In this document: in pieces, positions 1 to 64,000 of the stretch
Position numbering within the stretch: position 1 is the first letter of the stretch
How the letters are laid out: each line of letters opens with the position of its first letter
NCBI GenBank assembly: GCA_035289385.1
Contig: DATDXI010000066.1
Span: 1,548-65,547, forward strand
Origin: Candidatus Nanoarchaeia archaeon
Lineage (GTDB): Archaea; Nanobdellota; Nanobdellia; Woesearchaeales; GW2011-AR9
DNA: 64,000 bases
Direction of reading: 5' to 3'
Program-made: the position numbers and the translations under genes
The notes under the pieces: model-generated
Database searches by the model: none
Seen by the model: the letters and a program-made list of their open reading frames with translations, nothing else
Told to the model about the DNA's origin: nothing

Positions 1-539
1 ACAACAGGCTTGTCCAGATTGCCGGAAACTTACCGATCCAACAGGCTTTTGCTGTAGCAAACGAGTTAGTTGCCACGATGATCAAGGGGATTGTAGAGAC
101 CATCGCTGTACCTAGCTTGGTAAACCTGGACTATGCTGACGTTAAGGCAATCATGTCCAATGGCGGAGTAGCTGCTATCGGTGTTGGTTCAAGTGATACC
201 AATAATAGAGTAGAAGAAGCGGTTAAAGGAGCTTTATCTAATCCACTATTGGATATCAGCTATGAAGGCTCAACAGGTGCTTTGATCCACATTACTGGCG
301 GTCCAGATATGACGCTGGATGAAGTATCGAAGATCGGTGAATTGGTTACCGAGAGCCTGCATGATGACGCGAACGTTATCTGGGGAGCAAGAGTTTCCGA
401 TGAGATGAAAGGAAAGTTGACGGTTATGACCATCATAACTGGGGTAAACTCACCTTGGATCCTTGGAAAAGTTGACCAGAAACATGCTCAGCATAAGGCT
501 CGGGTCTTGAGCCAAGAGTTGGGAATAGAATTAGTCTAA
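1..539 (+). CDS. ftsZ: Cell division GTPase FtsZ, C-terminal part; the gene starts upstream of the window and reads in frame from nt 3
   Basis: The translation from nt 3 (NRLVQIAGNLPIQQAFAVANELV...GIVETIAVPSLVNLDYADVKAIM...GGPDMTLDEVSKIGELV) matches the FtsZ T7-loop and C-terminal domain (LINVDFADV motif). The reading frame is open back to the window edge. Confidence 0.8.
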   Translation, partial: NRLVQIAGNLPIQQAFAVANELVATMIKGIVETIAVPSLVNLDYADVKAIMSNGGVAAIGVGSSDTNNRVEEAVKGALSNPLLDISYEGSTGALIHITGGPDMTLDEVSKIGELVTESLHDDANVIWGARVSDEMKGKLTVMTIITGVNSPWILGKVDQKHAQHKARVLSQELGIELV

Positions 540-728
540 TTCCCATCATGTTCAGAATCTTGCCTTTGTCTTTTTCTGAACACCACCCCCCCGTTCATGA
601 ATAAGGCAAGATTTTCCTTTTTTTTTCTTTTTTTATGATCCATTTTATTCTTCATCAGTTATTTCTTAAGCATTTCCTCTCTTAAGCATCATAAAACATA
701 TAAGGTGGTTGTTTGTTTTTAGACATTT

Positions 729-1274
729 ATGGGTGTCCATGAAGTTTCTTTGAGGAAGATAGGAGGTTTACGCCCTTCTTTATTTACAGACATTACTAAT
801 GCTGATGTTGTAGCTTTTTTTGAACATTATCTTGCTAGAGAAGGGAATGAAATAGCTAGAAGATCGCCTCCCTTAGCCAGAGAAGCTTTTCTCTATGGGA
901 TGGCTTATGTTCCTGGAGCTACGTATCAAGGTGCTGATTCTCTTCCAGCATATCTGGCTGATGCTCAAATAGTAGCCATGGTTTCTGCTGCTGGGCAAGC
1001 GTATCTTCGCCGAGGATTGCCGGATGGCCAGCCGCTTGCCGACATGCTGTCTTCTTTAGGGTATCAGCGAGCAGAAGAAGTTCGTTTTCCTGAATTAGAT
1101 GGTGAGGTAGCAGAAACAGTTGAAGGATTGTGGCTGGTTTCTGGGGAAATGCGGAAGGCAGTTGGTGAAAGAGCATATTCTCCCAGAGATCCTTCTTTGC
1201 CGGAGATTGTCATTTTAGATAGGATTGTCATTCCTGGAAGAAGAGATCAGACGTTAAGGATTGTTGATGGATAA
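729..1274 (+). CDS. Hypothetical protein; GC-richer than its surroundings
   Basis: Long ORF of 181 aa that is Ala/Arg/Leu-rich. No recognisable motif. The track start may be a non-ATG codon. Confidence 0.35.
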   Translation: MGVHEVSLRKIGGLRPSLFTDITNADVVAFFEHYLAREGNEIARRSPPLAREAFLYGMAYVPGATYQGADSLPAYLADAQIVAMVSAAGQAYLRRGLPDGQPLADMLSSLGYQRAEEVRFPELDGEVAETVEGLWLVSGEMRKAVGERAYSPRDPSLPEIVILDRIVIPGRRDQTLRIVDG

Positions 1275-1288
1275 ACTTTCCAATCATT

Positions 1289-1873
1289 TTAAAGAAGAAA
1301 TTTTATCCTTTCCTGAAATTTCTGTGGATAGCACTCCACGTATTTTTTAAGACGCTGTTGGTCAAGATGTTTCAGCCATCCTTTTACCTCAACCTTATCG
1401 ATATTTTTTCTGAAATATAGTCTATCTAATACCGTCTTTTCCTTGTCAGAATAGGGCAATATCATCTCTCCAATCGTGTGGTATTCAACACCAAAAAACA
1501 GCTCTCGTGGTATCATTCGAAGCAGCACGTTCGTTCCCATCACTTTTCTTAATCCTCTCCGAACATGACGGGTGGTAAAGATGACAGGAATGGTCTCCTG
1601 CTCCCATAAGTTATGTCTGCTGAGGGCATCTTCCCCGCCGAGGTATGCTGGCTGAAAGCAGAAGACTGCCAGTGATGGATCATTGTGTGAAGTATAATAT
1701 CCTTTCATTAATCGATGGATCTTTCCTTTTTTGACAAGATTCCGCAGCACATGGCGGTCGTATTGCTTTACTTTTTTCTTGCTCTTCAAGAGCCTGCTGA
1801 TAGAAGAGGCCTGCACAACAGGGCTTTTGGCAAATAATTGTTCTATCTCTTTAAGGTATTTTGTCTTTCCCAT
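1289..1873 (-). CDS. AbiEi-like (COG5340-type) winged-helix protein, putative partner of the adjacent nucleotidyltransferase
   Basis: The N-terminus (SSISRLLKSKKKVKQYDRHVLRNLVKKGKIHRLMKGYYT) fits the AbiEi N-terminal wHTH pattern (L.RLvk.Gkl.Rv.rGvY). It lies immediately downstream (1-nt gap) of the DUF1814 gene on the same strand. Confidence 0.45.
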   Translation of the reverse strand: MGKTKYLKEIEQLFAKSPVVQASSISRLLKSKKKVKQYDRHVLRNLVKKGKIHRLMKGYYTSHNDPSLAVFCFQPAYLGGEDALSRHNLWEQETIPVIFTTRHVRRGLRKVMGTNVLLRMIPRELFFGVEYHTIGEMILPYSDKEKTVLDRLYFRKNIDKVEVKGWLKHLDQQRLKKYVECYPQKFQERIKFLL

Positions 1874-1874
1874 A

Positions 1875-2525
1875 CTATCCCTCTCGACAATACCTTTCGA
1901 TATACTCTTTCATCTTTTGGACGGAAGGAACAACTCCTTCCAGGATAAGGACTTGAAGCTCTTCTTCATCTGCAGGGGCTGGAAAATCATCCAATAGTCT
2001 TTTAAGAAAAGAAAGCACTCCTTTTCGGTCTTGCACAAATCTCAATAAAAAGAAGATATCATAAAGATCACGGATTTTCTTTCTGTTAAGGTAAGCATTT
2101 ACTTTTTCTTCCACGAATTGCTCTGGGGTCAGCGTAAGGACAGTAAGGTAATTTCCACTGATGGTTTCATATTCTTTTAGGCAGTTGTCTTTCTTCAGGA
2201 AAAGAGCCTCAAAGCGAACTTTCTGCCGCTGCAGCTGCAACGTCGAATAAATACTGTTGGCAGTAACTTTTTTCTTCTCTAGGATAAACCCTCTCTCCTT
2301 CAGCTTTTCCCAATAGCTGGCTATTTTTTGCTCATCTCGGGGCAGATAGACATCCAAGTCTTCAGAGAATCTTCCTCCTCCATAGCACCTCCAGATAGCT
2401 GTTCCTCCATGAAGAATGGCCGTAGGGAAAGTTATGTATAATTCCTCCACCAGAATATCTTGAGCTAAAGCTATCTCTTGATGGATATGCTTCTTCAGCT
2501 TTTGCCCTAACGCTATTTTTACCAT
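1875..2525 (-). CDS. AbiEii / DUF1814-family nucleotidyltransferase (type IV toxin-antitoxin / abortive-infection toxin family)
   Basis: Contains the diagnostic motif ILHGGTAIWRCYGGGRFSEDLDVYL, equivalent to the GGTAL..YG..RFSEDLD nucleotidyltransferase signature of DUF1814/AbiEii. Confidence 0.65.
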   Translation of the reverse strand: MVKIALGQKLKKHIHQEIALAQDILVEELYITFPTAILHGGTAIWRCYGGGRFSEDLDVYLPRDEQKIASYWEKLKERGFILEKKKVTANSIYSTLQLQRQKVRFEALFLKKDNCLKEYETISGNYLTVLTLTPEQFVEEKVNAYLNRKKIRDLYDIFFLLRFVQDRKGVLSFLKRLLDDFPAPADEEELQVLILEGVVPSVQKMKEYIERYCREG

Positions 2526-2593
2526 AATGCTATTTTTACCATTGTTATGCTTATGTATAACATTGGTTATTTAAATGTTTCGCTGGAATTTAA

Positions 2594-2626
2594 GTACGTA
2601 TTTAGTTCGGTTAAAATAGTGGGCAG
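2594..2626. repeat. Solo terminal-inverted-repeat fragment of the MITE-like family (GTACGTATTTAGTTCGGTTAAAATAGTGGGCAG)
   Basis: About 33 nt that are nearly identical to the reverse complement of the right ends of the elements at 33990-34173 and 42393-42559. The body of the element is absent. Confidence 0.5.
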
Positions 2627-2773
2627 TGTTAATATTTGACGATAGAACTATGGTCTTGTCTTAACCAAATAATCTTAAAACAGTGGATAATATGAAAAGC
2701 ATCTCCGTCACTTATACCCACTGCTCAGAGTGTAGTAAAATATTTAATGGTGTTATTGTTTTGGTAATAAAAA

Positions 2774-3091
2774 GTGGCAGAAACAAGAATCATTAAAGAG
2801 GTAAGTTACTTGGAATATAAAGAGCTTATTGACAAATTCAAAGGTAAGATTAAAGTTAATTCCCATACCTGCTTTAGATTAAATGAACAGCAATGAAAAG
2901 TATATAAAGATGAGGCTCTTGTAGAACCATTAACTGGAGAAAAACCAGCATTTATTGGAATTCAGAAAAACCAAAATTATGCAACATTTTTCAGTAATAA
3001 ACAGGGTTATCTTCGGTTAATGTTTAAGGTGACCAACACAAATATTGAAATAGTAACATTTTACCTGATTGACAACATACCAAAAATCTAA
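2774..3091 (+). pseudogene. DUF4258-like (putative toxin-like) gene interrupted by an in-frame TGA at 2894-2896
   Basis: The single frame reads (V)AETRIIKEVSYLEYKELIDKFKGKIKVNSHTCFRLNEQQ*KVYKDEALVEPLTGEKPAFIGIQKNQNYATFFSNKQGYLRLMFKVTNTNIEIVTFYLIDNIPKI. The C-terminal ...IVTFY pattern is typical of DUF4258. It lies directly upstream of a DUF2283 gene, which is the usual partner. Confidence 0.4.
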
Positions 3092-3092
3092 A

Positions 3093-3476
3093 ATGAAAAT
3101 AAGACAGCTTGATGCAAAAGGGAAGGGGGAAATGGATTATGATTATGCAAATGATATTTTATTCTTTAAAGTTAAAGAAAGAGAATATGATCATTCCATT
3201 GAATTAGAAGATGTTATTTTAGATATTGATAAAGAAAGATACATTACAGGAATCCAAATTTTTGGAGCATCAAAGATGTTTAATGTTGAGAAAGACGCTT
3301 TACGGAATGTTAAAAAATGGGAGTTTAAAGTGAGAACAGAAGGTAAGGTTGTCTATGTTCAGTTAATGTTTGAAATGTTACGAAGAAATCAAGTAGTAGA
3401 ACGTGGTCAAAACTTGGTGAGAGAAGCTTCATCTTTATTGACTGATTCTGAAGTTATGTGTGCAGCAACAGCATGA
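3093..3476 (+). CDS. DUF2283-family small protein; the track ORF starts at a TTG at 3069, but ATG 3093 is the probable start
   Basis: MKIRQLDAKGKGEMDYDYANDILFFKV...DIDKERYITGIQIFGAS matches the DUF2283 pattern (YD.e.D.l.i....G.I.GIEI..AS). Confidence 0.5.
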   Translation: MKIRQLDAKGKGEMDYDYANDILFFKVKEREYDHSIELEDVILDIDKERYITGIQIFGASKMFNVEKDALRNVKKWEFKVRTEGKVVYVQLMFEMLRRNQVVERGQNLVREASSLLTDSEVMCAATA

Positions 3477-3552
3477 TTTATTGCCTTCTTGGTCTATACC
3501 CATAGCTTGCTGCGACGGAGAGCTTAATTCCTTTCTGGAAGAAGAGATAAAA

Positions 3553-3921
3553 CTATTTCAAGTGTTGTGTTATATCTCCTACTACTTTATCAGAATCAAA
3601 TTCTCCTTTATCATAGAAACCATTTGCTCCATAACGAAGAGCATTCCTAACAACATCTGAACCTCCCGCGCTTACTAAATAGAATGGAACATTATTTCCT
3701 GATCCTCTAATTTTTTGGAGAGATTTTAATCCTGCACCTTTTTCTTCCATGTCATTATCACTGATAACTAAGGAATAATCCCCCTGTAAAACACGTTCTA
3801 CTAAGTCACTCCCAGTTTCAACTGCATCAACCTGCGCATCTGGAAAAGCATTTTTTACTAAACTAACATATGTTCCTCTCCAACTTGGATAGTCGTCAGC
3901 AACAATAACCTTCTTTACCAT
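3553..3921 (-). CDS. Stand-alone CheY-like response-regulator receiver domain protein
   Basis: Has the acidic pocket (VIVADDYPS ... LVISDNDMEE) plus a conserved downstream Lys/Ser pattern. The 122-aa length is typical of receiver domains. Confidence 0.65.
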   Translation of the reverse strand: MVKKVIVADDYPSWRGTYVSLVKNAFPDAQVDAVETGSDLVERVLQGDYSLVISDNDMEEKGAGLKSLQKIRGSGNNVPFYLVSAGGSDVVRNALRYGANGFYDKGEFDSDKVVGDITQHLK

Positions 3922-4026
3922 TTTCCATTGGATAAATAAGACTTATTTATATATCTTCCGCTTAATTGTAACTAAAAAGTAGTGTTTAATTTTCTAAGAT
4001 CTTACACAGGTTTCGTATTAGTCCCC

Positions 4027-4045
4027 CCGCAAAAACCTTTATATA
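4027..4045 (+). promoter_or_regulatory. Archaeal BRE/TATA-type promoter element CCGCAAAAACCTTTATATA upstream of proS
   Basis: The TTTATATA box ends about 23 nt before the proS ATG, consistent with a leaderless transcript. The identical 19-mer recurs before sppA at 60287-60305. Confidence 0.5.
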
Positions 4046-4067
4046 GGATAGTCCTATTCTTTATCTC

Positions 4068-5513
4068 ATGTCACAGAAGGACAATAAGGGGATAACCGTC
4101 AAGAAAGTGGATGATTTCTCTGAATGGTACACACAAGTTCTGCAGAAAGCAGAGCTGATCGATTATTCTCCTGTTTCTGGATGTTATATCTTAAGGCCTA
4201 GCGCTTACCACATCTGGGAGAATGTGCAGCAATTCTTTGACAAGCTGATCAAGGCTGATGGAGTGAAAAATGCCTATTTCCCGTTATTTATCCCTGAAAA
4301 TCTATTGACAAAAGAAAAACAGCACGTGGAAGGCTTTGCCCCAGAAGTAGCTTGGGTCACTCACGGTGGTAATACAGCATTGCAAGAACGATTAGCTGTC
4401 CGCCCTACCTCTGAAACGATCATGTATGACTCTTATGCCAAATGGATAAGGTCACACAAAGATTTGCCGTTACGCCTAAACCAATGGTGTAATGTGGTGA
4501 GATGGGAATTCAATCATCCCGTTCCTTTTCTGAGAAGCAGAGAATTTCTCTGGCAGGAAGGTCATACTTGTTTTGCCACACCGGAAGAAGCTCATGCTGA
4601 AGCAGAGAAGATATTAGGTTTCTACGAGCAAGTCTTTAGGGAATTGTATGCTATCCCTGTGTTAAAAGGTAAAAAATCCAATCAAGAAAAGTTTGCCGGG
4701 GCAGATTATACTTTGTCGGTAGAAGCATTCCTCCCTAACGGAAAAGCTATTCAAGGAGCAACATCCCATCACCTTGGCCAGAATTTCTCTAAAGCATTCA
4801 ATATCTCGTTTACCGATTCTCAAGGAAAAACAAGTTATGCTTACCAGAACTCTTGGGGTATCTCTACAAGGTCCATAGGAATAATGATTCTGATGCATGG
4901 GGATGATAAGGGTTTAGTGATTCCTCCAAGAATTGCCGAGAAGCAAGTGGTTATTGTTCCAATTTTATTTGATGACTCCAAGAAGAAAGTTCTGTCGGAA
5001 GTTCAAAAGATCAAAGATCATCTAGAAAAGCAAGGTCTTCGAGTTCATGTTGATGACCGCGAAGATTATTCTCCCGGCTGGAAGTTTAATGAGTGGGAAG
5101 TGAAAGGTGTTCCTATTAGAATTGAACTAGGTCCGAAAGATCTGGAGAAGAAGCAGGCTGTTGCTGTCCGAAGAGATACAGGAGAGAAGAAAGCGATTAG
5201 TCTTGCCAAGATCAGCAAGGATGTTCCATCTCTGCTGGATACTATCCAGAATGATCTGTTGCAAAAAGCAGAGAAGTTTTTGAAGAGTTCTATCGTTTCT
5301 GTTTCAACAGGAAAAGAAGCAGAGCTGGCATTCAAGCAGGGGAAACTTGTTTCTGCTTCATGGTGTGGTTCAAAAGAATGTGAAGAGTCGGTGAAGGAAA
5401 AGACTGGGGCAAAATCACTGAACAGCCCGCTGCTCCATGGAAAAGTTTCTGGAAATTGTTTTGCCTGCAAGAAGAAGGCTGTGGCACCGTTTTATCTTGG
5501 GAAGAGTTATTGA
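4068..5513 (+). CDS. proS: Prolyl-tRNA synthetase, archaeal/eukaryotic type
   Basis: Class II aaRS catalytic core (motifs around [60 protein letters not shown]) with the C-terminal zinc-binding domain characteristic of archaeal ProRS. Confidence 0.9.
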   Translation: [481 protein letters not shown]

Positions 5514-5538
5514 TTGTGGTCGGTGTTTATTCTTCTAC

Positions 5539-6513
5539 CTATTCTAATTCCCATTCTATGGCATTGGGCCAATACATCACTCCTTGAGCTCCCCACTCTG
5601 AATGATATGGATCTGCACCAAAAGCAAGATCACGAACAGTTTGCTGGCCATTGGCAATACTATCCTGGATATTGTCCTCAAGGGCAGTGATATTAAAATT
5701 AGCGGTTTCATAAGGTCCTCCCACACTTTCTGTACTTAAAATGCCGTGTACACTGACCAACTTTGTTTCTCCTTCTTCATCTAAGAGATGATTTGCATTG
5801 ACCTGAATTTCAGTTCCTTGCTCAGGGTTTCGCCAATAGGCGGCATGTCTCGCATAGCGGATCGCGCCTGCGGACATTTCCCGCCAGTCGTCGAAGTTAC
5901 AAGATAGGTGTTCAAGCGGAAAATTGGAAAAATAGATAGCATTTCCTGAAAAATCTCTCACATCAGATAAATTTCCCTCTTCCAGATATCTTTGTACCTG
6001 CTCTAGGTGATTGCCAGGGACGACTAAAAGGTCAGCATGATAACTTGGGCCTTCAGCGATCACTTCGTTCTGTTCTCCAAGTAACACATTGTTTTGTTGT
6101 CTATAATGTGCCAAAGCAGTTGCTTCCAGACTTCCACCGCCATTCAGGATATCAATTAAAGATACTTCACTTTGCAGACGTTCTGCCAATTGGGTTCCCA
6201 ATGTTTCGGCAGCGGTCACGAAATTACTGTAGCTTTCAGGACATTCCCCTGTGGAACGATCTTCTGGACAGAGGGCACGCAGCCGCTCAGCGGACTTCCC
6301 AAAAAATCCTAAACAGTCTTTAAGGGTGGAATTGACGCTCATCTGGGGATGGTTTAAGGGAGTGGGCGTGGAGATTTGGCGGTCGGAAGGTTGAGGGGCC
6401 GGGGCACTTGTCTCGGGCAAAGGAGGCGCATCATAACGATATAATTTGTCGTCACCACAGACGGCCAGGGCTAGGCCGATGAGTCCGACGTATATTTTGG
6501 TTCGAAGAGTCAT
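5539..6513 (-). CDS. Secreted or membrane-anchored hypothetical protein
   Basis: N-terminal hydrophobic segment (IYVGLIGLALAVCG) followed by a proline-rich linker. No catalytic motif recognised. Confidence 0.45.
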   Translation of the reverse strand: MTLRTKIYVGLIGLALAVCGDDKLYRYDAPPLPETSAPAPQPSDRQISTPTPLNHPQMSVNSTLKDCLGFFGKSAERLRALCPEDRSTGECPESYSNFVTAAETLGTQLAERLQSEVSLIDILNGGGSLEATALAHYRQQNNVLLGEQNEVIAEGPSYHADLLVVPGNHLEQVQRYLEEGNLSDVRDFSGNAIYFSNFPLEHLSCNFDDWREMSAGAIRYARHAAYWRNPEQGTEIQVNANHLLDEEGETKLVSVHGILSTESVGGPYETANFNITALEDNIQDSIANGQQTVRDLAFGADPYHSEWGAQGVMYWPNAIEWELE

Positions 6514-6652
6514 TGTTACTACTAATAGGTGGTTTATTTATAAATGTTTTGCTGCTTTTCAAGGAAAATGTTGCTTTTGATTGTTCGTATCGAGGGTTTA
6601 TCTCATTTGTCTAAAAGCAAATCTTATATAGCAGATTTTCTTCTGGGTAGGT

Positions 6653-7792
6653 ATGGTTGATAAAGAAATCATCGTCATCGGGGATATTGAGATAGGGGCA
6701 GGCAACCTTACGGATGATTTCATCAGTGACCAGGCCTTCTCTGATTTTATTCATACATTGACAAAGAGGGATCATCCTGTGGATGTTATTTTGAACGGGG
6801 ATACTTTTGATTTTCTGAAATGCCCTTATAAGGCTGGTGATTCGTATATCTATCCTCGCCATATCACTGTAGATATCTCGTTAAATAAACTAGGATTGAT
6901 GCATCATGCTCATAAAAAGTTCTTTGAGTCCTTAAAAAAATTTGTCAGAAAGCGGAATAATAATCTCTACTTTACCCTTGGTAATCATGATCAAGACTTA
7001 TTGTTTCATGAAGTTCGAGAAGATATCCGAAAACTGCTTGGCGGATCGAAACGGATCCATTTTCCTGGATTAAAATATCAGCAGCATGGGGTCTATGTGG
7101 AGCATGGGCATCAATATGATTTTCTGAGCAAGATCAATTTTCAGAAGCTTTTCTTGAATTATAAAGGGAAACCTATCTTGAATTTTCCCTGGACGGCATT
7201 TAGCTTAGTCAGCACGTTCATGGACATCAAAGAACAACATCCATTCATGGAGCGTATCACGCCCAGGCCGTTGCTGTTATCATTTAACAGCATGGTCTTA
7301 CGCAAGATCAGTTTTCGCTCTCTAGGCTATTTTTTAAAGACGGTCTTGTATTATCCGTTCCGCTATTATTCTGATCCTACCTACAACTTGCCGACAAAAC
7401 TGTTTGGCTTCTTTTATTATCGCGTGAAAAACAGACAATGGGATGAAGATGATATCATCAATGTCTTTAGGAGGAAGAAAAAAAAAGTGAAGCATCAAGT
7501 CTATGTTCTGGGCCATGTGCATAAGGTGCAGATGCTGGAGCAGAGGAAGAGAGTGATCATCCATCCAGGATCTTGGAGAGACGAATATGAATTGAATGCG
7601 GAGACGAGGATGCTCATGCCAAAAGATAAGTTTTATGTTCAAGTGTTGATTCATGATGATAGTCATTTAGAGTATAATCTCAACAGCTGGCCGATCAAGA
7701 GGAGCATCTTTTTGTTTGATGATGTTCGAAAGCATGAATTAGCGTATATCTATCTGGCTGCTCAGGAAGAAAAGTATGAGCCTCAATGGTGA
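6653..7792 (+). CDS. Calcineurin-like metallophosphoesterase
   Basis: Ordered metallophosphatase motifs GDIEIG...GDTFD...GNHD...GH.H...GH.H. Confidence 0.6.
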   Translation: MVDKEIIVIGDIEIGAGNLTDDFISDQAFSDFIHTLTKRDHPVDVILNGDTFDFLKCPYKAGDSYIYPRHITVDISLNKLGLMHHAHKKFFESLKKFVRKRNNNLYFTLGNHDQDLLFHEVREDIRKLLGGSKRIHFPGLKYQQHGVYVEHGHQYDFLSKINFQKLFLNYKGKPILNFPWTAFSLVSTFMDIKEQHPFMERITPRPLLLSFNSMVLRKISFRSLGYFLKTVLYYPFRYYSDPTYNLPTKLFGFFYYRVKNRQWDEDDIINVFRRKKKKVKHQVYVLGHVHKVQMLEQRKRVIIHPGSWRDEYELNAETRMLMPKDKFYVQVLIHDDSHLEYNLNSWPIKRSIFLFDDVRKHELAYIYLAAQEEKYEPQW

Positions 7793-7886
7793 GGTCTCTT
7801 TTATTTATATTCTGGATGTCGACCGTTGTACACTTATTTCTCATCAATAACATTTAAATATCTGTGCTTTCTCAACAAGTCAAGGG

Positions 7887-8594
7887 GTGTTATCTATTTT
7901 AAAAAAAGCCATGAAGAGGAAAGAGGAATCAGCGAAGACTACTTTTAAAGATACTCTTCTTCAAGACACTCCTCTTAAAAATACTTCTCTTCAAAATGTA
8001 ACTCCAGATGATCATTCCGGCATCGCCCTTGCCATCGCTGCCGTGCGGGAAAGTGATAGGAACAATCTAGAGCAACGAATTCATCTCTTTACGCTAGTGA
8101 AGGATAGTGTCCAAAAACCATCGGAACAGAAAGCTGATACTTCTCTTCCTAAACTCCCTAAACTAGCTGATGTTCTTGATGATGCAGATGATGCAGACTC
8201 TCTTCAAGATGATACCGATGATACTTTGGTGAATGTCCGCTATTCTTTCCATGATGAAGAATTGGCAAAGAATTTCTATAAGTCTGCTTCCATCGATTAT
8301 CTGAAGCTGTTTTACGGTGATACCGGAAAAGTTCCTCCACAATTTGCCCAGGACAATGACTATTTTACGGAATCGGTAGCAAGAGATACTGATTCAGAGA
8401 CGATCCAGACGCATGAGGCGGAGAAATCATTTATGTCCGTGCAATATGCCACGATGCTTGGCGCTCATACCGCTGTTCATTTTAAAGACAGGAATAAATT
8501 AGACATGTGGATCAAATTCAATAAGGACCTTTTTGGCATGTTTGAACATAGTGTTGCTTTAACAAGAGAAATTGATTATGCCAGGAGGGGTTGA
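7887..8594 (+). CDS. Hypothetical acidic protein
   Basis: ORF of 235 aa with a low-complexity D/T-rich middle. No family recognised. Confidence 0.35.
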   Translation: MLSILKKAMKRKEESAKTTFKDTLLQDTPLKNTSLQNVTPDDHSGIALAIAAVRESDRNNLEQRIHLFTLVKDSVQKPSEQKADTSLPKLPKLADVLDDADDADSLQDDTDDTLVNVRYSFHDEELAKNFYKSASIDYLKLFYGDTGKVPPQFAQDNDYFTESVARDTDSETIQTHEAEKSFMSVQYATMLGAHTAVHFKDRNKLDMWIKFNKDLFGMFEHSVALTREIDYARRG

Positions 8595-8677
8595 AAGGTG
8601 GCACAAAAGTATTTCTAAGAGTTTTCTTGCTGAAATGTCACCCATAACTTTTTATATCATTTAAGTATAACCTACTT

Positions 8678-11089
8678 ATGAAAAAAGAGGCTTTAATTCT
8701 AGCATCATCATTACTCCTCTTATCTCTTGCTGGCTGCTCCTTTCCACCATTTCAAGATAATAATGAAGGTGCTGGCTCTTCAGATCCATCTGTAGTAACT
8801 ATTGGCTATATCGGCTGTTCTAACACGAGAGAGACAGTAGAAGGCTATGCTCATCTTGGCGGCAAAAAGATGTGGGATTCTCAGCGAAGATATGGTTCCG
8901 GAACGATTTTAGATTGGTCGCAGAACGTAGAGGAAGGAAGCAAATATTGGGATGTTTTTGATGAGCTTTTAGAGAAATATCCTAACACCAATACTATCTG
9001 GTTTGAGCTTTGCATCATGGATGAAGATCGGGCAACAAGTTATGAGCACGCTGCTTTAATCCTTAGTGAAATTAGGAAACGGATTCCAGCAGTTACTATT
9101 TATGTCTCTCCATTAGCAGACTATACTGAGGGCATATGTGAAATAACGGGGACGTTTGGTTTAGAAAAAGGAAAAGAATTGGCTAAAGAGCTGGATGAAA
9201 AGAATGAAGATGTTCTTCCCGGACCAGTTTTAGGACCGATGACACCTAAAGATACGGCAAAAGATGGCTGTCATCTGAGCAGCCCTGATGGAAAAAGAAA
9301 ACTGGGAAATCAGATGCGGCTGTTCTTTGATGCAGAAGAATATTCTGCCGATGAAGCATCTATAGGCTATATCGGCTGTTCCAATACGATGCAGACTATT
9401 GCCGCTTACTGGTCGGGTGATTATGGAGGAAAAGGCGCTAATTCTGGTGATGATCTTCTGTGGACATTTTATGAGGATGAGATTCACGAATATGATAGTG
9501 GTGCCGTCGTGGATTGGTCAAGAGGAGCAGAAAATGGAAATACGTTTTGGGAAACATTTGATCGATATTTAGAAAATAACCCTAATACTAAAGCGATTTT
9601 CTGGCAGTTATGCGTTCGTAAAGAGGAACCAACACCTTATGAAGAAGCTCTTCCTGTCCTGGAAGCAATCCGGGAGAGGATACCGGGAGCTGTCATTTAT
9701 GTTTCTCCCTTGCCGCCGTATACGGATGGAGTATGTGAAATTACGGGTACGTTAGGCATTGAAAGGGCAGGCGCATTGGCAGAAGAGCTTATCGAGAGGA
9801 ATGAAGATGTTCTTCCTGGGCCAATGTTGGGGCCGATGACTCCTGAAGATACTGATGAAGATGGCTGTCATTTAAGTGAAGCGGGCATGCAAACCATCGG
9901 GAAGCAGATGCGAGATTTTTTTGGTGGACTGGAGAATAAGGCAATTAGTGACATAGAGAATGAAGTAGCAATTATAGTCGAAGAAGGCAGTGATGAGCAA
10001 AGCGATGAAGCTGTTCTTGAAGAACTGTCCCCTGAAGAGCAACTATGGAGTGATCGTATTGAAAAAGCCATGGCTGCTACCTCTTGTCCTGACGCGGCTC
10101 AACCAACATTTCCAGATTCTTATTATCTAGGTCCTTTAGTAGACACTCATCTCCATATCCCTTCGATTCCTGACTGGTCAGCCGAAGAGGATGTAGAAAT
10201 GCAAGGTCGAGTTCCGGAAGGCCGTTTTGGTGGTCCGCAAGCTCTTTTAGGATGGAACGTCAGGATGAGCGACATTGCCTGTACCTTAACATCTGAAGGA
10301 ACTCGCAACAATTTTGCCTTCTTTCCTGCCTATGAAGGAAAAATATTTCCTTATCAGCTAGAAATGTGGAACAGAACGATGGCGCAATATCCAGAGTTAT
10401 TCACACCATTCATCATGTCTTCCGGGGATGACAGCAATCCTCAGGGCTTTCCTACCGTTGATGCAGCAACATTGAGGGAAATGCTCTCTCTTTATCCAGG
10501 CTTATTTGAAGGGTATGGTGAGATAGGTCTTTATGCGCGAGAAAATGGCGGATCTCCAGAACTTCCTCCGGATTCTCTTATGCTGCAAGAGATCTATCCT
10601 CTCGTTCGGGAGAACAATCTTGTGGTCTATTTTCATCTAGGAGATGGGCATAAGGATACCTTTGAAAAAGTGCTGGAGCAGTATCCAGACATCACGTTTA
10701 TCTGGCATGGCGATCAGCTTTCTGTCGAAGAAGTTAAAGATGTTTTGCGGAAGCATCCTAATGCTAATTATGGAGTTGACGAATTTTTTGGCGGGGAACG
10801 AGAAATTTTTGAGCTGTATGTCGGGAAGAGCAAAGAAGAATATTTAGCATCTGCGAATAAGAATTTTGATAAGATCATCAATCAGGCCATAAATCATTGG
10901 GAATCCCTGATTGAGCAGTATCCTGATCAAGTCACCTGGGGCACGGACCGAGGAGATGCAGTATGGAATTATGATTCAGATGTTGGGCAGATGCAAGTGA
11001 AGATCGCCCGAGCATTCATCGGAAAACTGGATAAGGATGTTCAGGAAAAATTTGCGTATAAAAATGCGGAGCGCCTTGTTTCAGGCTAA
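8678..11089 (+). CDS. Lipoprotein with two tandem copies of an unknown ~190-aa domain fused to a C-terminal amidohydrolase-like (TIM-barrel metal hydrolase) domain
   Basis: Lipobox LSLAGCS. An internal duplication is visible directly: IGYIGCSNT...IYVSPL.DYTEGICEITGTFGLEKG...EDVLPGPVLGPMTPKDTAKDGCHLS is repeated as IGYIGCSNT...IYVSPLPPYTDGVCEITGTLGIERA...EDVLPGPMLGPMTPEDTDEDGCHLS. The C-terminal part has LVDTHLHIPS, GYGEIGLYARE, VVYFHLGDGH and WGTDRGD, reminiscent of amidohydrolase-fold metal ligands. Confidence 0.6.
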   Translation: MKKEALILASSLLLLSLAGCSFPPFQDNNEGAGSSDPSVVTIGYIGCSNTRETVEGYAHLGGKKMWDSQRRYGSGTILDWSQNVEEGSKYWDVFDELLEKYPNTNTIWFELCIMDEDRATSYEHAALILSEIRKRIPAVTIYVSPLADYTEGICEITGTFGLEKGKELAKELDEKNEDVLPGPVLGPMTPKDTAKDGCHLSSPDGKRKLGNQMRLFFDAEEYSADEASIGYIGCSNTMQTIAAYWSGDYGGKGANSGDDLLWTFYEDEIHEYDSGAVVDWSRGAENGNTFWETFDRYLENNPNTKAIFWQLCVRKEEPTPYEEALPVLEAIRERIPGAVIYVSPLPPYTDGVCEITGTLGIERAGALAEELIERNEDVLPGPMLGPMTPEDTDEDGCHLSEAGMQTIGKQMRDFFGGLENKAISDIENEVAIIVEEGSDEQSDEAVLEELSPEEQLWSDRIEKAMAATSCPDAAQPTFPDSYYLGPLVDTHLHIPSIPDWSAEEDVEMQGRVPEGRFGGPQALLGWNVRMSDIACTLTSEGTRNNFAFFPAYEGKIFPYQLEMWNRTMAQYPELFTPFIMSSGDDSNPQGFPTVDAATLREMLSLYPGLFEGYGEIGLYARENGGSPELPPDSLMLQEIYPLVRENNLVVYFHLGDGHKDTFEKVLEQYPDITFIWHGDQLSVEEVKDVLRKHPNANYGVDEFFGGEREIFELYVGKSKEEYLASANKNFDKIINQAINHWESLIEQYPDQVTWGTDRGDAVWNYDSDVGQMQVKIARAFIGKLDKDVQEKFAYKNAERLVSG

Positions 11090-11094
11090 GGTAG

Positions 11095-12099
11095 TTGTTG
11101 AGAATGAAAAATATCACTAAAAAAAAACAAGAACGTCCTCGTGCTTCTATTAAAGATCATCTCCTTCGAAGTGTTCCTATGGTTCAGCAGCAGGCTACGG
11201 TGAAGAGTGTTTTAAGCATGCTGGAGAAATTTGGCAAGAAGCATGACAGCGTTGATTGTATCTATGTTATAGACCCTTCCGGCTCATTCCTTGGTTTTTT
11301 TCATGTCAAAGAGTTGTTTCATCGCCCAAAAGATGCTCTTGTGTCATCATTTCTGACAAAAGGAACAGTTACTGCTCACTTGGAGATGGAGCTGGAGAAA
11401 GCTGCCCATCTGGCACTTCAGCATAACTTGATCCAAGTTCCTGTGGTGAAAGACAAGAAGTTGATAGGAGTTGTTTCTTCGCGGGAGATTTTGTCGACGA
11501 TCAACAGGTCACTTCGAAAAGATATCTTCCATTTTGCCGGTATCCACCATTCCCACCTTGATTTTCAGGACAGCATGGAGATCCCTTTTTTTAAATCAGT
11601 ACGGCATCGCCTGTCCTGGCTGATCGTCGGTTTTATCGGGGCGATGCTCATGGCAGTATACATAGGCTTGTTTGAAGAGACGCTCACTCATTATCTGATC
11701 ATCGCTTCTTTTGTCCCGGCTATCGTTTATATCAGTGATGCCCTGGGCACGCAATTCCAGACGATCTTTGTGAGGGACTTAGCGATTATGGGAAAAGAGC
11801 TGAATGTCCGGCTTTATTTCATTCGACATCTAGGGATAGGTTTGTTCATCGCTATGATCATTGGGCTGATCATGTTTTCTTCCATCTGGCTGATATGGAG
11901 ACAGCCAAGAATCGCATTTATTATCTCCTTAGCTGCTTTTATCACGCTGCTGATTACCAGCTTTACTTCATTGTTCGTTACCTTATTGATCCGGCGCTTC
12001 AAGTTTGATCCTGCTTTAGGCAGCGGTCCTATCGCTACGATCATCTCTGATATGACCTCCGTCATCATTTACTTTGTCATCGTGGTTTTGTTTATTTGA
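11095..12099 (+). CDS. mgtE: Mg2+ transporter MgtE-like (CBS pair plus C-terminal membrane domain)
   Basis: Has a CBS-pair region (IQVPVVKDKKLIGVVSSREIL) followed by five hydrophobic helices and an MgtE-like C-terminal tail. Confidence 0.65.
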   Translation: MLRMKNITKKKQERPRASIKDHLLRSVPMVQQQATVKSVLSMLEKFGKKHDSVDCIYVIDPSGSFLGFFHVKELFHRPKDALVSSFLTKGTVTAHLEMELEKAAHLALQHNLIQVPVVKDKKLIGVVSSREILSTINRSLRKDIFHFAGIHHSHLDFQDSMEIPFFKSVRHRLSWLIVGFIGAMLMAVYIGLFEETLTHYLIIASFVPAIVYISDALGTQFQTIFVRDLAIMGKELNVRLYFIRHLGIGLFIAMIIGLIMFSSIWLIWRQPRIAFIISLAAFITLLITSFTSLFVTLLIRRFKFDPALGSGPIATIISDMTSVIIYFVIVVLFI

Positions 12100-12183
12100 A
12101 AGAATGGGTTATATCTTGTCGTTTCGCTGTTTCTAAGGAGGAATGTTTTTAAGTTTGTGACTATTTACTTTCTTTGAAGAGGT

Positions 12184-12735
12184 ATGGAAGAGCAACGGCC
12201 AATGATAAAACCAGAAGAGATTAAAATAGAGATCATTAGTCCTAATTATAACATAGACACATTTCAGTCTTACGAAAAAGAACTGGTTGATTTCTTGAGA
12301 GAAGATGCGCTGGAAAACCAAAAACAAAGATTATCCATCACCTTTTTGTGGTTTTATAAAGATCAGTTAGTATCGTATATTTCTCTGCTGAATGATAAAG
12401 TAAACCTGGAAGGCGATTTGAAAGAATTCTTCAAAGAGAAGGGAATCCATTACAAATCTTTGCCTGCTTTGAAAATCGGCCGTCTTTGTGTTGATAACCG
12501 CTTTCTACAGAGAGGTTTAGGCAGATTAATGATACTTTTGGCAATCCAGATGGCAAATGAAATAAACCGGACAAAAGCGGGCTGTAGATTTATCACACTA
12601 GACGCCAAAAGAAATCCAGATCCTAAATTAGATTCTATCCATTTTTATAAGAAACAGGGATTCAAAGCGTTAAAAGAAAGGATAAAGGGAACAACACCAA
12701 TGTATGTCGATTTGAAACTCATCGAGGAAAGTTAA
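12184..12735 (+). CDS. GNAT-family N-acetyltransferase
   Basis: GNAT motif A region (LKIGRLCVDNRFLQRGLGRLMIL) and an acetyl-CoA-binding beta-bulge pattern. Confidence 0.65.
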   Translation: MEEQRPMIKPEEIKIEIISPNYNIDTFQSYEKELVDFLREDALENQKQRLSITFLWFYKDQLVSYISLLNDKVNLEGDLKEFFKEKGIHYKSLPALKIGRLCVDNRFLQRGLGRLMILLAIQMANEINRTKAGCRFITLDAKRNPDPKLDSIHFYKKQGFKALKERIKGTTPMYVDLKLIEES

Positions 12736-12942
12736 ATTTAACGTTCATGGCGTCATGCAGTAGCTTAATGCGTGCTTTGGACGGATTTCGCTGCTCTTCC
12801 AATACTTCTTGGATAAATCTTCGTGCATCTTCTCCTCTCAACGTAGGAGTTGCTCGGATTGGTTTTGCCATAGGGTTAGAAAAGGAGCCGTCTATTTAAA
12901 ATTAACTGGCTGTTTTTGATTTATTTGCATGGTGGTATGGTT

Positions 12943-13221
12943 TCACATATTTTTATGATATCTTCTAAATAAATAATGGATTATTCCTCCACCTATCGCA
13001 TATACTATTCCTTGAAGAAGAAAGGACAAGACCACACTTATTGATGGAAACAAAATAGACAAATAGGTGTAAATGGGAAAAAAAATGTAGAACAAAGTAC
13101 CAAAAAGAGGAATCCCTGTAAAAGCAAGAATAAACAGAAGCAGCCCGCCAAGAGATCCAACTAAAAAACCAATGAGCATCCCTTTAAGGTACTTCTGCCA
13201 GATATCTAAACTCCTCTTCAT
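12943..13221 (-). CDS. Small integral membrane protein
   Basis: 92 aa with three predicted TM helices. Function unknown. Confidence 0.4.
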   Translation of the reverse strand: MKRSLDIWQKYLKGMLIGFLVGSLGGLLLFILAFTGIPLFGTLFYIFFPIYTYLSILFPSISVVLSFLLQGIVYAIGGGIIHYLFRRYHKNM

Positions 13222-13368
13222 AAAGTTTAGTATCTTCTTTTCATTAATAAATGTTTGTTCGATGTAGCGCCACTAACTTCCCATCGCAAATTATTTAAAC
13301 CACCCTCTTCTTTGAAGGGAAAATAAGTAGTAAAGAATATTGAAAAGAAGTATTGAGGAGGGATATTT

Positions 13369-15375
13369 ATGATCGAAATCATTGCCATGGTTGTTAGTTT
13401 ATTAGCGTTAGCATACGCAGGTTATCTTTCTTGGACCATTTTAAAGGTAGAAACAGGTACTGAAAAGATGCAGGAAATCGCTGCAGCGATCAAGGAAGGG
13501 GCGATGGCGTTCATGGCCAGGCAATACAAAACGATCGCTATTTTTGCCGTGATCATTGCTGTCATCTTAGCCGTATTATTCCCTTGGCAGGTGGCTGCTG
13601 GATTTATCATCGGAGCGCTGCTCTCTGCGGCATCAGGATTTATCGGAATGAGCATCTCTGTTCGCGCAAATGTAAGAACGGCTCACATTGCCCGGAAAGG
13701 ATTGGCTGAAGCATTATCATTAGCATTCAAAGGCGGTTCTGTAACAGGAATGGCCGTTGTCGGTTTGGCTTTGCTTGCCGTAAGTGTTTCTTATGCTCTA
13801 TTTGATAAGAATCCTGCATTATTAGTTGGCCTAGGCTTTGGTGCTTCGTTAATATCTCTCTTTGCCAGAGTCGGTGGTGGCATTTACACCAAAGCTGCTG
13901 ACGTAGGCGCAGATCTTGTTGGTAAAGTAGAAGCTGGAATTCCTGAAGATGATCCTCGAAATCCGGCAACAATTGCAGATAATGTAGGAGATAACGTAGG
14001 AGATTGCGCGGGAATGGGTGCAGATTTATATGAAACGTATGTTGTTACCTTATTAGCGGCGATGCTTCTTGCTTTATTGCCTTCTGTTTCTTCAGCTTAC
14101 AACCAAGCGGTCGAATTTCCGTTGATGTTAGGTGCAGTGGCTATCATCAGTTCCATCATCGGCACGTTTTTTGTACGGCTAGGAAAGTCACAGAATATTA
14201 TGGCAGCATTGTATAAAGGCCTGATTGCTGCAGGAATCATTTCTGCTGCTGGTTTTCTGGCGGTAACTCTTTACACCAACAATCCTCTGAACCTTTTTTA
14301 TGCTACGCTTGTCGGATTATTTGTGACGTTAGGAATAAATGTCGTTACGGAATATTATACTAGCACAAAATATAAACCTGTCCAAAAGATTGCGGAAAGT
14401 TCGGTAACTGGAGCGGGGACAAACTTGATTTCCGGCTTAGCTTTCGGTTTACAGTCTACCATCATTCCTGTCCTTCTCATCTGTGCAGGTATTCTGGTAT
14501 CTTACTGGTTAGCGGGGATTTATGGAGTAGCTATTGCTGCCGTAGCCATGCTTTCTCTGACAGGCATGATCATCGCTTTAGATAGTTATGGGCCTATTAC
14601 CGATAATGCTGGGGGAATCGCAGAGATGTCTGATCTTCCTCATGATGTGCGAAAGACAACTGATGCGTTGGATGCGGTAGGAAATACGACGAAAGCAGTC
14701 ACAAAAGGATATGCTATCGGCTCTGCTGCCTTAGCTGCCTTAGCTTTATTTGCTGCCTTTATCCATGAAATTAATCTTGATGGGATGGCTGAACAGTTTA
14801 CCTTTTTGATTACTGATCCAGTAGTATTAATAGGATTGTTCATCGGCAGTTTGCTGCCGTTTGCCTTCTCTTCCCTCTGCATGACGGCAGTAGGAAGCGC
14901 TGCTCATGAGATAGTGGTAGAAGTACGGCGCCAGTTTAAGGAAATTAAGGGTTTGATGCAAGGCAAGGCAAAACCAGAATATGGGAAGTGTGTAGATATC
15001 GTCACTAAAGCAGCATTGCATCACATGATCTTGCCGGCTGTTATTGCCGTAGTTGCTCCTTTAGCTGTGGGTATGCTGCTGGGGATCAAAGCTCTAGGTG
15101 GCTTGCTCATTGGAGTTATTCTGTCAGGATTGTTATTGGCGCTGTTCATGTCCAATACGGGTGCTGCCTGGGATAATGCCAAGAAGTATATCGAGCAAGG
15201 CAATTTTGGCGGAAAAGGATCAGATGCGCATAAGGCAGCTGTTGTTGGGGATACGGTAGGGGATCCGTTCAAAGATACGGCCGGGCCAGCTCTGAATGCG
15301 CTGATCAAAGTTATCAATACCTTAGCTATCGTCTTTGCACCATTGTTTGTGGCGTATGGGCTGAGGTTGTTTTGA
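13369..15375 (+). CDS. hppA: Membrane-bound H+(or Na+)-translocating pyrophosphatase
   Basis: Multiple TM helices with H+-PPase signatures ([65 protein letters not shown]). Confidence 0.9.
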
Positions 15376-15603
15376 GTTATTTTTGAGAACGTTTTTTCTT
15401 CTCTTTTTTCGGTTAAACTTTTTTTGATGAAGAATAAGAAGCACTATTCCTATTTTTTGTAGCCGAAGATTTGATCATATTCTTTATGGTCGACGATGTT
15501 TAAGACAAAATCAATAATCTCAACTTCATTTGATTGGATCGTATAGATTAAGCGCCAATAATCGGAGAGATTTATACGCCAAAGATTAGTGATGCCATAC
15601 TTT

Positions 15604-15927
15604 TTAAGATGATAAAAATGCGTGAAACCGCTTTATTAACCACGTATTTTTAGCATGCAAAAATTTCGCCCTAAAGGGTGGGGTTTTACACCCAGCGAAA
15701 TTTTTTGCATAGTAATCAGGAATCAAACTCTTCTGGACCTGCTCTCCTGCGAAAGGATTTTGTTGAAGCCAGCCTTTCACTCGTTCAACAGAGCGAAAAA
15801 TAGATTGGTGAACAGAAGATGTCACTTCTCTTTGCAGCTCATCACCAACAATTCTATTTAACTCATCATATTCCTCTGCAGCTTCTTCAGACAGAATGAC
15901 TTTTATCTCTTTTCCTTTAAACTTCAT
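15604..15927 (-). CDS. RelE/ParE/YoeB-like toxin, apparently frameshifted near its 3' end
   Basis: N-terminal 75 aa are RelE-like (...NPFAGEQVQKSLIPDYYAK). The +1 frame downstream (15450-15640, no start codon) encodes a convincing RelE-fold C-terminus: YGITNLWRINLSDYWRLIYTIQSNEVEIIDFVLNIVDHKEY. Confidence 0.45.
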   Translation of the reverse strand: MKFKGKEIKVILSEEAAEEYDELNRIVGDELQREVTSSVHQSIFRSVERVKGWLQQNPFAGEQVQKSLIPDYYAKNFAGCKTPPFRAKFLHAKNTWLIKRFHAFLSS

Positions 15928-16181
15928 AATTCTGTTCCTCGAGCAATAGCTTCTCGCAGCTTTGGATGATCATTGTGAGTCCAAAGAATCCCCTTGTGCC
16001 CATCGATGATACATCCTTTTTCCTCAAGGTATTCTAGAATTACATTAAGAGTTTGGTGCATGACTTGGGTAGGAAGTCTCTTCTTTAGCTCTTCTCTACT
16101 TATCGTTGTTTCTGCTTCTTGGAGTATTTTCTCTACCATCAGCACTGTTTTCAGGTTTGGATAATGAAGTATTTGTTCCAT
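15924..16181 (-). CDS. Small protein upstream of the RelE-like gene and overlapping it by 4 bp; putative antitoxin
   Basis: 85 aa. The ATGA overlap with the downstream toxin-like gene indicates translational coupling. There is no strong family motif. Confidence 0.35.
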   Translation of the reverse strand: MEQILHYPNLKTVLMVEKILQEAETTISREELKKRLPTQVMHQTLNVILEYLEEKGCIIDGHKGILWTHNDHPKLREAIARGTEL

Positions 16182-16277
16182 TTTGTATAAACTTATCCTA
16201 TAAATAGTATAAGTATATATAAACCTTTTGTTGTTTTTCTGATGGTTTTTTGTTGGAATATTATGATTCTACTTTTT

Positions 16278-17231
16278 TTAATCCGGCACAATCGATAACG
16301 TCGGGAATTCCGTATAGCCAAAGTACTCGTATCCTTTGATTACATCACTAAATCTCTTTACTACTTCTTCCAAGACTTCCAATAAATGGCTCAAATCTCT
16401 TACAACAATCTCTGTCTCAAAATCTGCTCCGCCGATGGACTTATTGATCTGATAAAAATATTTGTGCTGCTTCAGATACTCAAATAACTCCTTATTTCTT
16501 TTCATGGAATTCAATAAAAAATCAACCCTATATCCTTGATAACCCATCTTTTGCAAGTTAGGATTTATTTTATAACCAACAATAATGTTTTCCTTTTCAA
16601 GCCGGATAATTCTTTTTCTTACTGTTTCAGATGAAACCTTCAATTGTTGGGCAATCTTTGTCAATGGTTTTCTGACGTCAATGGCATATAGCTGGATTAT
16701 TTGCTCATCCAATTCATCCACGTCAGCAAGTTGGCCGCTTCCATAAACTCTTTCAATAACTTCTGTCTTTCCGTCCATGAAAAATCTCTTGTTAAAATTA
16801 TGGACTGGCGCGTAGATGGCAATCTTACTCTCTGCAATTTTATCTTTATACCCTAACAGAACATCATTCCATAGTTGATGAAACTTATCTGTTGACTTTA
16901 CGCCCATAAAAAAAGCAAAATCCCATTTCCCATGAAGGACTGTTGTCGTCCAAACATTTTCTTTAATCTTTATTTTTTCATAAAATTCTTTTTTTTGTCC
17001 TTCCGTCATATTCTGCCATCTTAAGTACACACGAAAGGTAAAATACCCTAGCTTTGACATATCCACAATAGCACTACATCCCAGAATGATCTTCTCGTTT
17101 TCTAACCTATGGATGCGAAAATTAACAAACTCTTTTGATCGTTTAACCCTTTTGGCAATGGCTGAAACCGGTTGCGATGAATCTCGTTCCAGCTCAAAAA
17201 GGATCTTCTTATCAAATACATCTAGCTTCAT
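16278..17231 (-). CDS. Tandem-domain Lrp/AsnC-family transcriptional regulator (two HTH+RAM repeats)
   Basis: Two repeats, each with an N-terminal Lrp HTH (DVFDKKILFELERDSSQPVSAIAKRVKRSKEFVNFRIHRLENEKII; DELDEQIIQLYAIDVRKPLTKIAQQLKVSSETVRKRIIRLEKENIIV) followed by RAM-like domains. Confidence 0.75.
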   Translation of the reverse strand: MKLDVFDKKILFELERDSSQPVSAIAKRVKRSKEFVNFRIHRLENEKIILGCSAIVDMSKLGYFTFRVYLRWQNMTEGQKKEFYEKIKIKENVWTTTVLHGKWDFAFFMGVKSTDKFHQLWNDVLLGYKDKIAESKIAIYAPVHNFNKRFFMDGKTEVIERVYGSGQLADVDELDEQIIQLYAIDVRKPLTKIAQQLKVSSETVRKRIIRLEKENIIVGYKINPNLQKMGYQGYRVDFLLNSMKRNKELFEYLKQHKYFYQINKSIGGADFETEIVVRDLSHLLEVLEEVVKRFSDVIKGYEYFGYTEFPTLSIVPD

Positions 17232-17234
17232 TTA

Positions 17235-17726
17235 TTGCTTAAATCCAATAATATTTATAAATTTATTGTTAAAGATAAATATATTGGTAAAAATATTTAT
17301 ATATTGCTCTGTAGCTCCTGTGGAGTTATGACTAGCATCATTGATTACTTAACAACATTTGAATTAACAAATGATCGGGAGAGAGCTTTTTTTAGAACTA
17401 TTGCTTCTCTTCTTGCTTCAGCAGGAAGATCTGTTGTTGATGGTAGTGTAAACCTCTATCAAAAAACGCCGGCAACGGTAAAAGCTGGGATTGTTGCATC
17501 TGCGGTAACAGCAGGAGCTATTCTAGGATATCAAGCACTGACACAGACTACCTCTGATCGGGCTAAATCTGAGGGTACGACTATTTGTATAAATTATTCT
17601 GTCGAACGTGCTCCTCATGCAAGCCCTTTAGATGTTTCAGATTGTGTTACTCCGGAAAGATTAGCTGAGCTTTATCAAGATCCCTATGTAACAATTCGTA
17701 GTGGTAGGCATCCATTTGGTTTTTAA
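17235..17726 (+). CDS. Small hypothetical protein (possible start at ATG 17321)
   Basis: ORF only. Ala/Ser/Thr-rich and possibly secreted. Confidence 0.3.
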   Translation: MLKSNNIYKFIVKDKYIGKNIYILLCSSCGVMTSIIDYLTTFELTNDRERAFFRTIASLLASAGRSVVDGSVNLYQKTPATVKAGIVASAVTAGAILGYQALTQTTSDRAKSEGTTICINYSVERAPHASPLDVSDCVTPERLAELYQDPYVTIRSGRHPFGF

Positions 17727-17747
17727 TGAGGTACATCCAAAAATACT

Positions 17748-18107
17748 ATGATACAAAACAGCATGAGAAGATTAGGAATTGCAGCAATAGCGGCATTGTC
17801 ATTGTATGGTGCAGTCGACTTGGTTAGTACCGTTTATCGCCATCTAACTCCGTCTGAAGAAGCAAAGCCACAGGAGAGATACCAGCTCTTGTTAGGATAT
17901 TGCAATCCCGAATTAAATTCCTGTAGAAGTGCCATCCCCCAAATTACTCTGAGAAGAGAAAGTGATGCTCGAATGTTGTTGGATGTAACCTTTACCAATT
18001 ATTTTGGGAGTAATAGGCCTTATATTCATGCTGTATGGACTGATCCGGAATTATCTGACATGTTAGGTGGGGAATTATCTGTAGTTGTTACAGGAAGTCC
18101 GAGATGA
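17748..18107 (+). CDS. Small secreted hypothetical protein
   Basis: N-terminal signal-like segment (LGIAAIAALSLYGAV). 119 aa. Confidence 0.4.
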   Translation: MIQNSMRRLGIAAIAALSLYGAVDLVSTVYRHLTPSEEAKPQERYQLLLGYCNPELNSCRSAIPQITLRRESDARMLLDVTFTNYFGSNRPYIHAVWTDPELSDMLGGELSVVVTGSPR

Positions 18108-18145
18108 AGTATTGTAATCTTCCTTAATTTACGGAGAGACTATTT

Positions 18146-18300
18146 CTGCGCATTTTAGCATTAACTCATTTGATTAACCGCGCATTTTTACATTAGTTTA
18201 TTAAATATATTAAAATATGTAGGAATAAGCTTAAAATAGCTGAAAATTAACCGCGCATTTTGACATTTATACATTAAAAATAATGCGCATTTTGACAAAG
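18146..18300 (+). promoter_or_regulatory. Four direct copies of a GCGCATTTT(A/T/G)(A/G)CA motif upstream of the RelA/SpoT-domain gene
   Basis: The copies are ctGCGCATTTTAGCAtt (18146-18163), aaccGCGCATTTTTACAtt (18176-18194), aaccGCGCATTTTGACAtt (18249-18267) and aatGCGCATTTTGACAaa (18282-18299). They lie in a 220-bp AT-rich intergenic region ending 30 bp before the ATG. Confidence 0.5.
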
Positions 18301-18330
18301 TTTAAATAATAGATAGTTTTTTACTCACTT

Positions 18331-19398
18331 ATGAAAAAAGTTAATCCAAAAGTATTCTCAAAATCCCGGACAGATTTAGCTGGAGATATATTGTGTAATT
18401 CCCAGAGTTCAGAAGAGGAAAAAGATGAGGCTTTAGAGATATTGAGCAACTGGAGAGGTGCACATAGCTATCCCCTGCATGTTTTTAAACAGCGATTAAA
18501 AAATGTTTCTGAAAAAATAGATCCCTCTGCATTATCAGCACAGCGACTAAAACGTGTCCCTTCTATTATAAAGAAGCTTAACCGGGAATATGGCGGTAAA
18601 AAAGCCACGATGAAATTAACTCAAATGCAAGATATTGCTGGATGTAGGGCCGTTATGTCTAATGTATCATTGGCAAAAAAACTATATTTAGATCATTACA
18701 TAAAGGGTGATATAAAACATAAACGGGTAAATGAAAAAGATTATATCACTCATCCTAAGAAAGACGGGTATAGAAGTATTCATTTAATTTATAGATATCA
18801 TAGTGATAAAAAAGGAAGAATTAATTTCAATGGGTTATTGATTGAAGTCCAGATTAGATCTAAGTTGCAGCATATATGGGCTACAGCAATTGAAACTGTT
18901 GATTTTTTTACAAGACAAGCGATAAAATCAAATCAAGGTCAAGAAGATTGGGCAGATTTTTTTAGATTGGTAAGTTCTGCATTTGCTAAGTTTGAGGGGT
19001 GTCCAACAATACCAGAAACACCAACAGATGAAGAAGAACTCTACAAAATGATTAAGCAAAAAGAGATGGAGCTTCAGGTTAGAATAAAGATGAATCGTTG
19101 GGCAAAATCACTCAAGCTTTTTGATAATTTAAAAAATAAAAAGAATTTTCACTTTTTTCTATTGGAATTAGATACCATTCAAGAAAAACTAACTATCTCT
19201 GCATACTCCAAAAGACAAGAGCAAAAAGCTATCTTCGATTATGCAGCGGCTGAGAAAAAGATTTATGGCAGGGGAGAGTATGATGTTGTTCTAGTAGGTG
19301 CAGATACTGTTAAAGATTTGAAAAAAGCTTATCCCAATTACTTTCTTGATACTAAAGAATTCCTAATTAATCTTAATAAAGTTCTCAATAAACATTGA
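18331..19398 (+). CDS. RelA/SpoT-domain protein (small alarmone synthetase / toxSAS-like nucleotide pyrophosphokinase)
   Basis: Synthetase-domain signatures: MQDIAGCRAVMSNVSLAKKLY, KKDGYRSIHLIYRYHSD and LIEVQIRSKLQHIWATAIE, equivalent to the DIAG.R, GYRSLH and EVQIRT..QH.WA motifs of RelA/SpoT synthetase domains. The protein has about 155 extra C-terminal residues and no hydrolase domain. Confidence 0.75.
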   Translation: MKKVNPKVFSKSRTDLAGDILCNSQSSEEEKDEALEILSNWRGAHSYPLHVFKQRLKNVSEKIDPSALSAQRLKRVPSIIKKLNREYGGKKATMKLTQMQDIAGCRAVMSNVSLAKKLYLDHYIKGDIKHKRVNEKDYITHPKKDGYRSIHLIYRYHSDKKGRINFNGLLIEVQIRSKLQHIWATAIETVDFFTRQAIKSNQGQEDWADFFRLVSSAFAKFEGCPTIPETPTDEEELYKMIKQKEMELQVRIKMNRWAKSLKLFDNLKNKKNFHFFLLELDTIQEKLTISAYSKRQEQKAIFDYAAAEKKIYGRGEYDVVLVGADTVKDLKKAYPNYFLDTKEFLINLNKVLNKH

Positions 19399-19436
19399 GT
19401 TCTAATTATACTTATCTAATTAATCCCGTCGTAGAT

Positions 19437-20420
19437 TCATTTCCCAACTTTCAGCATCTCTTGATACGCCGGCATCCACGTTTCATAGATCATGATCAAG
19501 TGCTCGTAATTTCTTATGACGTGGGGAAAATGCATTCGGAGATCATTAATTATCTTGTTAAAATGCTGATAACTTTCTACGGCAAATTCAAATTCAACTT
19601 CCCAAGGGGCTAAGCTTCGGATGTAATAGAGGGAGTTAGGATGCCTTTTCATCCATTCAAATAATGCTCGTTCATCTTTCTCTGATAATGTCCTAAAATA
19701 AATAATAGCTTTAAAAAATTCTAATCCTAATTTATTTAAGTCAACTGCTATCCTATAGCTCAATATAATCTCTTTCTCCTCTAATTTTCTAATTCTTCCC
19801 CGAACTATCTCAATAGTTGAACTAACTTTTCGGGCTAATTCAGCAAGAGGAACTCTGGCATCATTGGCTAAGATGTTCAATATTTTAGAATCTACATCAT
19901 CTATAGTATTATGGACAACATCTCCTCCAAAAACAATATATTGGCCATCTTTTGAATCGGTGAAGAATTTTTTGGTATATTGTCTCGTATCTACCATCGT
20001 TCCAAGGATTTTACTTACAATAAGATGCTGCCATCTTGAAAGCAAATAATTTATTTTAGTGAAATAATCAGGTATATTTTTGGATAAAATAGCAAAAACA
20101 ACATCAAAAGCGCCGTCTGAAATCCCCATCCAATAAATGTCTGGATTTTTTTTTAGCTCTTCAAAGAACTTCTCTCGTTCTTCAGGAATATTTTCTAGCT
20201 TTAGATATACTTTAAACATGTAATATCCTAATTTGTTGGGGTTTATCGAGGTGATGAATTTCTCGATGATGCCTCTTTTTTGCAATTGTTGAATCCTATA
20301 TTTTACTGATTCTCGGGATTTATTTACTTTCTTGGCTAGGGCAATGTTGGAAATGCGGCAGTTCTTATCAAGTTCTGCCAATATTTTTCTATCCGTTAAA
20401 TCTAGGTTATATTTCTCCAT
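19437..20420 (-). CDS. Tandem-domain Lrp/AsnC-family transcriptional regulator, paralog of 16278-17231
   Basis: LTDRKILAELDKNCRISNIALAKKVNKSRESVKYRIQQLQKRGII plus RAM, then a second HTH DVDSKILNILANDARVPLAELARKVSSTIEIVRGRIRKLEEKEII plus RAM. Confidence 0.75.
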   Translation of the reverse strand: MEKYNLDLTDRKILAELDKNCRISNIALAKKVNKSRESVKYRIQQLQKRGIIEKFITSINPNKLGYYMFKVYLKLENIPEEREKFFEELKKNPDIYWMGISDGAFDVVFAILSKNIPDYFTKINYLLSRWQHLIVSKILGTMVDTRQYTKKFFTDSKDGQYIVFGGDVVHNTIDDVDSKILNILANDARVPLAELARKVSSTIEIVRGRIRKLEEKEIILSYRIAVDLNKLGLEFFKAIIYFRTLSEKDERALFEWMKRHPNSLYYIRSLAPWEVEFEFAVESYQHFNKIINDLRMHFPHVIRNYEHLIMIYETWMPAYQEMLKVGK

Positions 20421-20506
20421 TTTTGTCCAAAAGTTGTATTTTTATATAAATCTTTCTATAAAACGGTTAAAATTATAAAATAAGTTTATTATACTTGTAG
20501 TCACTA

Positions 20507-21904
20507 TTGGGTAGTATGAAAATTGATTTGATTCAGCCAAGACACAATTATGCACCCAAAGAAGGAATAGGGCATATCTATATGCCCACTTCTTTGTTAA
20601 CCGTAGGAGCAAGACTAGTCAATGCAGGAGTTGATGTCACATTTCATGATGAGAATATAACCCCTGCACAAATCTCCTCTGATTATGTTGGCTCTAATCT
20701 GTTGGGAGCGCCATATATTCCTGAAGTGATACAATTACAAGATCGGATTAGGAAGGAAGCTGGAGAAAAAACATTTTTTGTTGGTGGGCAAGTTGTTTCC
20801 GGATTAACTTCCGATCAATTGCAACGACTATTTGGAGATTCAACACATACGGGAAATGATGATTCTACATTAGCAAGAGTTCTGGGTATAGGTCAAAGAG
20901 CATTGGTTTCTCCAGAGAAAACTTCACTTATTCCTGCCTATGAACTGTTAGGAGATGCGGCAATGAAAGAATATCTTTCCAGAGAATTTTCTTTGTATGT
21001 TTCCCAAGGATGTGAAAAAGCCTGCAGTTTTTGCGGAGCGGACAGAACAACAAAAAATCCATTGACGGGGAAAACCAGGAAGGTCAGCGAGCGTTATAGA
21101 GATATTGGCATCATCCAGGATGATTTGAAGTATTTGGTAAATACGGCAGATTCATTTGGCATAGATCATTTAGATATGTATATGTCTAATTTAGATGTAT
21201 TCCAGACGCCTGGCCAATTGCTCCGATTCGCTTATGCTGTACAGGAAGTTCAGCAGGCTAATCCCAGTGTTAAGATCAATCTTCGTGGTTTAGCGACAGT
21301 GGAGCATTTCTTAAAAACGAGAAAAGGCATGCCAAAAAGTATTGAAGAGCTCGTCAAAGCCGGCTTCTATACTGTTGGCTTTGGTGTTGATGGCTGGGGC
21401 AAAGAGGAATGGGCTGCCTTGAGAAAAGGGCATAATACTGAAGAAGGCTGTTTGGAAGCAATCAGGTCTACAAGAGAGGATTTTGGCATCACTCCAGAAA
21501 TATTAATGGTATTTGGCAATCCCAGAACAACTAAAGAAAAGACCATCAGGGCAGCATTCGAAGTGACTGAAATGGTCGTTGAAGAGTATGGCGCAGTTCC
21601 AAGGCCGCATGTTTCTAAGGATTTTATTCCGGGAAATGAAGGCTGGATGGCTTTGGAATATGCTGCTGCCATAGAAGATTTACTGCAGCATCCGGAATCA
21701 TTTCAATCCCTTGATTTTACGGCGCTTCCTTCTCCGTCAACGCATCCTGATGAAACAGTGAGGGCATTAGCCACAGAATACTTTTTGAAGATGTGCGAAC
21801 TACCTGGGAACACAACGCTGCATGTCCAGCCAATAACTCCAGACATGACTCCTGAGCAAGTGGAAGCAGTGCGGCAATTTAACCAAGGAAGATATGACCG
21901 GTAG
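20507..21904 (+). CDS. Radical SAM protein with N-terminal B12-binding-like domain (class-B-like)
   Basis: The CX3CX2C motif SQGCEKACSFCGA lies about 170 aa into the protein. The N-terminal 150 aa are Rossmann-like. Confidence 0.65.
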   Translation: MGSMKIDLIQPRHNYAPKEGIGHIYMPTSLLTVGARLVNAGVDVTFHDENITPAQISSDYVGSNLLGAPYIPEVIQLQDRIRKEAGEKTFFVGGQVVSGLTSDQLQRLFGDSTHTGNDDSTLARVLGIGQRALVSPEKTSLIPAYELLGDAAMKEYLSREFSLYVSQGCEKACSFCGADRTTKNPLTGKTRKVSERYRDIGIIQDDLKYLVNTADSFGIDHLDMYMSNLDVFQTPGQLLRFAYAVQEVQQANPSVKINLRGLATVEHFLKTRKGMPKSIEELVKAGFYTVGFGVDGWGKEEWAALRKGHNTEEGCLEAIRSTREDFGITPEILMVFGNPRTTKEKTIRAAFEVTEMVVEEYGAVPRPHVSKDFIPGNEGWMALEYAAAIEDLLQHPESFQSLDFTALPSPSTHPDETVRALATEYFLKMCELPGNTTLHVQPITPDMTPEQVEAVRQFNQGRYDR

Positions 21905-22044
21905 TTTTCTTGCATCGAAAATGCTGTTACTGACATCTTTTTACTTTCTTGACCATTGATAATTCCCTGCGTAGCATATTATTTTTTGGAGAAGTTCCGT
22001 AGTTCAAGGTATGGAATTATTGAGGTAGATTTATAAGTTTCAGA

Positions 22045-22467
22045 TTGTTTCCTTTAGTCATGGAAAAAGAGATAAAATATCCTACTGTAGAGCAAATCAT
22101 AGAGTACAACGTCTTGGCTATTACATTGATAAAAGTAAAAAAAGCTGATTGTCCACAAGTCCTCAGCCATGCAAGGATAGAGCTCATTATTAAGAATTGT
22201 AAAGAGCTGGATGAAAATTTATATGATAAAGCAGTGTGCTTGTTGAAGGGAATAATTCAATTACACCCATTTGCGAGCGGAAACAGAAGAACGGCGTTTG
22301 TTGTTGCAAAGGAATTCTTGAAAGAAAACGGAGGAAAGTTTAATATAGACGATGACCCTAAACAAGCTAAGGTAATGTTAGGGATACGCGAAAAATATTA
22401 TACTGATAAGGAAATTAAGGAGTGGATTCAACATGGAAAAATCAAAGAGTTCAAAAGATTTGAATGA
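22045..22467 (+). CDS. Doc/Fic-family toxin-like protein
   Basis: The motif HPFASGNRRTAFVVAKEFL matches the Doc variant of the Fic motif (H.F.(D/N)(A/G)N(K/R)RTA). The 140-aa size is typical of Doc. Confidence 0.6.
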   Translation: MFPLVMEKEIKYPTVEQIIEYNVLAITLIKVKKADCPQVLSHARIELIIKNCKELDENLYDKAVCLLKGIIQLHPFASGNRRTAFVVAKEFLKENGGKFNIDDDPKQAKVMLGIREKYYTDKEIKEWIQHGKIKEFKRFE

Positions 22468-22717
22468 GAAACAAAAGTATAAGATTGTAGTAGAAGAAAT
22501 AAATAAGTTTAATGATCTTATCAAAGGGCATAGAAAAATTCTGGAAGCTATCGGTAGTTTGTAAATTATTTATCACTATAGGATTTTGATCTTTGCATCA
22601 CCCTGGTCGGTGCACAATCATCTTGTTGATCTATGTACTAAACTGTAAACTATTCCTGATGAACCATGTGTTTGTCTTTTAATGAGATGAGTAAATTTTT
22701 ATAATTTTGTTGTTCTT

Positions 22718-23173
22718 CTACTTCACATTCATAAACTCAAATTCAGAATAGCGATGAGGTTTAGCGATCTTATACCCTAATGCCAGCATCTTTGCTTCAT
22801 AGCCGTAAAATTTTCCTTCCTGAACTGCCGTGCAGCGTGGAGAAAGTTTCACTTCTTTTTTTTCTCGATCCAAGAAGATAGGATAATCCCCACAGACTTT
22901 TGGCCTGTTAGGATTCTTATAGATGGAACATTTCCAGTCTTTTAAAGAAGGGCAGGGCTTATCATGCTTTCCCATGAATAAGGAATATTGGTCATCTCCT
23001 ATTTTTGTCACTTCTGCCGTTTCTTTTCCTTTGGTGACTGCCTGGAGTTCAACTGTGTTTAGGGGAAGAAAGCCTTTATGGCAGCAAAGAGCATGGCATT
23101 CTTCATAGCAGAATCTGCTGATAGAATTTCTGGCTTCTGCGGTTAGTTTTATATCTTGATCTGCCTGGGACAT
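22718..23173 (-). CDS. YkgJ/UPF0153-like cysteine-cluster (CxxCxxxCC) protein
   Basis: CYEECHALCCHKGF and additional conserved Cys residues. A paralog sits at 47977-48624. Confidence 0.5.
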   Translation of the reverse strand: MSQADQDIKLTAEARNSISRFCYEECHALCCHKGFLPLNTVELQAVTKGKETAEVTKIGDDQYSLFMGKHDKPCPSLKDWKCSIYKNPNRPKVCGDYPIFLDREKKEVKLSPRCTAVQEGKFYGYEAKMLALGYKIAKPHRYSEFEFMNVK

Positions 23174-23263
23174 GATGATATACTCGCCCAGAGAAGAGTT
23201 AATAAACGTATCTGAAAGAAATGCCAGTATAGAAATCTATTTATAATCTAGCCAGCTTGAATA

Positions 23264-23818
23264 TTGAAGATGATTCTCTCTGATAGAACAATACAGGAAT
23301 TTATTGAAAGAGGAAAGATAAAAATCCTTCCTTCAGTAGATACAAAGAATATTCGGCCAACCGGCATTAGGCTGCATCTTGGTGATGAACTGTTGATTCC
23401 TTTACCTTCACAAACTATCGATCTCTCTGCTTCTCCTGAAATACAATACAACAAAATAAATATCCATAAAGAGTGGTATATCCTTCAACCGGGAGAATTT
23501 GTTCTAGGTACAACAAAAGAGAGCATTCATTTAGCAGAGGGCATTGTTGGAAAGCTTGATGGAAGAAGCACGTTTGCGAGACTGGGCTTACTGATCCATT
23601 GTTCATCTGATACTGTTGATGGGAACCATGAGCATCCCAGAGCCATCGTATTAGAAATGAAGAATATCGGGAATTTGAATCTCAAAGTGAAATCAGGTAT
23701 TCCCATCGCCATGATCCTCTTTCATACATTAACAGAACCAATCCAGCAAAAAAGCCAAGCGCAATATGCCCATCAGACGGGTGTTCAACCGGCAAATTTA
23801 AGTGGTCAACTCAAATAA
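23264..23818 (+). CDS. dcd: dCTP deaminase (dUTPase superfamily), housekeeping type
   Basis: MILSDRTIQEFIERGKIKILP ... VLGTTKESIHL ... GKLDGRSTFARLGLLIHCSSDTVD shows the dCTP deaminase/dUTPase fold motifs. Confidence 0.8.
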   Translation: MKMILSDRTIQEFIERGKIKILPSVDTKNIRPTGIRLHLGDELLIPLPSQTIDLSASPEIQYNKINIHKEWYILQPGEFVLGTTKESIHLAEGIVGKLDGRSTFARLGLLIHCSSDTVDGNHEHPRAIVLEMKNIGNLNLKVKSGIPIAMILFHTLTEPIQQKSQAQYAHQTGVQPANLSGQLK

Positions 23819-25040
23819 ATGCATCTCTTTTCAGATCCTTTTCATGAACATCCAACGCATAAAATACAAAGACATTGAACAGCTTCCTCAGTTTCTCGGT
23901 AAAGCCAATTTCAAACAGCACTTTCAAGGCTCTTCTCCTGCTCCGTTTATCGGCCGGTTTGGCTATCCTAAAGTGAATATCGGCTTTCTCTCTCCCCAAT
24001 TATCGGGAGATACATCCTATTACGATGCCCCCAAAGATTGGAGTCAACAAAACGCTTCCATCACCAATATCGCTTCCTTAAGATATGGCTTAGTTAATTC
24101 CAGAACGCAAAATAGCGTGAAAGATCTTTCCAACTCTAGCAGGTTTTTAGAGATCATCCAAGAAGTGGGCATGGCTTCAAAGCCAGTTGAATTAGAAGTC
24201 AGCTTGAACAAGGTGCCTCGGCTTGATGTAAAGATGGAAAAGGAAGTTGCTCCCTTTGGTCCTGCTTCAGGATTACAAAAAGCGAGAATTACGGCTAATG
24301 CCAAGGTAGATTCTCGTGTGGAGAGAGTTGTCTCTGATACGGACTTAAAAGCAGCTCCAGGAATCATTAGCTTATATCAAAAAGGATTTACGGAACATTT
24401 TCTGGCAAAATTGCTCTCTGTCGGCAATACAGGATTGAAGGAAAACCGAAAGTTAGTTCCGACGAGATGGTCAATAACAGCCGTTGATGATACGCTGGGG
24501 AAAACCATGATCAAGGAAATAAAAGATTATCCTCTTGGTGATTATCAAGCCTATTTTGGCGGATCATGGGGGAACTATTATCTTATCCTCTGTTTCCCTC
24601 AAGTTTGGGAATATGAATTGTTTGAGTCCTACGTTAACTATCAGATCAACCCTTGGAGCAAAAAAGGATATTTCTATTCTACGGACTATGAGAGTTATGA
24701 AGGAAGAAAAACATATGCTGAAGAGACGGCAGGGGGATATTATGCTAACCGTTTAGCCGTTGTAGAAAAATTGAAGGAGATCAAGCGCCAAAGTTCCGTT
24801 TTAACGCTACGTTTTATCACGTCCGAATATAACATTCCGTTGGGTGTATGGGTCTGTCGGGAAGCGAGCAGAAAATCGTTAGCAGAAAAGCCGCTCACGT
24901 TTTCTTCCCAAGAACTGATGCTGAGTTATGCTCAAGCCCTTATCCAGAAGAAGTTTGGCTTTGACCTTACCATATTATTGAAAGAATCAAAGCTGTTAAG
25001 GGAGAAGAAGGAACAGAAGAGGTTGGGAGAATATTGTTAA
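23802..25040 (+). CDS. Conserved hypothetical protein (possibly archaeal COG1602/Nre-like; family assignment unverified)
   Basis: Long ORF of 412 aa. The real start is probably M14 (MNIQRIKY...), overlapping the dcd stop. Confidence 0.45.
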   Translation: MVNSNKCISFQILFMNIQRIKYKDIEQLPQFLGKANFKQHFQGSSPAPFIGRFGYPKVNIGFLSPQLSGDTSYYDAPKDWSQQNASITNIASLRYGLVNSRTQNSVKDLSNSSRFLEIIQEVGMASKPVELEVSLNKVPRLDVKMEKEVAPFGPASGLQKARITANAKVDSRVERVVSDTDLKAAPGIISLYQKGFTEHFLAKLLSVGNTGLKENRKLVPTRWSITAVDDTLGKTMIKEIKDYPLGDYQAYFGGSWGNYYLILCFPQVWEYELFESYVNYQINPWSKKGYFYSTDYESYEGRKTYAEETAGGYYANRLAVVEKLKEIKRQSSVLTLRFITSEYNIPLGVWVCREASRKSLAEKPLTFSSQELMLSYAQALIQKKFGFDLTILLKESKLLREKKEQKRLGEYC

Positions 25041-25337
25041 GGATTTTCTAATGACTAAAATCCTTCTAAAACTTAAAATATCTAATCAGCGAATCGAATC
25101 ATGTTAGCAATTTTCATGGCCGGCAGTTACTATTTTTCCAGAATGAAGAAACTTTATATACTAAACTAGTTTATCACTTTTTGCTTTTATGGGGGTACCA
25201 TGGCAGCAGTGGGAGGTGGAGTTCAGATGAATATTGATAGGGAATTTGAGGATTTTGTGAGGAAGAATTATAAAAAACTTACTCAGGCTGAGCGAAAGAT
25301 TTGTGAGCAGTTAGGCTTAAGTGTTCCTTGTTAAGTG

Positions 25338-25652
25338 TTAATGGCTGTCATCGTGATCATGGTGTTGATCGTGATGGGCTTTGCTTTTTTCTTTTCCATC
25401 TTTTCTTTTAAAAATCCAGGCAGCGATGATGATAGCAGCTCCAAGAATAAGTGAAGGGATGATATAATTGCTGTCTTTAACGATAACTTGTTCAGGATAC
25501 TGATGGCATTCATTATCGCTGCCACAATAGCTATCGTCAGAGCAGTCTGCGTTTTTATTACATTCCCGTGAGGCAAGATTGACTAGAAATAATCCTAAGA
25601 GAATAATCACGAGGATGACGGCAATAAGCCCTATGCTTCCTTTTTTGTCCAT
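25338..25652 (-). CDS. Small membrane protein with Cys-rich ectodomain and His-rich tail
   Basis: TM helix (IGLIAVILVIILLGLFLVNL), then CNKNADCSDDSYCGSDNECH, a second TM helix, and a C-terminal HHDQHHDHDDSH. Confidence 0.45.
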   Translation of the reverse strand: MDKKGSIGLIAVILVIILLGLFLVNLASRECNKNADCSDDSYCGSDNECHQYPEQVIVKDSNYIIPSLILGAAIIIAAWIFKRKDGKEKSKAHHDQHHDHDDSH

Positions 25653-25781
25653 GAATTATGCTGGATAGGGGCTATTTTTAAATTTTCTGGAGTTTAAGCT
25701 CATTTATTGGTGCGGCTTACCTCTTAACTTAATACGCCCTAACCAGAAACATTTATATGTCCAAAGCTATTCATTCCAGGC

Positions 25782-26183
25782 ATGAAGAAGCTGTATGAGA
25801 TGTCCTGGTGGCAGAAGATCTTCAAAAAAGAGGTTAAGAAGAAAAGAGAGGATGCCTTAAGCAGTATTACTGCCGTCCGGGAATTCTTAGCTGAAGTGCC
25901 AGATCAGCTTAAAGCGATGAAGCCTTTACTCTTGCAGCTTGAGGAATTAGAAAAAGAGCGTCTTGTTGCCAAGCCCAGTATTGTTAAGCTGAATCTTGAA
26001 GCTCAAAGCGACGTCTTTGAGAAGTTGCTGGATAGGTATGAATTTTTCCAGGATGATGTGGATATCAATGGGTTAAGGATCAAGCAATTGTCTCGTGACT
26101 TTCTAGAGCATGCTAAGAAGGCTGGATTGAAAGAGCTCGTTCAGGAGAAACTTAAAACACAGAAATGGAAATGGGGATGGTAG
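25782..26183 (+). CDS. Hypothetical coiled-coil protein
   Basis: ORF only, 133 aa. Confidence 0.35.
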   Translation: MKKLYEMSWWQKIFKKEVKKKREDALSSITAVREFLAEVPDQLKAMKPLLLQLEELEKERLVAKPSIVKLNLEAQSDVFEKLLDRYEFFQDDVDINGLRIKQLSRDFLEHAKKAGLKELVQEKLKTQKWKWGW

Positions 26184-26205
26184 GAACATATTCTACCTTC
26201 ACATT

Positions 26206-26769
26206 CTACCCAATAAAAATCTTATGCTTATCTTTGCCTTCCAATTCTAGCAAGATTCTTTTAACGACAACCTGTTTGGGGTTGGGTAGTAATTTTACTC
26301 TGGTTTTCAAATCTTCAAAGCTCTCAAAGGGCTTCTCTTTTCTTGCTTCTAAGATTTCCCACATGTGCTTCTTCCCCAGTCCTGGAAGTAATTCTAGCTG
26401 GTGCATCCTCATAGTTAATGGCTGAGCTTTGTTAAAAAAATCGAGGAATCTCTGCTCATTCTTATCAATTTCGGTTTCCAAGGCATGGGGCAATTCGCTT
26501 CTAGCCGTAGAGGTCAGCTTATCTAAGGGTATCCTTCCTTTGATATGGTGGATCTCATCCCGCTTCCCTTCGCCGATATATACTTCAGCATATGGTTGAA
26601 GGTGCACTCCTTTCTTAGGAACCAATTCTAGCAGCGTGAGATGTGTTGTTCCTAAAGCTTGCGCTATCGACGTCTTCATGCTTCCCGTTTCAAAAGCATA
26701 GCCATGCTCTAAGTAATCGAGGATGATCGCTTGCTCTTCACGGACTTGCCTCTGCTGAAAGTGTTCCAT
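26206..26769 (-). CDS. COG1491/DUF655-type helix-hairpin-helix nucleic-acid-binding protein
   Basis: HhH motif LELLPGLGKKHMWEILEARKEKPFESFEDL. It sits in the position typical for this family next to rpoF and L21e in archaea. Confidence 0.55.
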   Translation of the reverse strand: MEHFQQRQVREEQAIILDYLEHGYAFETGSMKTSIAQALGTTHLTLLELVPKKGVHLQPYAEVYIGEGKRDEIHHIKGRIPLDKLTSTARSELPHALETEIDKNEQRFLDFFNKAQPLTMRMHQLELLPGLGKKHMWEILEARKEKPFESFEDLKTRVKLLPNPKQVVVKRILLELEGKDKHKIFIG

Positions 26770-26878
26770 TTTAGTGGATTAATAAGTTTAAGTTTATTAA
26801 GATTATGGTTGTTGAAGCGGAGAAGATTTGCTTTGGTGGAGAGAATTTGCTTTTGTGCTGTCTAAATCATAAAAAGAC

Positions 26879-27226
26879 TTAAGAAATTTTTGGCAAAGCA
26901 TCCATTACTTCTTGCAATCGTCGTTGATAATAATCGCTGCGAACGTGGCTGCCATAGGTGGTAATAACACTTAACGCGAGTGGAAGGTCTTGTCCTTTTA
27001 CCGCTAAGGCTGCGGCACTAACGATTAATGCTTGATAGAATTCGAGGTGACGCCGCTCAGGGGGATATGCTGCTAGGGCAGTTTTCTCCTTTTCCGCAGC
27101 TTGAGCATATAACTCTCGTGCAGCTCTGGGATTAGTATGAAGCTCTCGTTCTGCTCTCAGCGCTAAATCCTCGGATTCTTCATGATTCTTTCCCCATAAG
27201 CCCTGACTGTTTAATTGGCCAAACAT
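26879..27226 (-). CDS. Hypothetical protein
   Basis: ORF only, 115 aa. Confidence 0.35.
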   Translation of the reverse strand: MFGQLNSQGLWGKNHEESEDLALRAERELHTNPRAARELYAQAAEKEKTALAAYPPERRHLEFYQALIVSAAALAVKGQDLPLALSVITTYGSHVRSDYYQRRLQEVMDALPKIS

Positions 27227-27280
27227 AGTTCTTTCACCTCATCTTCATTCCTAACCTCGTAACAACCTCAGAAAAAAACG

Positions 27281-27625
27281 TTAAACAAAATCTTTAACTA
27301 CGCCTACAATTGCTTCCTGATCTTTCTTGGGCAAGCTTAAGGGGTATGCCTGTAAGACGATCTTTAAATCATTGGCAGTTGTGGGCAAGAAATTGATGAT
27401 ATTGGCGATATGCTCTCCTTTCAATCTTGTCAAGTCCAGAGCAACTAATTTTTTGTGTAAATCTTTCTGCTTGCTGGCAGATAAGGTTACAAATGCATCT
27501 AAGTATTCTTTTGCTTTGTTGGACAGAAAATTCATCTCTTTGTCACGCTGTTCGATATGTCCTATAGCTTCTTTTACTTCAACCAGCGATAACGTTTTCT
27601 CTTCAACGAATAGTGGATTTGCCAT
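27281..27625 (-). CDS. rpoF: DNA-directed RNA polymerase subunit F (Rpo4/Rpb4-like)
   Basis: Size, position immediately downstream of L21e, and the Rpb4-like HRDC pattern (LSLVEVKEAIGHIEQRDKEMNFLSNKAKEYLDAF). Confidence 0.65.
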   Translation of the reverse strand: MANPLFVEEKTLSLVEVKEAIGHIEQRDKEMNFLSNKAKEYLDAFVTLSASKQKDLHKKLVALDLTRLKGEHIANIINFLPTTANDLKIVLQAYPLSLPKKDQEAIVGVVKDFV

Positions 27626-27626
27626 A

Positions 27627-27917
27627 TTATAATCTCTTTAAGTGGATAGGATGGACACAGACCGTCTTTTGCTTGTCGCCATCTTTGATCTGCACTTCAT
27701 AACATTCGCCTTTCTTGCCTTTAACAACGCCAGACAAGCCATGAAACCGTGAATGGAAACGCCCTTTAGTGACTCTGGGGCTTATTTTTAAGCCAACAGT
27801 CTCTCCTGAATTGAACACCTGAAAATACTTGCTGAGAGAGAGCTTGCCTTTTTCCCGAAGGCTTAACTTGAACTTATATCGGGTTTTCCTCTGCGTCGTA
27901 CCGATTCTTTTTACCAT
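27627..27917 (-). CDS. rpl21e: Ribosomal protein L21e
   Basis: MVKRIGTTQRKTRYKFKLSLREKGKLSLSKYFQVFNSGETVGLKI...GKKGECYEVQIKDGDKQKTVCVHPIHLKRL is the canonical L21e. Confidence 0.85.
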   Translation of the reverse strand: MVKRIGTTQRKTRYKFKLSLREKGKLSLSKYFQVFNSGETVGLKISPRVTKGRFHSRFHGLSGVVKGKKGECYEVQIKDGDKQKTVCVHPIHLKRL

Positions 27918-27992
27918 ATTTACGCTTATGTTCAGCGATTGTTTATAAATCTTTTGGGGGTGTCTTTGGGTAGCTGCCTTATAGCTGTATCC

Positions 27993-28703
27993 CTAAAATT
28001 CAGCAAGGCTTTTCTGCCGTTTCTTGATGGATATTATTTCGCTTATCTTCAGAAAATCCTGTTTCATCTGCTCGAACAGCTCTGGATTTCGGCCAGAGTA
28101 TAAATACGATGCCGGATGAATGACTGGTATGACTTTACTACCATTCTGATAATCAAATACTTTTCCCCGGAGAGAGCTTATGCCTTTCTTTCCCAAGATA
28201 CGCTCGGTAGCAAAATTTCCGATGGTGACGATCACTTTTGGCTGCATGATTTTTAGTAATTGATCCAACCGCTCACGGCAGTTATTGACTTCTTCTGCTG
28301 TCGGATTGCGATTATCTTCCGGCCGGCAGAGAATAGTGTTGGTGATGAAGATGTCTTCTCGTGCCAAGTTGATGGTAGCGAGCAATTGGTCCAATATTTT
28401 TCCAGACATGCCGCAGAAGGGGATGCCTTTCTGGTCTTCTGATTTCCCTGGAGCTTCCCCTATCAGCAAGACATCTGCCTTTTCGTTGCCAACACCGAAA
28501 ACAACTTGTGTCCTTGACTTGCATAATTCTGGACAGCGCTGGCAATGAAGGTATTCTTGTTTCAATGCTGGAATAGATGGGGCGGCCATACCATGAAAAA
28601 ACAGACGGGATTTATTAAATTTGGGATGGTAAAAACAGAGGTTGATTTTAGGATGGTGAATAAGAGGAATTTCTCTGGCAAACAATTTTAAATAAACCCT
28701 CAA
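27993..28703 (-). CDS. Uracil-DNA glycosylase, family 4 (real start probably the internal Met at about 28589)
   Basis: CQRCPELCKSRTQVVFGVGNEKADVLLIGEAPG...GIPFCGMSGKILD...HPA shows the family-4 UDG motifs (GEAPG, Fe-S Cys). Confidence 0.8.
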   Translation of the reverse strand: MRVYLKLFAREIPLIHHPKINLCFYHPKFNKSRLFFHGMAAPSIPALKQEYLHCQRCPELCKSRTQVVFGVGNEKADVLLIGEAPGKSEDQKGIPFCGMSGKILDQLLATINLAREDIFITNTILCRPEDNRNPTAEEVNNCRERLDQLLKIMQPKVIVTIGNFATERILGKKGISSLRGKVFDYQNGSKVIPVIHPASYLYSGRNPELFEQMKQDFLKISEIISIKKRQKSLAEF

Positions 28704-28714
28704 ACAAGAGCATC

Positions 28715-29314
28715 ATGTGGCAAGAGATAAAAACTGGCAATGAACGAGTTATCGTTTATCAATTACAAGATTATTTTCCAGAAGGTGTATCTCGTGCAGG
28801 ATTTTCTTGTAGGATGTTTGGTTCTCGTGATGTTGATAATCAAACTCCAATTTGGATGCAAAGAAGCAATCCGGCAAAATTAGATGCCATCGTTGATCAT
28901 GAAGAAATAAAGTATAGGGTGGGAGTTGAGTTTTATCATAGAAATTTATTGGAGCGGGAAGCATTAGCTGAACAACAGAGGTTTCTTAGGCAGGGGTATG
29001 TTCTGGGAGAACGTCCTCCGGAAGATGATATATCCTTCACAGCTCGCAATCTGAGGGAGATCATTGACAACATCCAGCTGGCTCGTGATAGTTATTGGCT
29101 TCGCTTTCTGCCATGCCAGCGAACTCAAAGACGAGGTGCTAGAGAATCCAGAGCCGATCGCCCACTGGAGAATAAAGAGATAGAGCTTCTTCTTCCTTCC
29201 ATCAGAGCAATTATTAAAACTTTGGAAGGTGTTCCATTACGAGAGCCGTTTAGCTCTCCAGCGTATTATTTAGGATTAGTCACTTCTTTGATGGATAAGC
29301 ATGGGCTTGAATGA
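28715..29314 (+). CDS. Hypothetical protein
   Basis: ORF only, 199 aa. Confidence 0.35.
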   Translation: MWQEIKTGNERVIVYQLQDYFPEGVSRAGFSCRMFGSRDVDNQTPIWMQRSNPAKLDAIVDHEEIKYRVGVEFYHRNLLEREALAEQQRFLRQGYVLGERPPEDDISFTARNLREIIDNIQLARDSYWLRFLPCQRTQRRGARESRADRPLENKEIELLLPSIRAIIKTLEGVPLREPFSSPAYYLGLVTSLMDKHGLE

Positions 29315-29373
29315 AAGAAGCATCAGCTTTCAAGCATTAAATTGTCCTATACCTGATTTTTTAGGATTCTCTT

Positions 29374-30084
29374 TTATGATTTTCTTAAAGAATAATCAAC
29401 TGCGCATTGGACTATTATTTCCGTAGTATCAAATAATTTCACGTCGGTATGAGTCTGGTTGATGGCTAGTGGTATCTCTGTACAGCCCATGACGATGGCT
29501 TCCGCCCCTTGGTTCACATAATCTCTGGCAATATCTTTTAACAAAATAATATCTTCCGTTTTCTGATTCCCTCCCATAACCCGTTCAATAACATGATTTA
29601 ATATTTTTTGCTGTTCACTATTTGGTGAAATTAGTTTGAGATTAGAATCAGCAAAGCGCTTTTGATACAGCTTCAGCTTGTTGGTGCTTTCAGAGGAGAA
29701 AAGCCCCACTTTTTTATATCCATATTTCAGAACTCTTTTTTTTGTTTCCTCAATGATATTAAATATAGGAACGTTAACTGCTGACTGCATCTCTGGATAA
29801 TACGAATGAACAGTGTTACAGGCGATAATGATGAGATCAGACCCAGCTGATTCTAATTTTCTTACACCATCTATCAATTGCTTTTTAACAAGCTCTTCAT
29901 CGACTATCCCCGTTTCATCAAAACCAGCGAGAGGTAAGCTATAAATAATGATCGGTGGGTAATCCACATCTTGTACGGCACCATACTTCTGTTGGGCATA
30001 TTTTATTATTTTTGCATACAGATTAGATGACGCAACAGGGCCCATGCCACCTAATACTCCTATTGTTTTCTTTTTAGTAGCCAT
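29374..30084 (-). CDS. Aspartate/glutamate racemase family protein (likely aspartate racemase)
   Basis: IGVLGGMGPVASSNLY ... IACNTVH ... GCTEIPLA: the two catalytic-Cys regions of Asp/Glu racemases. Confidence 0.75.
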   Translation of the reverse strand: MATKKKTIGVLGGMGPVASSNLYAKIIKYAQQKYGAVQDVDYPPIIIYSLPLAGFDETGIVDEELVKKQLIDGVRKLESAGSDLIIIACNTVHSYYPEMQSAVNVPIFNIIEETKKRVLKYGYKKVGLFSSESTNKLKLYQKRFADSNLKLISPNSEQQKILNHVIERVMGGNQKTEDIILLKDIARDYVNQGAEAIVMGCTEIPLAINQTHTDVKLFDTTEIIVQCAVDYSLRKS

Positions 30085-30157
30085 ATTTCTGCTATATTGT
30101 AAAGAAATTTATAAATTATCTTCTCTTAAATAAGCAAGTTAGAATATACTTTATATC

Positions 30158-31060
30158 CTACACCTTCTTAAAAGTATAACACGTTTTCTTTTCTAAGTTC
30201 CACAGCTGTTTCCAGCCGGTATCACCAACTAAGAAATCGATCTCTTTAACTCCCAGAGAAAGCGCTTTCTTGATCATCTCTGCTACAAGAACTTTACCGA
30301 GATTTTTATGAGCAAGATTATAGCCGCTATTCATGACGTAACAGACGTTCTTGTAGACAGCAGAAAAGATAACACCTTCAACCATCCCATCGATCTCTAT
30401 ATTTAGTGTCACCAGCATCTTCTTCTGATGAAGATATTTAGCAAGATTACTTACTCGCTCCCGGAAAACAGGGTCGTGGTAATCTGACTCTGTGCCGAAA
30501 CGCTCAACATTGAAGTCAAACAGCTTTTCCAGATGGTCGAGCGGTGAAAAAGAGATCTGATACTTCAGGTCCAGCATCTTTTTTAAGTCATATAATAAGT
30601 TCTTCCTATGTTTCTTGGAAAAGCCCTGCAGGTGCTGGTGGAAGTCTGTTGTCAAAAGAACGTATCGAAAATCCTGTTCAGGAAAATATTTTTTAGCTTC
30701 CGGATACATCATCAGCACTTTCTCGACAGTATCGCCGTTGAGGTCATAGAGCATCGTTCCCTGTGGAATCTTTTCAAGGAATAATGGAAATTCTTCTAAA
30801 GGGAACCAGAAGGAAAAATTTTCTACAAAGGTGCTGCCAAAAAAAGTATATCTTTTTTCATGAGGCTCATAGCTTAACGGCAGGAAGCCATTGCTGCTGT
30901 AGATAAAATAAGGCTGCGCATCTTTCTCTTGAAGGAGCAGGGCAACATCCCATAGTTCCCAAAGTTTTCCCCCTGGAGAATATTTTTTCCACAGCTTTTT
31001 TCCCAGAGCTAAGCTTTTGCTTACTTTTATCGTGTCTGCTGTTTTGGCAACCATCTTCAC
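30158..31060 (-). CDS. FemAB-like / BioF2-like GNAT-fold (Acetyltransf_6) protein
   Basis: C-terminal region LGVKEIDFLVGDTGWKQLWNLEKKTCY fits the BioF2-like acetyltransferase (FemAB-related) family end motif (G..YK..W). Confidence 0.5.
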   Translation of the reverse strand: MKMVAKTADTIKVSKSLALGKKLWKKYSPGGKLWELWDVALLLQEKDAQPYFIYSSNGFLPLSYEPHEKRYTFFGSTFVENFSFWFPLEEFPLFLEKIPQGTMLYDLNGDTVEKVLMMYPEAKKYFPEQDFRYVLLTTDFHQHLQGFSKKHRKNLLYDLKKMLDLKYQISFSPLDHLEKLFDFNVERFGTESDYHDPVFRERVSNLAKYLHQKKMLVTLNIEIDGMVEGVIFSAVYKNVCYVMNSGYNLAHKNLGKVLVAEMIKKALSLGVKEIDFLVGDTGWKQLWNLEKKTCYTFKKV

Positions 31061-31113
31061 CTATTGATCATCCGCTTAGAATTATCTTCGAGAATCACAC
31101 TTCTATTCCTTTT

Positions 31114-32469
31114 TCAATTCTCTCGTAGAAATCCCCACGTATGAAGCTTATCGCTGTCTTCAACCCAGCGCTCACCTATGTCATCCCTATAATACATGTG
31201 GGGGATATTGATGAGCTTGATGCGGTTATAGGCCTGCTGCCGAGCTTGAGCCATGGATTGACCACAGCCACAGACGACTAAGGCTACACCGGTGTTTCCC
31301 GTGATGATCCATTCGCCGTTCTGCAGCTTGATATCTTCAAAGTGCACTCCTTCAACCGGCTTTTTGAAATAGACGATAGAATCTTTAGACTTTACTTCAA
31401 ATGTTTCCGGGTCGTTGAAGGGGTAGGGTGGAACAACAATCCTTATTCCTACCTGAAACCCTGCTTTGACTTTCAGCTGAGGTTTTTTTCCTTGCGCTAA
31501 TTCCCATAAGAAATCTCCCATAGGCGTGATCATCCCTTCCTGCTGGATAAATACACAGGGGTAGCCGAACCTGCTCGTAAATTCTAAGGGGTAGATGCCT
31601 TTGCTGTTGACGATGCAGTTTAAGTCAATATAACCACAGTAGCCTTCCGTCGCTAGTGTCGCTTCCATCTTTTTTAGCGTCTGGTTGAATAACCTGTTGG
31701 GCTCTGACCAAAACATCGATGTTCCCATCTCTCCGGTAGAAGGCCCTAAATTTCCGGGAAGAAGTTTTTTGTGCTCAAAGTTGATGTTGATAGGGGAAAT
31801 GAACTCTTTTCCGTTAAAGAAAACTCCTACGGCTATTTCGACACCAGAAATCTTTTTCTGCAGCTGGAACTCGGGAATCTTTTTTGACCAGGCTTTGCGG
31901 TAATCGTTCATGACTTGGATGACATCACGGCCATCCTCCTCTTCGCCAATGAATAACAAGCCTTTCAAGTTTGCTGCTTCACCACATGGCTTTAAGACGT
32001 ATTTTCCAGGATGCTCCTGCACAAAAGCAATGGCTTCTTCAAAATTGTCAAATGTTTTTGAGGGCAAGATGGGTATGCCATGGCGTTTCAATTCCTGCTG
32101 GCCAAAGTCTCGGTCATCTTCCAGCCGATCAGTATATGGAGACCCTCCCACGACTAATTTTCCGGCCTTCCTCAGCTTTTCAGCTTTTTCTCCCATCCCT
32201 AAAGTATCATCAAAGACAATGACATCAGCCCAGTCTACTTCTGCTTCCCAGTCATCGATGATATCTAAGAAGCCTTGTCCAACTTCCTTCCTTTCCGGGC
32301 TTTTGATGTAGAACTTTACTTCATGGCCTTCTAATTTTATCCGCCAGGCCGTATCAGGGATAAGGCTGTCATAGGTGACAAAAAGAAATTTTTTAGGGTC
32401 TTTGGTGGTTTCGTGGTGGATATCTTCTATCACCACTTTTGCCTTTCCGTTTGTTTGCGATTCAACCAT
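31114..32469 (-). CDS. PurD-like ATP-grasp ligase (phosphoribosylamine-glycine ligase homolog, divergent)
   Basis: Three-domain PurD layout with LGPSTGEMGTSMF (compare the PurD signature GPNTGGMGAY) and C-terminal YYRDDIG (PurD YRxDIG). Confidence 0.6.
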   Translation of the reverse strand: MVESQTNGKAKVVIEDIHHETTKDPKKFLFVTYDSLIPDTAWRIKLEGHEVKFYIKSPERKEVGQGFLDIIDDWEAEVDWADVIVFDDTLGMGEKAEKLRKAGKLVVGGSPYTDRLEDDRDFGQQELKRHGIPILPSKTFDNFEEAIAFVQEHPGKYVLKPCGEAANLKGLLFIGEEEDGRDVIQVMNDYRKAWSKKIPEFQLQKKISGVEIAVGVFFNGKEFISPININFEHKKLLPGNLGPSTGEMGTSMFWSEPNRLFNQTLKKMEATLATEGYCGYIDLNCIVNSKGIYPLEFTSRFGYPCVFIQQEGMITPMGDFLWELAQGKKPQLKVKAGFQVGIRIVVPPYPFNDPETFEVKSKDSIVYFKKPVEGVHFEDIKLQNGEWIITGNTGVALVVCGCGQSMAQARQQAYNRIKLINIPHMYYRDDIGERWVEDSDKLHTWGFLREN

Positions 32470-32563
32470 TCGATCGTTCAGTGTTGGAGTAAAGAGCTAC
32501 CATTTAAACTTTTCTAGTTCTGGAGGCGTAGTTACTTTTAGCCTTTTGAAAAATTTTCGTTGT

Positions 32564-32785
32564 TTATCTCCCTCGGCTGGTCATCTCGACGTACTTACAC
32601 TTGCCGCAGACAAACCTGTTGCTATGGTTTGCTAAGAACATTCCTGGCCCGCATTTTGGGCACGTCCTGTTTTTCCGCTGGATAGATTCCCCGGAAATAG
32701 AATATAACTGATGCAATTGCTTACTTGGTTTTTTAGATGGTGCTGCCCCCTTTTTTCCTTTATCATCTTTTTTAACTGCTGCCAT
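32564..32785 (-). CDS. rps27ae: Ribosomal protein S27ae (ubiquitin-less, C4 zinc ribbon)
   Basis: Lys-rich N-terminus then CPKCGPGMFLANHSNRFVCGKCKY. Confidence 0.8.
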   Translation of the reverse strand: MAAVKKDDKGKKGAAPSKKPSKQLHQLYSISGESIQRKNRTCPKCGPGMFLANHSNRFVCGKCKYVEMTSRGR

Positions 32786-32807
32786 TGTTTACTGATTCCT
32801 CCTTCTC

Positions 32808-33134
32808 TTAGCTGGAAGATGCTGCCGCTTTTTCCTCAGCTGCTTTCTTTGCCGCTTCTTCAGCTTGCTTGCGGATATGTTTTGTCGATACTTCTCCTTT
32901 CTTTCTAGCTTCTGGAGAATGATACGTATAGGCTAAAAAGGAAGCCCTTTGCTCGCTGAAATGGGTAGCGATCGTCTTGATCGCCACGACGGATGGATCA
33001 ACTTTCAGCTCTTTTGCCAATAAAGAAACAACATCATTGTTGGTGGGAGTCGACCCGTCGAATTCTAATGATCCTTCTACCTTTCTGCGGTCTAATAACG
33101 GATTTTCAACCTTGCTGGTAATCGTTAATTTCAT
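32808..33134 (-). CDS. rps24e: Ribosomal protein S24e
   Basis: MKLTITSKVENPLLDRRKVEGSLEFDGSTP...FLAYTYHSPEARKK is the canonical S24e. Confidence 0.85.
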   Translation of the reverse strand: MKLTITSKVENPLLDRRKVEGSLEFDGSTPTNNDVVSLLAKELKVDPSVVAIKTIATHFSEQRASFLAYTYHSPEARKKGEVSTKHIRKQAEEAAKKAAEEKAAASSS

Positions 33135-33168
33135 AGTGGTATAACCTCATTTTGCCTTTTGGAAGGCA

Positions 33169-33357
33169 CTATCTTACTTTTATGGCGTATTCCCCTTTCG
33201 TTTTAAGATTTACTTTTTCTGCAATCAGAGAATGTTGAGCATCATGGATGAATATTCTTCCCTGCCAGCTGGTGGAGAAGCTGTCGCTGCCACAGGAGGG
33301 GCAGGCTGGTCCTTCAACGAGCATCTTACAGCGTTTGCATGATTTTTTTTTAGCCAT
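33169..33357 (-). CDS. spt4: Transcription elongation factor Spt4 / RNA polymerase subunit E''
   Basis: Zn ribbon CKRCKMLVEGPACPSCGS followed by the Spt4 NGN-binding tail. Confidence 0.8.
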   Translation of the reverse strand: MAKKKSCKRCKMLVEGPACPSCGSDSFSTSWQGRIFIHDAQHSLIAEKVNLKTKGEYAIKVR

Positions 33358-33376
33358 AGTAAATATTAATTATAAC

Positions 33377-33943
33377 CTATTCTGTTTTTTCCTCTTTCTT
33401 GCTTTCTTTTGGCTGCTGCTCTTCAAGCCATTCTAATTTTCCTAAGCCTTCCTGTCTCATCGTCAACCCGATACGAGGGTTATTCATATCTTTATAAGAT
33501 ACTGCGATGATCCTAGCTTTGCATTTGTCTCCTACTTTTATGCTTTGATTAGATTTTTTTCCTTGCAGCACTTTTTCTTTACTAAAGGAAACGAAATCAT
33601 CCATGCTCTGAGAGATATGAACCATCCCTTCGGTTCCGCCGATATCCATAAATGCTCCGAAATCAGTGATATCCTTGATCTTGCCGTACACTAATTCGTT
33701 GAGTTCCGGCTTGAAGGTCAATAGTTCAAATTCCGTCTCATAGAATCCTGCTCCATCCCCTGGCACGATGACTCCTTCTTTGACATCACCTACGTCAATA
33801 ACATTTACGACAAAACCCAGCTCTTTTGAGATGTACTGGTCGTAGGTAGACTTGATATTAGCGAGAACAGCTTCCTTTTTTGTCAGGTTGAACATATTAG
33901 GGGGTACACGGATAAAATCCTTGACTTTGACCTTGTAGAACAT
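33377..33943 (-). CDS. rpoE: DNA-directed RNA polymerase subunit E' (Rpo7) with S1 domain
   Basis: MFYKVKVKDFIRVPP...GFYETEFELLTFKPELNELVYGKIKDITDFGAFMDIG...GMVHISQ is the Rpb7/E' fold plus an S1 domain. Confidence 0.85.
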   Translation of the reverse strand: MFYKVKVKDFIRVPPNMFNLTKKEAVLANIKSTYDQYISKELGFVVNVIDVGDVKEGVIVPGDGAGFYETEFELLTFKPELNELVYGKIKDITDFGAFMDIGGTEGMVHISQSMDDFVSFSKEKVLQGKKSNQSIKVGDKCKARIIAVSYKDMNNPRIGLTMRQEGLGKLEWLEEQQPKESKKEEKTE

Positions 33944-33989
33944 TTTAAGCTTAATTTAAGCAGGGTATTTATAAATATTGCGGTTTGGA

Positions 33990-34173
33990 GTACGTATTTA
34001 GTTCAATAAAGAAAATAGTGGCAGGTCGGAAAATCTAGCCTGACTTTCTTGATAAGCAATGATTGAGCTTTGATTTTAAGCTAAAAGTCAGGCAACTAAA
34101 CAGGTCTTACGAAGCTCTCAATATATTTTCCCTCTTGACCTTGCCACTATTTTTAACCGAACTAAATACGTAC
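33990..34173. mobile_element. MITE-like element copy A (184 bp) with 15-bp TIR GTACGTATTTAGTTC and candidate 8-bp TSD GGTTTGGA
   Basis: The left end is GTACGTATTTAGTTCAATAAAGAAAATAGTGGCAGGTC. The right end is GACCTTGCCACTATTTTTAACCGAACTAAATACGTAC, which is its reverse complement apart from a few mismatches. The flanking GGTTTGGA occurs at 33982-33989 and 34174-34181. The interior contains the inverted repeat AGCCTGACTTT/AAAGTCAGGC. Confidence 0.6.
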
Positions 34174-34230
34174 GGTTTGGATCGCTGGGTTTCCCTTAAG
34201 CTATGGTCTTAGGAGTTATACTTGCCCGAT

Positions 34231-34752
34231 TTAACTGCTTCTTATCCCTCCCAGAATGATGCTCCTTACTATTCTCCACAGATAGTCTTGGTCTGTTTTG
34301 AGGGGATCAACATCCCAAGAGTTGAGATATTCTTCGAGATGTCTGATATGGCTTTCAAAGTTAGGGGTGGTATGGTGGGCATACTGTACTCCCATCAGCC
34401 CAGGCTTTTGCTGAAGCGCTCTTTCCATGATTGCAGGTGGGTATCTCAACCATTCTTTTTCAGTCTGTGGACGAATCCCCACCGGTTTAATATCTCCTCT
34501 TGCTAAATTATAGAATTGTGGGAGTTCATCGATCCAGTATCTCCTAAGAAATTTACCCATGGGTGTTATTCTTGGATCTGATAATGGATGCCCATGGGAA
34601 TCAAAACCATCAACTAATTCGACAAGCCTTTGGTCAGCATCTCTGTCCATCGTTCTAAATTTATAGATATCAATAGGTCTTCCATCTTCTCCTAAACATT
34701 TCTTTACATATATGATGTCCCCAACCATCGTATCGCCGTTCAGTTTCCGCAA
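34231..34752 (-). CDS. Bacterial sugar transferase (Bac_transf / polyprenyl-phosphate hexose-1-phosphate transferase) catalytic domain, no TM segment
   Basis: IDIYKFRTMDRDADQ and KFLRRYWIDELPQFYNLARGDIKPVGIRP match the Bac_transf signature (YKFRSM...LR.s.lDELPQl.NVl.G.MSlVGPRP). Confidence 0.6.
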   Translation of the reverse strand: MRKLNGDTMVGDIIYVKKCLGEDGRPIDIYKFRTMDRDADQRLVELVDGFDSHGHPLSDPRITPMGKFLRRYWIDELPQFYNLARGDIKPVGIRPQTEKEWLRYPPAIMERALQQKPGLMGVQYAHHTTPNFESHIRHLEEYLNSWDVDPLKTDQDYLWRIVRSIILGGIRSS

Positions 34753-34784
34753 TCTTTATAATTCATTCCCTTCTTGCCAAAAAA

Positions 34785-35120
34785 ATGAAGCATCTTCCAG
34801 AGAAATTGGCGCTGGCAACCCTCCTTTTAGATGATGATGTGGATAATTTGCCAGCTGCCCGGAGAAACTTTCGAAGATATGGTGTTTCTATCTCTCCTGA
34901 GGAGATGGGATCGATCTGCCAGGTGGCTGCTCCTTTGTTCTTTCAGATGAAAGGTCAGGATGACCCTCTTTCTACCAATTATCAGCTGATCTTTTTGGAT
35001 ATGGCCAGATCATACTTGCAGAGGGATATCTATCTTTTTCATACTGCCTGTGAGCACTATCTTGCTGCATTCTTTGAAGAAGCTTCTGGAGAGCAGCAAG
35101 AAACAATCCACTACCACTGA
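34785..35120 (+). CDS. Hypothetical protein
   Basis: ORF only, 111 aa. Weak. Confidence 0.25.
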   Translation: MKHLPEKLALATLLLDDDVDNLPAARRNFRRYGVSISPEEMGSICQVAAPLFFQMKGQDDPLSTNYQLIFLDMARSYLQRDIYLFHTACEHYLAAFFEEASGEQQETIHYH

Positions 35121-35172
35121 GAATTTATTGTTCTTTCGTCTATTCTTCTGTCGACTTCACTACAACTAAAAT

Positions 35173-36132
35173 TCATTCTGCTGTTGCTCTGCTTTTCAGC
35201 CGAATCTTATTCGTATTCCCGTAAGGAACTTTTTCGATGATGCCTTTAGCTTCCAGATTCCTCAATTTTCGGGATAATTTTACTTTGGAAATGCCTGTAT
35301 GCAGAACTAACTGTTTCTGCCAAAGTTCTCCTTTCTGCAAGAGGACTTCAACAATCGCTTTCTCTTCTTCAAATAGATTTCTGGTGACGTCAGAAACATT
35401 TGGAGCGTCTTTTTTCTGGTGGCGATATTCTTTTTTATCTTCATCCTCTTTATCTTTTGTATTGTCTTTATCGTCCGCTTTTCTTTTTTTTCGTTTACCA
35501 GTAAGATAAAAAATTCCCAGAATGATGATACCCACAGCCATCATTATTCCGATCGTTTTCCAATACTCGCCGATCTCTCTTGGCGTGTTGTAAATGACTA
35601 ACAATGCCTCGCCAGCAGATACGTTCTGCCACTCTATCGACAATGATTTTCCGTCCGTGGTTATTTCTCCATGAGGAATGACCGAGCGCTGGGGAGAATT
35701 TGTACTGTATTTCAATGTTGCAGATTCAGGAAGGTGAGCAGTGATGGTATTCTCTCGCGTATTGACGTTATAATTTACGATGAAAAAAGAATCTTTTGTT
35801 TTCTCTACATATGCCTTGGTGATATATTTTATGCTGACAGTATTAAATAATGGCCCGGAGATGATGACGTTCTTATATAGATTGAGGTCAATCACTTGGA
35901 ATTCTAAACCATTTACTTCGATGGCAGTGGCATCACTTGGTAGAACTAATGTTAATTCAGAGGTGAAATAGCCTAAGTCATACTTTTCCTCAACGATGAC
36001 TTTATCTGCAACGATAGTATATTCAGCGCTGTAGCTTTCTGCATCAAGGCTGAGAACACTTGGTGATAATATAATCAGCAGGATGATAACGAGAGGCAGC
36101 CTTCTATCCATGATTCTTCTTAAGAGTGACAA
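35173..36132 (-). CDS. Membrane-anchored transcriptional regulator: extracytoplasmic domain, one TM helix, cytoplasmic winged-helix (MarR/TrmB-like) domain
   Basis: Signal/TM at the N-terminus, TM helix IGIMMAVGIIILGIFYLTG, a K/D/E-rich linker, then LFEEEKAIVEVLLQKGELWQKQLVLHTGISKVKLSRKLRNLEAKGIIEKV (wHTH). Confidence 0.5.
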   Translation of the reverse strand: MSLLRRIMDRRLPLVIILLIILSPSVLSLDAESYSAEYTIVADKVIVEEKYDLGYFTSELTLVLPSDATAIEVNGLEFQVIDLNLYKNVIISGPLFNTVSIKYITKAYVEKTKDSFFIVNYNVNTRENTITAHLPESATLKYSTNSPQRSVIPHGEITTDGKSLSIEWQNVSAGEALLVIYNTPREIGEYWKTIGIMMAVGIIILGIFYLTGKRKKRKADDKDNTKDKEDEDKKEYRHQKKDAPNVSDVTRNLFEEEKAIVEVLLQKGELWQKQLVLHTGISKVKLSRKLRNLEAKGIIEKVPYGNTNKIRLKSRATAE

Positions 36133-36163
36133 ACTATATTAACTTTTTGGCGGTATTTTTCAT

Positions 36164-36754
36164 TCAAGCATCTTTGCTCTTGCTGATCTCTTCTTCAACA
36201 CTCTTCCGCACATCTTCTTCTGTAGGGAAAGCTTGTTCAGGATCGTTATAAGAGCGCAGCAGCATCTTTATTTTAGCTGTCAAATAAGCAGCATCTTCCA
36301 CCGCTTCGTTACGATAGCTTGCTTCTTGAGGAAAGACATACAGCAGCTTATTGATCGCTCCTTTCAAGAAAAAGATCACAGGACTCATGCCCCAACGGCC
36401 TTCCCATTCAGTCATAAACCAGGCATCCATAAAAATAAAAACATCTCCTTGCTGGAAGCGTTTTGGTCCTCCTGGAACTTGCCGGACAACATTTTTGACA
36501 TTTTTGAAATGGATCCTCAGCTTGATCATCAAGGTAACATAATTGGTTTTTTCCTTGTAGGGGCGCAGCTCGACGTAAACATCATACCCCTCATCAGTAA
36601 CTGTATCTTCTGCTCTCTTCTCGCGCTTATGGTATTTTTTATCCTGAAGAGCTTTGTTGATTAAGTGAAACACTTCCTCGATGACAAAGTAGCCGTGATG
36701 CTCGATCTCTCGGTTATTGACAACCAGATTTCGCTCATAGTGGGTTTCTAGCAT
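36164..36754 (-). CDS. Hypothetical protein, paralog of 36765-37277
   Basis: Shared blocks with the neighbour (ELRPYKEK vs IFRPWKSV; DAWFMTEWEGRWGMSPVIFFL vs DGYVLADRNNQWTKKPFTWFF). Confidence 0.45.
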   Translation of the reverse strand: MLETHYERNLVVNNREIEHHGYFVIEEVFHLINKALQDKKYHKREKRAEDTVTDEGYDVYVELRPYKEKTNYVTLMIKLRIHFKNVKNVVRQVPGGPKRFQQGDVFIFMDAWFMTEWEGRWGMSPVIFFLKGAINKLLYVFPQEASYRNEAVEDAAYLTAKIKMLLRSYNDPEQAFPTEEDVRKSVEEEISKSKDA

Positions 36755-36764
36755 TGTGCTTTCC

Positions 36765-37277
36765 TCAGGATTGGTAGGTGTACTTGAATGTATTGAGATA
36801 TGTTTTCAGCCGGCTATGGAGATCTTCCACATCTCCGGTGATCCAAGCTTCCATCTTCTGGTAATGGTCTTTGAAAAAATATTTATGGGCAACAATAGTA
36901 AAGAACCAGGTGAAGGGCTTCTTTGTCCATTGGTTATTCCTATCTGCCAAGACATAGCCGTCAAACAAGATGGTCAATTTGCCTTGGTTTAATCGTAACG
37001 TTTGCCCGTCATGCTCTACTTCCACATCTTTAACATCGATCATATTTACTTTAATGTGCATGATGATCTTATAATAGTCAGAAACACTTTTCCAGGGACG
37101 GAAGATCTGATGGATCTGCTTTCCTTCCGGGGTGACTCGCTCCATATTCATCTCTTCGTGCCAGTCCCAGTGCTTGGTGAAGAACCAGGAAGCGATGATG
37201 TTGTAGATCTCCGCAGCATTAAATAAGCCTTCATATCCCAGCTTCAAGTGGTCAACGACGAGGAATTTTTCGGACAT
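36765..37277 (-). CDS. Hypothetical protein, paralog of 36164-36754
   Basis: See the paralog at 36164-36754. A tandem duplication. Confidence 0.45.
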   Translation of the reverse strand: MSEKFLVVDHLKLGYEGLFNAAEIYNIIASWFFTKHWDWHEEMNMERVTPEGKQIHQIFRPWKSVSDYYKIIMHIKVNMIDVKDVEVEHDGQTLRLNQGKLTILFDGYVLADRNNQWTKKPFTWFFTIVAHKYFFKDHYQKMEAWITGDVEDLHSRLKTYLNTFKYTYQS

Positions 37278-37480
37278 CTTTTATTTCTCCCTTTTTTGCT
37301 GTGTTGTTTTCTCTGTGAATTTTAGTTGTCCCTTTTCTTGGGGATAGAGCTGCTGTTCAAACTTCTTTTTTCCGAAAAATATCCAATATAACGTCAAATT
37401 AGCGATGACTATCAAAAACAAGACTAATGCTGTTTCCATACGGAGAGATAGAGCAGAATTACTTATAAATTATTCGTTAC

Positions 37481-38746
37481 CTACCGGAGAAGGTGTGTTC
37501 TTCGTCCATACGTTTCTAGAATCGTTTTTTCTTGTTCGGGATCCATTTCATAACGGCCTTTCTCTACTTTTCTGACACCTATTCTCTGCATAAATCCAGT
37601 AAATGATCCTAAGGGGATGTCATATGTTGATGTGATTTCTGTGAACGTCCAGACTTTAGCAAGGGTGCCTGATCCGTTTCCTTCTGAAGATACATTATCT
37701 GCTAGGTTATCTGAGGGAGAGTTTTTCACTATTTTTTTTTTCCCCAGACCTAAGCGGTTGATCCTATCGTAAAGGCTCTTTTTGCTAATGCCAAGGCGCT
37801 TGGCGGCCATATTTTTATTCCCTTTGGTATTTGCCAAAGCGGTGAGAATACATGAACGCTCAGTCTCTTTCAAAATGTCGTAGATGGTTCTTTCCTGTCT
37901 TCTTTCGGTTGTTTCTGTAGTTTGAGATAAAGATGTCCAATCATAATTGATGTCCTCTGCCTGAATTTCACCTGCTCCTCGTAGGATGATAGCTCTCTCC
38001 ACGACATTCTCCAAATCTCTTACATTGCCACCCCAGTCATAGAGCTTCAGCTTTTCCTGTGCTGCTGGAGAGATGCCCGTTACTTCTATTCCATGATCCT
38101 GGGCATATCTTTCTATAATATATCTAGCTATCAGGGGGACATCATCAATCCTGGCGCGCAAGGGAGGAAGTTCTAGAGGAAAAGCATTGAGGCGATAAAA
38201 TAGGTCTTGCCGAAAAGTTCCTTTACTCATTTCGTCTTCAAGATTGCGGTTTGTCGCGGCGAGAATTCTTACATTGACAGGAACAGGGGTATTGCTTCCT
38301 ACCGGGAAAACTACGCGCTGCTGAATCACTTGAAGCAGCTTTGCCTGTAAATGGGGGGACATTTCTCCAATTTCATCAAGAAGGATAGTCCCTCCTTCAG
38401 CAGCTTGAAAATATCCCTTGTAGTCTTTTATTGCGCCAGTAAATGATCCTTTAGCGTGACCAAAAAGCTGAGATTCTAAAACTCCTTCCGCAATTCCTGG
38501 ACAATTTACGGTAAAGAATGGTTTTGCTCCACGGCCATTTCTGTTGTTGTAATGAAGAGCAGCAGCAACCAATCCTTTTCCCGTTCCTGTCTCACCGGTA
38601 ATCAAAACGTTGGTTGGCATGTCCACAAGGCGATTGATAAAACCATAGAGTTGCAGCATTTCAGGAGTTTGACCAACAATAGGCCCTTGGCCATGTTCTA
38701 TCATATATCGGCCAGTCTCTGGAGAATAATGTCTTATTTCTGCCAT
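37481..38746 (-). CDS. Sigma-54-interaction-domain AAA+ transcriptional activator (bacterial enhancer-binding-protein type) with Fis-type HTH and ~85-aa C-terminal extension; no N-terminal sensor domain
   Basis: Walker A GETGTGKGLVAAALH, the GAFTGA-equivalent loop GHAKGSFTGAIKD, Walker B GGTILLDEIGEM, an arginine-finger region RILAATNRNLEDEMSKGTFRQDLFYRLN, and an HTH block ILTALANTKGNKNMAAKRLGISKKSLYDRI. Confidence 0.75.
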   Translation of the reverse strand: MAEIRHYSPETGRYMIEHGQGPIVGQTPEMLQLYGFINRLVDMPTNVLITGETGTGKGLVAAALHYNNRNGRGAKPFFTVNCPGIAEGVLESQLFGHAKGSFTGAIKDYKGYFQAAEGGTILLDEIGEMSPHLQAKLLQVIQQRVVFPVGSNTPVPVNVRILAATNRNLEDEMSKGTFRQDLFYRLNAFPLELPPLRARIDDVPLIARYIIERYAQDHGIEVTGISPAAQEKLKLYDWGGNVRDLENVVERAIILRGAGEIQAEDINYDWTSLSQTTETTERRQERTIYDILKETERSCILTALANTKGNKNMAAKRLGISKKSLYDRINRLGLGKKKIVKNSPSDNLADNVSSEGNGSGTLAKVWTFTEITSTYDIPLGSFTGFMQRIGVRKVEKGRYEMDPEQEKTILETYGRRTHLLR

Positions 38747-38790
38747 CTTATAGCTAGAAAATCACTCATTTATAAATGTGATTGCAACAA

Positions 38791-39011
38791 GTATGTATTA
38801 AGTTCTACAACAAAAATAGTGGCAGGTCGGAAAATTCAGCGAGACTTAATGTAAGAAGTAGCTTGATGAGTGATAGTTTAAGCAAATGGTCTCGCAACTA
38901 GCCTTGTTTTACAAAGTTCTTAATGAATTTTCCCTCTTGACGTTGACCTGAGCGAGCAAGAAGCGAGCTCTTGCATTTCAGACCACTATTTTGACCGAAC
39001 TTAATACATAC
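38791..39011. mobile_element. MITE-like element copy B (221 bp) with perfect 15-bp TIR GTATGTATTAAGTTC and 8-bp TSD TGCAACAA
   Basis: The left end GTATGTATTAAGTTC (38791-38805) and the right end GAACTTAATACATAC (38997-39011) are exact reverse complements. TGCAACAA flanks the element at 38783-38790 and 39012-39019. The interior is homologous to copies A and C (AAAATAGTGGCAGGTCGGAAAAT ... GCAACTAGCCTTGTTTTACAAAG ... TTTTCCCTCTTGAC). Confidence 0.65.
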
Positions 39012-39157
39012 TGCAACAATCTTGTCGGAGAAGGAAATGAAGTTTGCATTCTCTTTTCATCACTAAAACATTAAGGATAATCCTACCTATTCTACCACCA
39101 AAAACTTTAATAAGCATTTGGCAATTACTGAGGTAGTATAGGGGGTCGGCATAAAAG

Positions 39158-39793
39158 ATGGTGAAAAACTTTTTCAAAGTTTTACTGAAGAAACTTTCTA
39201 TGAATCCTTTCGCTAAGAAAAGCCATGTTAAGCTAGGTCTCTATGGTCCGCCGAACGGGGGAAAAAGTACCTTAGCCAACCGGATCTGCCAGGACTGGCT
39301 GGGAGAAGAGATGTCCTCCGTTTCTCATGTTGCTCACGAAACGAGAGAAATAACGATCAAAGAGCAAGTGAACATCAAAAATAAGAAGGGCAAAGAATTG
39401 ACCTTTTCTGTCGTTGATACTCCAGGTATAGCTACAAAAATAGATTATGAAGAGTTCCTTAAGAAAGGGCTGAAAAAAGCGGATGCTAAAAAGCGGGCCA
39501 AGGAAGCTACCAAAGGAGTCATTGAATCTATCAAGTGGCTTGATGAGATGGATTCTGTCGTCGTTGTCCTTGATGCTACGAAAGACCCCTATTCCCAAGT
39601 CAATATCACCATCATCGGCAATTTACAGGCAAGAGATATTCCCGTATTGATCGCGGCAAATAAAGTGGATCTAAAAAAAGCAAATATCGAAGCGATCCAG
39701 GCAGCATTTCCCCAATATAAGATTGTGGGCATCTCCGCAAAGTATGGGAAAAACATCGAAGAGTTCTATGAACAGCTATTCCAGCTGAACTAG
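39158..39793 (+). CDS. Small P-loop GTPase (archaeal, TRAFAC class)
   Basis: G1 GLYGPPNGGKST, G3 VVDTPGIA, G4 ANKVDL. The likely start is M15 (MNPFAKK...). Confidence 0.7.
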   Translation: MVKNFFKVLLKKLSMNPFAKKSHVKLGLYGPPNGGKSTLANRICQDWLGEEMSSVSHVAHETREITIKEQVNIKNKKGKELTFSVVDTPGIATKIDYEEFLKKGLKKADAKKRAKEATKGVIESIKWLDEMDSVVVVLDATKDPYSQVNITIIGNLQARDIPVLIAANKVDLKKANIEAIQAAFPQYKIVGISAKYGKNIEEFYEQLFQLN

Positions 39794-39895
39794 AACTATC
39801 CTGCCTTGGCCATAAGAAAAGCTGCTAAAAAGGTGCAAGCGCAAAAACATTTAAAAACATAGAAACTATCCCTCAACCTAAAAAGAAGTGAAACC

Positions 39896-40300
39896 ATGGT
39901 TACTTTCCAATTTATACCGTATCAGGAAGTGGAAAATCTAGGTTCAGCTAAACGTGTCAATAAGCTGCTGAACATCGTCAAGGAAGATAAGATTGTCATC
40001 ATGGAAGGCCGGCTGACCAAGCAAGAAGAGGCAGATCTTATTGAAATAACGATGGAAGAGATTTCTCCCAAATTTAAGGGGATAGAATTAAGTGTTGTTT
40101 ACCCTGACAAGAAAGACCAACGCCCGATGCAGAAGATGAAAGGTGTTTTTGCCAATATGCTTCTGGGAGATAGGATGGGGCTGACCATCATCGGCCCGGC
40201 TTCTGTCGTCAAGAAGATCGAAAACAATCCCGATCGGATTGAGCTGTTTATGAACGAGGGGAACGCTCCTAGATTTAGAAAAAGAAGGCGTAACCATTAA
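39896..40300 (+). CDS. Conserved archaeal small protein (DUF2073-like; assignment tentative)
   Basis: 134 aa, immediately downstream of the GTPase. Confidence 0.35.
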   Translation: MVTFQFIPYQEVENLGSAKRVNKLLNIVKEDKIVIMEGRLTKQEEADLIEITMEEISPKFKGIELSVVYPDKKDQRPMQKMKGVFANMLLGDRMGLTIIGPASVVKKIENNPDRIELFMNEGNAPRFRKRRRNH

Positions 40301-40302
40301 CG

Positions 40303-40698
40303 ATGCCACACCAATGCGTGCGATGCAGTACTCTTTATCCCGATGGCTCACAGGAGATTCTGCGCGGCTGTACTTGTGGAGCAAGATTGTTTTTCTACAT
40401 CAAGAAGAAAGCTCTTGAGGAAGGGAAAGAGCTCATCAACAATTTGACGGATGAAGAGAAAAAGAATATTGAGAAAGATGTTGCAGAGATCGTCAACATC
40501 AAGCAGGAAGATCCTGATGCTCCCGTTATTCTGGATATTGAAGCCATTCGTGTCTTAAAGCCAGGGAAATATGAATTAGACCTAGTTCATCTGTTCAAGA
40601 AAGATCCCTTGATCATCAAGTTAGAGGAAGGGAAATATATCATTGACTTGCCGCAATTATTTAAGAAAGAAGATGATAAGGGCAAGAAAGGGAATTAG
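40303..40698 (+). CDS. Zn-ribbon protein (C4: CVRC...CTCG), DUF2072-like; tentative
   Basis: MPHQCVRCSTLYPDGSQEILRGCTCGARLFFY. Third gene of a GTPase triad. Confidence 0.4.
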   Translation: MPHQCVRCSTLYPDGSQEILRGCTCGARLFFYIKKKALEEGKELINNLTDEEKKNIEKDVAEIVNIKQEDPDAPVILDIEAIRVLKPGKYELDLVHLFKKDPLIIKLEEGKYIIDLPQLFKKEDDKGKKGN

Positions 40699-40739
40699 TC
40701 TTTACTGATTTTTTCGGTTGTTTTTTTTTGCTTCTCTGC

Positions 40740-41252
40740 TCACATCTTGCTTTTCTGTGCTTTATCGGAGATGATGGCAGAATGGCCGGAAGGGTCTTCG
40801 ATGATGATCTTTAATTTCTCCCTGCCAAGAATAACGTTATTTAATTTCTTGATCATGTTTTTTGCTTTTTTCTTTGCTGGCTCTTCATCTTCAGCGTCAG
40901 CGGCAGATTGAATTATCTTTTTTACTCGCTCAATCAACCCTTCAACGTTGGTGATGTATCCTTCGGAGACTGGGCCTGGCTCAATGGTGATAATATGAGG
41001 AATCTTTAATGTCGCTTCTCCCGATTTCACGATCTTGATGCTCATGTCTTCTTCAGCTTCAACTTCAAAGGTATATTTGCAGGGGTCTTTCGTCTCTGCC
41101 GGCTCGACGTCAGATCTTCTATAGCCGCAGCCTTCACATTCTGCGCATAAGACAAAAACTCGGCCAAAGTGAGGGATATCTACTTCTTCTTCTCGTAACG
41201 TCAGCTTCTTCTCTTCACAAAAAGCGCAAGGCTGGTTTTTTATTTCTGCCAT
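40740..41252 (-). CDS. ZPR1-like zinc-finger protein
   Basis: CAFCEEKKLTLREEEVDIPHFGRVFVLCAECEGCGYR shows the ZPR1-type C4 finger with its characteristic IP(H/F)F element. Confidence 0.55.
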   Translation of the reverse strand: MAEIKNQPCAFCEEKKLTLREEEVDIPHFGRVFVLCAECEGCGYRRSDVEPAETKDPCKYTFEVEAEEDMSIKIVKSGEATLKIPHIITIEPGPVSEGYITNVEGLIERVKKIIQSAADAEDEEPAKKKAKNMIKKLNNVILGREKLKIIIEDPSGHSAIISDKAQKSKM

Positions 41253-41377
41253 GGACCAGAAAAAGCGGAACTGATTTTTAAAGCTTTCTGAGCTTGAGGA
41301 TGCTGGAAAAAGAGCAGGCTAGAAGTTGCCGATAAAGAGGAAATTTTTATAAATGGTGGTCAAATAATCCTTGAAGT

Positions 41378-41485
41378 GCACCGGTAGTATAGTGGTTAGT
41401 ATGTCGGCCTTCCATATAGGAAGTGTCTTTTGAGGCTCTTCTGCGAAGGGAGCCGATCACCCGGGTTCGAATCCCGGCCGGTGCA
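41378..41485 (+). tRNA. tRNA-Gly (anticodon UCC) with a 36-nt intron after position 37/38
   Basis: Acceptor GCACCGG/CCGGTGC, D arm GTAT-AGTGGTTA-GTAT, anticodon stem TCGGC/GCCGA and loop CT-TCC-A, T arm CCGGG-TTCGAAT-CCCGG, discriminator A, no encoded CCA. The intron is 41415-41450 and contains GGAAG complementary to the anticodon-loop CTTCC (bulge-helix-bulge style). Confidence 0.7.
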
Positions 41486-41488
41486 TAG

Positions 41489-41505
41489 TTTCTTTTTTTC
41501 TTTTC
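41489..41505 (+). terminator. T-rich tract (archaeal-type terminator) after tRNA-Gly
   Basis: TTTCTTTTTTTCTTTTC lies immediately 3' of the tRNA. Confidence 0.35.
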
Positions 41506-41648
41506 AATAAATCTTTTATATTCGCAATAATTCCTTTTCTCATCCAACCATATTCGAAAGAAGAAGTTAGGCTTGTGAAATCCGCGTGGTTAGCGCTAAG
41601 CTGTAAAACTTGTCTCGAAAGTTTTGGTTGGAGGATTTTCTTACTTGG

Positions 41649-42311
41649 TCAAACCATCGATTCCTGCTGTCCCGGCGGCTTATATGCTAGAGCAGAATCC
41701 TTTTCCCAAGCGCGGCGCAGCACTTTATTATGGGTGAATAATCGCCAATACCTAAATCGCTCTAATTCCTGATGGCTGATCCTGTTCAAGTCTCCGAATC
41801 TTCGTACTTGCAACATCCTTTCGACGATAGAATGAGCGTGCTGTTCTGATAATAGACCAACAGATTCTTCATTTCCTGAAGAGTACTGTTCGCCAGATGA
41901 CGTATGCTGTTCCGAAGCTGATTGATGGGATTTTTCTAATGTCGTGCCATAGCCCCACATCTTTTGGTAGTCAATGGCCGATACCTGCTGAGCGTGCTGG
42001 AAATAAGCTATCTTTTCAATGAGACGGCTGTATTTCACACCTGCTTGTTCTTGCTCTTTCTTTTGCAGCGTTTCATCGGAAGCTGATAATAGAGATTTTT
42101 TCTTTTCGGGAGTTCTGGCTGTCAAAGGCTTTTCTTCCTTTAATTGCTGGATAGCCAGAAATAATTCTTCATTGAATGACGTGTAGCGCTGCAGATCTAA
42201 TCTGGTCCTCTCTTTGTCTGGAGAGCGGGAACTTTTTTGTTTTGCACCTTTTTTTTGGTGATAGAAGGTAGAAACATCCATCATCCCGGCAACGATCCTA
42301 TCCAATTCCAT
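41649..42311 (-). CDS. Hypothetical protein with Ser/Glu/Gln-rich low-complexity regions
   Basis: ORF only, 220 aa. Confidence 0.35.
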   Translation of the reverse strand: MELDRIVAGMMDVSTFYHQKKGAKQKSSRSPDKERTRLDLQRYTSFNEELFLAIQQLKEEKPLTARTPEKKKSLLSASDETLQKKEQEQAGVKYSRLIEKIAYFQHAQQVSAIDYQKMWGYGTTLEKSHQSASEQHTSSGEQYSSGNEESVGLLSEQHAHSIVERMLQVRRFGDLNRISHQELERFRYWRLFTHNKVLRRAWEKDSALAYKPPGQQESMV

Positions 42312-42392
42312 ATGAAGAGAGAAAGAAAAACTCCTTTTATATTTTGTGGGTCAAGGAATCAGACCAAGAATAAAAAAATATTTATTTTTTAT

Positions 42393-42559
42393 AACGAAAA
42401 TAGTGGCAGGTCGTAAAATCCAGCAAGGCTTACTCTGAAAGTGAATGTATTCCCATAAGTTTTAAGTGGAAAGCCTTGCAACTAGACTTGTCTTACGACG
42501 CTTTTAATGGATTTTACCTCTGGACCTTGCCACTATTTTTAACCGAACTAAATACGTAC
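42393..42559. mobile_element. MITE-like element copy C (left end truncated)
   Basis: GAAAATAGTGGCAGGTCGTAAAATCCAGCAAGGCTT ... GGAAAGCCTTGCAACTAGACTTGTCTTACGACG ... TTTTACCTCTGGACCTTGCCACTATTTTTAACCGAACTAAATACGTAC. The right TIR is intact. The outer 15 nt of the left TIR are missing. Confidence 0.55.
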
Positions 42560-42571
42560 ATAATAAAATTA

Positions 42572-42858
42572 TTAGGGGCATGCCCTCGGTCGAATATACT
42601 TGGCTACTGCAGCTGAACCCTAACGGCTTCTCGGACCTGCGCTCCTCTGAACATGGACAGTACAGGTTATGGCTGCTTTCTTCCGAATCTGACCAGATTC
42701 CCAGCATCGCCATCCCAAAGGACAGATCGTCAGCAAAGACGCCAGGACTGCAATAACCCCGTAAACCCTTCCTCAGGCTTCGGCTCCGTGTAAAGTCCGT
42801 TCACGGTGACAACGCAGGACTAGCGCGCCAGCCTAGCTTACCCTAATCTCTAGCTTGA
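42572..42858 (-). ncRNA. ffs: Signal recognition particle RNA (7S/SRP RNA); boundaries approximate
   Basis: GC-rich (about 55%) 290-bp non-coding stretch in a roughly 40% GC genome. The minus strand reads GGUCAGAUUCGGAAGAAAGCAGCCAUAACCUG. This matches the universally conserved SRP RNA helix-8 (domain IV) motif CAGGUCCGGAAGGAAGCAGCC, including the GGAA tetraloop and the AGCAGCC asymmetric loop. The 3' end has a GGGCAUGCCC hairpin. Confidence 0.65.
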
Positions 42859-42919
42859 TTCCTGCAAACTTATATAAAATTTTGGGTAAAAGTTGTTCTT
42901 TGTGGTTTTTTGTTTTTTT

Positions 42920-43570
42920 TCAGAATTGTTGTATCTTCTTGATCGTCAATTCTTTGAAATCACTTATGATCATGTCACAACGTGAAAGGTTTTGGTCATC
43001 ATTAAAGCCATTTCTGATCCCAATACATCTCATCCCGGCATTTTTGGCAGCAAGAACTCCGTTATGGGAATCTTCAATAGCTAAGCATTCTTTGGGATTT
43101 TTCTTTAATTTTTTTGCCGTGTAAAGATAAATCTCCGGGCTAGGCTTTCCTTTGCCGCCAGAATCTTCCGCGCTGATGATCAGCGTGAAAAATTTGCTGA
43201 TATCAATCCGTTCGAGCAGCCAATCAATCCAATGCCGTGGAGATGATGAAGCCATGGCAATGGTGTATTTTTCTTGGTTCAACCGCTGGAGAAGGTCGAT
43301 GCTGTTGGGTAATAGTTGTGTTTTCTTTTGGTAAATAGCAAGGGCTAATTGGTCATAGCCTTTCAAAAACTCTTTTTTGCTCACTTTCATCTTGAATTCT
43401 GAGACTAAATATTGGTAGAGGTTATCAACGTTCATCCCAATGATCTTTCTCTCGTGCTTGCTGTTCCAAGTGGGGATAAGCTTTTTTAAGAACGGCATTT
43501 CATCTTTCTGCCAGTACAATTCTGAATCTATCAAGACTCCGTCAAGGTCAAAGATGATGGTCGTTATCAT
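42920..43570 (-). CDS. HAD-superfamily hydrolase (beta-phosphoglucomutase/phosphatase-like); the track ORF is extended to 43705, but Met46 is the likely real start
   Basis: Motif I IIFDLDGVLIDSE, motif II SSSPR region, motif III/IV K...EDSHNGVLAAKNAGM. Confidence 0.65.
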   Translation of the reverse strand: MITTIIFDLDGVLIDSELYWQKDEMPFLKKLIPTWNSKHERKIIGMNVDNLYQYLVSEFKMKVSKKEFLKGYDQLALAIYQKKTQLLPNSIDLLQRLNQEKYTIAMASSSPRHWIDWLLERIDISKFFTLIISAEDSGGKGKPSPEIYLYTAKKLKKNPKECLAIEDSHNGVLAAKNAGMRCIGIRNGFNDDQNLSRCDMIISDFKELTIKKIQQF

Positions 43571-43688
43571 AGAGGTGATTACTTCTTTGAGGGATATAAA
43601 TGTTTTGAATTGTTGCTTTGCTTTGAAACATATTTCTGTCAAACCTCTGCCAAACATTTTTATAGAGTCCACAGAATTCTTCAAGAAC

Positions 43689-46028
43689 ATGGTGGAATTG
43701 ATCATTACCGAGAAACCTTCTTCAGCAAAAAAAGTAGCGGAAGCTTTAGCGGAAGGGAAGCTTGACCAGAAACGGTCAAAACAGTCTTCCTATTATGAGT
43801 TGACTCATGGGGGGAAAAAAATTATCGTCACCTCTGCCGTCGGGCATTTGTATGGATTGGTTGAAGATAAAAGAAATGGTTGGAATTATCCGGTGTTTGA
43901 CATCCGCTGGGAATCATCTGACAAGTCATCCAAGGATCTAAAGTATGTTAAAGATTATATTGATACCATTACTTCCTTAGCAAAAAAATGCGATGAGTTT
44001 ACGGTAGCGACGGACTATGATGTAGAGGGAGAAGTCATAGGGTTAAATGTCGTTCGCTATACGTGCAGCCAGAAAGATGCCAACAGGATGAAGTTTTCCA
44101 CTCTTACCAAGGGAGATCTCATTGAAGCTTATGACCAGAAAATGCATCATCTGGACTGGGGGCAGGCATTTGCCGGGGAGACAAGGCATAAATTAGATTG
44201 GTTTTATGGGATCAACTTAAGCCGTGCGTTAACTGCTTCCGTGAAAGCAGCAGGCAGCTTTAAAGTGATGTCTGCTGGAAGAGTGCAAGGGCCGGCATTA
44301 AAATTGTTGGTGGATAGAGAGCGGGAAATTCAAGCATTTACGCCGGAACCCTATTGGGAAATTTATCTTGATGGTGATTATAAAAATCACGCTGTGGAAG
44401 CGAAACACATCAGCGATAAGATTACAGATAAGACAGAAGCGGAACGCATTTTGCAAGTTGTCAAAGGGAAGAAAGAAGCGGCAGTTAGCAAGGTCAGCAG
44501 GACGATACGGAATCAAGCTCCTCCGTATCCTTTTGATTTAACCACCTTACAATCAGAATCATATGCCCAGTTTAAATTCACGCCAAAAGAGACATTAGAA
44601 ATTGCCCAAAGTTTGTATCTTGCGGGAGTCACTTCTTATCCCCGTACCAGCAGCCAGAAACTTGATCCAAAATTAGGCTTTAAAAAAATATTTACCGATT
44701 TAGCAAAACAGAGCATCTATGAAAAGATGTGCAAGGAATTGCTGAAACTTCCCAAACTTCAGCCGAATGATGGGAAAAAGACGGACCCGGCACATCCGGC
44801 CATCTATCCCACTGGCCTTATGCCACAAGCTCTTAAACCGAGAGAACAAAAGCTCTATGATCTTATCGTCAAGAGGTTTATGGCAACGTTTGCGGAGCCT
44901 GCTGTTCGGGAGACGATGGAAGTTATTCTTGCTGTCAATAAGGAAGAATTTATTGCTAAAGGGACGAGAACGATTAAAGAAAACTGGCATGTGTTCTATA
45001 AGCCCTATGTGAGGCTGGATGAAATAACATTGCCGGACATGAAGGAGGGCGAGCAAGTCACTGTTAAAGATATCCGGAAGGAAGACAAGGAGACGCAGCC
45101 TCCCAATCGCTTTAACCAGTCATCGATCATCAAAGAGCTTGAGAAAAGAAATCTGGGGACGAAAGCGACGAGGGCTGATATTCTTGATAGGCTATTCCAG
45201 CGAGGTTATATTGAAGGTGTGCAGATCAAAGTTATGAAGCTGGGGATGGAGACCATCGCCGTATTAGAGAAATATGCTCCGACTATCGTTGATGAGAAAC
45301 TTACTGCCGATATAGAAGGAGAGCTGGAGAAGATTAGAGAAGGGAAACAGAAGCCGGAAGCGGTCTTAGGAAGGGCTAAAGATATTTTGACCGACTTATT
45401 GCAAGACTTTAAGAAAAAAGAAAAAGTTATCGGGAAGGATATTCTCCAGTCCGTTCGTGAAACTCAGGATGAGCAGAACCATATCGGTGAATGCCCGAAA
45501 TGTAAAGGGAGATTGATGATCAAATTTGGGAAGTTTGGGAAATTTATCGCCTGTGACGGTTATCCTGCTTGTAAGGAGACATTTAAGATCCCTTCTACTG
45601 GGATGATCAAGAATTCTGAAAAAAAATGTGAAGCCTGTACGTATCCGATGATCAAGGTCATTCAGAAAGGGAAACGGCCACAGGAATTATGTATCAATCC
45701 TGCCTGTAAGAGCAAGATCCAGGCAACGAAAGCAGAAGCAAAATCGGACAAGAAATGCCCTAATTGCGGGAAGGAGATGCTCTTGCGAAAATCATTTTAT
45801 GGCCAGTTCTGGGGCTGTAGCGGCTTTCCCAAGTGTAAGACGATTGAGAACATCGCCTCATCAGGGATGGAAAAGAAGCCTGTGGAGAAGAGCGGGGATA
45901 CGTCGCTTGATAAGGCTGCTAATGTTGTATCTAAAGTTCCTGTTGATGATTCTTCTAAGGCTTTAGTGGATGATATTCAGAAGGTTTCTAAGAAAGCTGC
46001 TGGAAAGAAGAGTAGTTTGAAGAAGTAA
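43689..46028 (+). CDS. topA: DNA topoisomerase I (type IA) with C-terminal zinc-ribbon repeats; start placed at Met84 of the track ORF
   Basis: Toprim start MVELIITEKPSSAKKVAEAL, an active-site Tyr region (GVTSYPRTSSQKL) and C4 Zn ribbons (CPKCKGRL...CDGYPAC; CPNCGKEM...CSGFPKC). Confidence 0.85.
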   Translation: MVELIITEKPSSAKKVAEALAEGKLDQKRSKQSSYYELTHGGKKIIVTSAVGHLYGLVEDKRNGWNYPVFDIRWESSDKSSKDLKYVKDYIDTITSLAKKCDEFTVATDYDVEGEVIGLNVVRYTCSQKDANRMKFSTLTKGDLIEAYDQKMHHLDWGQAFAGETRHKLDWFYGINLSRALTASVKAAGSFKVMSAGRVQGPALKLLVDREREIQAFTPEPYWEIYLDGDYKNHAVEAKHISDKITDKTEAERILQVVKGKKEAAVSKVSRTIRNQAPPYPFDLTTLQSESYAQFKFTPKETLEIAQSLYLAGVTSYPRTSSQKLDPKLGFKKIFTDLAKQSIYEKMCKELLKLPKLQPNDGKKTDPAHPAIYPTGLMPQALKPREQKLYDLIVKRFMATFAEPAVRETMEVILAVNKEEFIAKGTRTIKENWHVFYKPYVRLDEITLPDMKEGEQVTVKDIRKEDKETQPPNRFNQSSIIKELEKRNLGTKATRADILDRLFQRGYIEGVQIKVMKLGMETIAVLEKYAPTIVDEKLTADIEGELEKIREGKQKPEAVLGRAKDILTDLLQDFKKKEKVIGKDILQSVRETQDEQNHIGECPKCKGRLMIKFGKFGKFIACDGYPACKETFKIPSTGMIKNSEKKCEACTYPMIKVIQKGKRPQELCINPACKSKIQATKAEAKSDKKCPNCGKEMLLRKSFYGQFWGCSGFPKCKTIENIASSGMEKKPVEKSGDTSLDKAANVVSKVPVDDSSKALVDDIQKVSKKAAGKKSSLKK

Positions 46029-46272
46029 TTTGTGAAGACGTAATTTTCTGAAGAAGTATTCTGTCCTTTATTCTGTGAAAATATGTACCTTATTCTGTAA
46101 AAAATCTGCCTTAAAGCATCTTCCTTTCATCTTGTTTCACCTTGTTTCAAGGATGAATTAAATATAACCCTCTCTTCTAGATCCTTAGAAGTTTGGCGGA
46201 TATCTGGTGAAGAGATTGCCGATTATCGTGAAGATATTATCCGGATATCAACAATAGCAATGCAGAGATGCG

Positions 46273-47466
46273 TTGGGAGGAACGACAATGAAAAAAATGA
46301 TAGGCTTGTTCATGGCCATGTTGGTGGTGATGAGTTTTCCGCTGGCATTCGCTGAAGAACAAGATGTGGATGCTGCCCTTGAGGCAGCTGTGAATGCAGA
46401 TGTAAGTGTAGATGGAGATGGAAGTGATAGTGGTGAAGAGACTGATGGCAGTACGGATGATCCGTCAACAGATGACGGGTCTGATGCAGGGTCTTCAGAT
46501 GGCTCCACTGGTGATGGAACGGCAGATGGAGAAGGAGATGAAACAGAAGATGGCAGCACTGATGGCGAAGATTCCAGTGACTCCGATGAGTCTACTGAGG
46601 ACGGATCTGCTGACAGTGATGATTCAGCGGATGATGCTGAAGATTCAGGAGCAGATGACGCAACTGATGATGGTGCAGCTTCTGATGACGGCAATGCTAC
46701 CGATGATGCCACAGAAGATGATGCTGGAGTGACGCCAGACAGTCCATTATGGGGAATCGAGCGAGCATTGGAAAGAATCGATTTGGCTTTAACCTTAAAT
46801 AAATCAAAAAAGGCCAAGAAAGGGTTAGCGCATGCTCGTGAAAGGTTAGCTGAAGTGCAGTTGATGATCGCTGCTAAGAAAGCTCAGCATGCCGAAAAAG
46901 CTCAGCAAGCCCATGATGAAGATTTAGCTGGTGTTGAAGAAGCTGTTGATGACTTGGAAAGCGACGGGAACTCTGATGTAGCCGAAGAAGCGCTGGGTGA
47001 AGTGTCTGAAATTAGGGCGAATCTTGCTGCCCATGCGGCAAAAGTTGCTGAAGTCAAAGATAGAATCCTTGCTAAGCAGAGAGCAAAGATGACCCCAGAG
47101 CAGATTGCTCATCTGGAAAAAGTCTTTGGAAAGATAAAAGCTAAGGCTGTAGAAAGTGAGCAGAAAGCTTCTGCAAAGCGCGAGAAGGTAAAAACGAAGC
47201 TCAAAGCTTTAGGCGAGCTGACAGATGAGCAAGTTGATGAGCTTGTCCAGAAGGTCGAGAAACGAACAAAATCCCAAAAGGACGGCAAAGAAGTTGAAGT
47301 CCGAGAGCGTTCCAAGGTTGATGTGAAAGATGGAAAAGCTGAAGTGAAGCAAGAGATCCGGGCAAAAGTAAAAGCTGACCTTGGTGAAGGGAAAGTAACG
47401 GGTAAAGCGACAGGCTCTGGCTCCGCTGGATCGAAAGGCGGGTCGGGAAAATCTGGCCGAGATTAA
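46273..47466 (+). CDS. Secreted highly acidic low-complexity protein (D/S/E/G/T-rich) with Lys/Glu-rich coiled-coil tail
   Basis: Signal peptide MKKMIGLFMAMLVVMSFPLAFA, about 130 aa of D/S/T/G repeats, then a helical K/E/A-rich region. Confidence 0.5.
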   Translation: MGGTTMKKMIGLFMAMLVVMSFPLAFAEEQDVDAALEAAVNADVSVDGDGSDSGEETDGSTDDPSTDDGSDAGSSDGSTGDGTADGEGDETEDGSTDGEDSSDSDESTEDGSADSDDSADDAEDSGADDATDDGAASDDGNATDDATEDDAGVTPDSPLWGIERALERIDLALTLNKSKKAKKGLAHARERLAEVQLMIAAKKAQHAEKAQQAHDEDLAGVEEAVDDLESDGNSDVAEEALGEVSEIRANLAAHAAKVAEVKDRILAKQRAKMTPEQIAHLEKVFGKIKAKAVESEQKASAKREKVKTKLKALGELTDEQVDELVQKVEKRTKSQKDGKEVEVRERSKVDVKDGKAEVKQEIRAKVKADLGEGKVTGKATGSGSAGSKGGSGKSGRD

Positions 47467-47475
47467 GCCAACACG

Positions 47476-47510
47476 TTTTTTTTCTTTTTTTTCATATTTT
47501 TTTTTGGTTG
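47476..47510 (+). terminator. Long T-tract after the acidic protein gene
   Basis: TTTTTTTTCTTTTTTTTCATATTTTTTTTTGG begins 10 nt after the stop. Confidence 0.35.
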
Positions 47511-47618
47511 TTCTCTCTGTTGTTCTCTGAGGTTGTCCAGTTAAATGGTTCTCTTTTTGTATTTGGCCTCTTTCCTGAAAAATGAGAGCATAATCTATTT
47601 AAATGGGTTAAGCTGTGA

Positions 47619-47969
47619 ATGGTTATGGATATTGAACTGCAAGAATTTGCTATGCCGGCTGTCAAGGTTGTCTTAACAGATAATGGGAAGGAAATCGGCC
47701 GGGGCTTTCTTTATATCATGAAAAATGAGCTTCATCAACAGCCGGGTAAGCAGTCTTTGGTGGGCTATATTGAAGATGTTTTTCTGGATGAGGAATATCG
47801 AAAGCAGCAATTAGGAAAAAAGATTGTTGAGAAAATCATTGATGAAGCAAAGAAAAGAGGCTGTTATAAGCTGATCGGAACATCACGGTATGGCCGGGAT
47901 AAATTACATGCCTATTATGAAAGCATGGGATTTAAGGATCACGGCAAGGAATTTAGGTTAGATCTGTAG
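47619..47969 (+). CDS. Small GNAT-family acetyltransferase
   Basis: VFLDEEYRKQQLGKKIVEKIIDEAKKRG is a GNAT motif A. Confidence 0.55.
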   Translation: MVMDIELQEFAMPAVKVVLTDNGKEIGRGFLYIMKNELHQQPGKQSLVGYIEDVFLDEEYRKQQLGKKIVEKIIDEAKKRGCYKLIGTSRYGRDKLHAYYESMGFKDHGKEFRLDL

Positions 47970-47976
47970 ATCATTT

Positions 47977-48624
47977 TTATTGAGATAATTTATCATTAGA
48001 CAATTTGTCAAAATCATGATATAATCTCTGCATGAATTCTTCTAGACTCTCCTCCTGATTCTCTTCGTTATTTCCCCTTTTATTTTCAAAATGGTAAAAG
48101 ACCTTCTTGAAGAGCTGCTGGAAGTTTTTTTCTGCTACTCTTGGATGCTCTTTTAACTTGATGATAAATGTATTCCAATCTTCTGTTAGTTGATTGAAGG
48201 GAGTGACTCCTTGCTCTTCCGCCCATTCGGCAAATGATTGTTTTTTATTGCTCTCAAACCCTGGGCTTGGGAAATTTGATAGTAAATAATGGATCTTTTC
48301 ATCATTATAGAATCTGCCTACTGGAAATAGCCGACATCGGATCGGCCGGAATTTATAGATGGTGCAGAGATTTTCCTTGTCTTTAAACTTGCAGCCAAAG
48401 CGGTTATGCAATAGGCAGCGGACGATATGGGTTTCGTCGATAGTAAAGAGGGAGTACTTCTGGTGAAATTCTTCGGTGGAGAGATGAAGATTGTCGCAGA
48501 TCAGCTTGATGTCAAAAGGATAAAGGCCGATCATCGTGCTGTCACAGCACTTTCCACATTTGGTGCATTTAAACTTGAATTTGTTATGTGCTTCCTTCGC
48601 TTCGAGAGGTAAGGGCAGTTCCAT
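47977..48624 (-). CDS. YkgJ/UPF0153-like cysteine-cluster protein
   Basis: CTKCGKCCDS...C..LH..C.F (the CxxCxxCC family). Confidence 0.55.
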   Translation of the reverse strand: MELPLPLEAKEAHNKFKFKCTKCGKCCDSTMIGLYPFDIKLICDNLHLSTEEFHQKYSLFTIDETHIVRCLLHNRFGCKFKDKENLCTIYKFRPIRCRLFPVGRFYNDEKIHYLLSNFPSPGFESNKKQSFAEWAEEQGVTPFNQLTEDWNTFIIKLKEHPRVAEKNFQQLFKKVFYHFENKRGNNEENQEESLEEFMQRLYHDFDKLSNDKLSQ

Positions 48625-48668
48625 GATGTGTTAAATATTCTTTTTTATTTTTTTTGTCGATATGAACT

Positions 48669-49439
48669 CTATTTTTTCTCTTTCTTCACTTTCCACAACT
48701 TTAGCATCTCCTCTTCCATGAAATGCATCTTGGCCGGGAAAATCAAGCAATAGGGTGGCTGACCAAAATCGATGGTTTTTATCTCTGCCAATTTTCCAAC
48801 TTTGATGATGTTATCACTGCCGATCCTAGCGCAGCCTACGACGAGAAGATTATCATGGATGACTCCTTCCTGTTTCACTTTTTCGATCTCTTCCAAACGT
48901 TCAATCGCTTCTTTTATCGTCATGAACTTATTTTTTTCTGGGTGAAGATCCAGCAGACAGAGCGTATGCATGTTCAGCAATGAATTTTCCCTCATGACCA
49001 TATAGGGCGTCTCCAGATGAGGCACATAATCTTTGAACGGAATAGATATTGTCTTGCCATATTTGTAGATCTCTAATCCTACCCTGCCCACAGCAGTGAT
49101 GATGGAAGCGTTGTTGATGATCTCTACATCCACGCCTTTTTCTTTTGCCAAGCGGAACAATTCTACGTGTGTCGTGGCAGAAAATGGATCGCCGATGACT
49201 AAGAAAGCAACATCTTTTTTTTGTGCTTCCTCAACAATCTTTTCTGCTCCCTGTTCGGCAGTTTCTCTGTTGGCGAGAGTTATCTTTTTGAGGTAGAACC
49301 GTTCCAGGTCTTCATAAGAGCATTGCAGTTTAGAAGTATAATTCTCCAGATAGATCTTGTCACATTTTCTGACAGCTTCCAGACCTTTGACGGTGATATC
49401 TTTTTCATTTCCTAAGCCGAGACCGATGATATAGAGCAT
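48669..49439 (-). CDS. dph5: Diphthine synthase (diphthamide biosynthesis methyltransferase)
   Basis: MLYIIGLGLGNEKDITVKGLEAVRKCDKIYLENYTS and a tetrapyrrole-methylase fold. Confidence 0.85.
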   Translation of the reverse strand: MLYIIGLGLGNEKDITVKGLEAVRKCDKIYLENYTSKLQCSYEDLERFYLKKITLANRETAEQGAEKIVEEAQKKDVAFLVIGDPFSATTHVELFRLAKEKGVDVEIINNASIITAVGRVGLEIYKYGKTISIPFKDYVPHLETPYMVMRENSLLNMHTLCLLDLHPEKNKFMTIKEAIERLEEIEKVKQEGVIHDNLLVVGCARIGSDNIIKVGKLAEIKTIDFGQPPYCLIFPAKMHFMEEEMLKLWKVKKEKK

Positions 49440-49528
49440 GATTCACTCTTTTATTCTTGTTCATATAAACCTTTGTGTACAGTAATGAGTTACCATCTGT
49501 AATGAATAGGGTTAAATCCCCTTAATCT

Positions 49529-51202
49529 TTAAATCACCTTGACCATATACGGTCCTTCTTTTTCATATCCCAGCTTTCTATAATATTCTTTGACGCCAAC
49601 ACCAGAAATGACAATCATCTTTTTCTTGCCCTGAGATAGAGCAATCTCTTCTGCTTTCTGCATCAGCTTCTTGCCCCAGCCTTTATGCTGCACTAAACCT
49701 TCTTCTCCTATAGCTGTTGCTGTGCCATAAACATGCAGTTCTCGGATCAAGGCAGAACCTTCCACTATTTCTGGACGGAGATATTCTTTAGGAAAGCGTA
49801 GCCGACAGAAGCCGATCAGCAGGTCTTGGCTCTTCTCTTCAGCAGAAATAAAAAATTCTTTTCCTCCGGAAGCAAGGTACTCTTGCACGCTGATAGTGAT
49901 GCTGTTCCATTGGATGTCTTTGCCTTTGGGTTCCCGGCAGCGGATACATCGACAATGGATCTTCTGTGTTTCAAACATATGTTGGCGTAAATTGGTTCTA
50001 TCAACACCAGCTTCCCAGTATTTGGTGGGAACATCTCTCTGGACTCTTTGAATTCGGCAATATTCTGGAACAGATTGTTTCCATTCTGCTATCCTTGATG
50101 ATGCTTCTTCGGTGGTGATAGGTACAAACAGCCCTTTCTTCCATTGGTGGTAGAGTGCCGTTCCCGGACCGACCATGCAGGGATACATCTTGATCATATC
50201 GGGCTTATATCCTTCGTCAGTAAACAACTCTTTCATGCCATGGAGATCCCTAGTTCTGTCTGTCAATGGCAAACCCGGCATGTAATGAATATTTATTTTC
50301 AATCCTAGATCTCTTAAAATTTGAATAGATCTTTTTGAATCAGCAGAATCATGGCCACGATGAACTTCTTTAAGGACATCATCATATACTGACTGGATGC
50401 CCAGCTCTACTCTGGTGCAGCCTTGACGCAACATCTCATTGCCATGCTCTAAGAAACCCCAGTCGGGCTTTGTCTCGATGCATAAGGCTACACATCGCAC
50501 ATTTGCCGTTTCATTCTTGAGCTGTTCCTGCTCTAATGTTGTCTGCGTGGCATGTTTTACCAGTAATGCTTTCTGCTTGATCTTTGTTTCCCTTTCTTGA
50601 TCATGCATCTCTCCGGGAAGCTCAAAAAATTCTTTGAATTTCAGATAATCAAAATCTCCTTGATGGAAGAAAAGATCAGAAAAATCATTCATCGCCTTGA
50701 ACGTATCGTAGATAAATTGCTCTTGGTATGTTTTCTCTGTTGCCGTAAATGTTCCCCCCATGACAATAATTTCCACTTTATCAAAGGCCTGGCCGAGCAA
50801 GACATATTGCTGCAGTCGGTTAAAAACTTGTAGGTAAGCATCATAATCATTTCGCATTCCCCTCATTGTTGCTGGTTCATGACCAGTATATGACTGAGGA
50901 ACATCTCCCCAGGGGCTATTTAATCCGCCGGGGCAGAAGGTACATTTTCCATGAGGGCATTTGTCTGGCTTGGTCATCAGCGCTACGGGGGCGACACCAG
51001 AGATGGTTCTTGTCGGTTTTGTAAGAAGTTTTTTTCGTAATACGGCCATCTCCTGCTCGGGAGCATGCATCAAGACATCGATGTTTGTAGGAATTCTCTT
51101 GAGCCTGTGCTTCAATGCAGCAGCTCTTTTTACTTTAGCCCATTCTTTTTCCTGATAGGTGTTCTGCCGTACTTCCTGCAAGAGCTCTTCATAAAATGCC
51201 AT
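49529..51202 (-). CDS. elp3: Elongator complex protein 3 homolog (radical SAM + GNAT tRNA modification enzyme)
   Basis: CPHGKCTFCPGG radical SAM cluster motif with a C-terminal GNAT (HKGWGKKLMQKAEEIA). Confidence 0.85.
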   Translation of the reverse strand: MAFYEELLQEVRQNTYQEKEWAKVKRAAALKHRLKRIPTNIDVLMHAPEQEMAVLRKKLLTKPTRTISGVAPVALMTKPDKCPHGKCTFCPGGLNSPWGDVPQSYTGHEPATMRGMRNDYDAYLQVFNRLQQYVLLGQAFDKVEIIVMGGTFTATEKTYQEQFIYDTFKAMNDFSDLFFHQGDFDYLKFKEFFELPGEMHDQERETKIKQKALLVKHATQTTLEQEQLKNETANVRCVALCIETKPDWGFLEHGNEMLRQGCTRVELGIQSVYDDVLKEVHRGHDSADSKRSIQILRDLGLKINIHYMPGLPLTDRTRDLHGMKELFTDEGYKPDMIKMYPCMVGPGTALYHQWKKGLFVPITTEEASSRIAEWKQSVPEYCRIQRVQRDVPTKYWEAGVDRTNLRQHMFETQKIHCRCIRCREPKGKDIQWNSITISVQEYLASGGKEFFISAEEKSQDLLIGFCRLRFPKEYLRPEIVEGSALIRELHVYGTATAIGEEGLVQHKGWGKKLMQKAEEIALSQGKKKMIVISGVGVKEYYRKLGYEKEGPYMVKVI

Positions 51203-51361
51203 ATCTTTGCCTATTTCAAGCCTCTTTTTTAAGACTTTCTTGAGAAATGTGATCGTTATTTTTGTCTTTGTAGTGATGGATAGCGCTCAATATCTGTATT
51301 TCCCTCTACCTCTCATTTTTTGCCGTAAGATTTATAAATACTTAACGATAGTTAATCTCTT

Positions 51362-51958
51362 ATGGTCATGGCAAAACAAGTATCAAAAACCGTTCAATTA
51401 AAGGAAGTTGAGCAAGCTATTACAGAAGAGACTACCATAGGAGATGTCGTCAAGAATTATCCAGAAGTAGTTGACACGTTGTTAAGCTTCGGCGTGCATT
51501 GCGTCGGCTGCCATGTTTCGGAATGGGAAGCTTTAGGTGATGGTTTACGCGGTCACGGCATGGAGGAAGAAGAAGTACAAAGTGCTATTGCAACCTTAAA
51601 TAAAGTAGTTGAAGAGCATAAGTCGGAGAGTAAGCAAGGGAATAATTTCACTTTTACCGGATTAGCATTACAAAAAATAAAAGAAGTGCTGAAGAAAGAG
51701 AAGAAAGCAGGGTTGAGGATAAAAGTGGAGCATGGTGGCTGTGCTGGATTTAGTTATGGGTTTAGCCTTACCAGCACTCCAAAAGAGGATGAGCAGGTCG
51801 TGGAAGAAGCTGGCGTGAAAGTCTTTGTCAGCCCGTTCTCGTTAGAGAAGATGAAAGGATCGACGATCGATTATGTTGATGGCTTGCAGGGTGCTGGATT
51901 TAAAGTAAGTAATCCTAATGCGAAGAGGAGCTGCGGCTGTGGCAATAGTTTCGGGTAG
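51362..51958 (+). CDS. Fusion of a DUF1858-type redox/disulfide domain with an IscA/HesB-type Fe-S cluster insertion domain
   Basis: N-terminal TIGDVVKNYPEVVDTLLSFGVHCVGCHVS (DUF1858). C-terminal LRIKVEHGGCAGFSYGF...CGCGNSF (A-type carrier signature). Confidence 0.6.
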   Translation: MVMAKQVSKTVQLKEVEQAITEETTIGDVVKNYPEVVDTLLSFGVHCVGCHVSEWEALGDGLRGHGMEEEEVQSAIATLNKVVEEHKSESKQGNNFTFTGLALQKIKEVLKKEKKAGLRIKVEHGGCAGFSYGFSLTSTPKEDEQVVEEAGVKVFVSPFSLEKMKGSTIDYVDGLQGAGFKVSNPNAKRSCGCGNSFG

Positions 51959-51973
51959 TGTTCTGGAGATTTC

Positions 51974-52633
51974 ATGCAAGATAAAGATTTAGATGCTATT
52001 GTTTTTTTAGTTGAACATGGTCATGAGCTTGCGTTAGAAGGAGATCTTCATGTCAAAGAACTGTTGGCATTATTGGATTATGGGCTGAATGGATCTGCTG
52101 ATGGCACTTCTGAAAAACTATCAATAGCTCTTCGCCAGCATGTCGTTATGAGCAGTTATCAGTATTCTCCGACACCATATGATCAAGAAGTAGCCCAGAT
52201 GCTTCTTCAACAAGCTGAGCCAGATCTTCAAGCATATCTTCGGCGTCTTCCTCCTGTTATTCGTGATGCTGAAGAGGTTTTTGGTGATACTATTGTGGAT
52301 AATGCCTTTCTGCATAGAGCTTATATGGGAATGGTAGAAGTGGTGATCGCGGAGACGCAAGAGGAGATTCTTCATTATCAGCGAAAGATCGCTGCAGCTG
52401 GAGATATTTTAGAAACAGACCTTTTAGATACACATAGAATTTATCGTCGTATGAAAGCAAGGGGAGAAGATCCTAATGCTCCAGAAGATCGGCCTTGGCA
52501 GGAAATCATGCAAGAATTTTTACAGGTTGAGGAAGAACGCTTGCCGGCGCTGCGTCTTTACCGTGAAGAATTGATGAAAGGATTAGATCGGGGAGAATAC
52601 GTTTTAAGGTTGCCGGCTGTACGAGGGGTTTAG
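51974..52633 (+). CDS. Hypothetical protein
   Basis: ORF only, 219 aa. Confidence 0.3.
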   Translation: MQDKDLDAIVFLVEHGHELALEGDLHVKELLALLDYGLNGSADGTSEKLSIALRQHVVMSSYQYSPTPYDQEVAQMLLQQAEPDLQAYLRRLPPVIRDAEEVFGDTIVDNAFLHRAYMGMVEVVIAETQEEILHYQRKIAAAGDILETDLLDTHRIYRRMKARGEDPNAPEDRPWQEIMQEFLQVEEERLPALRLYREELMKGLDRGEYVLRLPAVRGV

Positions 52634-52729
52634 GTGGTTAATCCTATTGCCTTTAGCAAGAGATGCATCAGCAACTTTTTTCTTTTCAAACCAAAAAATA
52701 TTTATACTTCTGAGTAGTTACTATATTTT

Positions 52730-53056
52730 ATGGGTCTTTACCATCATTTAAGGGCAGCTGCAGTTTATGCAGCACTAACTATTCCTATTTGGGTTCCTCT
52801 AGCAGTAGGTGGAGTAAAAGTAGCCCAGTCAGAAAGAATAGATGGATATAGTGTCCGTCAAGCGAATATTGGCCGTTGTGATGATGATGGATTGACTTGC
52901 ACCTATTGGAGTGATAGCAATGGTGATGGGCAGTTTGATACAAAACAAAGAGCAATATTAATGCCACCGGCAAGAAGCCCTTCACTTATTGTTGATGTGC
53001 CGTTTAGAGAAGAAGATAGAAGATTAACAGACAGTTTAGTTGCACGGTTGAAGTAA
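52730..53056 (+). CDS. Small secreted hypothetical protein
   Basis: N-terminal hydrophobic stretch. 108 aa. Confidence 0.3.
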   Translation: MGLYHHLRAAAVYAALTIPIWVPLAVGGVKVAQSERIDGYSVRQANIGRCDDDGLTCTYWSDSNGDGQFDTKQRAILMPPARSPSLIVDVPFREEDRRLTDSLVARLK

Positions 53057-53169
53057 ATTTTTCTTCTAGAATTTCTCTTTGCCTCATTTATGGCAGTATT
53101 ATCCTACTTAACTTTCTTTAGCCTCTTCCATCAAAATATATATAAAAGCAATAAGATTTTCTGCCTTAA

Positions 53170-54921
53170 ATGAAATATCATGACCTTAAACAGAAATACT
53201 TGGATTATTTTAAGAGAAAACAGCACGTCATCATCGAATCAGCTCCTTTAATCCCGGAGAATGATCCTACCGTCTTATTCACTACGGCAGGGATGCATCC
53301 TCTCGTTCCGTATTTAGTGGGGGAGAAGCATCCTCTCGGCAAACGATTAGTTGATGTTCAGAAATGTATCAGGACTGGAGACATCGATGAAGTTGGTGAT
53401 ACGACTCACCATACGTTCTTTGAGATGCTGGGAAATTGGAGTTTGGGTGATTATTTTAAAAAAGAAGCTATCCCATACACATTTGAATTTTTAACAAAAG
53501 TTCTTAAGCTTCCTATCGATAAGTTAGGTGTTTCCTGCTTTAAAGGAGATACATCTGCTCCGAAAGATGAAGAAGCAGCCAAGACCTGGCTGTCATTAGG
53601 CATCCCAAAAGAAAGGATAGCCTATTTAGGGAAAGAAGATAATTGGTGGGGGCCAGCCGGTGAAACTGGACCTTGCGGTCCTTGCACGGAAATTTATTTC
53701 TGGACTTCAGATGTGCCAGCGCCAAAAGCATTTGACGTGAATGACAAGAGATGGGTGGAAATTGGCAATGATGTATTGATGGAATATGAAAAGCATAAGG
53801 ATGGTACGTTTACCCCCTTGAAGCAGAAGAATATCGATTTTGGTGGGGGAGTAGAAAGGACGTTAGCTGTCTTGAATGGCTTGGATGATAATTACCTTAC
53901 TGAAGTCTTTTTGCCGATAATAAAAAGTATAGAAAAGATGACAAAACGAAAATATGCTGATAACAAGCGGCTGATGAGGATCGTTGCTGACCATATCAGG
54001 GCAGCAGTCTTTATCTTAGGCGATGAAAAAGGTGTTGTTCCTTCCAATCTTGACCAAGGATATATTTTACGAAGATTTATCCGAAGATCAATCAGGAATC
54101 TGAAGACGTTAGGACTGTCCATTGAGAATATTGATCTCACTCCTTTAGCAGATGTGGTGATCAAGATTTATAAGGATGATTATCCTCTGTTGGTAGAGAA
54201 ACAGCATTTTATCAAAGAAGAGCTGCATAAAGAGCAGGAAAAATTTAAGCTGACGTTAGAGAAAGGCTTGAAAGAATTTGCCAAGATGTCTGATAAAAAT
54301 ATCTCTGCCCCAGATGCTTTCTTATTATTCCAAAGTTATGGCTTCCCTTTAGAGATGACCCAAGAATTAGCGCAAGAGAAAGGCCTTACTGTTGATGCTG
54401 TCGGTTTCCGTCGAGAGTTTGAGAAGCATCAGGAATTATCCCGAGTAGGGGCGGAACAGAAATTTAAAGGCGGCTTGTCAGATGCGTCGGAAGAAACCAA
54501 GAGACTGCATACGGCAACTCATTTGTTGAATGAAGCGCTGCGAAAAGTCATCTCTCCTGATATTCGACAGAGGGGATCAAATATCACCCCGGAACGATTG
54601 AGGTTTGATTTTAATTTTGACAGGAAATTAACTCCTGAAGAAGTCAAGGCAGTGGAAGAGGAAGTGAATAGTGTTATTGCCAGAAAGCTGAATGTTATCC
54701 GAAAAGAAATGCTGTTAGAGGAAGCGGAAAAATTAGGCGCTCAGAAAGAGTTTGGGCATAAGTATCCTCCGAAAGTTTCCGTCTATTTTGTGGGTGATTA
54801 TTCAAAAGAGTTCTGTGGTGGCCCGCACGTTTCCAACACTTCAGAATTGGGGCATTTCAAGATCGTTAAAGAAGAGTCATCTGCTGCCGGAATTAGAAGG
54901 ATAAAGGCGGTGTTGGGGTAG
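53170..54921 (+). CDS. alaS: Alanyl-tRNA synthetase, bacterial-type catalytic core plus editing domain, lacking C-Ala domain (583 aa)
   Basis: LFTTAGMHPLVPYL and HHTFFEMLGNWSLGDYFK are the bacterial AlaRS motifs. The editing-site motifs HTATHLLNEAL and CGGPHV are present. The protein ends right after the editing domain. Confidence 0.8.
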   Translation: MKYHDLKQKYLDYFKRKQHVIIESAPLIPENDPTVLFTTAGMHPLVPYLVGEKHPLGKRLVDVQKCIRTGDIDEVGDTTHHTFFEMLGNWSLGDYFKKEAIPYTFEFLTKVLKLPIDKLGVSCFKGDTSAPKDEEAAKTWLSLGIPKERIAYLGKEDNWWGPAGETGPCGPCTEIYFWTSDVPAPKAFDVNDKRWVEIGNDVLMEYEKHKDGTFTPLKQKNIDFGGGVERTLAVLNGLDDNYLTEVFLPIIKSIEKMTKRKYADNKRLMRIVADHIRAAVFILGDEKGVVPSNLDQGYILRRFIRRSIRNLKTLGLSIENIDLTPLADVVIKIYKDDYPLLVEKQHFIKEELHKEQEKFKLTLEKGLKEFAKMSDKNISAPDAFLLFQSYGFPLEMTQELAQEKGLTVDAVGFRREFEKHQELSRVGAEQKFKGGLSDASEETKRLHTATHLLNEALRKVISPDIRQRGSNITPERLRFDFNFDRKLTPEEVKAVEEEVNSVIARKLNVIRKEMLLEEAEKLGAQKEFGHKYPPKVSVYFVGDYSKEFCGGPHVSNTSELGHFKIVKEESSAAGIRRIKAVLG

Positions 54922-54944
54922 AGAGAGTTTCTGAAAGTTTTTGA

Positions 54945-55859
54945 GTGAACCAGCAAAGGCTTAAAAAGGCTGAAATACTTCTTCTCTCTATGTTAAATGC
55001 AAGTCTTAAAAAAAGGTTGATAGCAGCTCAAGTGAGTGAAATTACGGAGCATTATATCTACAAGCGCTTATCGGAAAAGATCCATGACCCTCAGAATAAG
55101 AAAATTCTTCATGAAATTGCTGAAGATGAATTAAAACATTACAATCTCTGGAAGAAATATACTCAGCAAGAGCCCAAGCCAAACAGAAAGAAGATGTGGT
55201 GGTACTATCTTATGGCCAGGATCTTTGGCTTGACGTTTGGCGTAAAGCTGATGGAGAAAGGAGAGAGAAAAGCTCAGGTTCATTATAATCGATTGACGGG
55301 AATCCTTGCTGAAGCCAAGCTCGTCATCAAAGACGAAGAAAGGCATGAGCAGTCGCTGATCAATCTGTTAGAAGAAGAGAAATTGTCCTATATCGGCTCT
55401 GTCGTTTTGGGATTGAATGATGCTTTGGTTGAATTAACCGGCGCTTTAGCTGGATTTACTCTGGCTTTGCAAAACACTCAACTGATTGCAGTAGTTGGAT
55501 TGATCACAGGGTTTGCTGCTTCATTGTCGATGGCCGCTTCTGAGTATCTGTCGAAGAAAGCCGATGATGGAGGCAAACAACCGTTGACGTCATCGATCTA
55601 TACAGGAATTGCTTACATCTTTACCGTCTTATTATTAGTCTTCCCTTATTTTGTCCTTAGCAATGTTTATTATGCACTGAGCTGGACGATAGGGAATGCG
55701 ATAGTTATCATTTTCTTATTCACTTTTTATGTGTCTATCGCCAGAGGATATTCATTTCGCAAAAAATTTTGGGAGATGATCATCATCAGCTTAGGAGTTG
55801 CTGCACTAAGCTTTGGTATAGGGTATCTTATCAGGACATTTTTAGGGGTTGATGTTTAG
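54945..55859 (+). CDS. Ferritin/rubrerythrin-like domain fused to VIT1/CCC1-family Fe/Mn transporter
   Basis: N-terminal EITEHYIY...HEIAEDELKHY (diiron-like E/H ligands). C-terminal GSVVLGLNDALVELTGALAGF...SMAASEYLS is the VIT1 signature. Confidence 0.7.
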   Translation: MNQQRLKKAEILLLSMLNASLKKRLIAAQVSEITEHYIYKRLSEKIHDPQNKKILHEIAEDELKHYNLWKKYTQQEPKPNRKKMWWYYLMARIFGLTFGVKLMEKGERKAQVHYNRLTGILAEAKLVIKDEERHEQSLINLLEEEKLSYIGSVVLGLNDALVELTGALAGFTLALQNTQLIAVVGLITGFAASLSMAASEYLSKKADDGGKQPLTSSIYTGIAYIFTVLLLVFPYFVLSNVYYALSWTIGNAIVIIFLFTFYVSIARGYSFRKKFWEMIIISLGVAALSFGIGYLIRTFLGVDV

Positions 55860-55929
55860 ATAGATATGTTTTTTAATAGGGAAGAGGATAACTACTATAT
55901 TATGATTATATCATGATTGGAACTATACC

Positions 55930-56367
55930 ATGACAGGAAAACGAACATTTATCGATCATACTGCTGATATCCTATTTGAAGCGCAAGGCAGCACCATCGA
56001 AGAATTATTTGAGCAATGCGGCTTAGCCGTAGAGGAAACTCAGGTTGAGCTATCTACCGTCAAGCCGGCTATCAAGAAAGTCTTTCATCTGGAGAATGCA
56101 AAAGTAGATGCCTTATTGTTTGATTTTCTGGATGATCTGCTCTTTTACAAAGATGCGGAGCAATTACTTTTTTCCAAATTTGTATTGAAATTAGATAAGC
56201 CGCAAGGAAATTCTCCTAATTTTCGTTTAGAAGTGCAGGCTTACGGCCAGAAGATTGATGTGAAGAAGCATGGGCTGAAGGTTGATATCAAAGCCATCAC
56301 CATGCATATGTTTGAAGTTAAGAAAACTGCTAAGGGATGGAAAGCAAAAGTGTTGGTGGATATTTAA
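55930..56367 (+). CDS. Archease
   Basis: The FIDHTADILFEA start and 145-aa size are typical of archease. Confidence 0.8.
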   Translation: MTGKRTFIDHTADILFEAQGSTIEELFEQCGLAVEETQVELSTVKPAIKKVFHLENAKVDALLFDFLDDLLFYKDAEQLLFSKFVLKLDKPQGNSPNFRLEVQAYGQKIDVKKHGLKVDIKAITMHMFEVKKTAKGWKAKVLVDI

Positions 56368-56652
56368 TTGGGAATAGATTTTTATATTCTATAGTCCTTC
56401 TTTCCTTATGGTCTATTACAGTTCGTCAATGCCGAAGTATCAGGGTTCTGCAGGGGGAAGTTCAACGTATGCGGGATCTTCCGCCTATGTCGTAAAATCT
56501 AATTCTGTCTGCTGCGGGTCATTCAGTAGAGGACAGAGATGTAGGGGTTGTCCGGGAGGATGATTCTTATGTTAAAGAACTCGAGGATATAGTGTCACTC
56601 TCAAGTTGTAAAAAACAAAAGGTTTATAAATAGCAGTTCTTTATCATATCTT

Positions 56653-57624
56653 ATGACTATAGACCTGCGTTTTGACCCTGAGTATGGAAATCTGACTAGG
56701 GGTGTTAGTGAATTTCAGGAAGAGTTAGCAAGAAGGAACCATATTGGTCCTAGCTTGGTTAGGCCTACTAATGGCGCAACTGGTGCATTAAGTGCCATAT
56801 TTTCGGCAACAAGAATTCGGGATGCTCATCAGGGGAAAAAATCTGTTGCGCTCTTGGCTTCTCCAGAATATTTTGATGCATTTCGCATGCTGAAGATGTA
56901 TGGATTTGATATTACAACTGCCGCAAATGGGATGATGAGATATCCTACATCCGAGATCATTGAACAGCTAGGTAGCAAGAAGCCAACTCTATTCTACGTT
57001 TCTGTACCCAATAATCCTACGGGGATTCTTCTTTCCGATACGGAGTTAGATCAGATTATCAATGAAGCTCCAGTTGAAACACGGATGGTTTTGGATAGGA
57101 CTTTAGTCCATCCAGAGCAATATTGCGAGACTTCTTCTTTAAGAGAAAAATTTGGAGACCGAGATATTATTATTGTTGACTCATTTTCAAAATCGTTGGG
57201 GGTTGTAAGTGATAGAGTGGGTTATTTTGTTGGCTTTCAGCCAGAAACAGTAGAAGCTGTCCATCCTTACGCTCATGCGCCGAGCAGTTTAGCTATGGCG
57301 AAGGTGAGAGGTTTGTTAGACGATGATGGTATTGAGCAAGAAGTTGAGACAGTAGTTAAGAAAGTTAGAGAATCAGATACTATTTTAAGACAATGGAATA
57401 AAGAGCAGCCAAAAGCAACGTATCATCCATCACTTTCTAATTTTGCAGTTATTGAATTATCTGGAATAAGTGGAGATGAATGCAGAGAAAGATTAGAAGA
57501 GCAAGGAATCCTTGTGCGTTCAGGTAGCCAGTTGTATATGTCTGCTGATGTTATTAGAATAGACATGGGACAACCAAAAGTATTGCCTGAAGTTCTTGAA
57601 AAATTAGATAAGATTCTTGCATAA
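56653..57624 (+). CDS. Class I/II PLP-dependent aminotransferase family protein (short; HisC/CobD-like)
   Basis: PNNPTG and the SFSKSLG PLP-lysine motif. Confidence 0.55.
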   Translation: MTIDLRFDPEYGNLTRGVSEFQEELARRNHIGPSLVRPTNGATGALSAIFSATRIRDAHQGKKSVALLASPEYFDAFRMLKMYGFDITTAANGMMRYPTSEIIEQLGSKKPTLFYVSVPNNPTGILLSDTELDQIINEAPVETRMVLDRTLVHPEQYCETSSLREKFGDRDIIIVDSFSKSLGVVSDRVGYFVGFQPETVEAVHPYAHAPSSLAMAKVRGLLDDDGIEQEVETVVKKVRESDTILRQWNKEQPKATYHPSLSNFAVIELSGISGDECRERLEEQGILVRSGSQLYMSADVIRIDMGQPKVLPEVLEKLDKILA

Positions 57625-57678
57625 ATTGTTGTTGTCTTGCTTTGGAGATGAGTTTTGCTGTTAAAACTAGATTTGTAT

Positions 57679-58146
57679 CTAATACAATGGTCCTTGTTCT
57701 GGAGAATATTTTTGATGTTGTGGATTTCCAGGATGATAACCCCCAGATATATTTGGTGATACATAACTTCCACCGTTAGCTCTGGAATAAAGGCTGAGAG
57801 CATCCGTTGCAACGAAATAAGATACATTGTTTCTCCTTCCCGAACTGGTATAATCTCCCGTCAATAGTTCTAATGGGCTTCTGCCTGACGGACGGTAGAG
57901 ATCTTTCTGCTTGTCTAAACCATGAGCTTCTCTTGCTGCCTGATAGCCCGTCATTGCCGACAGCTGATGGGCATGATCCATGTAAAGAGGATGCATCTGT
58001 TTTCTTTCTTCCGGCATCGTTGGGCGTTTTGTTGCAAATTCTCTTCCTAATTGGAAAAAAATTGCTCTAGATGCATCAAATTCATGCTGTCCAAAAGAGC
58101 CTTCTGGGTGTTTAGCAATTCCTTGGTAGGGGTGTGTTTCGATCAT
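57679..58146 (-). CDS. Hypothetical protein
   Basis: ORF only, 155 aa. It overlaps the alternative ORF 57423-57827. Confidence 0.3.
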   Translation of the reverse strand: MIETHPYQGIAKHPEGSFGQHEFDASRAIFFQLGREFATKRPTMPEERKQMHPLYMDHAHQLSAMTGYQAAREAHGLDKQKDLYRPSGRSPLELLTGDYTSSGRRNNVSYFVATDALSLYSRANGGSYVSPNISGGYHPGNPQHQKYSPEQGPLY

Positions 58147-58304
58147 GGTAAATCTGCGACAGTTTTGTCAGTTGTTGAGATAGATGTTTTGCCAGGCTTT
58201 AACTGTTTTGTGGCAAAGTGAGACAAAAATGTCATGATTCTTAAAAACCACTTGTAAGTGACAAATAACAAAATATTTATAAACATACTGATTTTTCTTA
58301 GTAT

Positions 58305-59270
58305 ATGGTTCAAGAAGCGATTGCTCAGATAAGGGAACGGTATCAAGGGACTCCATTAGTGGCAGTCATAGGCGGTGCTTCTCAACATTCGGCAAGAGAA
58401 GCCTATGAGCTTGGCAGAGCAACAAGAGAAGCGATGGCTCATATTGGTGGGGTATCATTTACGGTCGGCTTTCCTTCCTGGTGTGTTGATTTTTATCGTG
58501 GTGTAAAAGATTACGCTCGAGATACCCTCAATAGGGCATTTGGTGAAGCTTTACGTGGAAAATTAACCCAGGGAGGAGATGGTAGGGATTTATTTTTCTT
58601 GCTCTTGCCTCAAGATTTTCAGGAGGCTCTTCGTGAACGAGTGTCTATTTACCGAGGCTTACATCACTTGAATGGTAATACTTCGCTGAGCTATGAGATT
58701 GCTGGAGCGACGATGAAGGAGACGATGGCTGCTGTTATTCCAGAAGTTGCTGATCTTGTCGTGCTTCATAATGGAAATGAAAGGTTAGCTGCCTACGCAT
58801 CTCGTCTGGTCGCTGCTGGGAGAAGGGTATTTCCTATCATTACCTCTGGTGGCTCGTCAGAATTACTGGCAAAGTATGCTAGAGATCAAGCAAATCCTCG
58901 GGAAGTGGCGGAGTTAGCAAGATCTGGCGTTATTCTTGATCCTGAACAGAAAGAGTTGGTTCATCCAGTCTACGATGCAGCCAGGCTTCGCTATGCTTTA
59001 GCGAATGCTTTGGGGCTAACACCTGCTGATGAACTTCTAGATTCAAGGTTACTTCCTCCGGAACTGCCTGGATCTTTGGAACAAGTTCCATCGAAGCTGG
59101 TGAAGGTAGATGAAGAGCAAGCTGCTACTACTTTGCCAAAGGAAGACGTTTCATTAAGAGATCTCATTGATAGAAGTATTGATGAAACGTTGTCTGATTC
59201 TGAATCTGCTGCTCTGGCAGAGGCAGTCATGCAGAGCATTATGAGACATGGTAAACGCGATCTGAAATAG
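58305..59270 (+). CDS. Hypothetical protein, GC-richer than neighbours (Rossmann-like N-terminus)
   Basis: VAVIGGASQHSAREAYELGRATREAMAHIGG ... PIITSGGSSELL. No confident family assignment. Confidence 0.4.
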   Translation: MVQEAIAQIRERYQGTPLVAVIGGASQHSAREAYELGRATREAMAHIGGVSFTVGFPSWCVDFYRGVKDYARDTLNRAFGEALRGKLTQGGDGRDLFFLLLPQDFQEALRERVSIYRGLHHLNGNTSLSYEIAGATMKETMAAVIPEVADLVVLHNGNERLAAYASRLVAAGRRVFPIITSGGSSELLAKYARDQANPREVAELARSGVILDPEQKELVHPVYDAARLRYALANALGLTPADELLDSRLLPPELPGSLEQVPSKLVKVDEEQAATTLPKEDVSLRDLIDRSIDETLSDSESAALAEAVMQSIMRHGKRDLK

Positions 59271-59289
59271 TTCTGATTGAAGAAAAAAA

Positions 59290-59521
59290 GTAGCGGAGGA
59301 TGGATTCCCCCGCCAGTTACCCTAGGCGAGTCGTATGTCTGAGGGATATTCTGCCGAAATCCCTCTTATTGGAAAGGAAATGTCTGCTGTTATTTCCTTC
59401 AATAATTCTGGAGAGTTTAATAAATGAATAATAAAAAATAGCGGAGGATGGATTCCCACGCCAGTTACACTAGGCAAGTCGTATGTCTGAGGGATATTCT
59501 GCTGAAATCCCTCTTATTAGA
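59290..59521. repeat. Two tandem ~85-bp direct repeats, each beginning with a copy of the 3'-terminal 17 nt of the adjacent initiator tRNA gene (att-like)
   Basis: GTAGCGGAGGATGGATTCCCCCGCCAGTTACCCTAGGCGAGTCGTATGTCTGAGGGATATTCTGCCGAAATCCCTCTTATTGG (59290-59373) and TAGCGGAGGATGGATTCCCACGCCAGTTACACTAGGCAAGTCGTATGTCTGAGGGATATTCTGCTGAAATCCCTCTTATTAG (59439-59521). A third GTAGCGGAGGATGGATT copy is the tRNA 3' end itself (59602-59618). Confidence 0.55.
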
Positions 59522-59602
59522 AATACAGAAACTAAATATTTTTAAGAAGAATACCTAGATTTTCAGAAGTATACCATTTTCAGGATGAATAGATAAAAAA
59601 AG

Positions 59603-59677
59603 TAGCGGAGGATGGATTTGAACCATCGATCTCAGGGTTATGAGCCCTGCGGGTACTCCTAGCTTCCCTACTCCGCT
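59603..59677 (-). tRNA. Initiator tRNA-Met (anticodon CAU)
   Basis: The minus-strand sequence reads AGCGGAG-UA-GGGAAGCUAGGAGUACCC-G-CAGGG-CUCAUAA-CCCUG-AGAUC-GAUGG-UUCAAAU-CCAUC-CUCCGCU-A. It has an A1:U72 pair and three consecutive G:C pairs in the anticodon stem, the archaeal/eukaryal initiator hallmarks. There is no encoded CCA. Confidence 0.7.
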
Positions 59678-59838
59678 ATGGTAATACTAAGAAAGATTAG
59701 CCCGTATTTAAAAACATTTGGTTTTATTCCCGTCTGGGTTAATACCCAACAGCTCTGCTGCGGTTGGGAGTTTCATTCTAGGACAACCGGCCCAGCTCAC
59801 TTTCTAAGTGATAGTCTCAAAATCACTCTCTTTTCGGA

Positions 59839-60183
59839 TTGTGCCGGACAACCACTATTTATTTAAAGTACAAATCACTTCTAAATAAAATGTCAGAACT
59901 TCAAAGTAATTCTACTCGAGAAAATTCAAGATTTAGGAATATTCCCCTTGGAATTTTTGAGCTTGTTGGGGGTTCTAGTTCAGTATTTGTTGGTGCATAT
60001 GTTGTAAATTTAGCGCGTAATGCTCCGATCCTAGAAAAATCATTTGAACCGGCACAATTGATTACTTATAGTATTGGCACTGCTGGTGTAATAGTTGCAG
60101 TAACTGGTCTTGTTGCAATTGTGAATGGAGTTAGAGATATAGTGGGTGAATATATTACCTCACAAAAATATCAAACAGATTAA
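59839..60183 (+). CDS. Small membrane protein
   Basis: Two hydrophobic helices. 114 aa. Confidence 0.3.
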   Translation: MCRTTTIYLKYKSLLNKMSELQSNSTRENSRFRNIPLGIFELVGGSSSVFVGAYVVNLARNAPILEKSFEPAQLITYSIGTAGVIVAVTGLVAIVNGVRDIVGEYITSQKYQTD

Positions 60184-60286
60184 GAAAAATCAAATACCCT
60201 TTAAGTCATGCGTTGTAAATACTATTAAAAATTTTCTGCCCCGATTTCTCAATTACTATTGAGAGTTTCCTAAACTTTATTCTCCA

Positions 60287-60305
60287 CCGCAAAAACCTTT
60301 ATATA
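60287..60305 (+). promoter_or_regulatory. BRE/TATA promoter element CCGCAAAAACCTTTATATA upstream of sppA (identical to the proS promoter 19-mer)
   Basis: Exact 19/19 match to 4027-4045. The TATA box ends 23 nt before the ATG. Confidence 0.45.
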
Positions 60306-60327
60306 CTTCTCTTCTTTCGTTGAATCC

Positions 60328-61242
60328 ATGAAAAAGGTGGTACTATCGAGGAGAACAGCTATTTTGCTCACCCTCGGAGCGGTGTTGTTCGTCTTGTTTT
60401 TCCTGCTGCCTATTTCCTTATCTCTGTTTTCCTCTAGCAGTTTTGGAAATGTTGCTTTGATCCCTATTGAAGGGGCTATCACTACAACAAGCGATACTTC
60501 ATTTGGGCAAACATCCGTCTCGTCAGCAGATATCGTTCAATTCATTGAAGATGCGGAAGCTGACCAAACTATTGATGCAATTGTGTTAGAGATCAATTCT
60601 CCCGGCGGTACTCCTGTTGCTTCTGATGAGATAGCACAAGCGGTCAAGAAAGCACAGAAGCCAGTCATCGCTGTCATAAAAGATATCGGCGCTTCAGGTG
60701 GCTATTGGGTAGCTTCTGCCACGGATTATATTTTTGCCAACCGCATGTCGATCACGGGAAGTATCGTTGTAATATCTTCCTATCTAGAATTCAGCGGCTT
60801 ATTGGACAAGTATGATGTTCGTTATGAGCGCCTTGTTTCCGGTGAGAATAAAGATATCGGCAGTCCCTTCAACAAATTAAATGAACAGCAGAGAGAACTG
60901 ATGCAGGGCAAGATTGATACTCTGCATGAGTTTTTTGTGGAGGAAGTCGCTCTGAATCGAGATATTCCATTAGAAGATGTTCGATCCATGGCTACAGGTG
61001 AAATATTTTTAGGATCGGAAGCATTGCAGCTTGGGCTGATCGATGAACTAGGAAATCTAGATGATGCCAAATCCTATCTTCAAGATACTTTTGGCTTAGC
61101 CTCTGTTGACTTCATCCCTTATGTCAAAGAAACTGGCTTTTTTGAATCATTGATGGGATTAGCGAGCAGCTTTTCCTTTACGATAGGTGAAGGCCTTGGT
61201 ACTATACTAGTAAAAAGAGATCAAAATCTATTTATGATATGA
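60328..61242 (+). CDS. sppA: Signal peptide peptidase SppA (peptidase S49)
   Basis: LEINSPGGTPVASDEI...IGASGGYWVASATDYIFAN...TGSIVV shows the S49 ClpP-fold serine/lysine dyad regions. There is an N-terminal TM anchor. Confidence 0.8.
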   Translation: MKKVVLSRRTAILLTLGAVLFVLFFLLPISLSLFSSSSFGNVALIPIEGAITTTSDTSFGQTSVSSADIVQFIEDAEADQTIDAIVLEINSPGGTPVASDEIAQAVKKAQKPVIAVIKDIGASGGYWVASATDYIFANRMSITGSIVVISSYLEFSGLLDKYDVRYERLVSGENKDIGSPFNKLNEQQRELMQGKIDTLHEFFVEEVALNRDIPLEDVRSMATGEIFLGSEALQLGLIDELGNLDDAKSYLQDTFGLASVDFIPYVKETGFFESLMGLASSFSFTIGEGLGTILVKRDQNLFMI

Positions 61243-61346
61243 CTCATGATACACCAATTACCATCCCCAAAAAAGTGAAATAAAGTAATGAAATAATAAA
61301 TCCAAATAATGAATCAAGATAATTCAATGAGGTTCCAATCACTACC

Positions 61347-64000
61347 ATGAAAACGAGAGGATTGATAGTACTGATGCTTATTGCAGTTCTTATTATCTCT
61401 ATGAGTTCCATCGCTGTCCTAGAGCAGACGAATGACCAAGGCAAGATCGAAGTTATTATCCTTCTTCATGATCATCCTGTCAAGAGCATTTCATCTGCTA
61501 CGGTAGCGTCAGATGATGGTCATGCGGAGAAACAAGAGCGCTTAGAGCATAGGAAAGAGATGGTCCAGGATGCGCAGGAACGTTTTATTGCCAAAAGCAT
61601 GAAGCAGGGAAAAGGAGCAAAGAAAGCAGATGCAAAAATATCAGAGCAAGATCTTCCTTCACTAGAAGTGGAGCAGCAATTTACCTATATCAATGGCTTG
61701 AGTGCAAAAGTAGCGGCAGATGATGTAGAAAGATTACGCAACGATCCAGAGGTGCGTGGTGTTTTCATCCCGATAGAATATCATATCCTACCAGAAGAGG
61801 TGCCTTCTGATACTCTTGGTGATGCTGCTGATGGCCCGATCAGTATTACTCTCTCCACCAGTGTTCCCAGCATTGGTGCGACGCAAGTGAAGAATACGTA
61901 TGGCCTTACTGGGCAGAATGTTACCGTAGCAGTCATCGATACAGGAATAGATTATACTCATGATGATTTAGGAAATTGTACTGCCGTTGGTGGAAGTTGC
62001 AGGATACAAGGTGGTTACGATTATGTGAATAGTGATACGGACCCGAAAGATGATCATGGCCACGGTACCCATGTAGCTGGAATCGTTGGAGCGAATGGTT
62101 CTCTGGTGGGAGTTGCTCCTGATGTTACCTTTTTAGCGTATAAAGTATGTAATTCAGCAGGCTCTTGTCCATCTGAAGCGAATATTATTGCAGCGGTTGA
62201 TGCTGCCATCGGCAATTCTAGTGATGTCATCAGCATGTCTATAGGTGGAGAGAAGAATCCTAACAATGGCTTAAGCGCGTTGAGTGCAGCGTTAAGCGAT
62301 GCCGTTGCTCAGGGAGTAGTGGTAGTAGTTGCTGCCGGCAACAATGGACCGAGTACAGGCTGTGTCTCTTCTCCCGGAGATGCTGTAGATATTATAACGG
62401 TTGGAAATTCTAATGATCAAGGCACGACGGATGTCTCTGATGATACGATTGTTTCCAGCAGCTGTTCCGGACCAAGCGCTTTTGGCAGATTAGATCCTGA
62501 TCTCGTTGCTCCAGGAAATTCTATCACCTCTACCTGGCTGAATGATGCAACGAATACTATCAGTGGAACATCCATGGCCACTCCTCATGTTTCAGGAGCT
62601 GCTGCGTTATTGTTGGAATATAATTCTACGTTAACTCCAGCTGTGGTCCGGGGAATGTTAATGCATACTGCTTCAACCATCAATGAGCATCTCTTTGAGC
62701 AAGGTTCTGGCATCGTTAATGTTACAAAAGCGATAGAATATAATTTGACGGTGAATGTTTCGGGGTCAGATAGATGGGAAACGACAGCTGCTAAAGGCGA
62801 GCTGCTTTCAAAGAATATAACGGTGAAGAATACAAATGATTTTGCGGTGAATATCACTATCTTTGCAGATGATCTTACCACTCTGGAAGGGGATTTCAGC
62901 ATGGGCAATTCTTCATATACGTTTCCTGCCATCATCGTTCCTGCAAATTCTGAAACAACTGTCCAGCTGAATTATTCTGTCCCAGCGAATGCCAACGCTT
63001 CTATTTATGGCTCTACCTTAGATATTCGCTCAAATAGGTCGCACTTCCTTCGGGTTCCCGTCGTTATTTCTGTTCAGCAATCGCTGAGCGGGACGATCCA
63101 GGGGATAGTGGATAAGAAACGGTCATCTTGCTCCAATAGCGCATGCGGCGACAAAGTGATGTATTATTTTTCTGTTGGAGGAACTAAACAAGTAAATCTG
63201 TCTTGGATAAGTACCAACAATGATCTGGATCTTTACATCTATAATTCCAGCGGGACACAGATAGCTGTTTCTGGGCAAGGGACGACGGAGATAGAAAATG
63301 TCACGCTCAATTCAACGTATAGCCAGTTCTGGGTCATGGTCCACTCCTTCACATTAGCTAGCGATAGCAGTGACTTTTTGTATAATCTTACCTTAGCAAC
63401 AACTCAGCAGGCTGCTACCATCACTCTTACTGCTCCCCAGAATAGCTCGTACCATCGCAGCAGTTTTAATCTGAACCTCAGCATTAGCGATGCCAATACC
63501 ATCTCTGAATCTAATTATACTATCACTAATTCTTCTGCAAGAGTCGTGCAGAGTGTGGTGAACGAGACGGTTTCTGCAACTTCGTTAACATGGACGGATC
63601 TGGTGAATGTTTCCAATTCTACGTTTACTGATGGGAATTATACGCTGACTGTTTTTGTCAATGATTCAGAGAATAATTATACGGAACAATCCTTCCTGTT
63701 CGTTGTTGATAAGACTGGGCCAGCACTTTCTGATATCCTTCTTGCACCAACAACCGTGTATAATAATAACACCGTTTCATTCCGGATTAACGTGACGGAC
63801 AGCTATCTGAACACTTCTGCAATCTTCCTTCAATCAAACTTTACTGGGTCGATGGTAAATTATTCTCTTGTCTTTGAATCCGGCGATAGGTACAATTATT
63901 CAGTGGGAGGAACAGCAAACTTCAGCAACCAGGAAAATGTTTCTTACCAAGTTTATGTTGTAGACCAGGCAGGAAACATCAATAGTTCTGGCACATTTTC
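61347..64000 (+). CDS. Secreted subtilisin-like serine protease (peptidase S8) with long C-terminal extension; 3' end beyond the window, so it is absent from the ORF track
   Basis: Open frame from ATG 61347 to the window end. Signal peptide MKTRGLIVLMLIAVLIISMSS. Catalytic triad motifs VAVIDTGID (Asp), DHGHGTHVAGIVGA (His) and GTSMATPHVSGAAALL (Ser). The antisense ORFs 62054-62266 and 62585-62935 are shadows. Confidence 0.85.
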   Translation, partial: MKTRGLIVLMLIAVLIISMSSIAVLEQTNDQGKIEVIILLHDHPVKSISSATVASDDGHAEKQERLEHRKEMVQDAQERFIAKSMKQGKGAKKADAKISEQDLPSLEVEQQFTYINGLSAKVAADDVERLRNDPEVRGVFIPIEYHILPEEVPSDTLGDAADGPISITLSTSVPSIGATQVKNTYGLTGQNVTVAVIDTGIDYTHDDLGNCTAVGGSCRIQGGYDYVNSDTDPKDDHGHGTHVAGIVGANGSLVGVAPDVTFLAYKVCNSAGSCPSEANIIAAVDAAIGNSSDVISMSIGGEKNPNNGLSALSAALSDAVAQGVVVVVAAGNNGPSTGCVSSPGDAVDIITVGNSNDQGTTDVSDDTIVSSSCSGPSAFGRLDPDLVAPGNSITSTWLNDATNTISGTSMATPHVSGAAALLLEYNSTLTPAVVRGMLMHTASTINEHLFEQGSGIVNVTKAIEYNLTVNVSGSDRWETTAAKGELLSKNITVKNTNDFAVNITIFADDLTTLEGDFSMGNSSYTFPAIIVPANSETTVQLNYSVPANANASIYGSTLDIRSNRSHFLRVPVVISVQQSLSGTIQGIVDKKRSSCSNSACGDKVMYYFSVGGTKQVNLSWISTNNDLDLYIYNSSGTQIAVSGQGTTEIENVTLNSTYSQFWVMVHSFTLASDSSDFLYNLTLATTQQAATITLTAPQNSSYHRSSFNLNLSISDANTISESNYTITNSSARVVQSVVNETVSATSLTWTDLVNVSNSTFTDGNYTLTVFVNDSENNYTEQSFLFVVDKTGPALSDILLAPTTVYNNNTVSFRINVTDSYLNTSAIFLQSNFTGSMVNYSLVFESGDRYNYSVGGTANFSNQENVSYQVYVVDQAGNINSSGTF

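Follow-up and report, generated by a model that had tools for sequence, protein, structure and literature searches.

The described proteins closest to two of the three domains reported here are SGNH carbohydrate acetylesterases (1zmb-type/SASA-like and CE3), PatB and the C-terminal domain of OatA, with which the two domains share a predicted fold and an extracellular location. As in the SGNH superfamily at large, a Ser lies right after strand 1 and an Asp-x-x-His element before the last helix, and a conserved Gly in the loop before helix 2 is a candidate for that of block II; unlike that superfamily, the family to which they belong has G-C-S for G-D-S, a D-G-C-H form of block V, no block III Asn, four near-invariant cysteines and no curated sequence model. 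The likeness to carbohydrate esterases extends to the fusions and gene neighbours of the family, which include other carbohydrate esterases. The third domain shares its barrel, and the HxH/His/His/Asp ligands at strands 1, 5, 6 and 8, with LigI-like and cog3618 lactonases (4i6k, 4dlf/4do7, 4mup) and with ACMSD-type decarboxylases, but its strand 4 carries a further invariant Glu, a residue typical of binuclear members such as TatD and not of LigI or ACMSD. It differs from these enzymes further in being exported and predicted to be lipid-anchored, in having an N-terminal extension with a conserved Cys pair, and in belonging to a family that is mainly confined to DPANN and CPR genomes and from which the solved structures are undetectable by sequence. 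Multi-domain secreted carbohydrate esterases likewise carry several hydrolytic domains and flexible linkers on one exported chain, and their domain order and number also vary among relatives; in contrast to them, the protein described here has no carbohydrate-binding module and its hosts are genome-reduced archaea and bacteria. We know of no characterised enzyme that pairs an SGNH-like domain with an Amidohydro_2 barrel.

The protein is encoded within a 64,000-nucleotide stretch of DNA (the window) from a Candidatus Nanoarchaeia archaeon, by an open reading frame at 8678..11089 of the plus strand (ATG start, 803 aa); the public collection holds an identical 803-aa protein (P0001). Its N-terminus (MKKEALILASSLLLLSLAGC) has a basic n-region (KK), a hydrophobic core and a lipobox (L-A-G-C), with LSLAGC at aa 15–20 satisfying the pattern [LVI][ASTVI][GAS]C as read from the sequence, and Cys20 is the predicted lipid-attachment site. 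The length, signal peptide and lipobox bear out an earlier note on this DNA, which had described the product as a large lipoprotein; an NCBIfam search gave only spurious lipoprotein-signal matches. The loose lipobox pattern is matched by ∼29 of 45 close homologues. In several others the anchor is a transmembrane segment, or the signal peptide precedes a region with SLH Pfam hits; Peregrinibacteria forms carry SLH domains. Judged from these N-termini, the type of anchor (lipobox, transmembrane helix or SLH) differs among relatives. Promoter and terminator scans stayed at background level and were uninformative, since the consensus is bacterial and the DNA archaeal.

We favour, with reasonable confidence, the reading that this product of a DPANN archaeon is a hydrolase with three domains that is tethered to the cell surface, in which two SGNH-fold esterase domains, assigned from structure models, accompany a metal barrel (Table 1).

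Table 1. Predicted features of the 803-aa protein, in window coordinates.
Feature	Position	Strand	Extent and basis
Predicted signal peptide and lipobox	8678..8737	+	aa 1–20, MKKEALILASSLLLLSLAGC, read from sequence
Short flexible tether	8738..8791	+	aa 21–38; pLDDT <50 for aa 22–34, full-length model
Predicted SGNH-fold domain, paralogue type A	8792..9343	+	aa 39–222; 49% identical to B; A clade
Domain A candidate triad	Ser48 (8819–8821), Asp196, His199 (9272–9274)	+	
Domain A cysteines	47, 112, 154, 198		
Predicted SGNH-fold domain, paralogue type B	9356..9931	+	aa 227–418; AF2 model, Foldseek, B clade
Domain B candidate triad	Ser235 (9380–9382), Asp395, His398 (9869–9871)	+	
Domain B cysteines	234, 312, 353, 397		
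Acidic, partly disordered linker	9932..10030	+	aa 419–451, Glu/Asp-rich; pLDDT <50 for aa 426–449
Amidohydrolase-superfamily (beta/alpha)8 barrel, Amidohydro_2	10031..11086	+	aa 452–803; Pfam, Foldseek, invariant columns
Barrel ligands	H491/H493 (10148–10156), E615 (10520–10522), H653 (10634–10636), H677 (10706–10708), D757 (10946–10948)	+	
Barrel conserved cysteines	Cys470, Cys535		

The two repeats, each of ∼190 aa, align by BLASTP (aa 31–225 against aa 226–440) with 98/198 identities (49%) and an E-value of 4e-67, a similarity far beyond chance at the level of protein sequence, and all of the blocks quoted earlier as shared (IGYIGCSNT, IYVSPL, CEITGT and NEDVLPGP.LGPMTP.DT..DGCHLS) are present in both. 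At the DNA level a single 45-nt stretch at 80% identity is left, with a spacing of 561 nt, which indicates that the duplication is old. In a domain tree A and B form separate clades, whose members also exist as separate genes; together with the near loss of DNA identity, this rules out a recent internal duplication. The tandem repeat described in the earlier note is therefore real, but the internal duplication to which it was ascribed gives way, on the evidence of the separate clades, to the fusion of A and B, which are old paralogues. The secondary structure of domain A in the full-length model agrees with that of domain B, which has an insertion at aa 250–257 that is modelled with low confidence.

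The AF2 model of the repeat, built on aa 226–425 (domain B), has a pLDDT of 89 and a pTM of 0.88, and predicts a parallel sheet of five strands flanked by helices. A Foldseek search with this model returned SGNH-fold structures as 30 of the 31 best PDB hits, the best being acetylxylan esterase 1zmb (E 2.2e-4, probability 1.00) and others including PatB (7trr), OatA (6vjp and 6wn9), CE3 5b5s, PAF-acetylhydrolase and TesA (6lfc); TM-scores against SGNH structures were ∼0.45–0.6, and identity to the solved SGNH proteins among the hits was only 11–16%. Going by the model, the repeat folds as an SGNH/GDSL-type hydrolase. The earlier note had regarded the repeat as not placeable, with a known domain such as SGNH as the competing outcome, and it is the latter that the Foldseek matches give.

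Neither Pfam nor NCBIfam has a model that recognises the repeat domain. A Pfam scan of this protein with E up to 10 gave no SGNH/GDSL family match, and Lipase_GDSL_2 gave weak, sub-threshold hits in 5/68 and 3/35 relatives. PDB sequence searches (with the whole protein, a repeat profile, a broad family profile and a full-length profile) found no SGNH or amidohydrolase structure; their hits to HAT/TPR-like helical repeats were attributed to chance, as were the sub-threshold matches to Pfam TPR_6 and TPR_14, which fall within barrel and domain A helices. When the family profile was compared by hhalign with E. coli TesA (sequence verified against 1ivn) and with the canonical GDSL protein of another locus (L030), neither result was significant, and the alignment that sets DGCH against DGIH of TesA has a probability of only 5%; the residue mapping of blocks I–III thus follows predicted topology only.

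Residue conservation was counted over 211 domains, with per-column totals that vary with alignment coverage. The candidate nucleophile is a Ser found in 204 of 205 aligned domains; Ser48 and Ser235 lie within IGCSNT, directly after strand 1 and at the N-terminus of helix 1 in the model. Block I reads G-C-S, with a Cys standing in for the Asp of GDS. Gly75 and Gly275 are in the loop before helix 2, where Gly is kept in 196/208 domains and the equivalence to block II is by topology only. No conserved Asn follows strand 3 in the aligned domains, as the GxND of block III would have it; strand 3 leads into a near-invariant Cys (WWQLC, 205/208) with Gln or Glu two residues upstream. Just before the last helix of the model come D196-G-C-H199 and D395-G-C-H398, which have the DxxH feature of block V (His in 204/207 domains, Asp at −3 from it in 194/207). 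The positions of these residues relative to strands and helices in the model agree with SGNH topology. Domains A and B would each act as a Ser-His-Asp acyl-esterase, the acyl group being transferred to Ser and then released by water.

Such a fold could also serve acyl transfer. The four best Foldseek hits include PatB and the C-terminal domain of OatA, and the protein is predicted to be anchored to its own cell's surface, by SLH domains in the Peregrinibacteria forms; the SGNH-like domains might then be PatB/OatA-type acyl-transferases that modify surface glycans or the S-layer of the cell that bears them and do not hydrolyse foreign substrates. We think this unlikely. Scores in the fold search are as good for esterases, no MBOAT/AT3-type acyl-donor partner was found among those neighbours that were scanned with Pfam (some of those in the window, L001, L002 and other loci), and hydrolysis accords better with fusion partners such as a hydrolytic metal barrel and pectin acetylesterase.

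The family as a whole has the signature GCS[N]T...C...C...DGCH and comprises 562 cluster representatives, mostly secreted proteins of 200–260 aa; judged by the modelled fold, it is a divergent SGNH-like subfamily without Pfam or NCBIfam annotation. Its fusion partners are extracellular modules (fn3, Big_7, PKD, CWB2 and pectin acetylesterase), and in a Vicinamibacterales locus a stand-alone member comes after three esterase genes (COesterase, PF00756 and a canonical Lipase_GDSL_2). A literature search on these motifs, and on SGNH or amidohydrolase proteins in DPANN/CPR, found nothing relevant.

These family data bear on the proposal, made in the earlier note, that the repeats are duplicated binding modules, which as non-catalytic domains would present a polymer to the amidohydrolase domain. 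The absence of matches to catalytic Pfam or NCBIfam families, the missing block III Asn and the tandem arrangement, typical of such modules, would all suit it. However, the candidate Ser, His and Asp are kept in ∼95% of the 211 domains, both copies here included; the repeat is usually the sole domain of a small secreted protein, standing alone in hundreds of clusters; one locus has it within an esterase gene cluster; and its structural neighbours are all enzymes. We therefore judge a purely binding role to be quite improbable, and return to the two domains as putative esterases.

The C-terminal domain matches Pfam Amidohydro_2 at aa 616–800 with 33.9 bits, against a gathering threshold of 26.4 (E 3.7e-8), and the same family is matched in 35/35 aligned homologues (best E 2.8e-14). 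DTHLH (H491, H493), E615, H653, H677 and D757 are invariant in these 35 homologues, and lie at predicted strand ends (HxH on strand 1, Glu on 4, His on 5, His on 6 and Asp on 8) in a full-length AF2 model with a pLDDT of 84. Foldseek matched the barrel to LigI-like 4i6k (E 1.1e-5, TM on target 0.66), to the cog3618 amidohydrolases 4dlf/4do7, and then to 4mup, 6uvz and 3pnu; the nearest solved barrels are lactonases and decarboxylases, with no deacetylases among them. The above-threshold match and the full ligand set on the predicted barrel confirm the amidohydrolase-like domain proposed earlier, whose set of predicted metal ligands, the point on which that proposal had been made to depend, is intact. 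The barrel would hold a binuclear metal centre, and the water activated there would cleave an amide, ester or lactone bond. In stand-alone amidohydrolase homologues whose N-terminal sequences were read, a Glu-rich stretch, as in the linker here, also occurs after the lipobox.

The ligand set includes the strand 4 Glu within GYGEIGLY, which we take to resemble the GEIGLD motif of TatD and the binuclear subtype of the amidohydrolase superfamily. Organisms of the DPANN and CPR groups rely on nucleotides that they scavenge, and the barrel might accordingly be a TatD-type phosphoesterase or nuclease that scavenges nucleic acids at the cell surface; the TatD homologue 1zzm is among its Foldseek hits (E 2.8e-3), and Pfam TatD_DNase matches 1/35 homologues weakly (E 0.043). 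Against this, Amidohydro_2 is matched by all 35, Foldseek places LigI-like and cog3618 structures well above TatD, and it is not obvious what a fused domain of the serine esterase type would contribute to the breakdown of nucleic acids, which leaves a TatD-type activity a rather poor prospect.

Both domain types are present in 45/45 close homologues, with their order reversed in six. Loci collected with a narrow alignment show that the arrangement varies among related DPANN and CPR genomes: A, B and the amidohydrolase may be encoded by separate genes that lie side by side, two of the three may be fused, or their order may be swapped (split or adjacent arrangements at L001, L008, L015, L016, L019, L021, L023 and L024). 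Much more commonly, the amidohydrolase domain stands alone (491 clusters), and at three loci of this kind there is no SGNH-like gene within 6 kb, so that the coupling is recurrent but not obligatory. In the window the neighbours (a metallophosphoesterase, an MgtE-like transporter, a GNAT protein and an H+-PPase) say nothing on carbohydrates; those of relatives include an alpha-amylase, GH113 and YdjC, which have a carbohydrate link. Comparison of the window neighbours with those of L001 found no similarity, and a ∼480-aa lipoprotein neighbour kept in 7 related loci is absent from the window. The carriers of close homologues are DPANN archaea and CPR bacteria, and the episymbiotic lifestyle suggested in the earlier note fits these taxa.

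In the working that we propose for the three-domain hydrolase, the protein would be exported by Sec, lipid-modified at Cys20 and suspended on its short tether from the outer face of the membrane. Because relatives have A, B and the barrel on one chain, in either order, or encode them in adjacent genes, the three may act on one substrate in successive steps. Tentatively, the likeliest class of substrate would be an acylated (probably acetylated) extracellular glycan or cell-envelope polymer, which might lose O-acyl groups and then N-acyl or lactone groups. On this reading the protein would be a multi-step hydrolase that probably deacylates extracellular glycans.

The genomes of DPANN archaea and CPR bacteria are reduced, and these organisms are believed to live at the expense of other cells, which makes surface enzymes likely tools of their lifestyle. 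A recurrent, variously fused three-part hydrolase module common to two domains of life is described here, along with an SGNH-like family of hundreds of members that current domain databases do not recognise. Identification of the substrate would help to show what these organisms obtain from their environment or hosts, and the SGNH superfamily would also gain a cysteine-rich branch. Each part falls in a well-known enzyme superfamily, and the result is a useful annotation correction and not a surprise. A bolder reading would make the GCS...DGCH domain a distinct SGNH-derived catalytic class, in which a four-cysteine site (metal/redox or strained disulfides) replaces the Asp/Asn network, and would make A, B and the amidohydrolase a dedicated surface machine, exchanged between DPANN archaea and CPR bacteria, with which these episymbionts strip a host's cell envelope and harvest its components; we hold this, too, to be unlikely.

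The pattern C...C...C...CH is kept in 181/211 domains, and its four near-invariant cysteines all lie after strands on the active-site face of the model. They may pair as two disulfides, Cys9–Cys87 and Cys128–Cys172 (domain numbering), and so brace the active site. Cys172 is never replaced among the 207 domains aligned there, even where Cys128 is. Two sequences lack both Cys9 and Cys87, a joint loss that would be expected if the two form a disulfide. All cysteines outside the lipobox are conserved, and their count is even in each domain (4, 4 and 2 in A, B and the barrel). A metal or iron-sulfur site built from the four cysteines and the neighbouring His on an SGNH scaffold, which would make the domain a metal-dependent or redox enzyme or a sensor and not a serine hydrolase, would suit the conservation of the pattern, the constancy of Cys172 without its presumed partner, the clustering on one face and the mostly anoxic groundwater origin of the organisms, but is very unlikely given that no solved metal-binding fold was matched by the PDB profile search or Foldseek, that conservation of the Ser is as strong as that of the cysteines, and that the joint loss of Cys9 and Cys87 and the even counts in every exported domain, the barrel included, fit disulfides.

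The observation of the earlier note is confirmed: the gene under study lies where the note placed it and encodes an 803-aa protein with an ATG start, and an identical protein (P0001) is present in public collections. Its N-terminus, MKKEALILASSLLLLSLAGC, is a signal peptide with a lipobox at its end, in agreement with its earlier description as a lipoprotein. A loose lipobox pattern is found in ~29 of 45 close homologues; others are anchored by an N-terminal transmembrane segment or have a signal peptide with SLH domains. This exchange of anchors, with the catalytic parts retained, argues for a cell-surface enzyme. All 11 cysteines of the protein (one in the lipobox, then four, four and two across three domains) are conserved, a pattern compatible with disulfide-bonded exported domains.

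The two repeats (A, aa 31–225; B, aa 226–440) are 49% identical over 198 columns (BLASTP, E = 4e-67), and all the identical blocks quoted in the earlier note are present in that comparison. Their DNA similarity is confined to a single 45-nt stretch (80% identity, 561 nt spacing); since almost no DNA identity is left, the duplication is old. An AlphaFold model of aa 226–425, built on an alignment of 24 repeat units (pLDDT 89, pTM 0.88), matched almost only SGNH-fold proteins in a Foldseek search of the PDB. These comprised a putative acetylxylan esterase (1zmb, E = 2.2e-4), PatB, the OatA C-terminal domain, CE3 acetylesterases, PAF-acetylhydrolase, sialate O-acetylesterases and E. coli thioesterase I. 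In the model, the conserved Ser (IGCSNT) immediately follows strand 1 and opens helix 1, the conserved Gly falls in the next loop, and Asp-Gly-Cys-His directly precedes the last helix; these residues are thus predicted to occupy SGNH block positions. Counts over 211 domains from 192 proteins are 204 for both Ser and His, 196 for Gly and 194 for Asp, and both copies in the window protein retain all four. The repeat domains in this alignment lack the canonical block III Asn, its place being taken by a Cys after strand 3 (205 of 208 domains).

At the sequence level, only tenuous connections to canonical SGNH proteins exist: Lipase_GDSL_2 matches fall below threshold in a few relatives, PDB sequence searches with the repeat-containing protein and repeat profiles gave no match, and hhalign of the family profile against TesA and against a GDSL protein of related locus L030 was not significant. 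Our assignment of the repeat to the SGNH superfamily therefore rests on predicted fold and motif topology. Less probably, the repeats would be acyltransferases; the structural matches include several esterases.

Searching 1.84 billion representatives with a profile of the domain recovered 562 proteins at E <= 0.001 (117 at E <= 1e-30), most of 200–260 aa and many with a signal peptide or lipobox; some carry fn3, Big_7, PKD, CWB2 or pectin acetylesterase domains. GCS[NMIV][TS], D-G-C-H and two more cysteines are kept throughout, with the C-C-C-C pattern in 181 of 211 domains. No replacement of the Cys adjoining the His was found among the 207 domains aligned at this column, and the first two cysteines are jointly missing from two sequences. 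Four such cysteines might alternatively form a metal-binding site, as opposed to the disulfides that we favor for an exported domain. We conclude that the repeat defines an unannotated, divergent, cysteine-rich SGNH-like family, which is worth defining and testing and does not contradict current understanding.

The C-terminal part is the only stretch of the protein that Pfam recognizes, as Amidohydro_2 (aa 616–800; 33.9 bits, cut-off 26.4); an NCBIfam search of the protein recognized nothing. The full-length AlphaFold model (pLDDT 84.3, pTM 0.50; disordered linkers at aa 22–34 and 426–449) matches Amidohydro_2-type barrels, including LigI-like 4i6k (E = 1.1e-5, TM on target 0.66), the cog3618 amidohydrolases 4dlf and 4do7, 4mup and 6uvz, as well as dihydroxybenzoate decarboxylases and dihydroorotase 3pnu. 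Invariant in 35 homologues are H491 and H493 (strand 1), E615 (strand 4), H653 (strand 5), H677 (strand 6) and D757 (after strand 8), a ligand set that, in the amidohydrolase superfamily, belongs to a binuclear metal centre bridged by a carboxylate. Weaker structural matches are TatD 1zzm and the dinuclear oxygenases AibH and TruffO. A TatD-like phosphoesterase is an unlikely alternative: TatD_DNase is weakly matched in only one of the 35 homologues and Amidohydro_2 in all of them. The ligand set and this Pfam distribution bear out the amidohydrolase assignment of the earlier note, whose overall interpretation thus stands for the barrel and the lipoprotein; it was wrong to treat the repeat as a binding module that could not be placed, given the SGNH matches and the retained catalytic-type residues.

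A neighbour-joining tree built on the domains of 28 related loci together with those of the window puts A and B in separate clades, and the window duplication represents a fusion of two old paralogues. The triple fusion A-B-barrel is found in the window and L005–L007. Elsewhere an A gene precedes (L001) or follows (L015) a B-barrel fusion, or a B gene precedes an A-barrel fusion (L016, L023, L024). In L008 (Aenigmatarchaeota) a barrel gene is followed by A together with another copy that falls outside clade B; a single domain and barrel are adjacent or nearby genes in L021 and L019; and the barrel comes first, then the domain, in L002 and L018, an arrangement in which proteins P0033–P0036 carry SLH (PF00395) matches. 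Such varied fusion and proximity is classical evidence for joint action of A, B and the barrel. Their coupling is not obligatory: stand-alone barrels form a larger family (491 clusters, top members ~420 aa), and in three of these loci the 6 kb around the barrel gene contain nothing SGNH-like. Judged from their N-terminal sequences, the closest stand-alone barrels open with a lipobox and a stretch rich in Glu; their identity to the barrel of the window is up to 81%. Named homologues occur in Woesearchaeota, Nanoarchaeota, Aenigmatarchaeota and Micrarchaeota, and in Peregrinibacteria, Kaiserbacteria, Colwellbacteria and Saccharibacteria; together with the archaeal SRP RNA, these names place the window in a DPANN archaeon. 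The family is common to DPANN archaea and CPR bacteria, and the SGNH-like/Amidohydro_2 combination is a module typical of these organisms.

Neighbours and fusions hint faintly at acylated glycans as substrate: a stand-alone repeat-family gene follows COesterase, PF00756 esterase and canonical GDSL lipase genes in a Vicinamibacterales genome, an alpha-amylase gene follows the domain-barrel pair in Colwellbacteria, a GH113 gene is the neighbour in Aenigmatarchaeota, a YdjC deacetylase-family gene follows in Peregrinibacteria, and one relative is fused to a pectin acetylesterase. Neighbours in the window (metallophosphoesterase, unknown protein, MgtE/CBS transporter, GNAT, H+-pyrophosphatase) offer no substrate hint. 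The divalent-cation transporter gene starts 5 nt past the stop of the studied gene and may be co-transcribed with it, although a cation transporter beside a metal-dependent surface enzyme could be coincidence. From the folds, conserved residues, ligand set, export signal and fusion patterns, we propose that Cys20 would be lipidated, disulfides would form among the cysteines, A and B would use Ser-His-Asp acyl-enzyme chemistry, and the barrel would hold a binuclear metal centre, the three acting in sequence on a single extracellular acylated substrate.

Positions of features in the window and in related loci (L numbers)
Locus	Position	Strand	Feature
Window	5539–6513	-	ORF, 324 aa, no Pfam match
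Window	7887–8594	+	ORF, 235 aa, no Pfam match
Window	8678–11089	+	A-B-barrel gene
Window	11095–12099	+	CBS + MgtE-type transporter
Window	41378–41485	+	tRNA, 108 nt (Rfam, 56.7 bits)
Window	42575–42843	-	Archaeal SRP RNA, 117 bits
L001	7870–9315		Conserved lipoprotein
L005	6716–8152		Conserved lipoprotein
L007	9499–10539		Conserved lipoprotein
L014	2262–3665		Conserved lipoprotein
L015	2385–3713		Conserved lipoprotein
L020	2368–3738		Conserved lipoprotein
L001	10534–11067		Sigma70_r2/r4 gene
L035	9581–10189		Sigma70_r2/r4 gene
L035	4773–7266		Two tandem barrel-family paralogues
L022	1403–3574	-	Rad51/RadA gene with intein

A conserved lipoprotein of ~440–480 aa lies next to or near SGNH-like/amidohydrolase genes in seven related loci and may belong to the module as an additional partner; it is missing from the window, and the L001 copy has no Pfam match. 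The 324-aa window ORF has a signal-like hydrophobic start ending LALAVC and may be exported or lipid-anchored. The window's SRP RNA marks it as archaeal; its tRNA, which ARAGORN did not report, may be an intron-containing archaeal tRNA. The contigs of L001 and L035, both labelled archaeal, are syntenic (TruD, rhodanese, DUF1761, methyltransferase), and their sigma-like genes indicate either mislabelled bacterial bins or archaea with such genes. The paralogue pair of L035, downstream of an MFS transporter gene, sits where L001 has its A gene and B-barrel fusion. The intein of L022, an Aenigmatarchaeota MAG, contains a LAGLIDADG endonuclease domain.

What the first reader, a model, noticed from the sequence alone, without database searches (positions are those of the whole stretch)
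18121..19398. RelA/SpoT-domain (alarmone-synthetase / toxSAS-like) protein in an archaeal genome, preceded by four copies of a GCGCATTTT-type operator-like motif
The 355-aa protein has the complete synthetase-domain signature set of RelA/SpoT homologs but no HD hydrolase domain. It carries a 155-aa C-terminal extension of unknown nature. Single-domain RSH proteins in bacteria include (p)ppGpp/(p)ppApp synthetases and the toxSAS/CapRel toxins, which pyrophosphorylate tRNA or ATP. Such genes are uncommon in archaea. The 220-bp upstream region has four spaced copies of GCGCATTTT(N)(A/G)CA, suggesting tight repression by a DNA-binding protein, and the locus is bracketed by two paralogous tandem-Lrp regulators. 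Two small secreted-protein genes precede it on the same strand.
Basis: partly seen in the sequence, partly recalled or inferred. Interest (0 to 1): 0.7.

Follow-up and report, generated by a model that had tools for sequence, protein, structure and literature searches.

The report
Archaeal CapRel-type toxin reading its own promoter repeats
The gene encodes an archaeal version of CapRel, a one-protein toxin-antitoxin that defends bacteria against viruses, and the four repeats in front of it belong to a promoter array kept across about 90 related genes, whose sequence changes in step with two amino acids of the enzyme, so the enzyme probably binds and controls its own promoter.

Summary
ORF 18331-19398 (355 aa) has a RelA/SpoT synthetase domain and no hydrolase domain. 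GCGCATTTTNRCA occurs four times in the 223-bp spacer upstream and nowhere else in the 64-kb window.

The protein is a full-length homologue of the fused toxin-antitoxin CapRel-SJ46 (PDB 7ZTB; E 8e-47; Foldseek TM 0.70). It keeps the catalytic G-loop Tyr, the ATP-site arginines and the autoinhibitory YXXY motif, and it matches PADLOC candidate PDC-S33 (E 1e-113). Its 155-aa tail is the CapRel linker plus pseudo-zinc-finger antitoxin domain.

This clade is common in DPANN archaea. The repeats are conserved across it: core CCGCGCA, 2-5 copies, one orientation, spacing in multiples of about 10.7 bp, and the proximal copy 14-15 bp upstream of the TATA box.

No neighbouring gene is conserved, so the Lrp idea fails. 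Instead the core co-varies with the protein. Asp159 goes with GCGCA, and Asn/Lys/His159 goes with GCCCA (about 10 independent switches, two blind tests). Asp/Glu127 goes with the CC prefix.

Best reading: the toxSYNTH domain reads its own operator, giving autoregulation. This is inferred, not shown.

The parts
18146..18160 (+). Operator-like site 1 (CTGCGCATTTTAGCA), the most distal copy, -183 from the ATG
   Evidence: the equivalent distal copy is present in related loci, e.g. L003 and L040 at -187
18178..18192 (+). Operator-like site 2 (CCGCGCATTTTTACA), 32 bp from site 1
   Evidence: carries the full family core CCGCGCA
18251..18265 (+). Operator-like site 3 (CCGCGCATTTTGACA), 73 bp from site 2
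   Evidence: carries the full family core CCGCGCA
18283..18297 (+). Operator-like site 4 (ATGCGCATTTTGACA), the proximal copy, -46 from the ATG; its GCGCA begins 16 bp upstream of the TATA box
   Evidence: a proximal copy sits at -43..-47 in most loci
18301..18308 (+). Archaeal TATA box TTTAAATA, -30 from the ATG. No Shine-Dalgarno sequence follows, so a leaderless mRNA is likely (inference)
   Evidence: TTTAWAWA at -28..-32 in 58 of 79 family loci, and site-to-TATA distance of 14-15 bp in 45 of 59
18331..19398 (+). CapRel-type fused toxSAS toxin-antitoxin gene (355 aa)
18421..18930 (+). toxSYNTH (RelA/SpoT nucleotide pyrophosphokinase) domain, about aa 31-200. Holds R72, D101, R106, the G-loop Y147 (18769-18771) and E172
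   Evidence: Pfam 71-185; residue mapping onto CapRel-SJ46 R79/R116/Y155 (roles from PMC9712102)
18709..18711 (+). Codon of Asp127 (GAT), a proposed base-reading residue that co-varies with the CC prefix of the core
18805..18807 (+). Codon of Asp159 (GAT) in the S-D-K loop, a proposed base-reading residue that co-varies with the third core base (GCGCA versus GCCCA)
19147..19299 (+). Pseudo-zinc-finger (antitoxin/sensor) domain, aa 273-323: three strands with a helix between strands 2 and 3
   Evidence: AF2 model with pLDDT 84.6. The topology matches the published description of CapRel-SJ46. The alignment with 7ZTB runs through this region
19330..19341 (+). YXXY autoinhibition motif (Y334-P-N-Y337), in the hinge between the last two helices
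   Evidence: equals Y352/Y355 of CapRel-SJ46

Best explanation
The gene is a DPANN-archaeal member of the CapRel family. One polypeptide joins an N-terminal toxSYNTH enzyme to a C-terminal pseudo-zinc-finger antitoxin/sensor. In bacteria the enzyme pyrophosphorylates the 3' CCA end of tRNA and stops translation, and the sensor's YXXY motif plugs the ATP site until a viral protein pulls it away.

The four upstream repeats are this gene's own operator. The array consists of CCGCGCA-core sites on one face of the DNA helix, and the proximal site abuts the BRE/TATA of a leaderless archaeal promoter.

The protein itself most likely binds these sites. Two loops of the toxSYNTH domain appear to read the bases: Asp127 the CC prefix, and Asp159 the central G:C pair. 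The most likely result is cooperative negative autoregulation that keeps a potentially lethal enzyme at a low, fixed level. Because gene and operator form a self-contained cassette, they can move between hosts together.

Shown: homology, conserved catalytic and autoinhibitory residues, conservation of the array, its phasing and position, and the protein-DNA covariation. Inferred: direct binding, its sign (repression), the tRNA target, and the antiviral role.
For: Identity of the protein:
- Full-length hits to CapRel-SJ46 structures 7ZTB and 9ERV (E 8.2e-47, residues 9-345).
- BLASTP 34% identity, E 3e-53.
- Foldseek top hits are 9ERV and 7ZTB, E 4.5e-23, TM 0.69-0.72, from a model with pLDDT 84.6.
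- R79, R116, Y155, A351, Y352 and Y355 of SJ46 correspond to conserved R72, R106, Y147, A333, Y334 and Y337.
- PADLOC PDC-S33 E 1e-113; PHROG 4773 E 1.8e-96.

The array:
- 72 of 78 loci have 2-5 GC[GC]CA sites within 320 nt upstream.
- C[CT]GC[GC]CA occurs at 9.26 per kb on the gene's strand in the 230 nt upstream, against 0.12 per kb elsewhere. Orientation is 162 forward to 6 reverse.
- Spacings cluster at 31-33, 53-55, 73-74, 84, 93-98 and 106-109 bp. The best period is 10.6-10.8 bp, with R about 0.74 and Rayleigh p about 1e-28 even on 55 distinct architectures.
- The proximal site lies 14-15 bp upstream of the TATA box in 45 of 59 loci. One clade has an extra site at -10..-13.

Who binds:
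- No conserved neighbour gene.
- No paired sites elsewhere in about 730 kb of flanks or in the 64-kb window.
- Sites in the 68 Asp159 loci: 168 GCGCA, 1 GCCCA and 15 other loose-pattern hits. Sites in the 14 non-Asp159 loci (Asn, Lys or His): 29 GCCCA, 3 GCCTA, 3 other (2 GCTTA, 1 GCTCA) and 2 GCGCA.
- About 10 independent changes on an 89-taxon tree.
- Two blind tests. Three of 3 proteins chosen only for a non-Asp159 residue had GCCCA arrays. A second set of 5 all had C at that position.
- Asp127: C at -2 in 158 of 190 sites, against 7 of 31 sites in loci without Asp127, and CC in 0 of those 31. A Glu127 locus keeps CCGCGCA.
- The chemistry fits: a carboxylate is associated with a C:G pair, and Asn/Lys/His appear where the pair is flipped (established knowledge of protein-DNA contacts).

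Precedent: the pZFD antitoxin ATfaRel2 of the toxSAS FaRel2 binds its own 150-bp promoter fragment with Kd 484 nM (PMC10565793).
Against: - No binding experiment exists, and covariation is indirect evidence.
- The co-varying residues lie in the enzyme domain, not in the pseudo-zinc-finger domain, which is the part with a DNA-binding precedent.
- I could not read model coordinates. That residues 127 and 159 sit on one exposed edge of the sheet, away from the active site, is a topological inference only.
- Two non-Asp159 loci have mixed arrays (L110, L113). One Ser127 locus keeps C at -2 (CT prefix). Site-level specificity is therefore not absolute.
- Six family loci show no array: 3 because the contig ends, 3 genuinely lack it.
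- CapRel-SJ46 and homologues at 34-40% identity have no such repeats, so this is a clade feature and not a property of the whole family.
- The sign of regulation is unknown.
- tRNA targeting and antiviral function are extrapolated from proteins only 34% identical.
Confidence: 0.65

Rival explanations
1. The repeats act as RNA. They would be transcribed from a promoter further upstream, and the RNA would bind the protein as a type III-like antitoxin or decoy (as toxI repeats bind ToxN), or as a 5' regulatory element.
For: The repeats lie upstream of a toxin gene in the same orientation, 162 forward to 6 reverse. The covariation between protein and repeat would equally fit protein-RNA recognition. 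SAS enzymes can bind single-stranded RNA (reference list of PMC11782079).
Against: - The spacing is quantised in multiples of about 10.7 bp. That is a property of double-stranded B-DNA, and RNA gives no reason for it.
- The proximal copy sits at a fixed 14-15 bp from the TATA box, so it lies outside the transcript predicted from that promoter.
- The copies are not a uniform tandem array, and the sequence between them is not conserved.
- The upstream region folds no better than shuffled sequence (z -1.15).
- No Rfam family matches.
Confidence: 0.1
2. A host transcription factor or chromatin protein, not the CapRel-like protein, binds the repeats. In this genome that could be one of the two flanking tandem-Lrp regulators. 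The covariation with residues 127 and 159 would then be indirect or coincidental.
For: Helically phased sites about three turns apart are typical of Lrp-family octamers (established knowledge). Two tandem-Lrp genes flank the gene in the window, and an Lrp2-like gene lies next to the homologue in L065. A site just upstream of BRE/TATA is where archaeal activators and repressors bind.
Against: - Lrp adjacency appears in only 1-2 of 80 other loci. No neighbour family is shared by more than 4 of 78 loci.
- The same array accompanies the gene in hosts from at least eight archaeal lineages and in contigs labelled Patescibacteria. No single host factor is expected across that range.
- No other paired sites occur in the 64-kb window or in about 730 kb of flanks, so there is no sign of a regulon.
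- About 10 independent core switches each coincide with a change at residue 159 of the CapRel-like protein. That is very hard to explain without a physical link.
Confidence: 0.08
3. The protein is an ordinary small alarmone synthetase that makes (p)ppGpp for a stringent-type response, as RelA/SpoT genes in DPANN have been read in the literature. The repeats would simply regulate a housekeeping gene.
For: Sources annotate relatives as 'ppGpp synthetase'. PMC8407392 interprets DPANN RelA/SpoT genes this way. RelP/RelQ structures are the next-best hits after CapRel.
Against: - The YjbM equivalog scores 54.6 bits against a cut-off of 320.
- The RelP/RelQ matches cover only residues about 61-191 at E 1e-8 to 1e-11, against E 8e-47 over the full length for CapRel.
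- The C-terminal pseudo-ZFD and the YXXY plug are present and invariant.
- The distribution is patchy, the genomic contexts vary, and the gene sits in a low-GC island.
- Some neighbours are toxin or abortive-infection genes: AbiEii and ParE beside homologues, Doc/Fic in the window.
- No hydrolase partner is conserved next to the gene.
Confidence: 0.05

Closest known systems
CapRel-SJ46 (Salmonella prophage SJ46; PDB 7ZTB, 9ERV), a fused toxSAS toxin-antitoxin used in antiphage defence
   Same: Same architecture over the full length: toxSYNTH domain, helical linker, three-stranded pseudo-zinc-finger domain and C-terminal anchor helices. The G-loop Tyr (Y155 = Y147), the ATP-site arginines (R79/R116 = R72/R106), the YXXY plug (Y352/Y355 = Y334/Y337) and the interface residues are conserved.
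   Different: Only 34% identical. The host is a DPANN archaeon with an archaeal TATA promoter. The clade carries a phased CCGCGCA operator array that CapRel-SJ46 lacks. The two loops that co-vary with the operator are different in SJ46, where Asp127 corresponds to R135 and the S-D-K loop to the acidic FDEENG. No trigger, substrate or defence phenotype is known for the archaeal protein.
FaRel2/ATfaRel2 (Coprobacillus), a bicistronic toxSAS type II toxin-antitoxin system
   Same: A tRNA-targeting toxSAS that is neutralised by a pseudo-zinc-finger element with a YXXY motif. The antitoxin binds its own promoter DNA with Kd 484 nM (PMC10565793), which is a precedent for autoregulation in toxSAS modules.
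   Different: It uses two separate proteins. The DNA binding was measured for the free antitoxin. Here toxin and antitoxin are one chain, and the residues that track operator sequence lie in the enzyme domain.
PADLOC PDC-S33 (single-gene phage-defence candidate) and PHROG 4773
   Same: The protein matches both profiles end to end (E 1e-113 and 1.8e-96).
   Different: Both are computational families with no described function. I found no paper that mentions PDC-S33.
RelP/RelQ (YwaC/YjbM), housekeeping small alarmone synthetases
   Same: Same synthetase fold and catalytic core.
   Different: These are proteins of about 210-230 aa without the C-terminal antitoxin domain. The equivalog threshold is missed by a wide margin, 54.6 against 320 bits.
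Classical type II toxin-antitoxin autoregulation (for example RelBE, Phd/Doc, MazEF)
   Same: Repeated operator sites overlap the promoter of a toxin-encoding unit, and the unit's own product binds them.
   Different: [quoted passage not shown] Here no such domain exists, the sites are direct repeats 3-10 helical turns apart, and the inferred reader is the toxin's catalytic domain.

Membership tests
RSH superfamily, synthetase-only (SAS) class | RelA_SpoT synthetase domain above the Pfam gathering score | tested here: met
   PF04607: 69.2 bits against a cut-off of 27, residues 71-185
RSH superfamily, synthetase-only (SAS) class | No HD hydrolase domain and no TGS/ACT domains | tested here: met
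   RelA_SpoT is the only Pfam family at E <= 0.01. The TIGR00691 spoT_relA match is 20 bits against a cut-off of 499
Housekeeping SAS (RelP/RelQ, YjbM/YwaC) | Score above the NCBIfam equivalog cut-off and a single-domain protein of about 210-230 aa | tested here: not met
   NF053588: 54.6 bits against a cut-off of 320. The protein is 355 aa with a structured C-terminal domain
Fused CapRel (toxSAS plus pseudo-ZFD in one chain) | Homology to CapRel over both the toxin and the antitoxin parts | tested here: met
   7ZTB/9ERV: E 8.2e-47, query residues 9-345 against chain residues 15-363. BLASTP E 3e-53. Foldseek TM 0.69-0.72 over about 356 columns
Fused CapRel (toxSAS plus pseudo-ZFD in one chain) | Catalytic G-loop tyrosine (Y155) and ATP-site arginines (R79, R116) | tested here: met
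   Y147, R72 and R106 align to them and are invariant in 86 family members
Fused CapRel (toxSAS plus pseudo-ZFD in one chain) | YXXY autoinhibitory motif and its scaffold (A77, V338, L339, A341, A351) | tested here: met
   Y334-P-N-Y337 is invariant. A70, V320, L321 and A333 are conserved, and A341 corresponds to G323
Fused CapRel (toxSAS plus pseudo-ZFD in one chain) | Pseudo-ZFD topology: an antiparallel three-stranded sheet with a helix between the last two strands, without zinc-binding cysteines | tested here: met
   The AF2 model has strands 273-281, 286-293 and 317-323 and a helix at 294-311, matching the description in PMC9712102. The segment contains no Cys residue (sequence)
Fused CapRel (toxSAS plus pseudo-ZFD in one chain) | The C-terminal sensor region is the least conserved part (diversifying selection) | tested here: inconclusive
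   The C-terminal region is less conserved than the core (mean sum f^2 of 0.60 against 0.72), but it is still well conserved across phyla
Fused CapRel (toxSAS plus pseudo-ZFD in one chain) | The N-terminal domain is toxic and is neutralised by the C-terminal domain | not testable with these tools
   Needs expression assays
Fused CapRel (toxSAS plus pseudo-ZFD in one chain) | Pyrophosphorylates the tRNA 3' CCA end | not testable with these tools
   Needs biochemistry. Inferred only from homology
Fused CapRel (toxSAS plus pseudo-ZFD in one chain) | Activated by direct binding of a viral protein; confers antiviral defence | not testable with these tools
   No virus-host system is available. The only context hints are toxin and abortive-infection genes among neighbours
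PADLOC PDC-S33 | Full-length match to the family profile | tested here: met
   E 1e-113, residues 7-352 against profile positions 6-342 of 349
Autoregulated toxin-antitoxin module (operator bound by its own product) | Repeated operator sites at the unit's own promoter | tested here: met
Autoregulated toxin-antitoxin module (operator bound by its own product) | The module's own protein binds the operator | tested here: inconclusive
   Supported indirectly by two protein-DNA covariations and two blind prediction tests.
Type III toxin-antitoxin (repeat RNA antitoxin) | A uniform tandem array of repeats transcribed ahead of the toxin gene, forming a structured RNA | tested here: not met
   Spacing is irregular (32/73/32), sequences between copies are not conserved, the RNA fold gives z -1.15, and no Rfam family matches
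Lrp-controlled promoter with an adjacent regulator gene | The regulator gene is conserved next to the target across genomes | tested here: not met
   A tandem Lrp is adjacent in 1-2 of 80 other loci

The most novel reading that the evidence does not exclude
A RelA/SpoT catalytic domain has become a sequence-specific DNA reader. Two loop residues (127 and 159) would set the operator sequence by a simple residue-to-base rule. This would let a single-chain toxin-antitoxin with no classical DNA-binding domain repress its own archaeal promoter.
Probability: 0.3. Interest if true: 0.85.

Novelty: new variant of a known kind. Interest (0 to 1): 0.72.

Why it matters
1. It changes how a gene present in a large share of DPANN genomes is read. 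That gene has been taken as evidence for a bacterial-type stringent response. It would instead be a CapRel-type abortive-infection toxin. This matters for understanding how these tiny symbiotic archaea deal with viruses.

2. It gives a ready-made, testable protein-DNA recognition pair. The natural variants (Asp159 with GCGCA, Asn/Lys/His159 with GCCCA; Asp/Glu127 with the CC prefix) prescribe the specificity-swap experiment directly.

3. If confirmed, it would be the first RSH enzyme domain found to bind DNA sequence-specifically. It would also show how a fused toxin-antitoxin can autoregulate without a dedicated DNA-binding domain.

4. It defines a compact, portable archaeal promoter-operator cassette that could be useful for DPANN and archaeal genetics.

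Tried and rejected
- Lrp as the conserved partner. tblastn of all window neighbours against 80 loci and all-against-all clustering of 1,424 neighbour ORFs found no conserved neighbour.
- A known RNA family or a structured RNA in the spacer. Rfam gave nothing at E <= 1 and the fold z-score is -1.15.
- The same repeats in bacterial CapRel. The SJ46 upstream region has none, and seven viral-contig homologues at 34-40% identity have none.
- Transposon-end or inverted-repeat reading. There are no reverse-oriented copies downstream of the gene, and the reverse-strand hits are only the palindromic TGCGCA.
- tRNA mimicry by the core. The window's tRNA-Met 3' end (CCTCCGCTA) does not resemble it.
- Metagenome scan for other core variants (GCHCA plus TATA). 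It returned 14 loci. Five are family members with GCCCA arrays: four have N159, and L106 is too truncated (55 aa) to read residue 159. One more GCCCA array (L103) sits on a contig cut before the gene. The other eight are single chance matches without the gene. No GCACA or GCTCA arrays were found.
- Covariation of the variable 3' flank (ATTTT, AAAAC or AATTT) with protein columns. The best columns (97, 260) simply follow the split between two clades, so I do not count them as evidence.
- The first AF2 run, with 23 near-identical sequences, gave pLDDT 68.7 and a poor C-terminus. A 77-sequence alignment fixed this.
- One contig look-up (P0172, N127) returned no DNA.
- I could not obtain model coordinates, so the distance between residues 127 and 159 was not measured.
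Full report
**1. The observation**

ORF 18331-19398 (+, 355 aa) is real. Its only Pfam family is RelA_SpoT, at residues 71-185 with 69.2 bits, and there is no HD domain.

The 223-bp spacer upstream holds GCGCATTTT at 18148, 18180, 18253 and 18285. These are the only four copies in the 64-kb window, against 0.79 expected by chance. The longer motif GCGCAWWWWNRCA gives the same four hits against 0.20 expected, and none of 100 shuffles reached four. The spacing is 32/73/32 bp, which amounts to two 45-nt double-site units 105 bp apart.

Two tandem Lrp/AsnC genes flank the locus. Each has two HTH_AsnC domains, and they are 29% identical.

The window is archaeal. NCBI names the identical protein 'Candidatus Nanoarchaeia archaeon'. 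An independent contig with the same sequence carries Nre, Rpb4 and ribosomal L21e genes. The stretch from 16 to 21 kb is a low-GC island, 0.33-0.35 against 0.41-0.44 around it.

**2. What the protein is**

The best solved relatives are 7ZTB and 9ERV, matched over the full length (E 8.2e-47, residues 9-345). Both are CapRel-SJ46, the Salmonella-prophage fused toxin-antitoxin that pyrophosphorylates tRNA.

BLASTP against the SJ46 gene product gives 34% identity and E 3e-53. It maps these functional residues:
- ATP-site arginines R79 and R116 onto R72 and R106.
- The G-loop Tyr Y155, whose Y155A substitution abolishes defence (PMC9712102), onto Y147.
- The autoinhibitory YXXY motif Y352/Y355 onto Y334/Y337, with the scaffold residues A77, V338, L339 and A351 onto A70, V320, L321 and A333.

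All of these are invariant or nearly so in the clade.

A first AF2 model was weak, with pLDDT 68.7. A model from 77 sequences reached pLDDT 84.6 and pTM 0.82. It shows the toxSYNTH fold, linker helices, and a three-stranded sheet (273-281, 286-293, 317-323) with a helix (294-311) between the last two strands. The YPNY motif sits in the hinge between the two terminal helices. This is the topology published for the pseudo-zinc-finger domain. Foldseek again ranks the CapRel structures first, at E 4.5e-23 and TM 0.69-0.72, with RelP/RelQ far behind and covering only the N-terminal half.

The protein also matches PADLOC candidate PDC-S33 (E 1e-113) and PHROG 4773 (E 1.8e-96) from end to end. It is not a RelP/RelQ equivalog: it scores 54.6 bits against a cut-off of 320.

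The '155-aa extension of unknown nature' is therefore the CapRel linker plus antitoxin/sensor domain. Toxicity, tRNA targeting and antiviral function are inferred from homology only.

**3. Distribution**

The protein search returned 4,052 proteins at E <= 1e-5. The top 120 are all full length and 66-100% identical. Where a source names the organism, the names are mostly DPANN lineages, with a few Patescibacteria.

A scan of one genome per species found 229 relatives. Of the best 80, 74 are labelled archaeal: Woese-, Nano-, Pace-, Aenigmat-, Iain- and Micrarchaeota, Nanohaloarchaea, Methanoperedens and Nitrososphaera.

Early RSH surveys found almost no archaeal members, and CapRel was described as bacterial (PMC3153485, bioRxiv 575399). 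A DPANN comparative study did report RelA/SpoT genes in 19-69% of genomes of four phyla, but read them as stringent-response enzymes acquired from bacteria (PMC8407392). I found no paper that links DPANN to toxSAS or CapRel, and none that mentions PDC-S33.

**4. The repeats are a family-wide cis element**

In 72 of 78 loci with a usable start, the 320 nt upstream hold 2-5 copies of GC[GC]CA. The usual form is (A)ACCGCGCA followed by an A/T-rich stretch and often GACA.

- The 7-mer C[CT]GC[GC]CA occurs at 9.26 per kb on the gene's strand in the 230 nt upstream, against 0.12 per kb elsewhere. Orientation is 162 forward to 6 reverse.
- Spacings are quantised at 31-33 (68 times), 53-55 (39 times), 73-74, 84, 93-98 and 106-109 bp. 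The best period is 10.6-10.8 bp, with R about 0.74 and Rayleigh p about 1e-28 even when only 55 distinct architectures are used. The sites therefore lie on one face of B-DNA.
- The proximal site is at -43..-47 from the ATG.
- A TATA box TTTAWAWA lies at -28..-32 in 58 of 79 loci, and the site begins 14-15 bp upstream of it in 45 of 59.
- One clade has a further copy at -10..-13, between the TATA box and the ATG.

In the window the TATA box is TTTAAATA at 18301-18308. No Shine-Dalgarno sequence follows it, which implies a leaderless mRNA (inference).

CapRel-SJ46 has no such repeats, and neither do homologues at 34-40% identity. The array is a feature of this clade.

**5. Who binds the repeats**

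The Lrp idea does not generalise. Relatives of the window's Lrp genes lie next to the gene in L065 and partly in L020 only. Clustering of 1,424 neighbour ORFs found no family shared by more than 4 of 78 loci. The gene and its array travel as a stand-alone cassette through many contexts, three times about 200 nt after a tRNA gene. No paired sites occur elsewhere in the window or in about 730 kb of flanks, so there is no sign of a regulon.

The decisive result is covariation. When the core is GCCCA rather than GCGCA, the copies of a locus switch together. The protein column at window residue 159 is Asp in every GCGCA locus and Asn, Lys or His in every GCCCA locus (66 against 6 loci in the first sample).

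- **First blind test.** Among the 120 proteins, three have a residue other than Asp at 159 (P0041 His, P0058 Asn, P0110 Asn). I fetched their contigs, and all three carry CCGCCCA arrays.
- **Second blind test.** I searched with a divergent member and picked five more proteins lacking Asp159. All have C at that core position. Two of them carry mixed arrays, and one lineage carries a single CCGCCTA site.
- **Metagenome scan.** A scan for non-G cores found only further GCCCA arrays, each with Asn159 where the residue could be read, plus chance hits.

The totals are as follows.

| Loci | GCGCA sites | GCCCA sites | GCCTA sites | Other |
|---|---|---|---|---|
| 68 with Asp159 | 168 | 1 | 2 | 13 (loose-pattern hits) |
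| 14 without Asp159 | 2 | 29 | 3 | 3 (2 GCTTA, 1 GCTCA) |

Parsimony on an 89-taxon tree gives about 10 independent changes at residue 159.

A second pair concerns Asp127. In loci with Asp127, 158 of 190 sites have C at -2, and 123 have the full CC prefix. In the 11 loci with Asn, His, Thr, Ser, Phe or Gly at 127 that have usable sites, only 7 of 31 sites have C at -2 and none has CC (Fisher p 4e-11; about 10-11 independent changes). A Glu127 locus keeps CCGCGCA. A Ser127 locus has CT at both sites, which is ambiguous.

In both pairs a carboxylate goes with a C:G pair, and hydrogen-bond donor residues or none go with its replacement. That fits known base-contact chemistry (established knowledge). 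No other protein column comes close: normalised mutual information is 0.81 against 0.29 for the next column at the core position, and 0.45 against 0.22 for the prefix.

**6. Mechanism proposed**

The CapRel-like protein binds its own promoter array on one DNA face. Two loops of the toxSYNTH domain read the bases: K-G-D-L-K-H-K around residue 127, and S-D-K-x-G-K around residue 159. Binding is probably cooperative across sites 3-10 helical turns apart. Because the sites flank the BRE/TATA, and in one clade also the transcription start, the most likely outcome is negative autoregulation of a dangerous enzyme.

By the strand order of the model (131-137, G-loop, 150-155, loop, 170-177), both loops should lie at the end of the sheet opposite the G-loop. 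This is a topological inference that I could not check on coordinates.

There is a precedent for autoregulation in toxSAS modules: the free pseudo-ZFD antitoxin ATfaRel2 binds its own promoter fragment with Kd 484 nM (PMC10565793). The new element here is that the specificity determinants map to the enzyme domain of a single-chain system.

Confidence by step:

| Claim | Confidence |
|---|---|
| The protein is CapRel-type | about 0.95 |
| The array is a protein-bound DNA element of this promoter | about 0.9 |
| The binder is the protein itself | about 0.75 |
| The effect is repression | about 0.55 |

**7. Rivals**

- **RNA.** A type III-like RNA role fits the orientation bias and the covariation. 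It does not fit the helical phasing, the fixed distance to the TATA box, the non-uniform array, or the unremarkable fold.
- **Host factor or Lrp.** This fits the phasing. It does not fit the lack of a conserved neighbour, the range of hosts, the absence of other sites, or the covariation.
- **Housekeeping alarmone synthetase.** This is contradicted by the thresholds and the architecture.

**8. Verdict**

Its regulator guess is not supported.

The gene is a new member of a known family. The conserved phased operator and the residue-to-base covariation make it a new variant of that family. They also supply a sharply testable prediction: swapping Asp159 should swap operator preference.

Noticed in passing
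window 15604-16181 (- strand): Two small ORFs of 85 aa and 107 aa overlap by 4 nt, in the manner of a toxin-antitoxin pair. The 85-aa product has a weak HTH_52 match (E 0.0037), and the 107-aa product matches no family. A relative of the 85-aa ORF lies just downstream of the CapRel-like gene in L029 (40% identity).
   Followed up: partly
window 22045-22467 (+): A 140-aa Fic/DOC-family protein (PF02661, E 5e-8) sits in a second low-GC patch (0.346). Together with the pair above and the CapRel-like gene, it suggests a small toxin/defence island between about 15.6 and 22.5 kb.
   Followed up: no
window 16001-21000: A low-GC island (0.33-0.35, against 0.41-0.44 in the flanks) covers both tandem-Lrp genes and the CapRel-like gene. 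This is consistent with horizontal acquisition.
   Followed up: partly
L019 24-95, L021 5696-5781, L025 5727-5812: In three unrelated loci the cassette begins about 200 nt downstream of a tRNA gene (His, Ser and Leu). This hints at insertion at tRNA genes.
   Followed up: partly
L084 (1-660, 2855-3711) and L086 (131-550): Neighbours of homologues include an rve integrase fragment, a DUF6922 plus AbiEii pair, and a ParE toxin with a small partner. These are mobile-element or defence-island contexts.
   Followed up: no
L011, L012 and L048, about 260 nt upstream of the gene: Whole promoter-operator units are tandemly duplicated. The unit is about 84 bp in L011 and L012 and 97 bp in L048 (sites at -182/-138/-85/-41). 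This shows how the arrays grow.
   Followed up: no
L112 and L116, about 50 nt upstream of the gene: One lineage has the loop S-K-N-K (K159, N160) and a single CCGCCTA site next to the TATA box. This may be a third residue-base pair, K160N with C-to-T at core position 4, but it rests on one lineage only.
   Followed up: partly
L110 and L113 upstream regions: Two loci without Asp159 carry mixed arrays of GCCCA and GCGCA. They may be transitional states, or Lys/Asn at 159 may give relaxed specificity.
   Followed up: partly
L008, L011, L012, L015, L019, L028: Six of the 80 best loci are labelled bacterial: Patescibacteria, Dojkabacteria, 'bacterium', and two 'Gammaproteobacteria' MAGs with only 29-30% GC. 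Apart from L028 (Dojkabacteria), which shows no GCGCA/GCCCA sites upstream, they carry the same operator core. I did not check whether these bins are truly bacterial.
   Followed up: no
window 20507-21904 (+): A 465-aa radical-SAM-like protein (weak PF04055 match, 26 bits, below the cut-off) is transcribed divergently from the second Lrp gene. It stays next to that gene on the two independent contigs L001 and L002.
   Followed up: no

Follow-up and report, generated by a model that had tools for sequence, protein, structure and literature searches.

The 64,000-nucleotide stretch of DNA from a Candidatus Nanoarchaeia archaeon analyzed here (the window) encodes an ATP-grasp protein that appears to be a descendant of PurD, a tandem GNAT-fold protein directly downstream of it, and an aspartate-type racemase carried on what is probably a recent strain-specific insertion. 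The interpretation that we prefer, and hold with roughly even confidence, is that the first two genes constitute an amide-ligase and N-acyltransferase module, and that the racemase is an unrelated gene inserted beside it. The ATP-grasp protein belongs to an uncharacterized and very highly conserved family, of which a search of the full-text literature recovered no published description.

Organization of the locus

The original prediction from this DNA described three co-oriented genes, for a racemase, a FemAB-like GNAT-fold protein and a PurD-like ATP-grasp ligase, in the vicinity of ribosomal and RNA polymerase genes. Minus-strand open reading frames are found exactly where it had placed them (Table 1), the three domain assignments are recovered in Pfam/NCBIfam profile searches, and the surroundings are as described, with S27ae, S24e, Spt4 and RpoE' located 5' of the cluster and L21e and RpoF 3' of it. 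The gaps separating the ATP-grasp, GNAT and racemase genes measure 53-73 bp. The order ATP-grasp, GNAT, racemase, ORF199, UDG is seen in four independent assemblies and is therefore no assembly artefact. A scan for sigma-70 promoters and terminators was uninformative, the host being an archaeon.

Table 1. Features of the locus, with positions counted from the first nucleotide of the window
Feature	Position	Strand	Remarks
PurD-derived ATP-grasp ligase (predicted), 451 aa	31114-32469	-	Pfam GARS_A + GARS_C
Tandem (dupli-) GNAT protein, 298-300 aa	30158-31060	-	PF13480; start ATG 31054 (298 aa) or GTG 31060 (300 aa)
Two-cysteine PLP-independent racemase, Asp-racemase subfamily, 236 aa	29374-30084	-	PF01177, TIGR00035
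ORF199, 199 aa	28715-29314	+	Convergent with racemase; part of the same insertion
1.53-kb insertion/deletion polymorphism (racemase + ORF199)	28635-30164		Between GNAT stop codon and UDG promoter region
TTTATAAA, TATA-box-like element	30108-30115	-	~28 nt 5' of racemase ATG; read from sequence
TTTAAAT, TATA-box-like element	32502-32508	-	~36 nt 5' of ATP-grasp ATG; read from sequence, putative function

Relationship of the ATP-grasp protein to PurD

The ATP-grasp protein shares with PurD (TIGR00877; PDB: 2yw2, 2xcl, 1gso) homologous A, B and C domains over residues ~97-443 (E = 1e-23 to 1e-28), together with the ATP/Mg residues, the DHK/EHK loop, the arginine contacting the substrate carboxylate and the C-terminal YR-DIG motif. 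In every sequence test run, it nevertheless fails to qualify as PurD itself, which agrees with the earlier suggestion that the enzyme has been repurposed. It scores 114.5 bits against the purD equivalog model TIGR00877, whose cut-off is 288 (the Chondrinema homologue reaches 101 bits and one from a phage 89 bits), the GARS_N domain (PF02844) has no match at E <= 0.01 in a Pfam search, and the N-terminal GGREH loop is absent, with GNGGREHA of Salmonella PurD aligning to YD-SLIPDT. No solved PurD structure exceeds 86 bits, and the alignments begin only at residue ~97. The protein also differs from PurD in bearing an extra C-terminal tail, RW-x-DSDKLH-x-WG, and its family in having inteins, a phage branch and no purine-gene context at the loci with listed genes.

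For the active site, the protein was aligned to Aquifex PurD, the residue roles being those given in PMC8880213. The ATP/Mg residues E100, K143, E192 and K214 are retained as E117, K160, E211 and K234, and K103 and E185 are conservatively replaced by R120 and Q204. K160, E211, K234 and E296 (K143, E192, K214 and E283 of PurD) are invariant across the family alignment. Residues E283, N285, R287, D290 and E292 of the PurD E-F-N and R-x-G-D-P-E motifs correspond to E296, T298, R300, Y303 and C305, and the latter motif reads R-F-G-Y-P-C in the window protein and R-F-G-Y-P-[TSC] across the family; with D290 replaced by Y and E292 by C, T or S, the G-D-P-E signature is therefore gone. Among the glycine ligands, the carboxylate arginine R287 is kept (R300), D212 is replaced by E232, and E292 by C305 (C, T or S in the family). 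Taken together, these features suggest that the protein descends from PurD, has lost the substrate signature of that enzyme, and is very probably not a GAR synthetase. The AlphaFold2 model of the protein is poor (pLDDT 46, from a 12-sequence alignment), because its homologues are too alike.

Conservation, spread and phage branch of the ATP-grasp family

Members of the family are 64-78% identical across DPANN archaea, CPR bacteria and Burkholderiales with 66-69% GC, which makes the family more conserved between archaea and bacteria than vertically inherited proteins would lead one to expect. Comparison of the window with a sibling strain shows 82 synonymous and 5 non-synonymous codon differences in the ATP-grasp gene, which is therefore under strong purifying selection. 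The 64-66% identity kept in the 66-69% GC genomes likewise points to strong constraint beyond recent transfer; on this ground, recent transfer alone is disfavored as the explanation of the high identity. Inteins are present in 12 of 150 family representatives, placed exactly in the active-site loops, between GEMG and T and directly after EFT. The family extends to free-living cultured bacteria and one haloarchaeon, where it is encoded on plasmids or megaplasmids, and includes a distant branch, only 28-40% identical, in phage virion modules.

No common neighbor theme was found among the loci examined in non-CPR bacteria. The gene is accompanied by DapA and a DapD-like hexapeptide transferase in Balneola, by MlaE and MscS in Burkholderiales, and by LysM and DUF2868 in a 59% GC bin. 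The Roseomonas homologue has a type III PKS, a methyltransferase, a monooxygenase and an aminotransferase nearby, surroundings that look like a secondary-metabolite cluster. A known defense system was also considered and dropped, because PHROGs and PADLOC gave no match for the ATP-grasp protein, the GNAT or ORF199; the last of these has no match in Pfam or NCBIfam either.

In the phage branch, one protein is a fusion of portal, ATP-grasp and Mu-F domains encoded directly after the terminase. Among 80 IMG/VR viral loci, the ATP-grasp gene lies directly after large presumed internal virion proteins in 47, one family of these proteins carrying an SLT domain, and directly before tail-fibre-like genes in 24. 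Small GNATs and Asp/Asn beta-hydroxylase-like genes occur in 12 of these loci each, and the ATP-grasp relative of GenBank phage MW202796 is also found with a small GNAT. A SET domain is fused to one member of the family and encoded next to another, and RimK-like ATP-grasp genes abut the family gene at two loci (L030, L082), with a partial one 208 nt 5' at a third (L023). The portal/Mu-F fusion, the virion position and the SET and hydroxylase-like associates point towards a protein substrate. Under this alternative the ATP-grasp enzyme would attach amino acids to proteins, as RimK and tubulin-tyrosine ligase do, and the GNAT would serve as an acetyl- or aminoacyl transferase on the same target; phages would package their form of the enzyme in the virion, and its targets would be proteins of the virion or of the host. 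The RimK-like neighbors fit such a role, as does the position of the window gene among ribosomal and RNA polymerase genes, but the latter kind of neighbor is common by chance in such small genomes. Furthermore, the characterized close relatives (PurD) all use small substrates, the arginine contacting the small carboxylate of glycine has been kept, the Roseomonas homologue lies in an apparent secondary-metabolite cluster, and the viral branch is sufficiently divergent that it may differ in substrate. We therefore consider a protein substrate unlikely, though with an appreciable chance of being correct. There is only a small chance, in our estimate, that the protein is a host-interaction enzyme of phages and ultra-small episymbionts, which would attach an amino acid to a surface glycan or a conserved protein, with further marks added by the GNAT, SET and hydroxylase partners. 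This idea draws on the virion-built or packaged phage form, on the fixed place of its gene where the block of internal virion proteins ends, and on the 64-78% cross-domain identity in DPANN and CPR cells, and if true would define a new class of ATP-grasp modification system.

The GNAT-fold partner and its linkage to the ATP-grasp gene

The GNAT of the window (300 aa) matches PF13480 (Acetyltransf_6; E = 5.8e-16) and no other family searched, there being no match to the FemAB family of Pfam, to an NCBIfam family or, by sequence, to the PDB. Its AlphaFold2 model (pLDDT 92) contains two tandem GNAT domains with a FemX-like topology, and in Foldseek searches of the PDB its top matches are FemX (E = 8.5e-10), the MprF synthase domain (E = 1.5e-9) and Sbb17 (TMq 0.66), all with probability 1.00 and TMq 0.57-0.66; the best superposition by TM-score is with Sbb17/Sba18. 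The FemAB-like fold that had been predicted for this protein is thus recovered in the model, in that it shares the fold of the aminoacyl-tRNA-dependent FemX-type transferases. The dupli-GNAT fold is held in common with FemX/FemAB, the aminoacyl-PG synthase domain of MprF and Sbb17/Sba18 at E-values of 1e-9 to 1e-10, but the window protein is only 10-13% identical to these and belongs to PF13480 and not to the FemAB family. The PDB entries for Sbb17/Sba18 name them aminoacyl-tRNA-dependent peptide synthases, and in two the amino-sugar intermediate streptothrisamine is bound. Unlike the FemX-type transferases, the alternative partners in other genomes are ordinary acetyl-CoA-type GNATs with the Q-x-x-G-x-G motif (YQGKGYG).

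The link between the ATP-grasp and GNAT genes recurs in other genomes and is real. Homologues of the window-type GNAT lie directly 3' of the ATP-grasp gene in 8 other genomes, one of them with two tandem copies; in a further genome the GNAT is divergent and 5', and in another it is cut by the contig end. A co-oriented GNAT-fold gene is found directly 3' in ~19-20 of 80 GTDB loci (about a quarter), a count obtained with HMMs built from the neighbors themselves and not set against a genome-wide background. These genes belong to at least three unrelated types, namely Acetyltransf_6 of ~300 aa, Acetyltransf_6 of ~240 aa and Acetyltransf_1 of ~165 aa, which are scattered over the ATP-grasp tree, and in the cultured Chondrinema litorale a GNAT of a fourth type overlaps the ATP-grasp gene by 16 nt. 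Among loci with a co-oriented gene no more than 200 nt 3' of the ATP-grasp gene, about half have a GNAT there, separated by 4-58 nt or overlapping. No other recurrent neighbor emerges from the 80 loci.

These observations suggest that the GNAT is likely to be a functional partner of the ATP-grasp enzyme. The roughly three quarters of loci that have no adjacent GNAT indicate that the ligase can clearly work without a neighboring partner, and they could also be taken to mean that the three genes are mere neighbors, with the ATP-grasp enzyme acting alone and the adjacency resulting from the commonness of GNATs and the compactness of the genomes; the unrelatedness of the GNAT families and the lack of another conserved neighbor are in line with this. 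We regard such a coincidence as distinctly improbable, given the GNAT in about half of the loci where a closely spaced co-oriented gene exists, the short gaps and overlaps (including that in Chondrinema), and the recurrence of the association in archaea, bacteria and phages.

The racemase cassette

The racemase is a clear member of its family (PF01177 Asp_Glu_race, E = 9.5e-34), scoring 150.8 bits against TIGR00035, above the cut-off of 93.1, and 166 bits against the CuyB model, below the cut-off of 190; Asp, Glu and cysteate are candidate substrates. Both catalytic cysteines are present, namely Cys89 (ACNT) and Cys201 (GCTE). The original prediction had it feeding a D-amino acid to the ligase in a conserved three-gene pathway. 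This is not supported: sibling strains lack the racemase, as do the 86 other ATP-grasp loci without exception. The trio is thus not kept together in related genomes, an outcome that the original prediction had itself named as refuting it. The window is collinear in blastn comparisons with three sibling loci (L001-L003), in which the interval from 30165 to 28634 is represented by only 24 bp. In these strains the DNA is ~91% identical to the window and the ATP-grasp protein 99% identical, and variants with and without the cassette co-occur in the samples ERZ4903072 and JGI 3300025317. ORF199, called as a gene in four assemblies, is likewise missing from all other ATP-grasp loci. Neither terminal repeats nor other hallmarks of a mobile element emerged when the sequence around the cassette was searched, which gave only short, chance-level matches.

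Elsewhere the racemase family, 69-87% identical across DPANN and CPR, occurs as a stand-alone gene (the AR9-type loci L087-L091, and L092, L188 and L189), in each case without the ATP-grasp gene. In a Gracilibacteria genome it is located beside ArgG and PurA, both of which are aspartate-using enzymes. Judged by archaeal promoter geometry, the element TTTATAAA suggests that the racemase is transcribed from a promoter of its own, with a short leader or none. The cassette thus appears to be a recent strain-specific insertion, unrelated to the module.

In Enterococcus faecium and Lactococcus an Asp racemase gene and an ATP-grasp D-aspartate ligase are found in one operon (Racfm/Aslfm), the known system that comes nearest to the original prediction. 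The pairing of the two kinds of gene is similar here, but the window racemase is strain-variable and in none of the other genomes examined is it linked to the ligase, which is of the PurD type, and the host is an archaeon, in which peptidoglycan is not expected. A lineage-restricted version of such a pathway could be envisaged, in which D-Asp from the racemase is ligated by the ATP-grasp enzyme to a metabolite or a component of the envelope, and the FemX-like protein then lengthens the conjugate. The co-orientation and close spacing of the genes, the intact catalytic cysteines, the Enterococcus and Lactococcus precedent, and the placement of the cassette precisely 3' of the module and its retention in four assemblies are all compatible with it. 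It is nevertheless very doubtful in view of the sibling strains with a nearly identical ATP-grasp protein and no racemase, the empty tally at the other loci, the TATA-like box 28 nt before the racemase ATG, the stand-alone occurrence in AR9, other DPANN and CPR, and the far wider spread of the ATP-grasp family than of the three-gene arrangement. Having landed exactly beside the module and co-oriented with it, the racemase may still have been functionally recruited in this lineage.

Predicted activity and its implications

That the ATP-grasp protein is a genuine but divergent GAR synthetase, as suggested by the public annotation of the family as phosphoribosylamine--glycine ligase and by the complete A-B-C architecture, the YR-DIG motif and the ATP-binding residues, is extremely improbable in light of its bit score, the lost GGREH loop and G-D-P-E signature, the absence of purine-pathway Pfam families from every ATP-grasp locus with listed genes and of a recurrent purine neighbor among 80 loci, the plasmid-borne members in free-living organisms (those of cultured organisms named 'GARS C domain-containing protein' or 'hypothetical' by PGAP, and not PurD), the encoding of the family in phage virion modules, and surveys reporting many DPANN without de novo purine synthesis (PMC8091004, PMC7414124, PMC8421398). 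As for the viral 'purD' auxiliary genes of PMC12647753, these are stated there to come from non-CPR phyla and look like true purD.

Under the preferred two-gene reading, the ATP-grasp enzyme most likely still binds ATP and Mg and makes an acyl phosphate from a carboxylate, the best guess for which is an amino acid other than glycine, and would join it to an amine other than phosphoribosylamine. The GNAT-fold partner would then acylate the resulting free amine, drawing on acetyl-CoA or aminoacyl-tRNA. As acceptor we favor an amino sugar or glycan-type amine, with a protein as the main alternative. An amino sugar is hinted at, by single loci and analogy, because the acceptor of PurD is an amino-sugar phosphate, because Sbb17/Sba18, the best superposed on the GNAT, were solved with streptothrisamine bound, and because a 45% paralogue sits behind a NagB and BshB-like deacetylase fusion, beside another paralogue. 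The cassette inserted 3' of this module would contribute a stand-alone racemase with its own promoter, probably interconverting D- and L-aspartate for the general amino-acid economy, along with ORF199.

If correct, this calls for an annotation change in at least hundreds of DPANN and CPR genomes that label the gene 'phosphoribosylamine--glycine ligase', a label that can be read as partial purine biosynthesis where host dependence for nucleotides is a central question. The conservation of the family, its active-site-loop inteins, its phage-virion branch and the GNAT as its only recurrent partner make it a good target for biochemistry, and identification of its substrate would extend the very limited metabolism of DPANN and CPR cells by one step. 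The racemase cassette offers a clean with/without strain comparison within the same samples, useful for studies of gene gain in DPANN.

Comparison with known systems

The proposed order of ligase and then GNAT parallels that of PurD followed by PurN. In the mycothiol (MshB/MshC/MshD) and bacillithiol (BshB) pathways, deacetylation of an amino sugar is combined with ATP-dependent ligation of an amino acid to the amine of the sugar and acetylation of that amino acid by a (tandem) GNAT, and the deacetylase fusion preceding the paralogue is reminiscent of these; the resemblance consists of one locus and analogy, and MshC is a class-I aminoacyl-tRNA-synthetase-like ligase and not an ATP-grasp enzyme. 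In the clavulanic-acid cluster, the ATP-grasp glycine ligase GcaS (Orf17) acts before an acetylation to give N-acetylglycyl-clavaminate, and the acetylation may be carried out by Orf14, a tandem-GNAT protein encoded in that cluster (PMC8788787). This is an actinomycete secondary-metabolite pathway, and Orf14 (PDB: 2wpw) is among the structural matches of the window GNAT, albeit a weaker one (E = 1e-6) than FemX or Sbb17. What it has in common with the module proposed here is the sequence of events: an ATP-grasp enzyme first couples an amino acid to an amine, and the amino group so introduced is then N-acetylated.

The ligase is derived from PurD but distinct from it

The three genes in question are, as originally predicted, co-oriented on the minus strand of the window. 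Upstream of the cluster lie genes for S27ae, S24e, Spt4 and RpoE', and downstream those for UDG, L21e and RpoF; an archaeal SRP RNA is also encoded in the window. The source names of its closest protein relatives place the window in a DPANN archaeon of the Nanoarchaeia/Woesearchaeota type. An Rfam tRNA match elsewhere in the window, not called by ARAGORN, is probably an intron-containing archaeal tRNA.

Features of the window and of the compared loci
Feature	Source	Position	Strand	Details
Cassette	window	28635-30164		1.53 kb
Asp/Glu-type racemase	window	29374-30084	-	PF01177, E 9.5e-34; TIGR00035, 150.8 bits (cut-off 93)
GNAT protein	window	30158-31060	-	PF13480 Acetyltransf_6, E 5.8e-16
ATP-grasp ligase	window	31114-32469	-	GARS_A, GARS_C
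Indel	window	23223-23844
Indel	window	26813-27273		holds 115-aa ORF
115-aa ORF	window	26879-27226
Indel	window	33989-34744		holds Bac_transf gene
Truncated bacterial sugar transferase (Bac_transf)	window	34231-34752
Indel	window	37474-39080		holds 421-aa gene
421-aa gene	window	37481-38746	-	in L003; not in L001 or L002
tRNA match	window	41378-41485	+	108 nt, 56.7 bits
Racemase homologue	Patescibacteria, L092 (region with neighbouring genes)	4161-6696
Ligase paralogues	Woesearchaeota MAG, L181 (region)	4373-7562
Ligase family member	Roseomonas haemaphysalidis plasmid p546-2, L183 (region with neighbouring genes)	3738-9395
Ligase family member	Sphingomonas daechungensis, L184 (region)	6950-8597
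Racemase homologue	Gracilibacteria, L189 (region with neighbouring genes)	1-6996
Portal/ATP-grasp/Mu-F fusion	65-kb phage contig, L190	2818-6528

Aquifex PurD, whose functional residues have been listed (PMC8880213), was mapped onto the window ligase via a profile alignment. The ATP/Mg residues are retained or conservatively swapped (Aquifex PurD/window: E100/E117, K103/R120, K143/K160, E185/Q204, E192/E211, K214/K234), E283 of the PurD E-F-N motif aligns with E296, and the arginine that binds the glycine carboxylate is kept (R287/R300). Changed residues are D212 to E232, N285 to T298, D290 to Y303 and E292 to C305, the last position being T, S or C across the family, so that the PurD motif R-x-G-D-P-E becomes R-F-G-Y-P-[TSC]. 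We infer from these residues that the protein is probably a catalytically active ligase that forms an acyl phosphate from a carboxylate other than glycine and uses an amine other than phosphoribosylamine. Solved PurD structures align with it only from about residue 97 onwards, at no more than 86 bits, and its structure model is of poor quality. The suggestion that a PurD had been repurposed is supported by the score on the purD equivalog model (114.5 bits against a cut-off of 288), by the loss of the N-terminal GNGGREHA loop, which is YD-SLIPDT in an alignment with Salmonella PurD, and by the loss of R-x-G-D-P-E. Judged from its sequence, the ligase is thus PurD-derived, yet fails every PurD test that could be run. 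Surveys report that many DPANN are without de novo purine synthesis (PMC8091004, PMC7414124, PMC8421398), a statement on the group in general rather than on this genome.

A widespread and mis-annotated family

The best 120 database relatives listed are all 68-99% identical to the window ligase, with Woesearchaeota, Aenigmarchaeota, Nanoarchaeota, Peregrinibacteria, Patescibacteria and a Spirochaetes bin among their named sources; phosphoribosylamine--glycine ligase is the label of almost every one. Two family-specific peptide patterns recovered the family in 404 GTDB species, including Burkholderiales contigs of 66-69% GC and a 3.2-Mb Balneola chromosome, whose members are still 64-66% identical to the product of the 45% GC window gene. 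Comparison of this gene between the window and a sibling strain shows 82 synonymous against 5 non-synonymous codon differences. When 50%-identity representatives were searched exhaustively with HMMER, 549 clusters reached E <= 1e-30. The top 150 each score >196 bits; those that are complete proteins are 31-56% identical and align almost end to end, N domain included. Inteins interrupt 12 of these 150 representatives, either between GEMG and T250 or after EFT298, the two most conserved active-site loops of the family, with one protein, P0258, carrying both. Other carriers in the family include P0032, P0253, P0256 and P0263, and some of the inteins have LAGLIDADG domains.

Among cultured organisms, members reside on plasmids or megaplasmids of Halarchaeum sp. 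CBA1220 (52% identity), Chondrinema litorale (49%), Roseomonas haemaphysalidis (35%) and Sphingomonas daechungensis (34%), and PGAP calls none of these four PurD. The Roseomonas member is found beside a type III polyketide synthase, a methyltransferase, an FAD monooxygenase and an aminotransferase, in what looks like a small-molecule biosynthetic cluster. Distant members are accompanied by a SET (protein-lysine methyltransferase) domain: in Sphingomonas the SET gene is overlapping and convergent, the ligase apparently being split into two coding sequences, while the relative P0321 shows a weak C-terminal SET fusion. No published description of the family was found in the literature searched. 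On the whole, a biologically odd family emerges, with a wide distribution and a systematic mis-annotation.

A distinct set of relatives is viral. A scan of IMG/VR uncovered 124 viral contigs encoding them, nearly all full-length, with 28-40% identity and with the family motifs NFEHKKL and PLEFTSRxGWP retained. Of 80 viral loci, 47 have the gene immediately behind those for large presumed internal virion proteins, one family of which has an SLT domain, and 24 have it immediately in front of tail-fibre-like genes. Twelve of the viral modules contain small GNAT genes, and 12 contain Asp/Asn beta-hydroxylase-like genes. In the GenBank phage MW202796 (Manatee Spring) the relative is 33.5% identical and a GNAT gene lies about 4 kb 5' of it. 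On the phage contig L190, the 1236-aa ORF directly after the terminase, P0309, is a fusion of portal, ATP-grasp and Mu-F domains, its head domain being Mu-F/SPP1 gp7-like; this architecture implies that the enzyme may be incorporated into the virion. Searches of PHROGs and PADLOC for the family gave no match.

The GNAT protein as recurrent partner

All ORFs within 4 kb of the ligase gene were clustered across 82 non-redundant loci, and a GNAT-fold gene emerged as the sole recurrent neighbour. Homologues of the window GNAT, Acetyltransf_6 proteins of about 300 aa, lie directly 3' of the ligase in loci L009 (two copies), L026, L046, L057, L064, L066 and L075; another is interrupted by the contig end (L056) and one, divergently oriented, is 5' of the ligase (L061). 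Further loci have an Acetyltransf_6 type of about 240 aa (L059, L060, L086) or Acetyltransf_1 genes of about 147-175 aa (L016, L023, L034, L040, L048, L050, L073, L074), the latter domain being fused into the upstream gene in L017. A fourth kind, in the cultured Chondrinema litorale, overlaps the ligase by 16 nt. The link between ligase and GNAT is supported by its presence in about 19-20 of 80 loci, a raw count made with HMMs built from the neighbours themselves and with no genome-wide background set against it; the same limit applies to its presence in about half of the loci with a co-oriented gene <=200 nt 3' of the ligase. The two genes are 4-58 nt apart or overlap. In a neighbour-joining tree of the ligase, lineages with a large or a small GNAT partner are interspersed with partnerless ones, which indicates that the association arose repeatedly and was not inherited as one arrangement.

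The predicted model of the window GNAT (pLDDT 92, pTM 0.87) superposes best on aminoacyl-tRNA-dependent dupli-GNAT enzymes, namely FemX (E 8.5e-10), the MprF synthase domain and Sbb17/Sba18 (TMq 0.65-0.66), whose solved structures contain streptothrisamine. Acetyl-CoA-dependent tandem GNATs (VipF, clavulanate Orf14) are weaker matches. The FemAB-like character originally ascribed to this protein thus holds for the fold, a FemX-type tandem GNAT, but not for the sequence: identity to the structural matches is 10-13%, and no FemAB/Fem family model is among its domain-model matches. Comparison with NCBIfam models and PDB sequences gave no match. Aminoacyl-tRNA and acetyl-CoA are both possible donors for the window GNAT. 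The small GNAT partners in other genomes bear a canonical acetyl-CoA motif.

The racemase belongs to a polymorphic cassette

Three sibling-strain contigs (L001-L003) align collinearly with the window, the DNA identity being 87-98%, or about 90-93% near the cluster, and their ligases are 99% identical to that of the window. In them only 24 bp separate the GNAT stop codon from the UDG upstream region, a site filled in the window by the cassette, which carries the racemase and a convergent 199-aa ORF (ORF199) of unknown function. Given that the window order recurs in four further assemblies and that variants with and without the cassette coexist in the same samples, the difference represents a real population polymorphism. 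A tblastn search for the racemase and ORF199 in 86 ligase-carrying loci found them in none. A three-gene D-amino-acid pathway is accordingly unsupported: related genomes do not carry the three genes together, an outcome named beforehand as speaking against the original prediction. The cluster as first described is largely coincidental.

The racemase keeps both catalytic cysteines, and a TTTATAAA element about 28 nt 5' of its ATG suggests that it may have its own promoter. At every other site examined, members of its family (69-87% identity across DPANN and CPR) are stand-alone genes. In archaeon AR9 the gene follows L11, a further DPANN genome has it alone, in a Patescibacteria genome it comes behind Peptidase_S51 and Peptidase_M15, and in a Gracilibacteria genome it lies between argininosuccinate synthase/a fumarate-lyase-family (Lyase_1) gene and adenylosuccinate synthase. 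These peptidases act on Asp- and D-Ala-containing peptides, and the Gracilibacteria neighbours are aspartate-using enzymes; the two contexts suggest aspartate salvage. The most likely role of the racemase is a general interconversion of D- and L-aspartate.

Four further short indels distinguish the window from the otherwise collinear sibling strains (table), three of them with one identifiable gene each. The L003 counterpart of the 421-aa protein has Sigma54_activat, AAA_5 and HTH_8 domains, by which it is classed as a bacterial-type enhancer-binding protein, here in a DPANN archaeon; to our knowledge, sigma-54 is not expected in such an organism.

Proposed function and relationship to known systems

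The best-supported interpretation is that ligase and GNAT constitute a two-step amide-building module, in which the ligase would couple an amine to a carboxylate that is probably an amino acid, and the GNAT would next acylate the newly formed free amine. Three weak hints favour an acceptor of the amino-sugar type. The acceptor of PurD is itself an amino-sugar phosphate; the window GNAT resembles the Sbb17 family; and in L181 a 45% paralogue of the ligase directly follows a fusion of NagB (glucosamine-6-phosphate deaminase) with a BshB-like PIG-L deacetylase. A further paralogue stands in tandem behind the 45% one, and the same MAG holds a 69% member (L031). The main rival is a protein acceptor, to which point the phage portal/ATP-grasp/MuF fusion, the location of viral ligase genes among those for virion proteins, the SET-domain and hydroxylase-like genes associated with the family, and RimK-like genes neighbouring the ligase.

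Among ATP-grasp and GNAT amide-forming systems, the proposed module stands as a new variant. The two-step logic proposed for it is that of PurD followed by PurN, of MshB/MshC/MshD in mycothiol synthesis, and of clavulanate GcaS followed by an acetylation step, which together yield N-acetylglycyl-clavaminate (PMC8788787).
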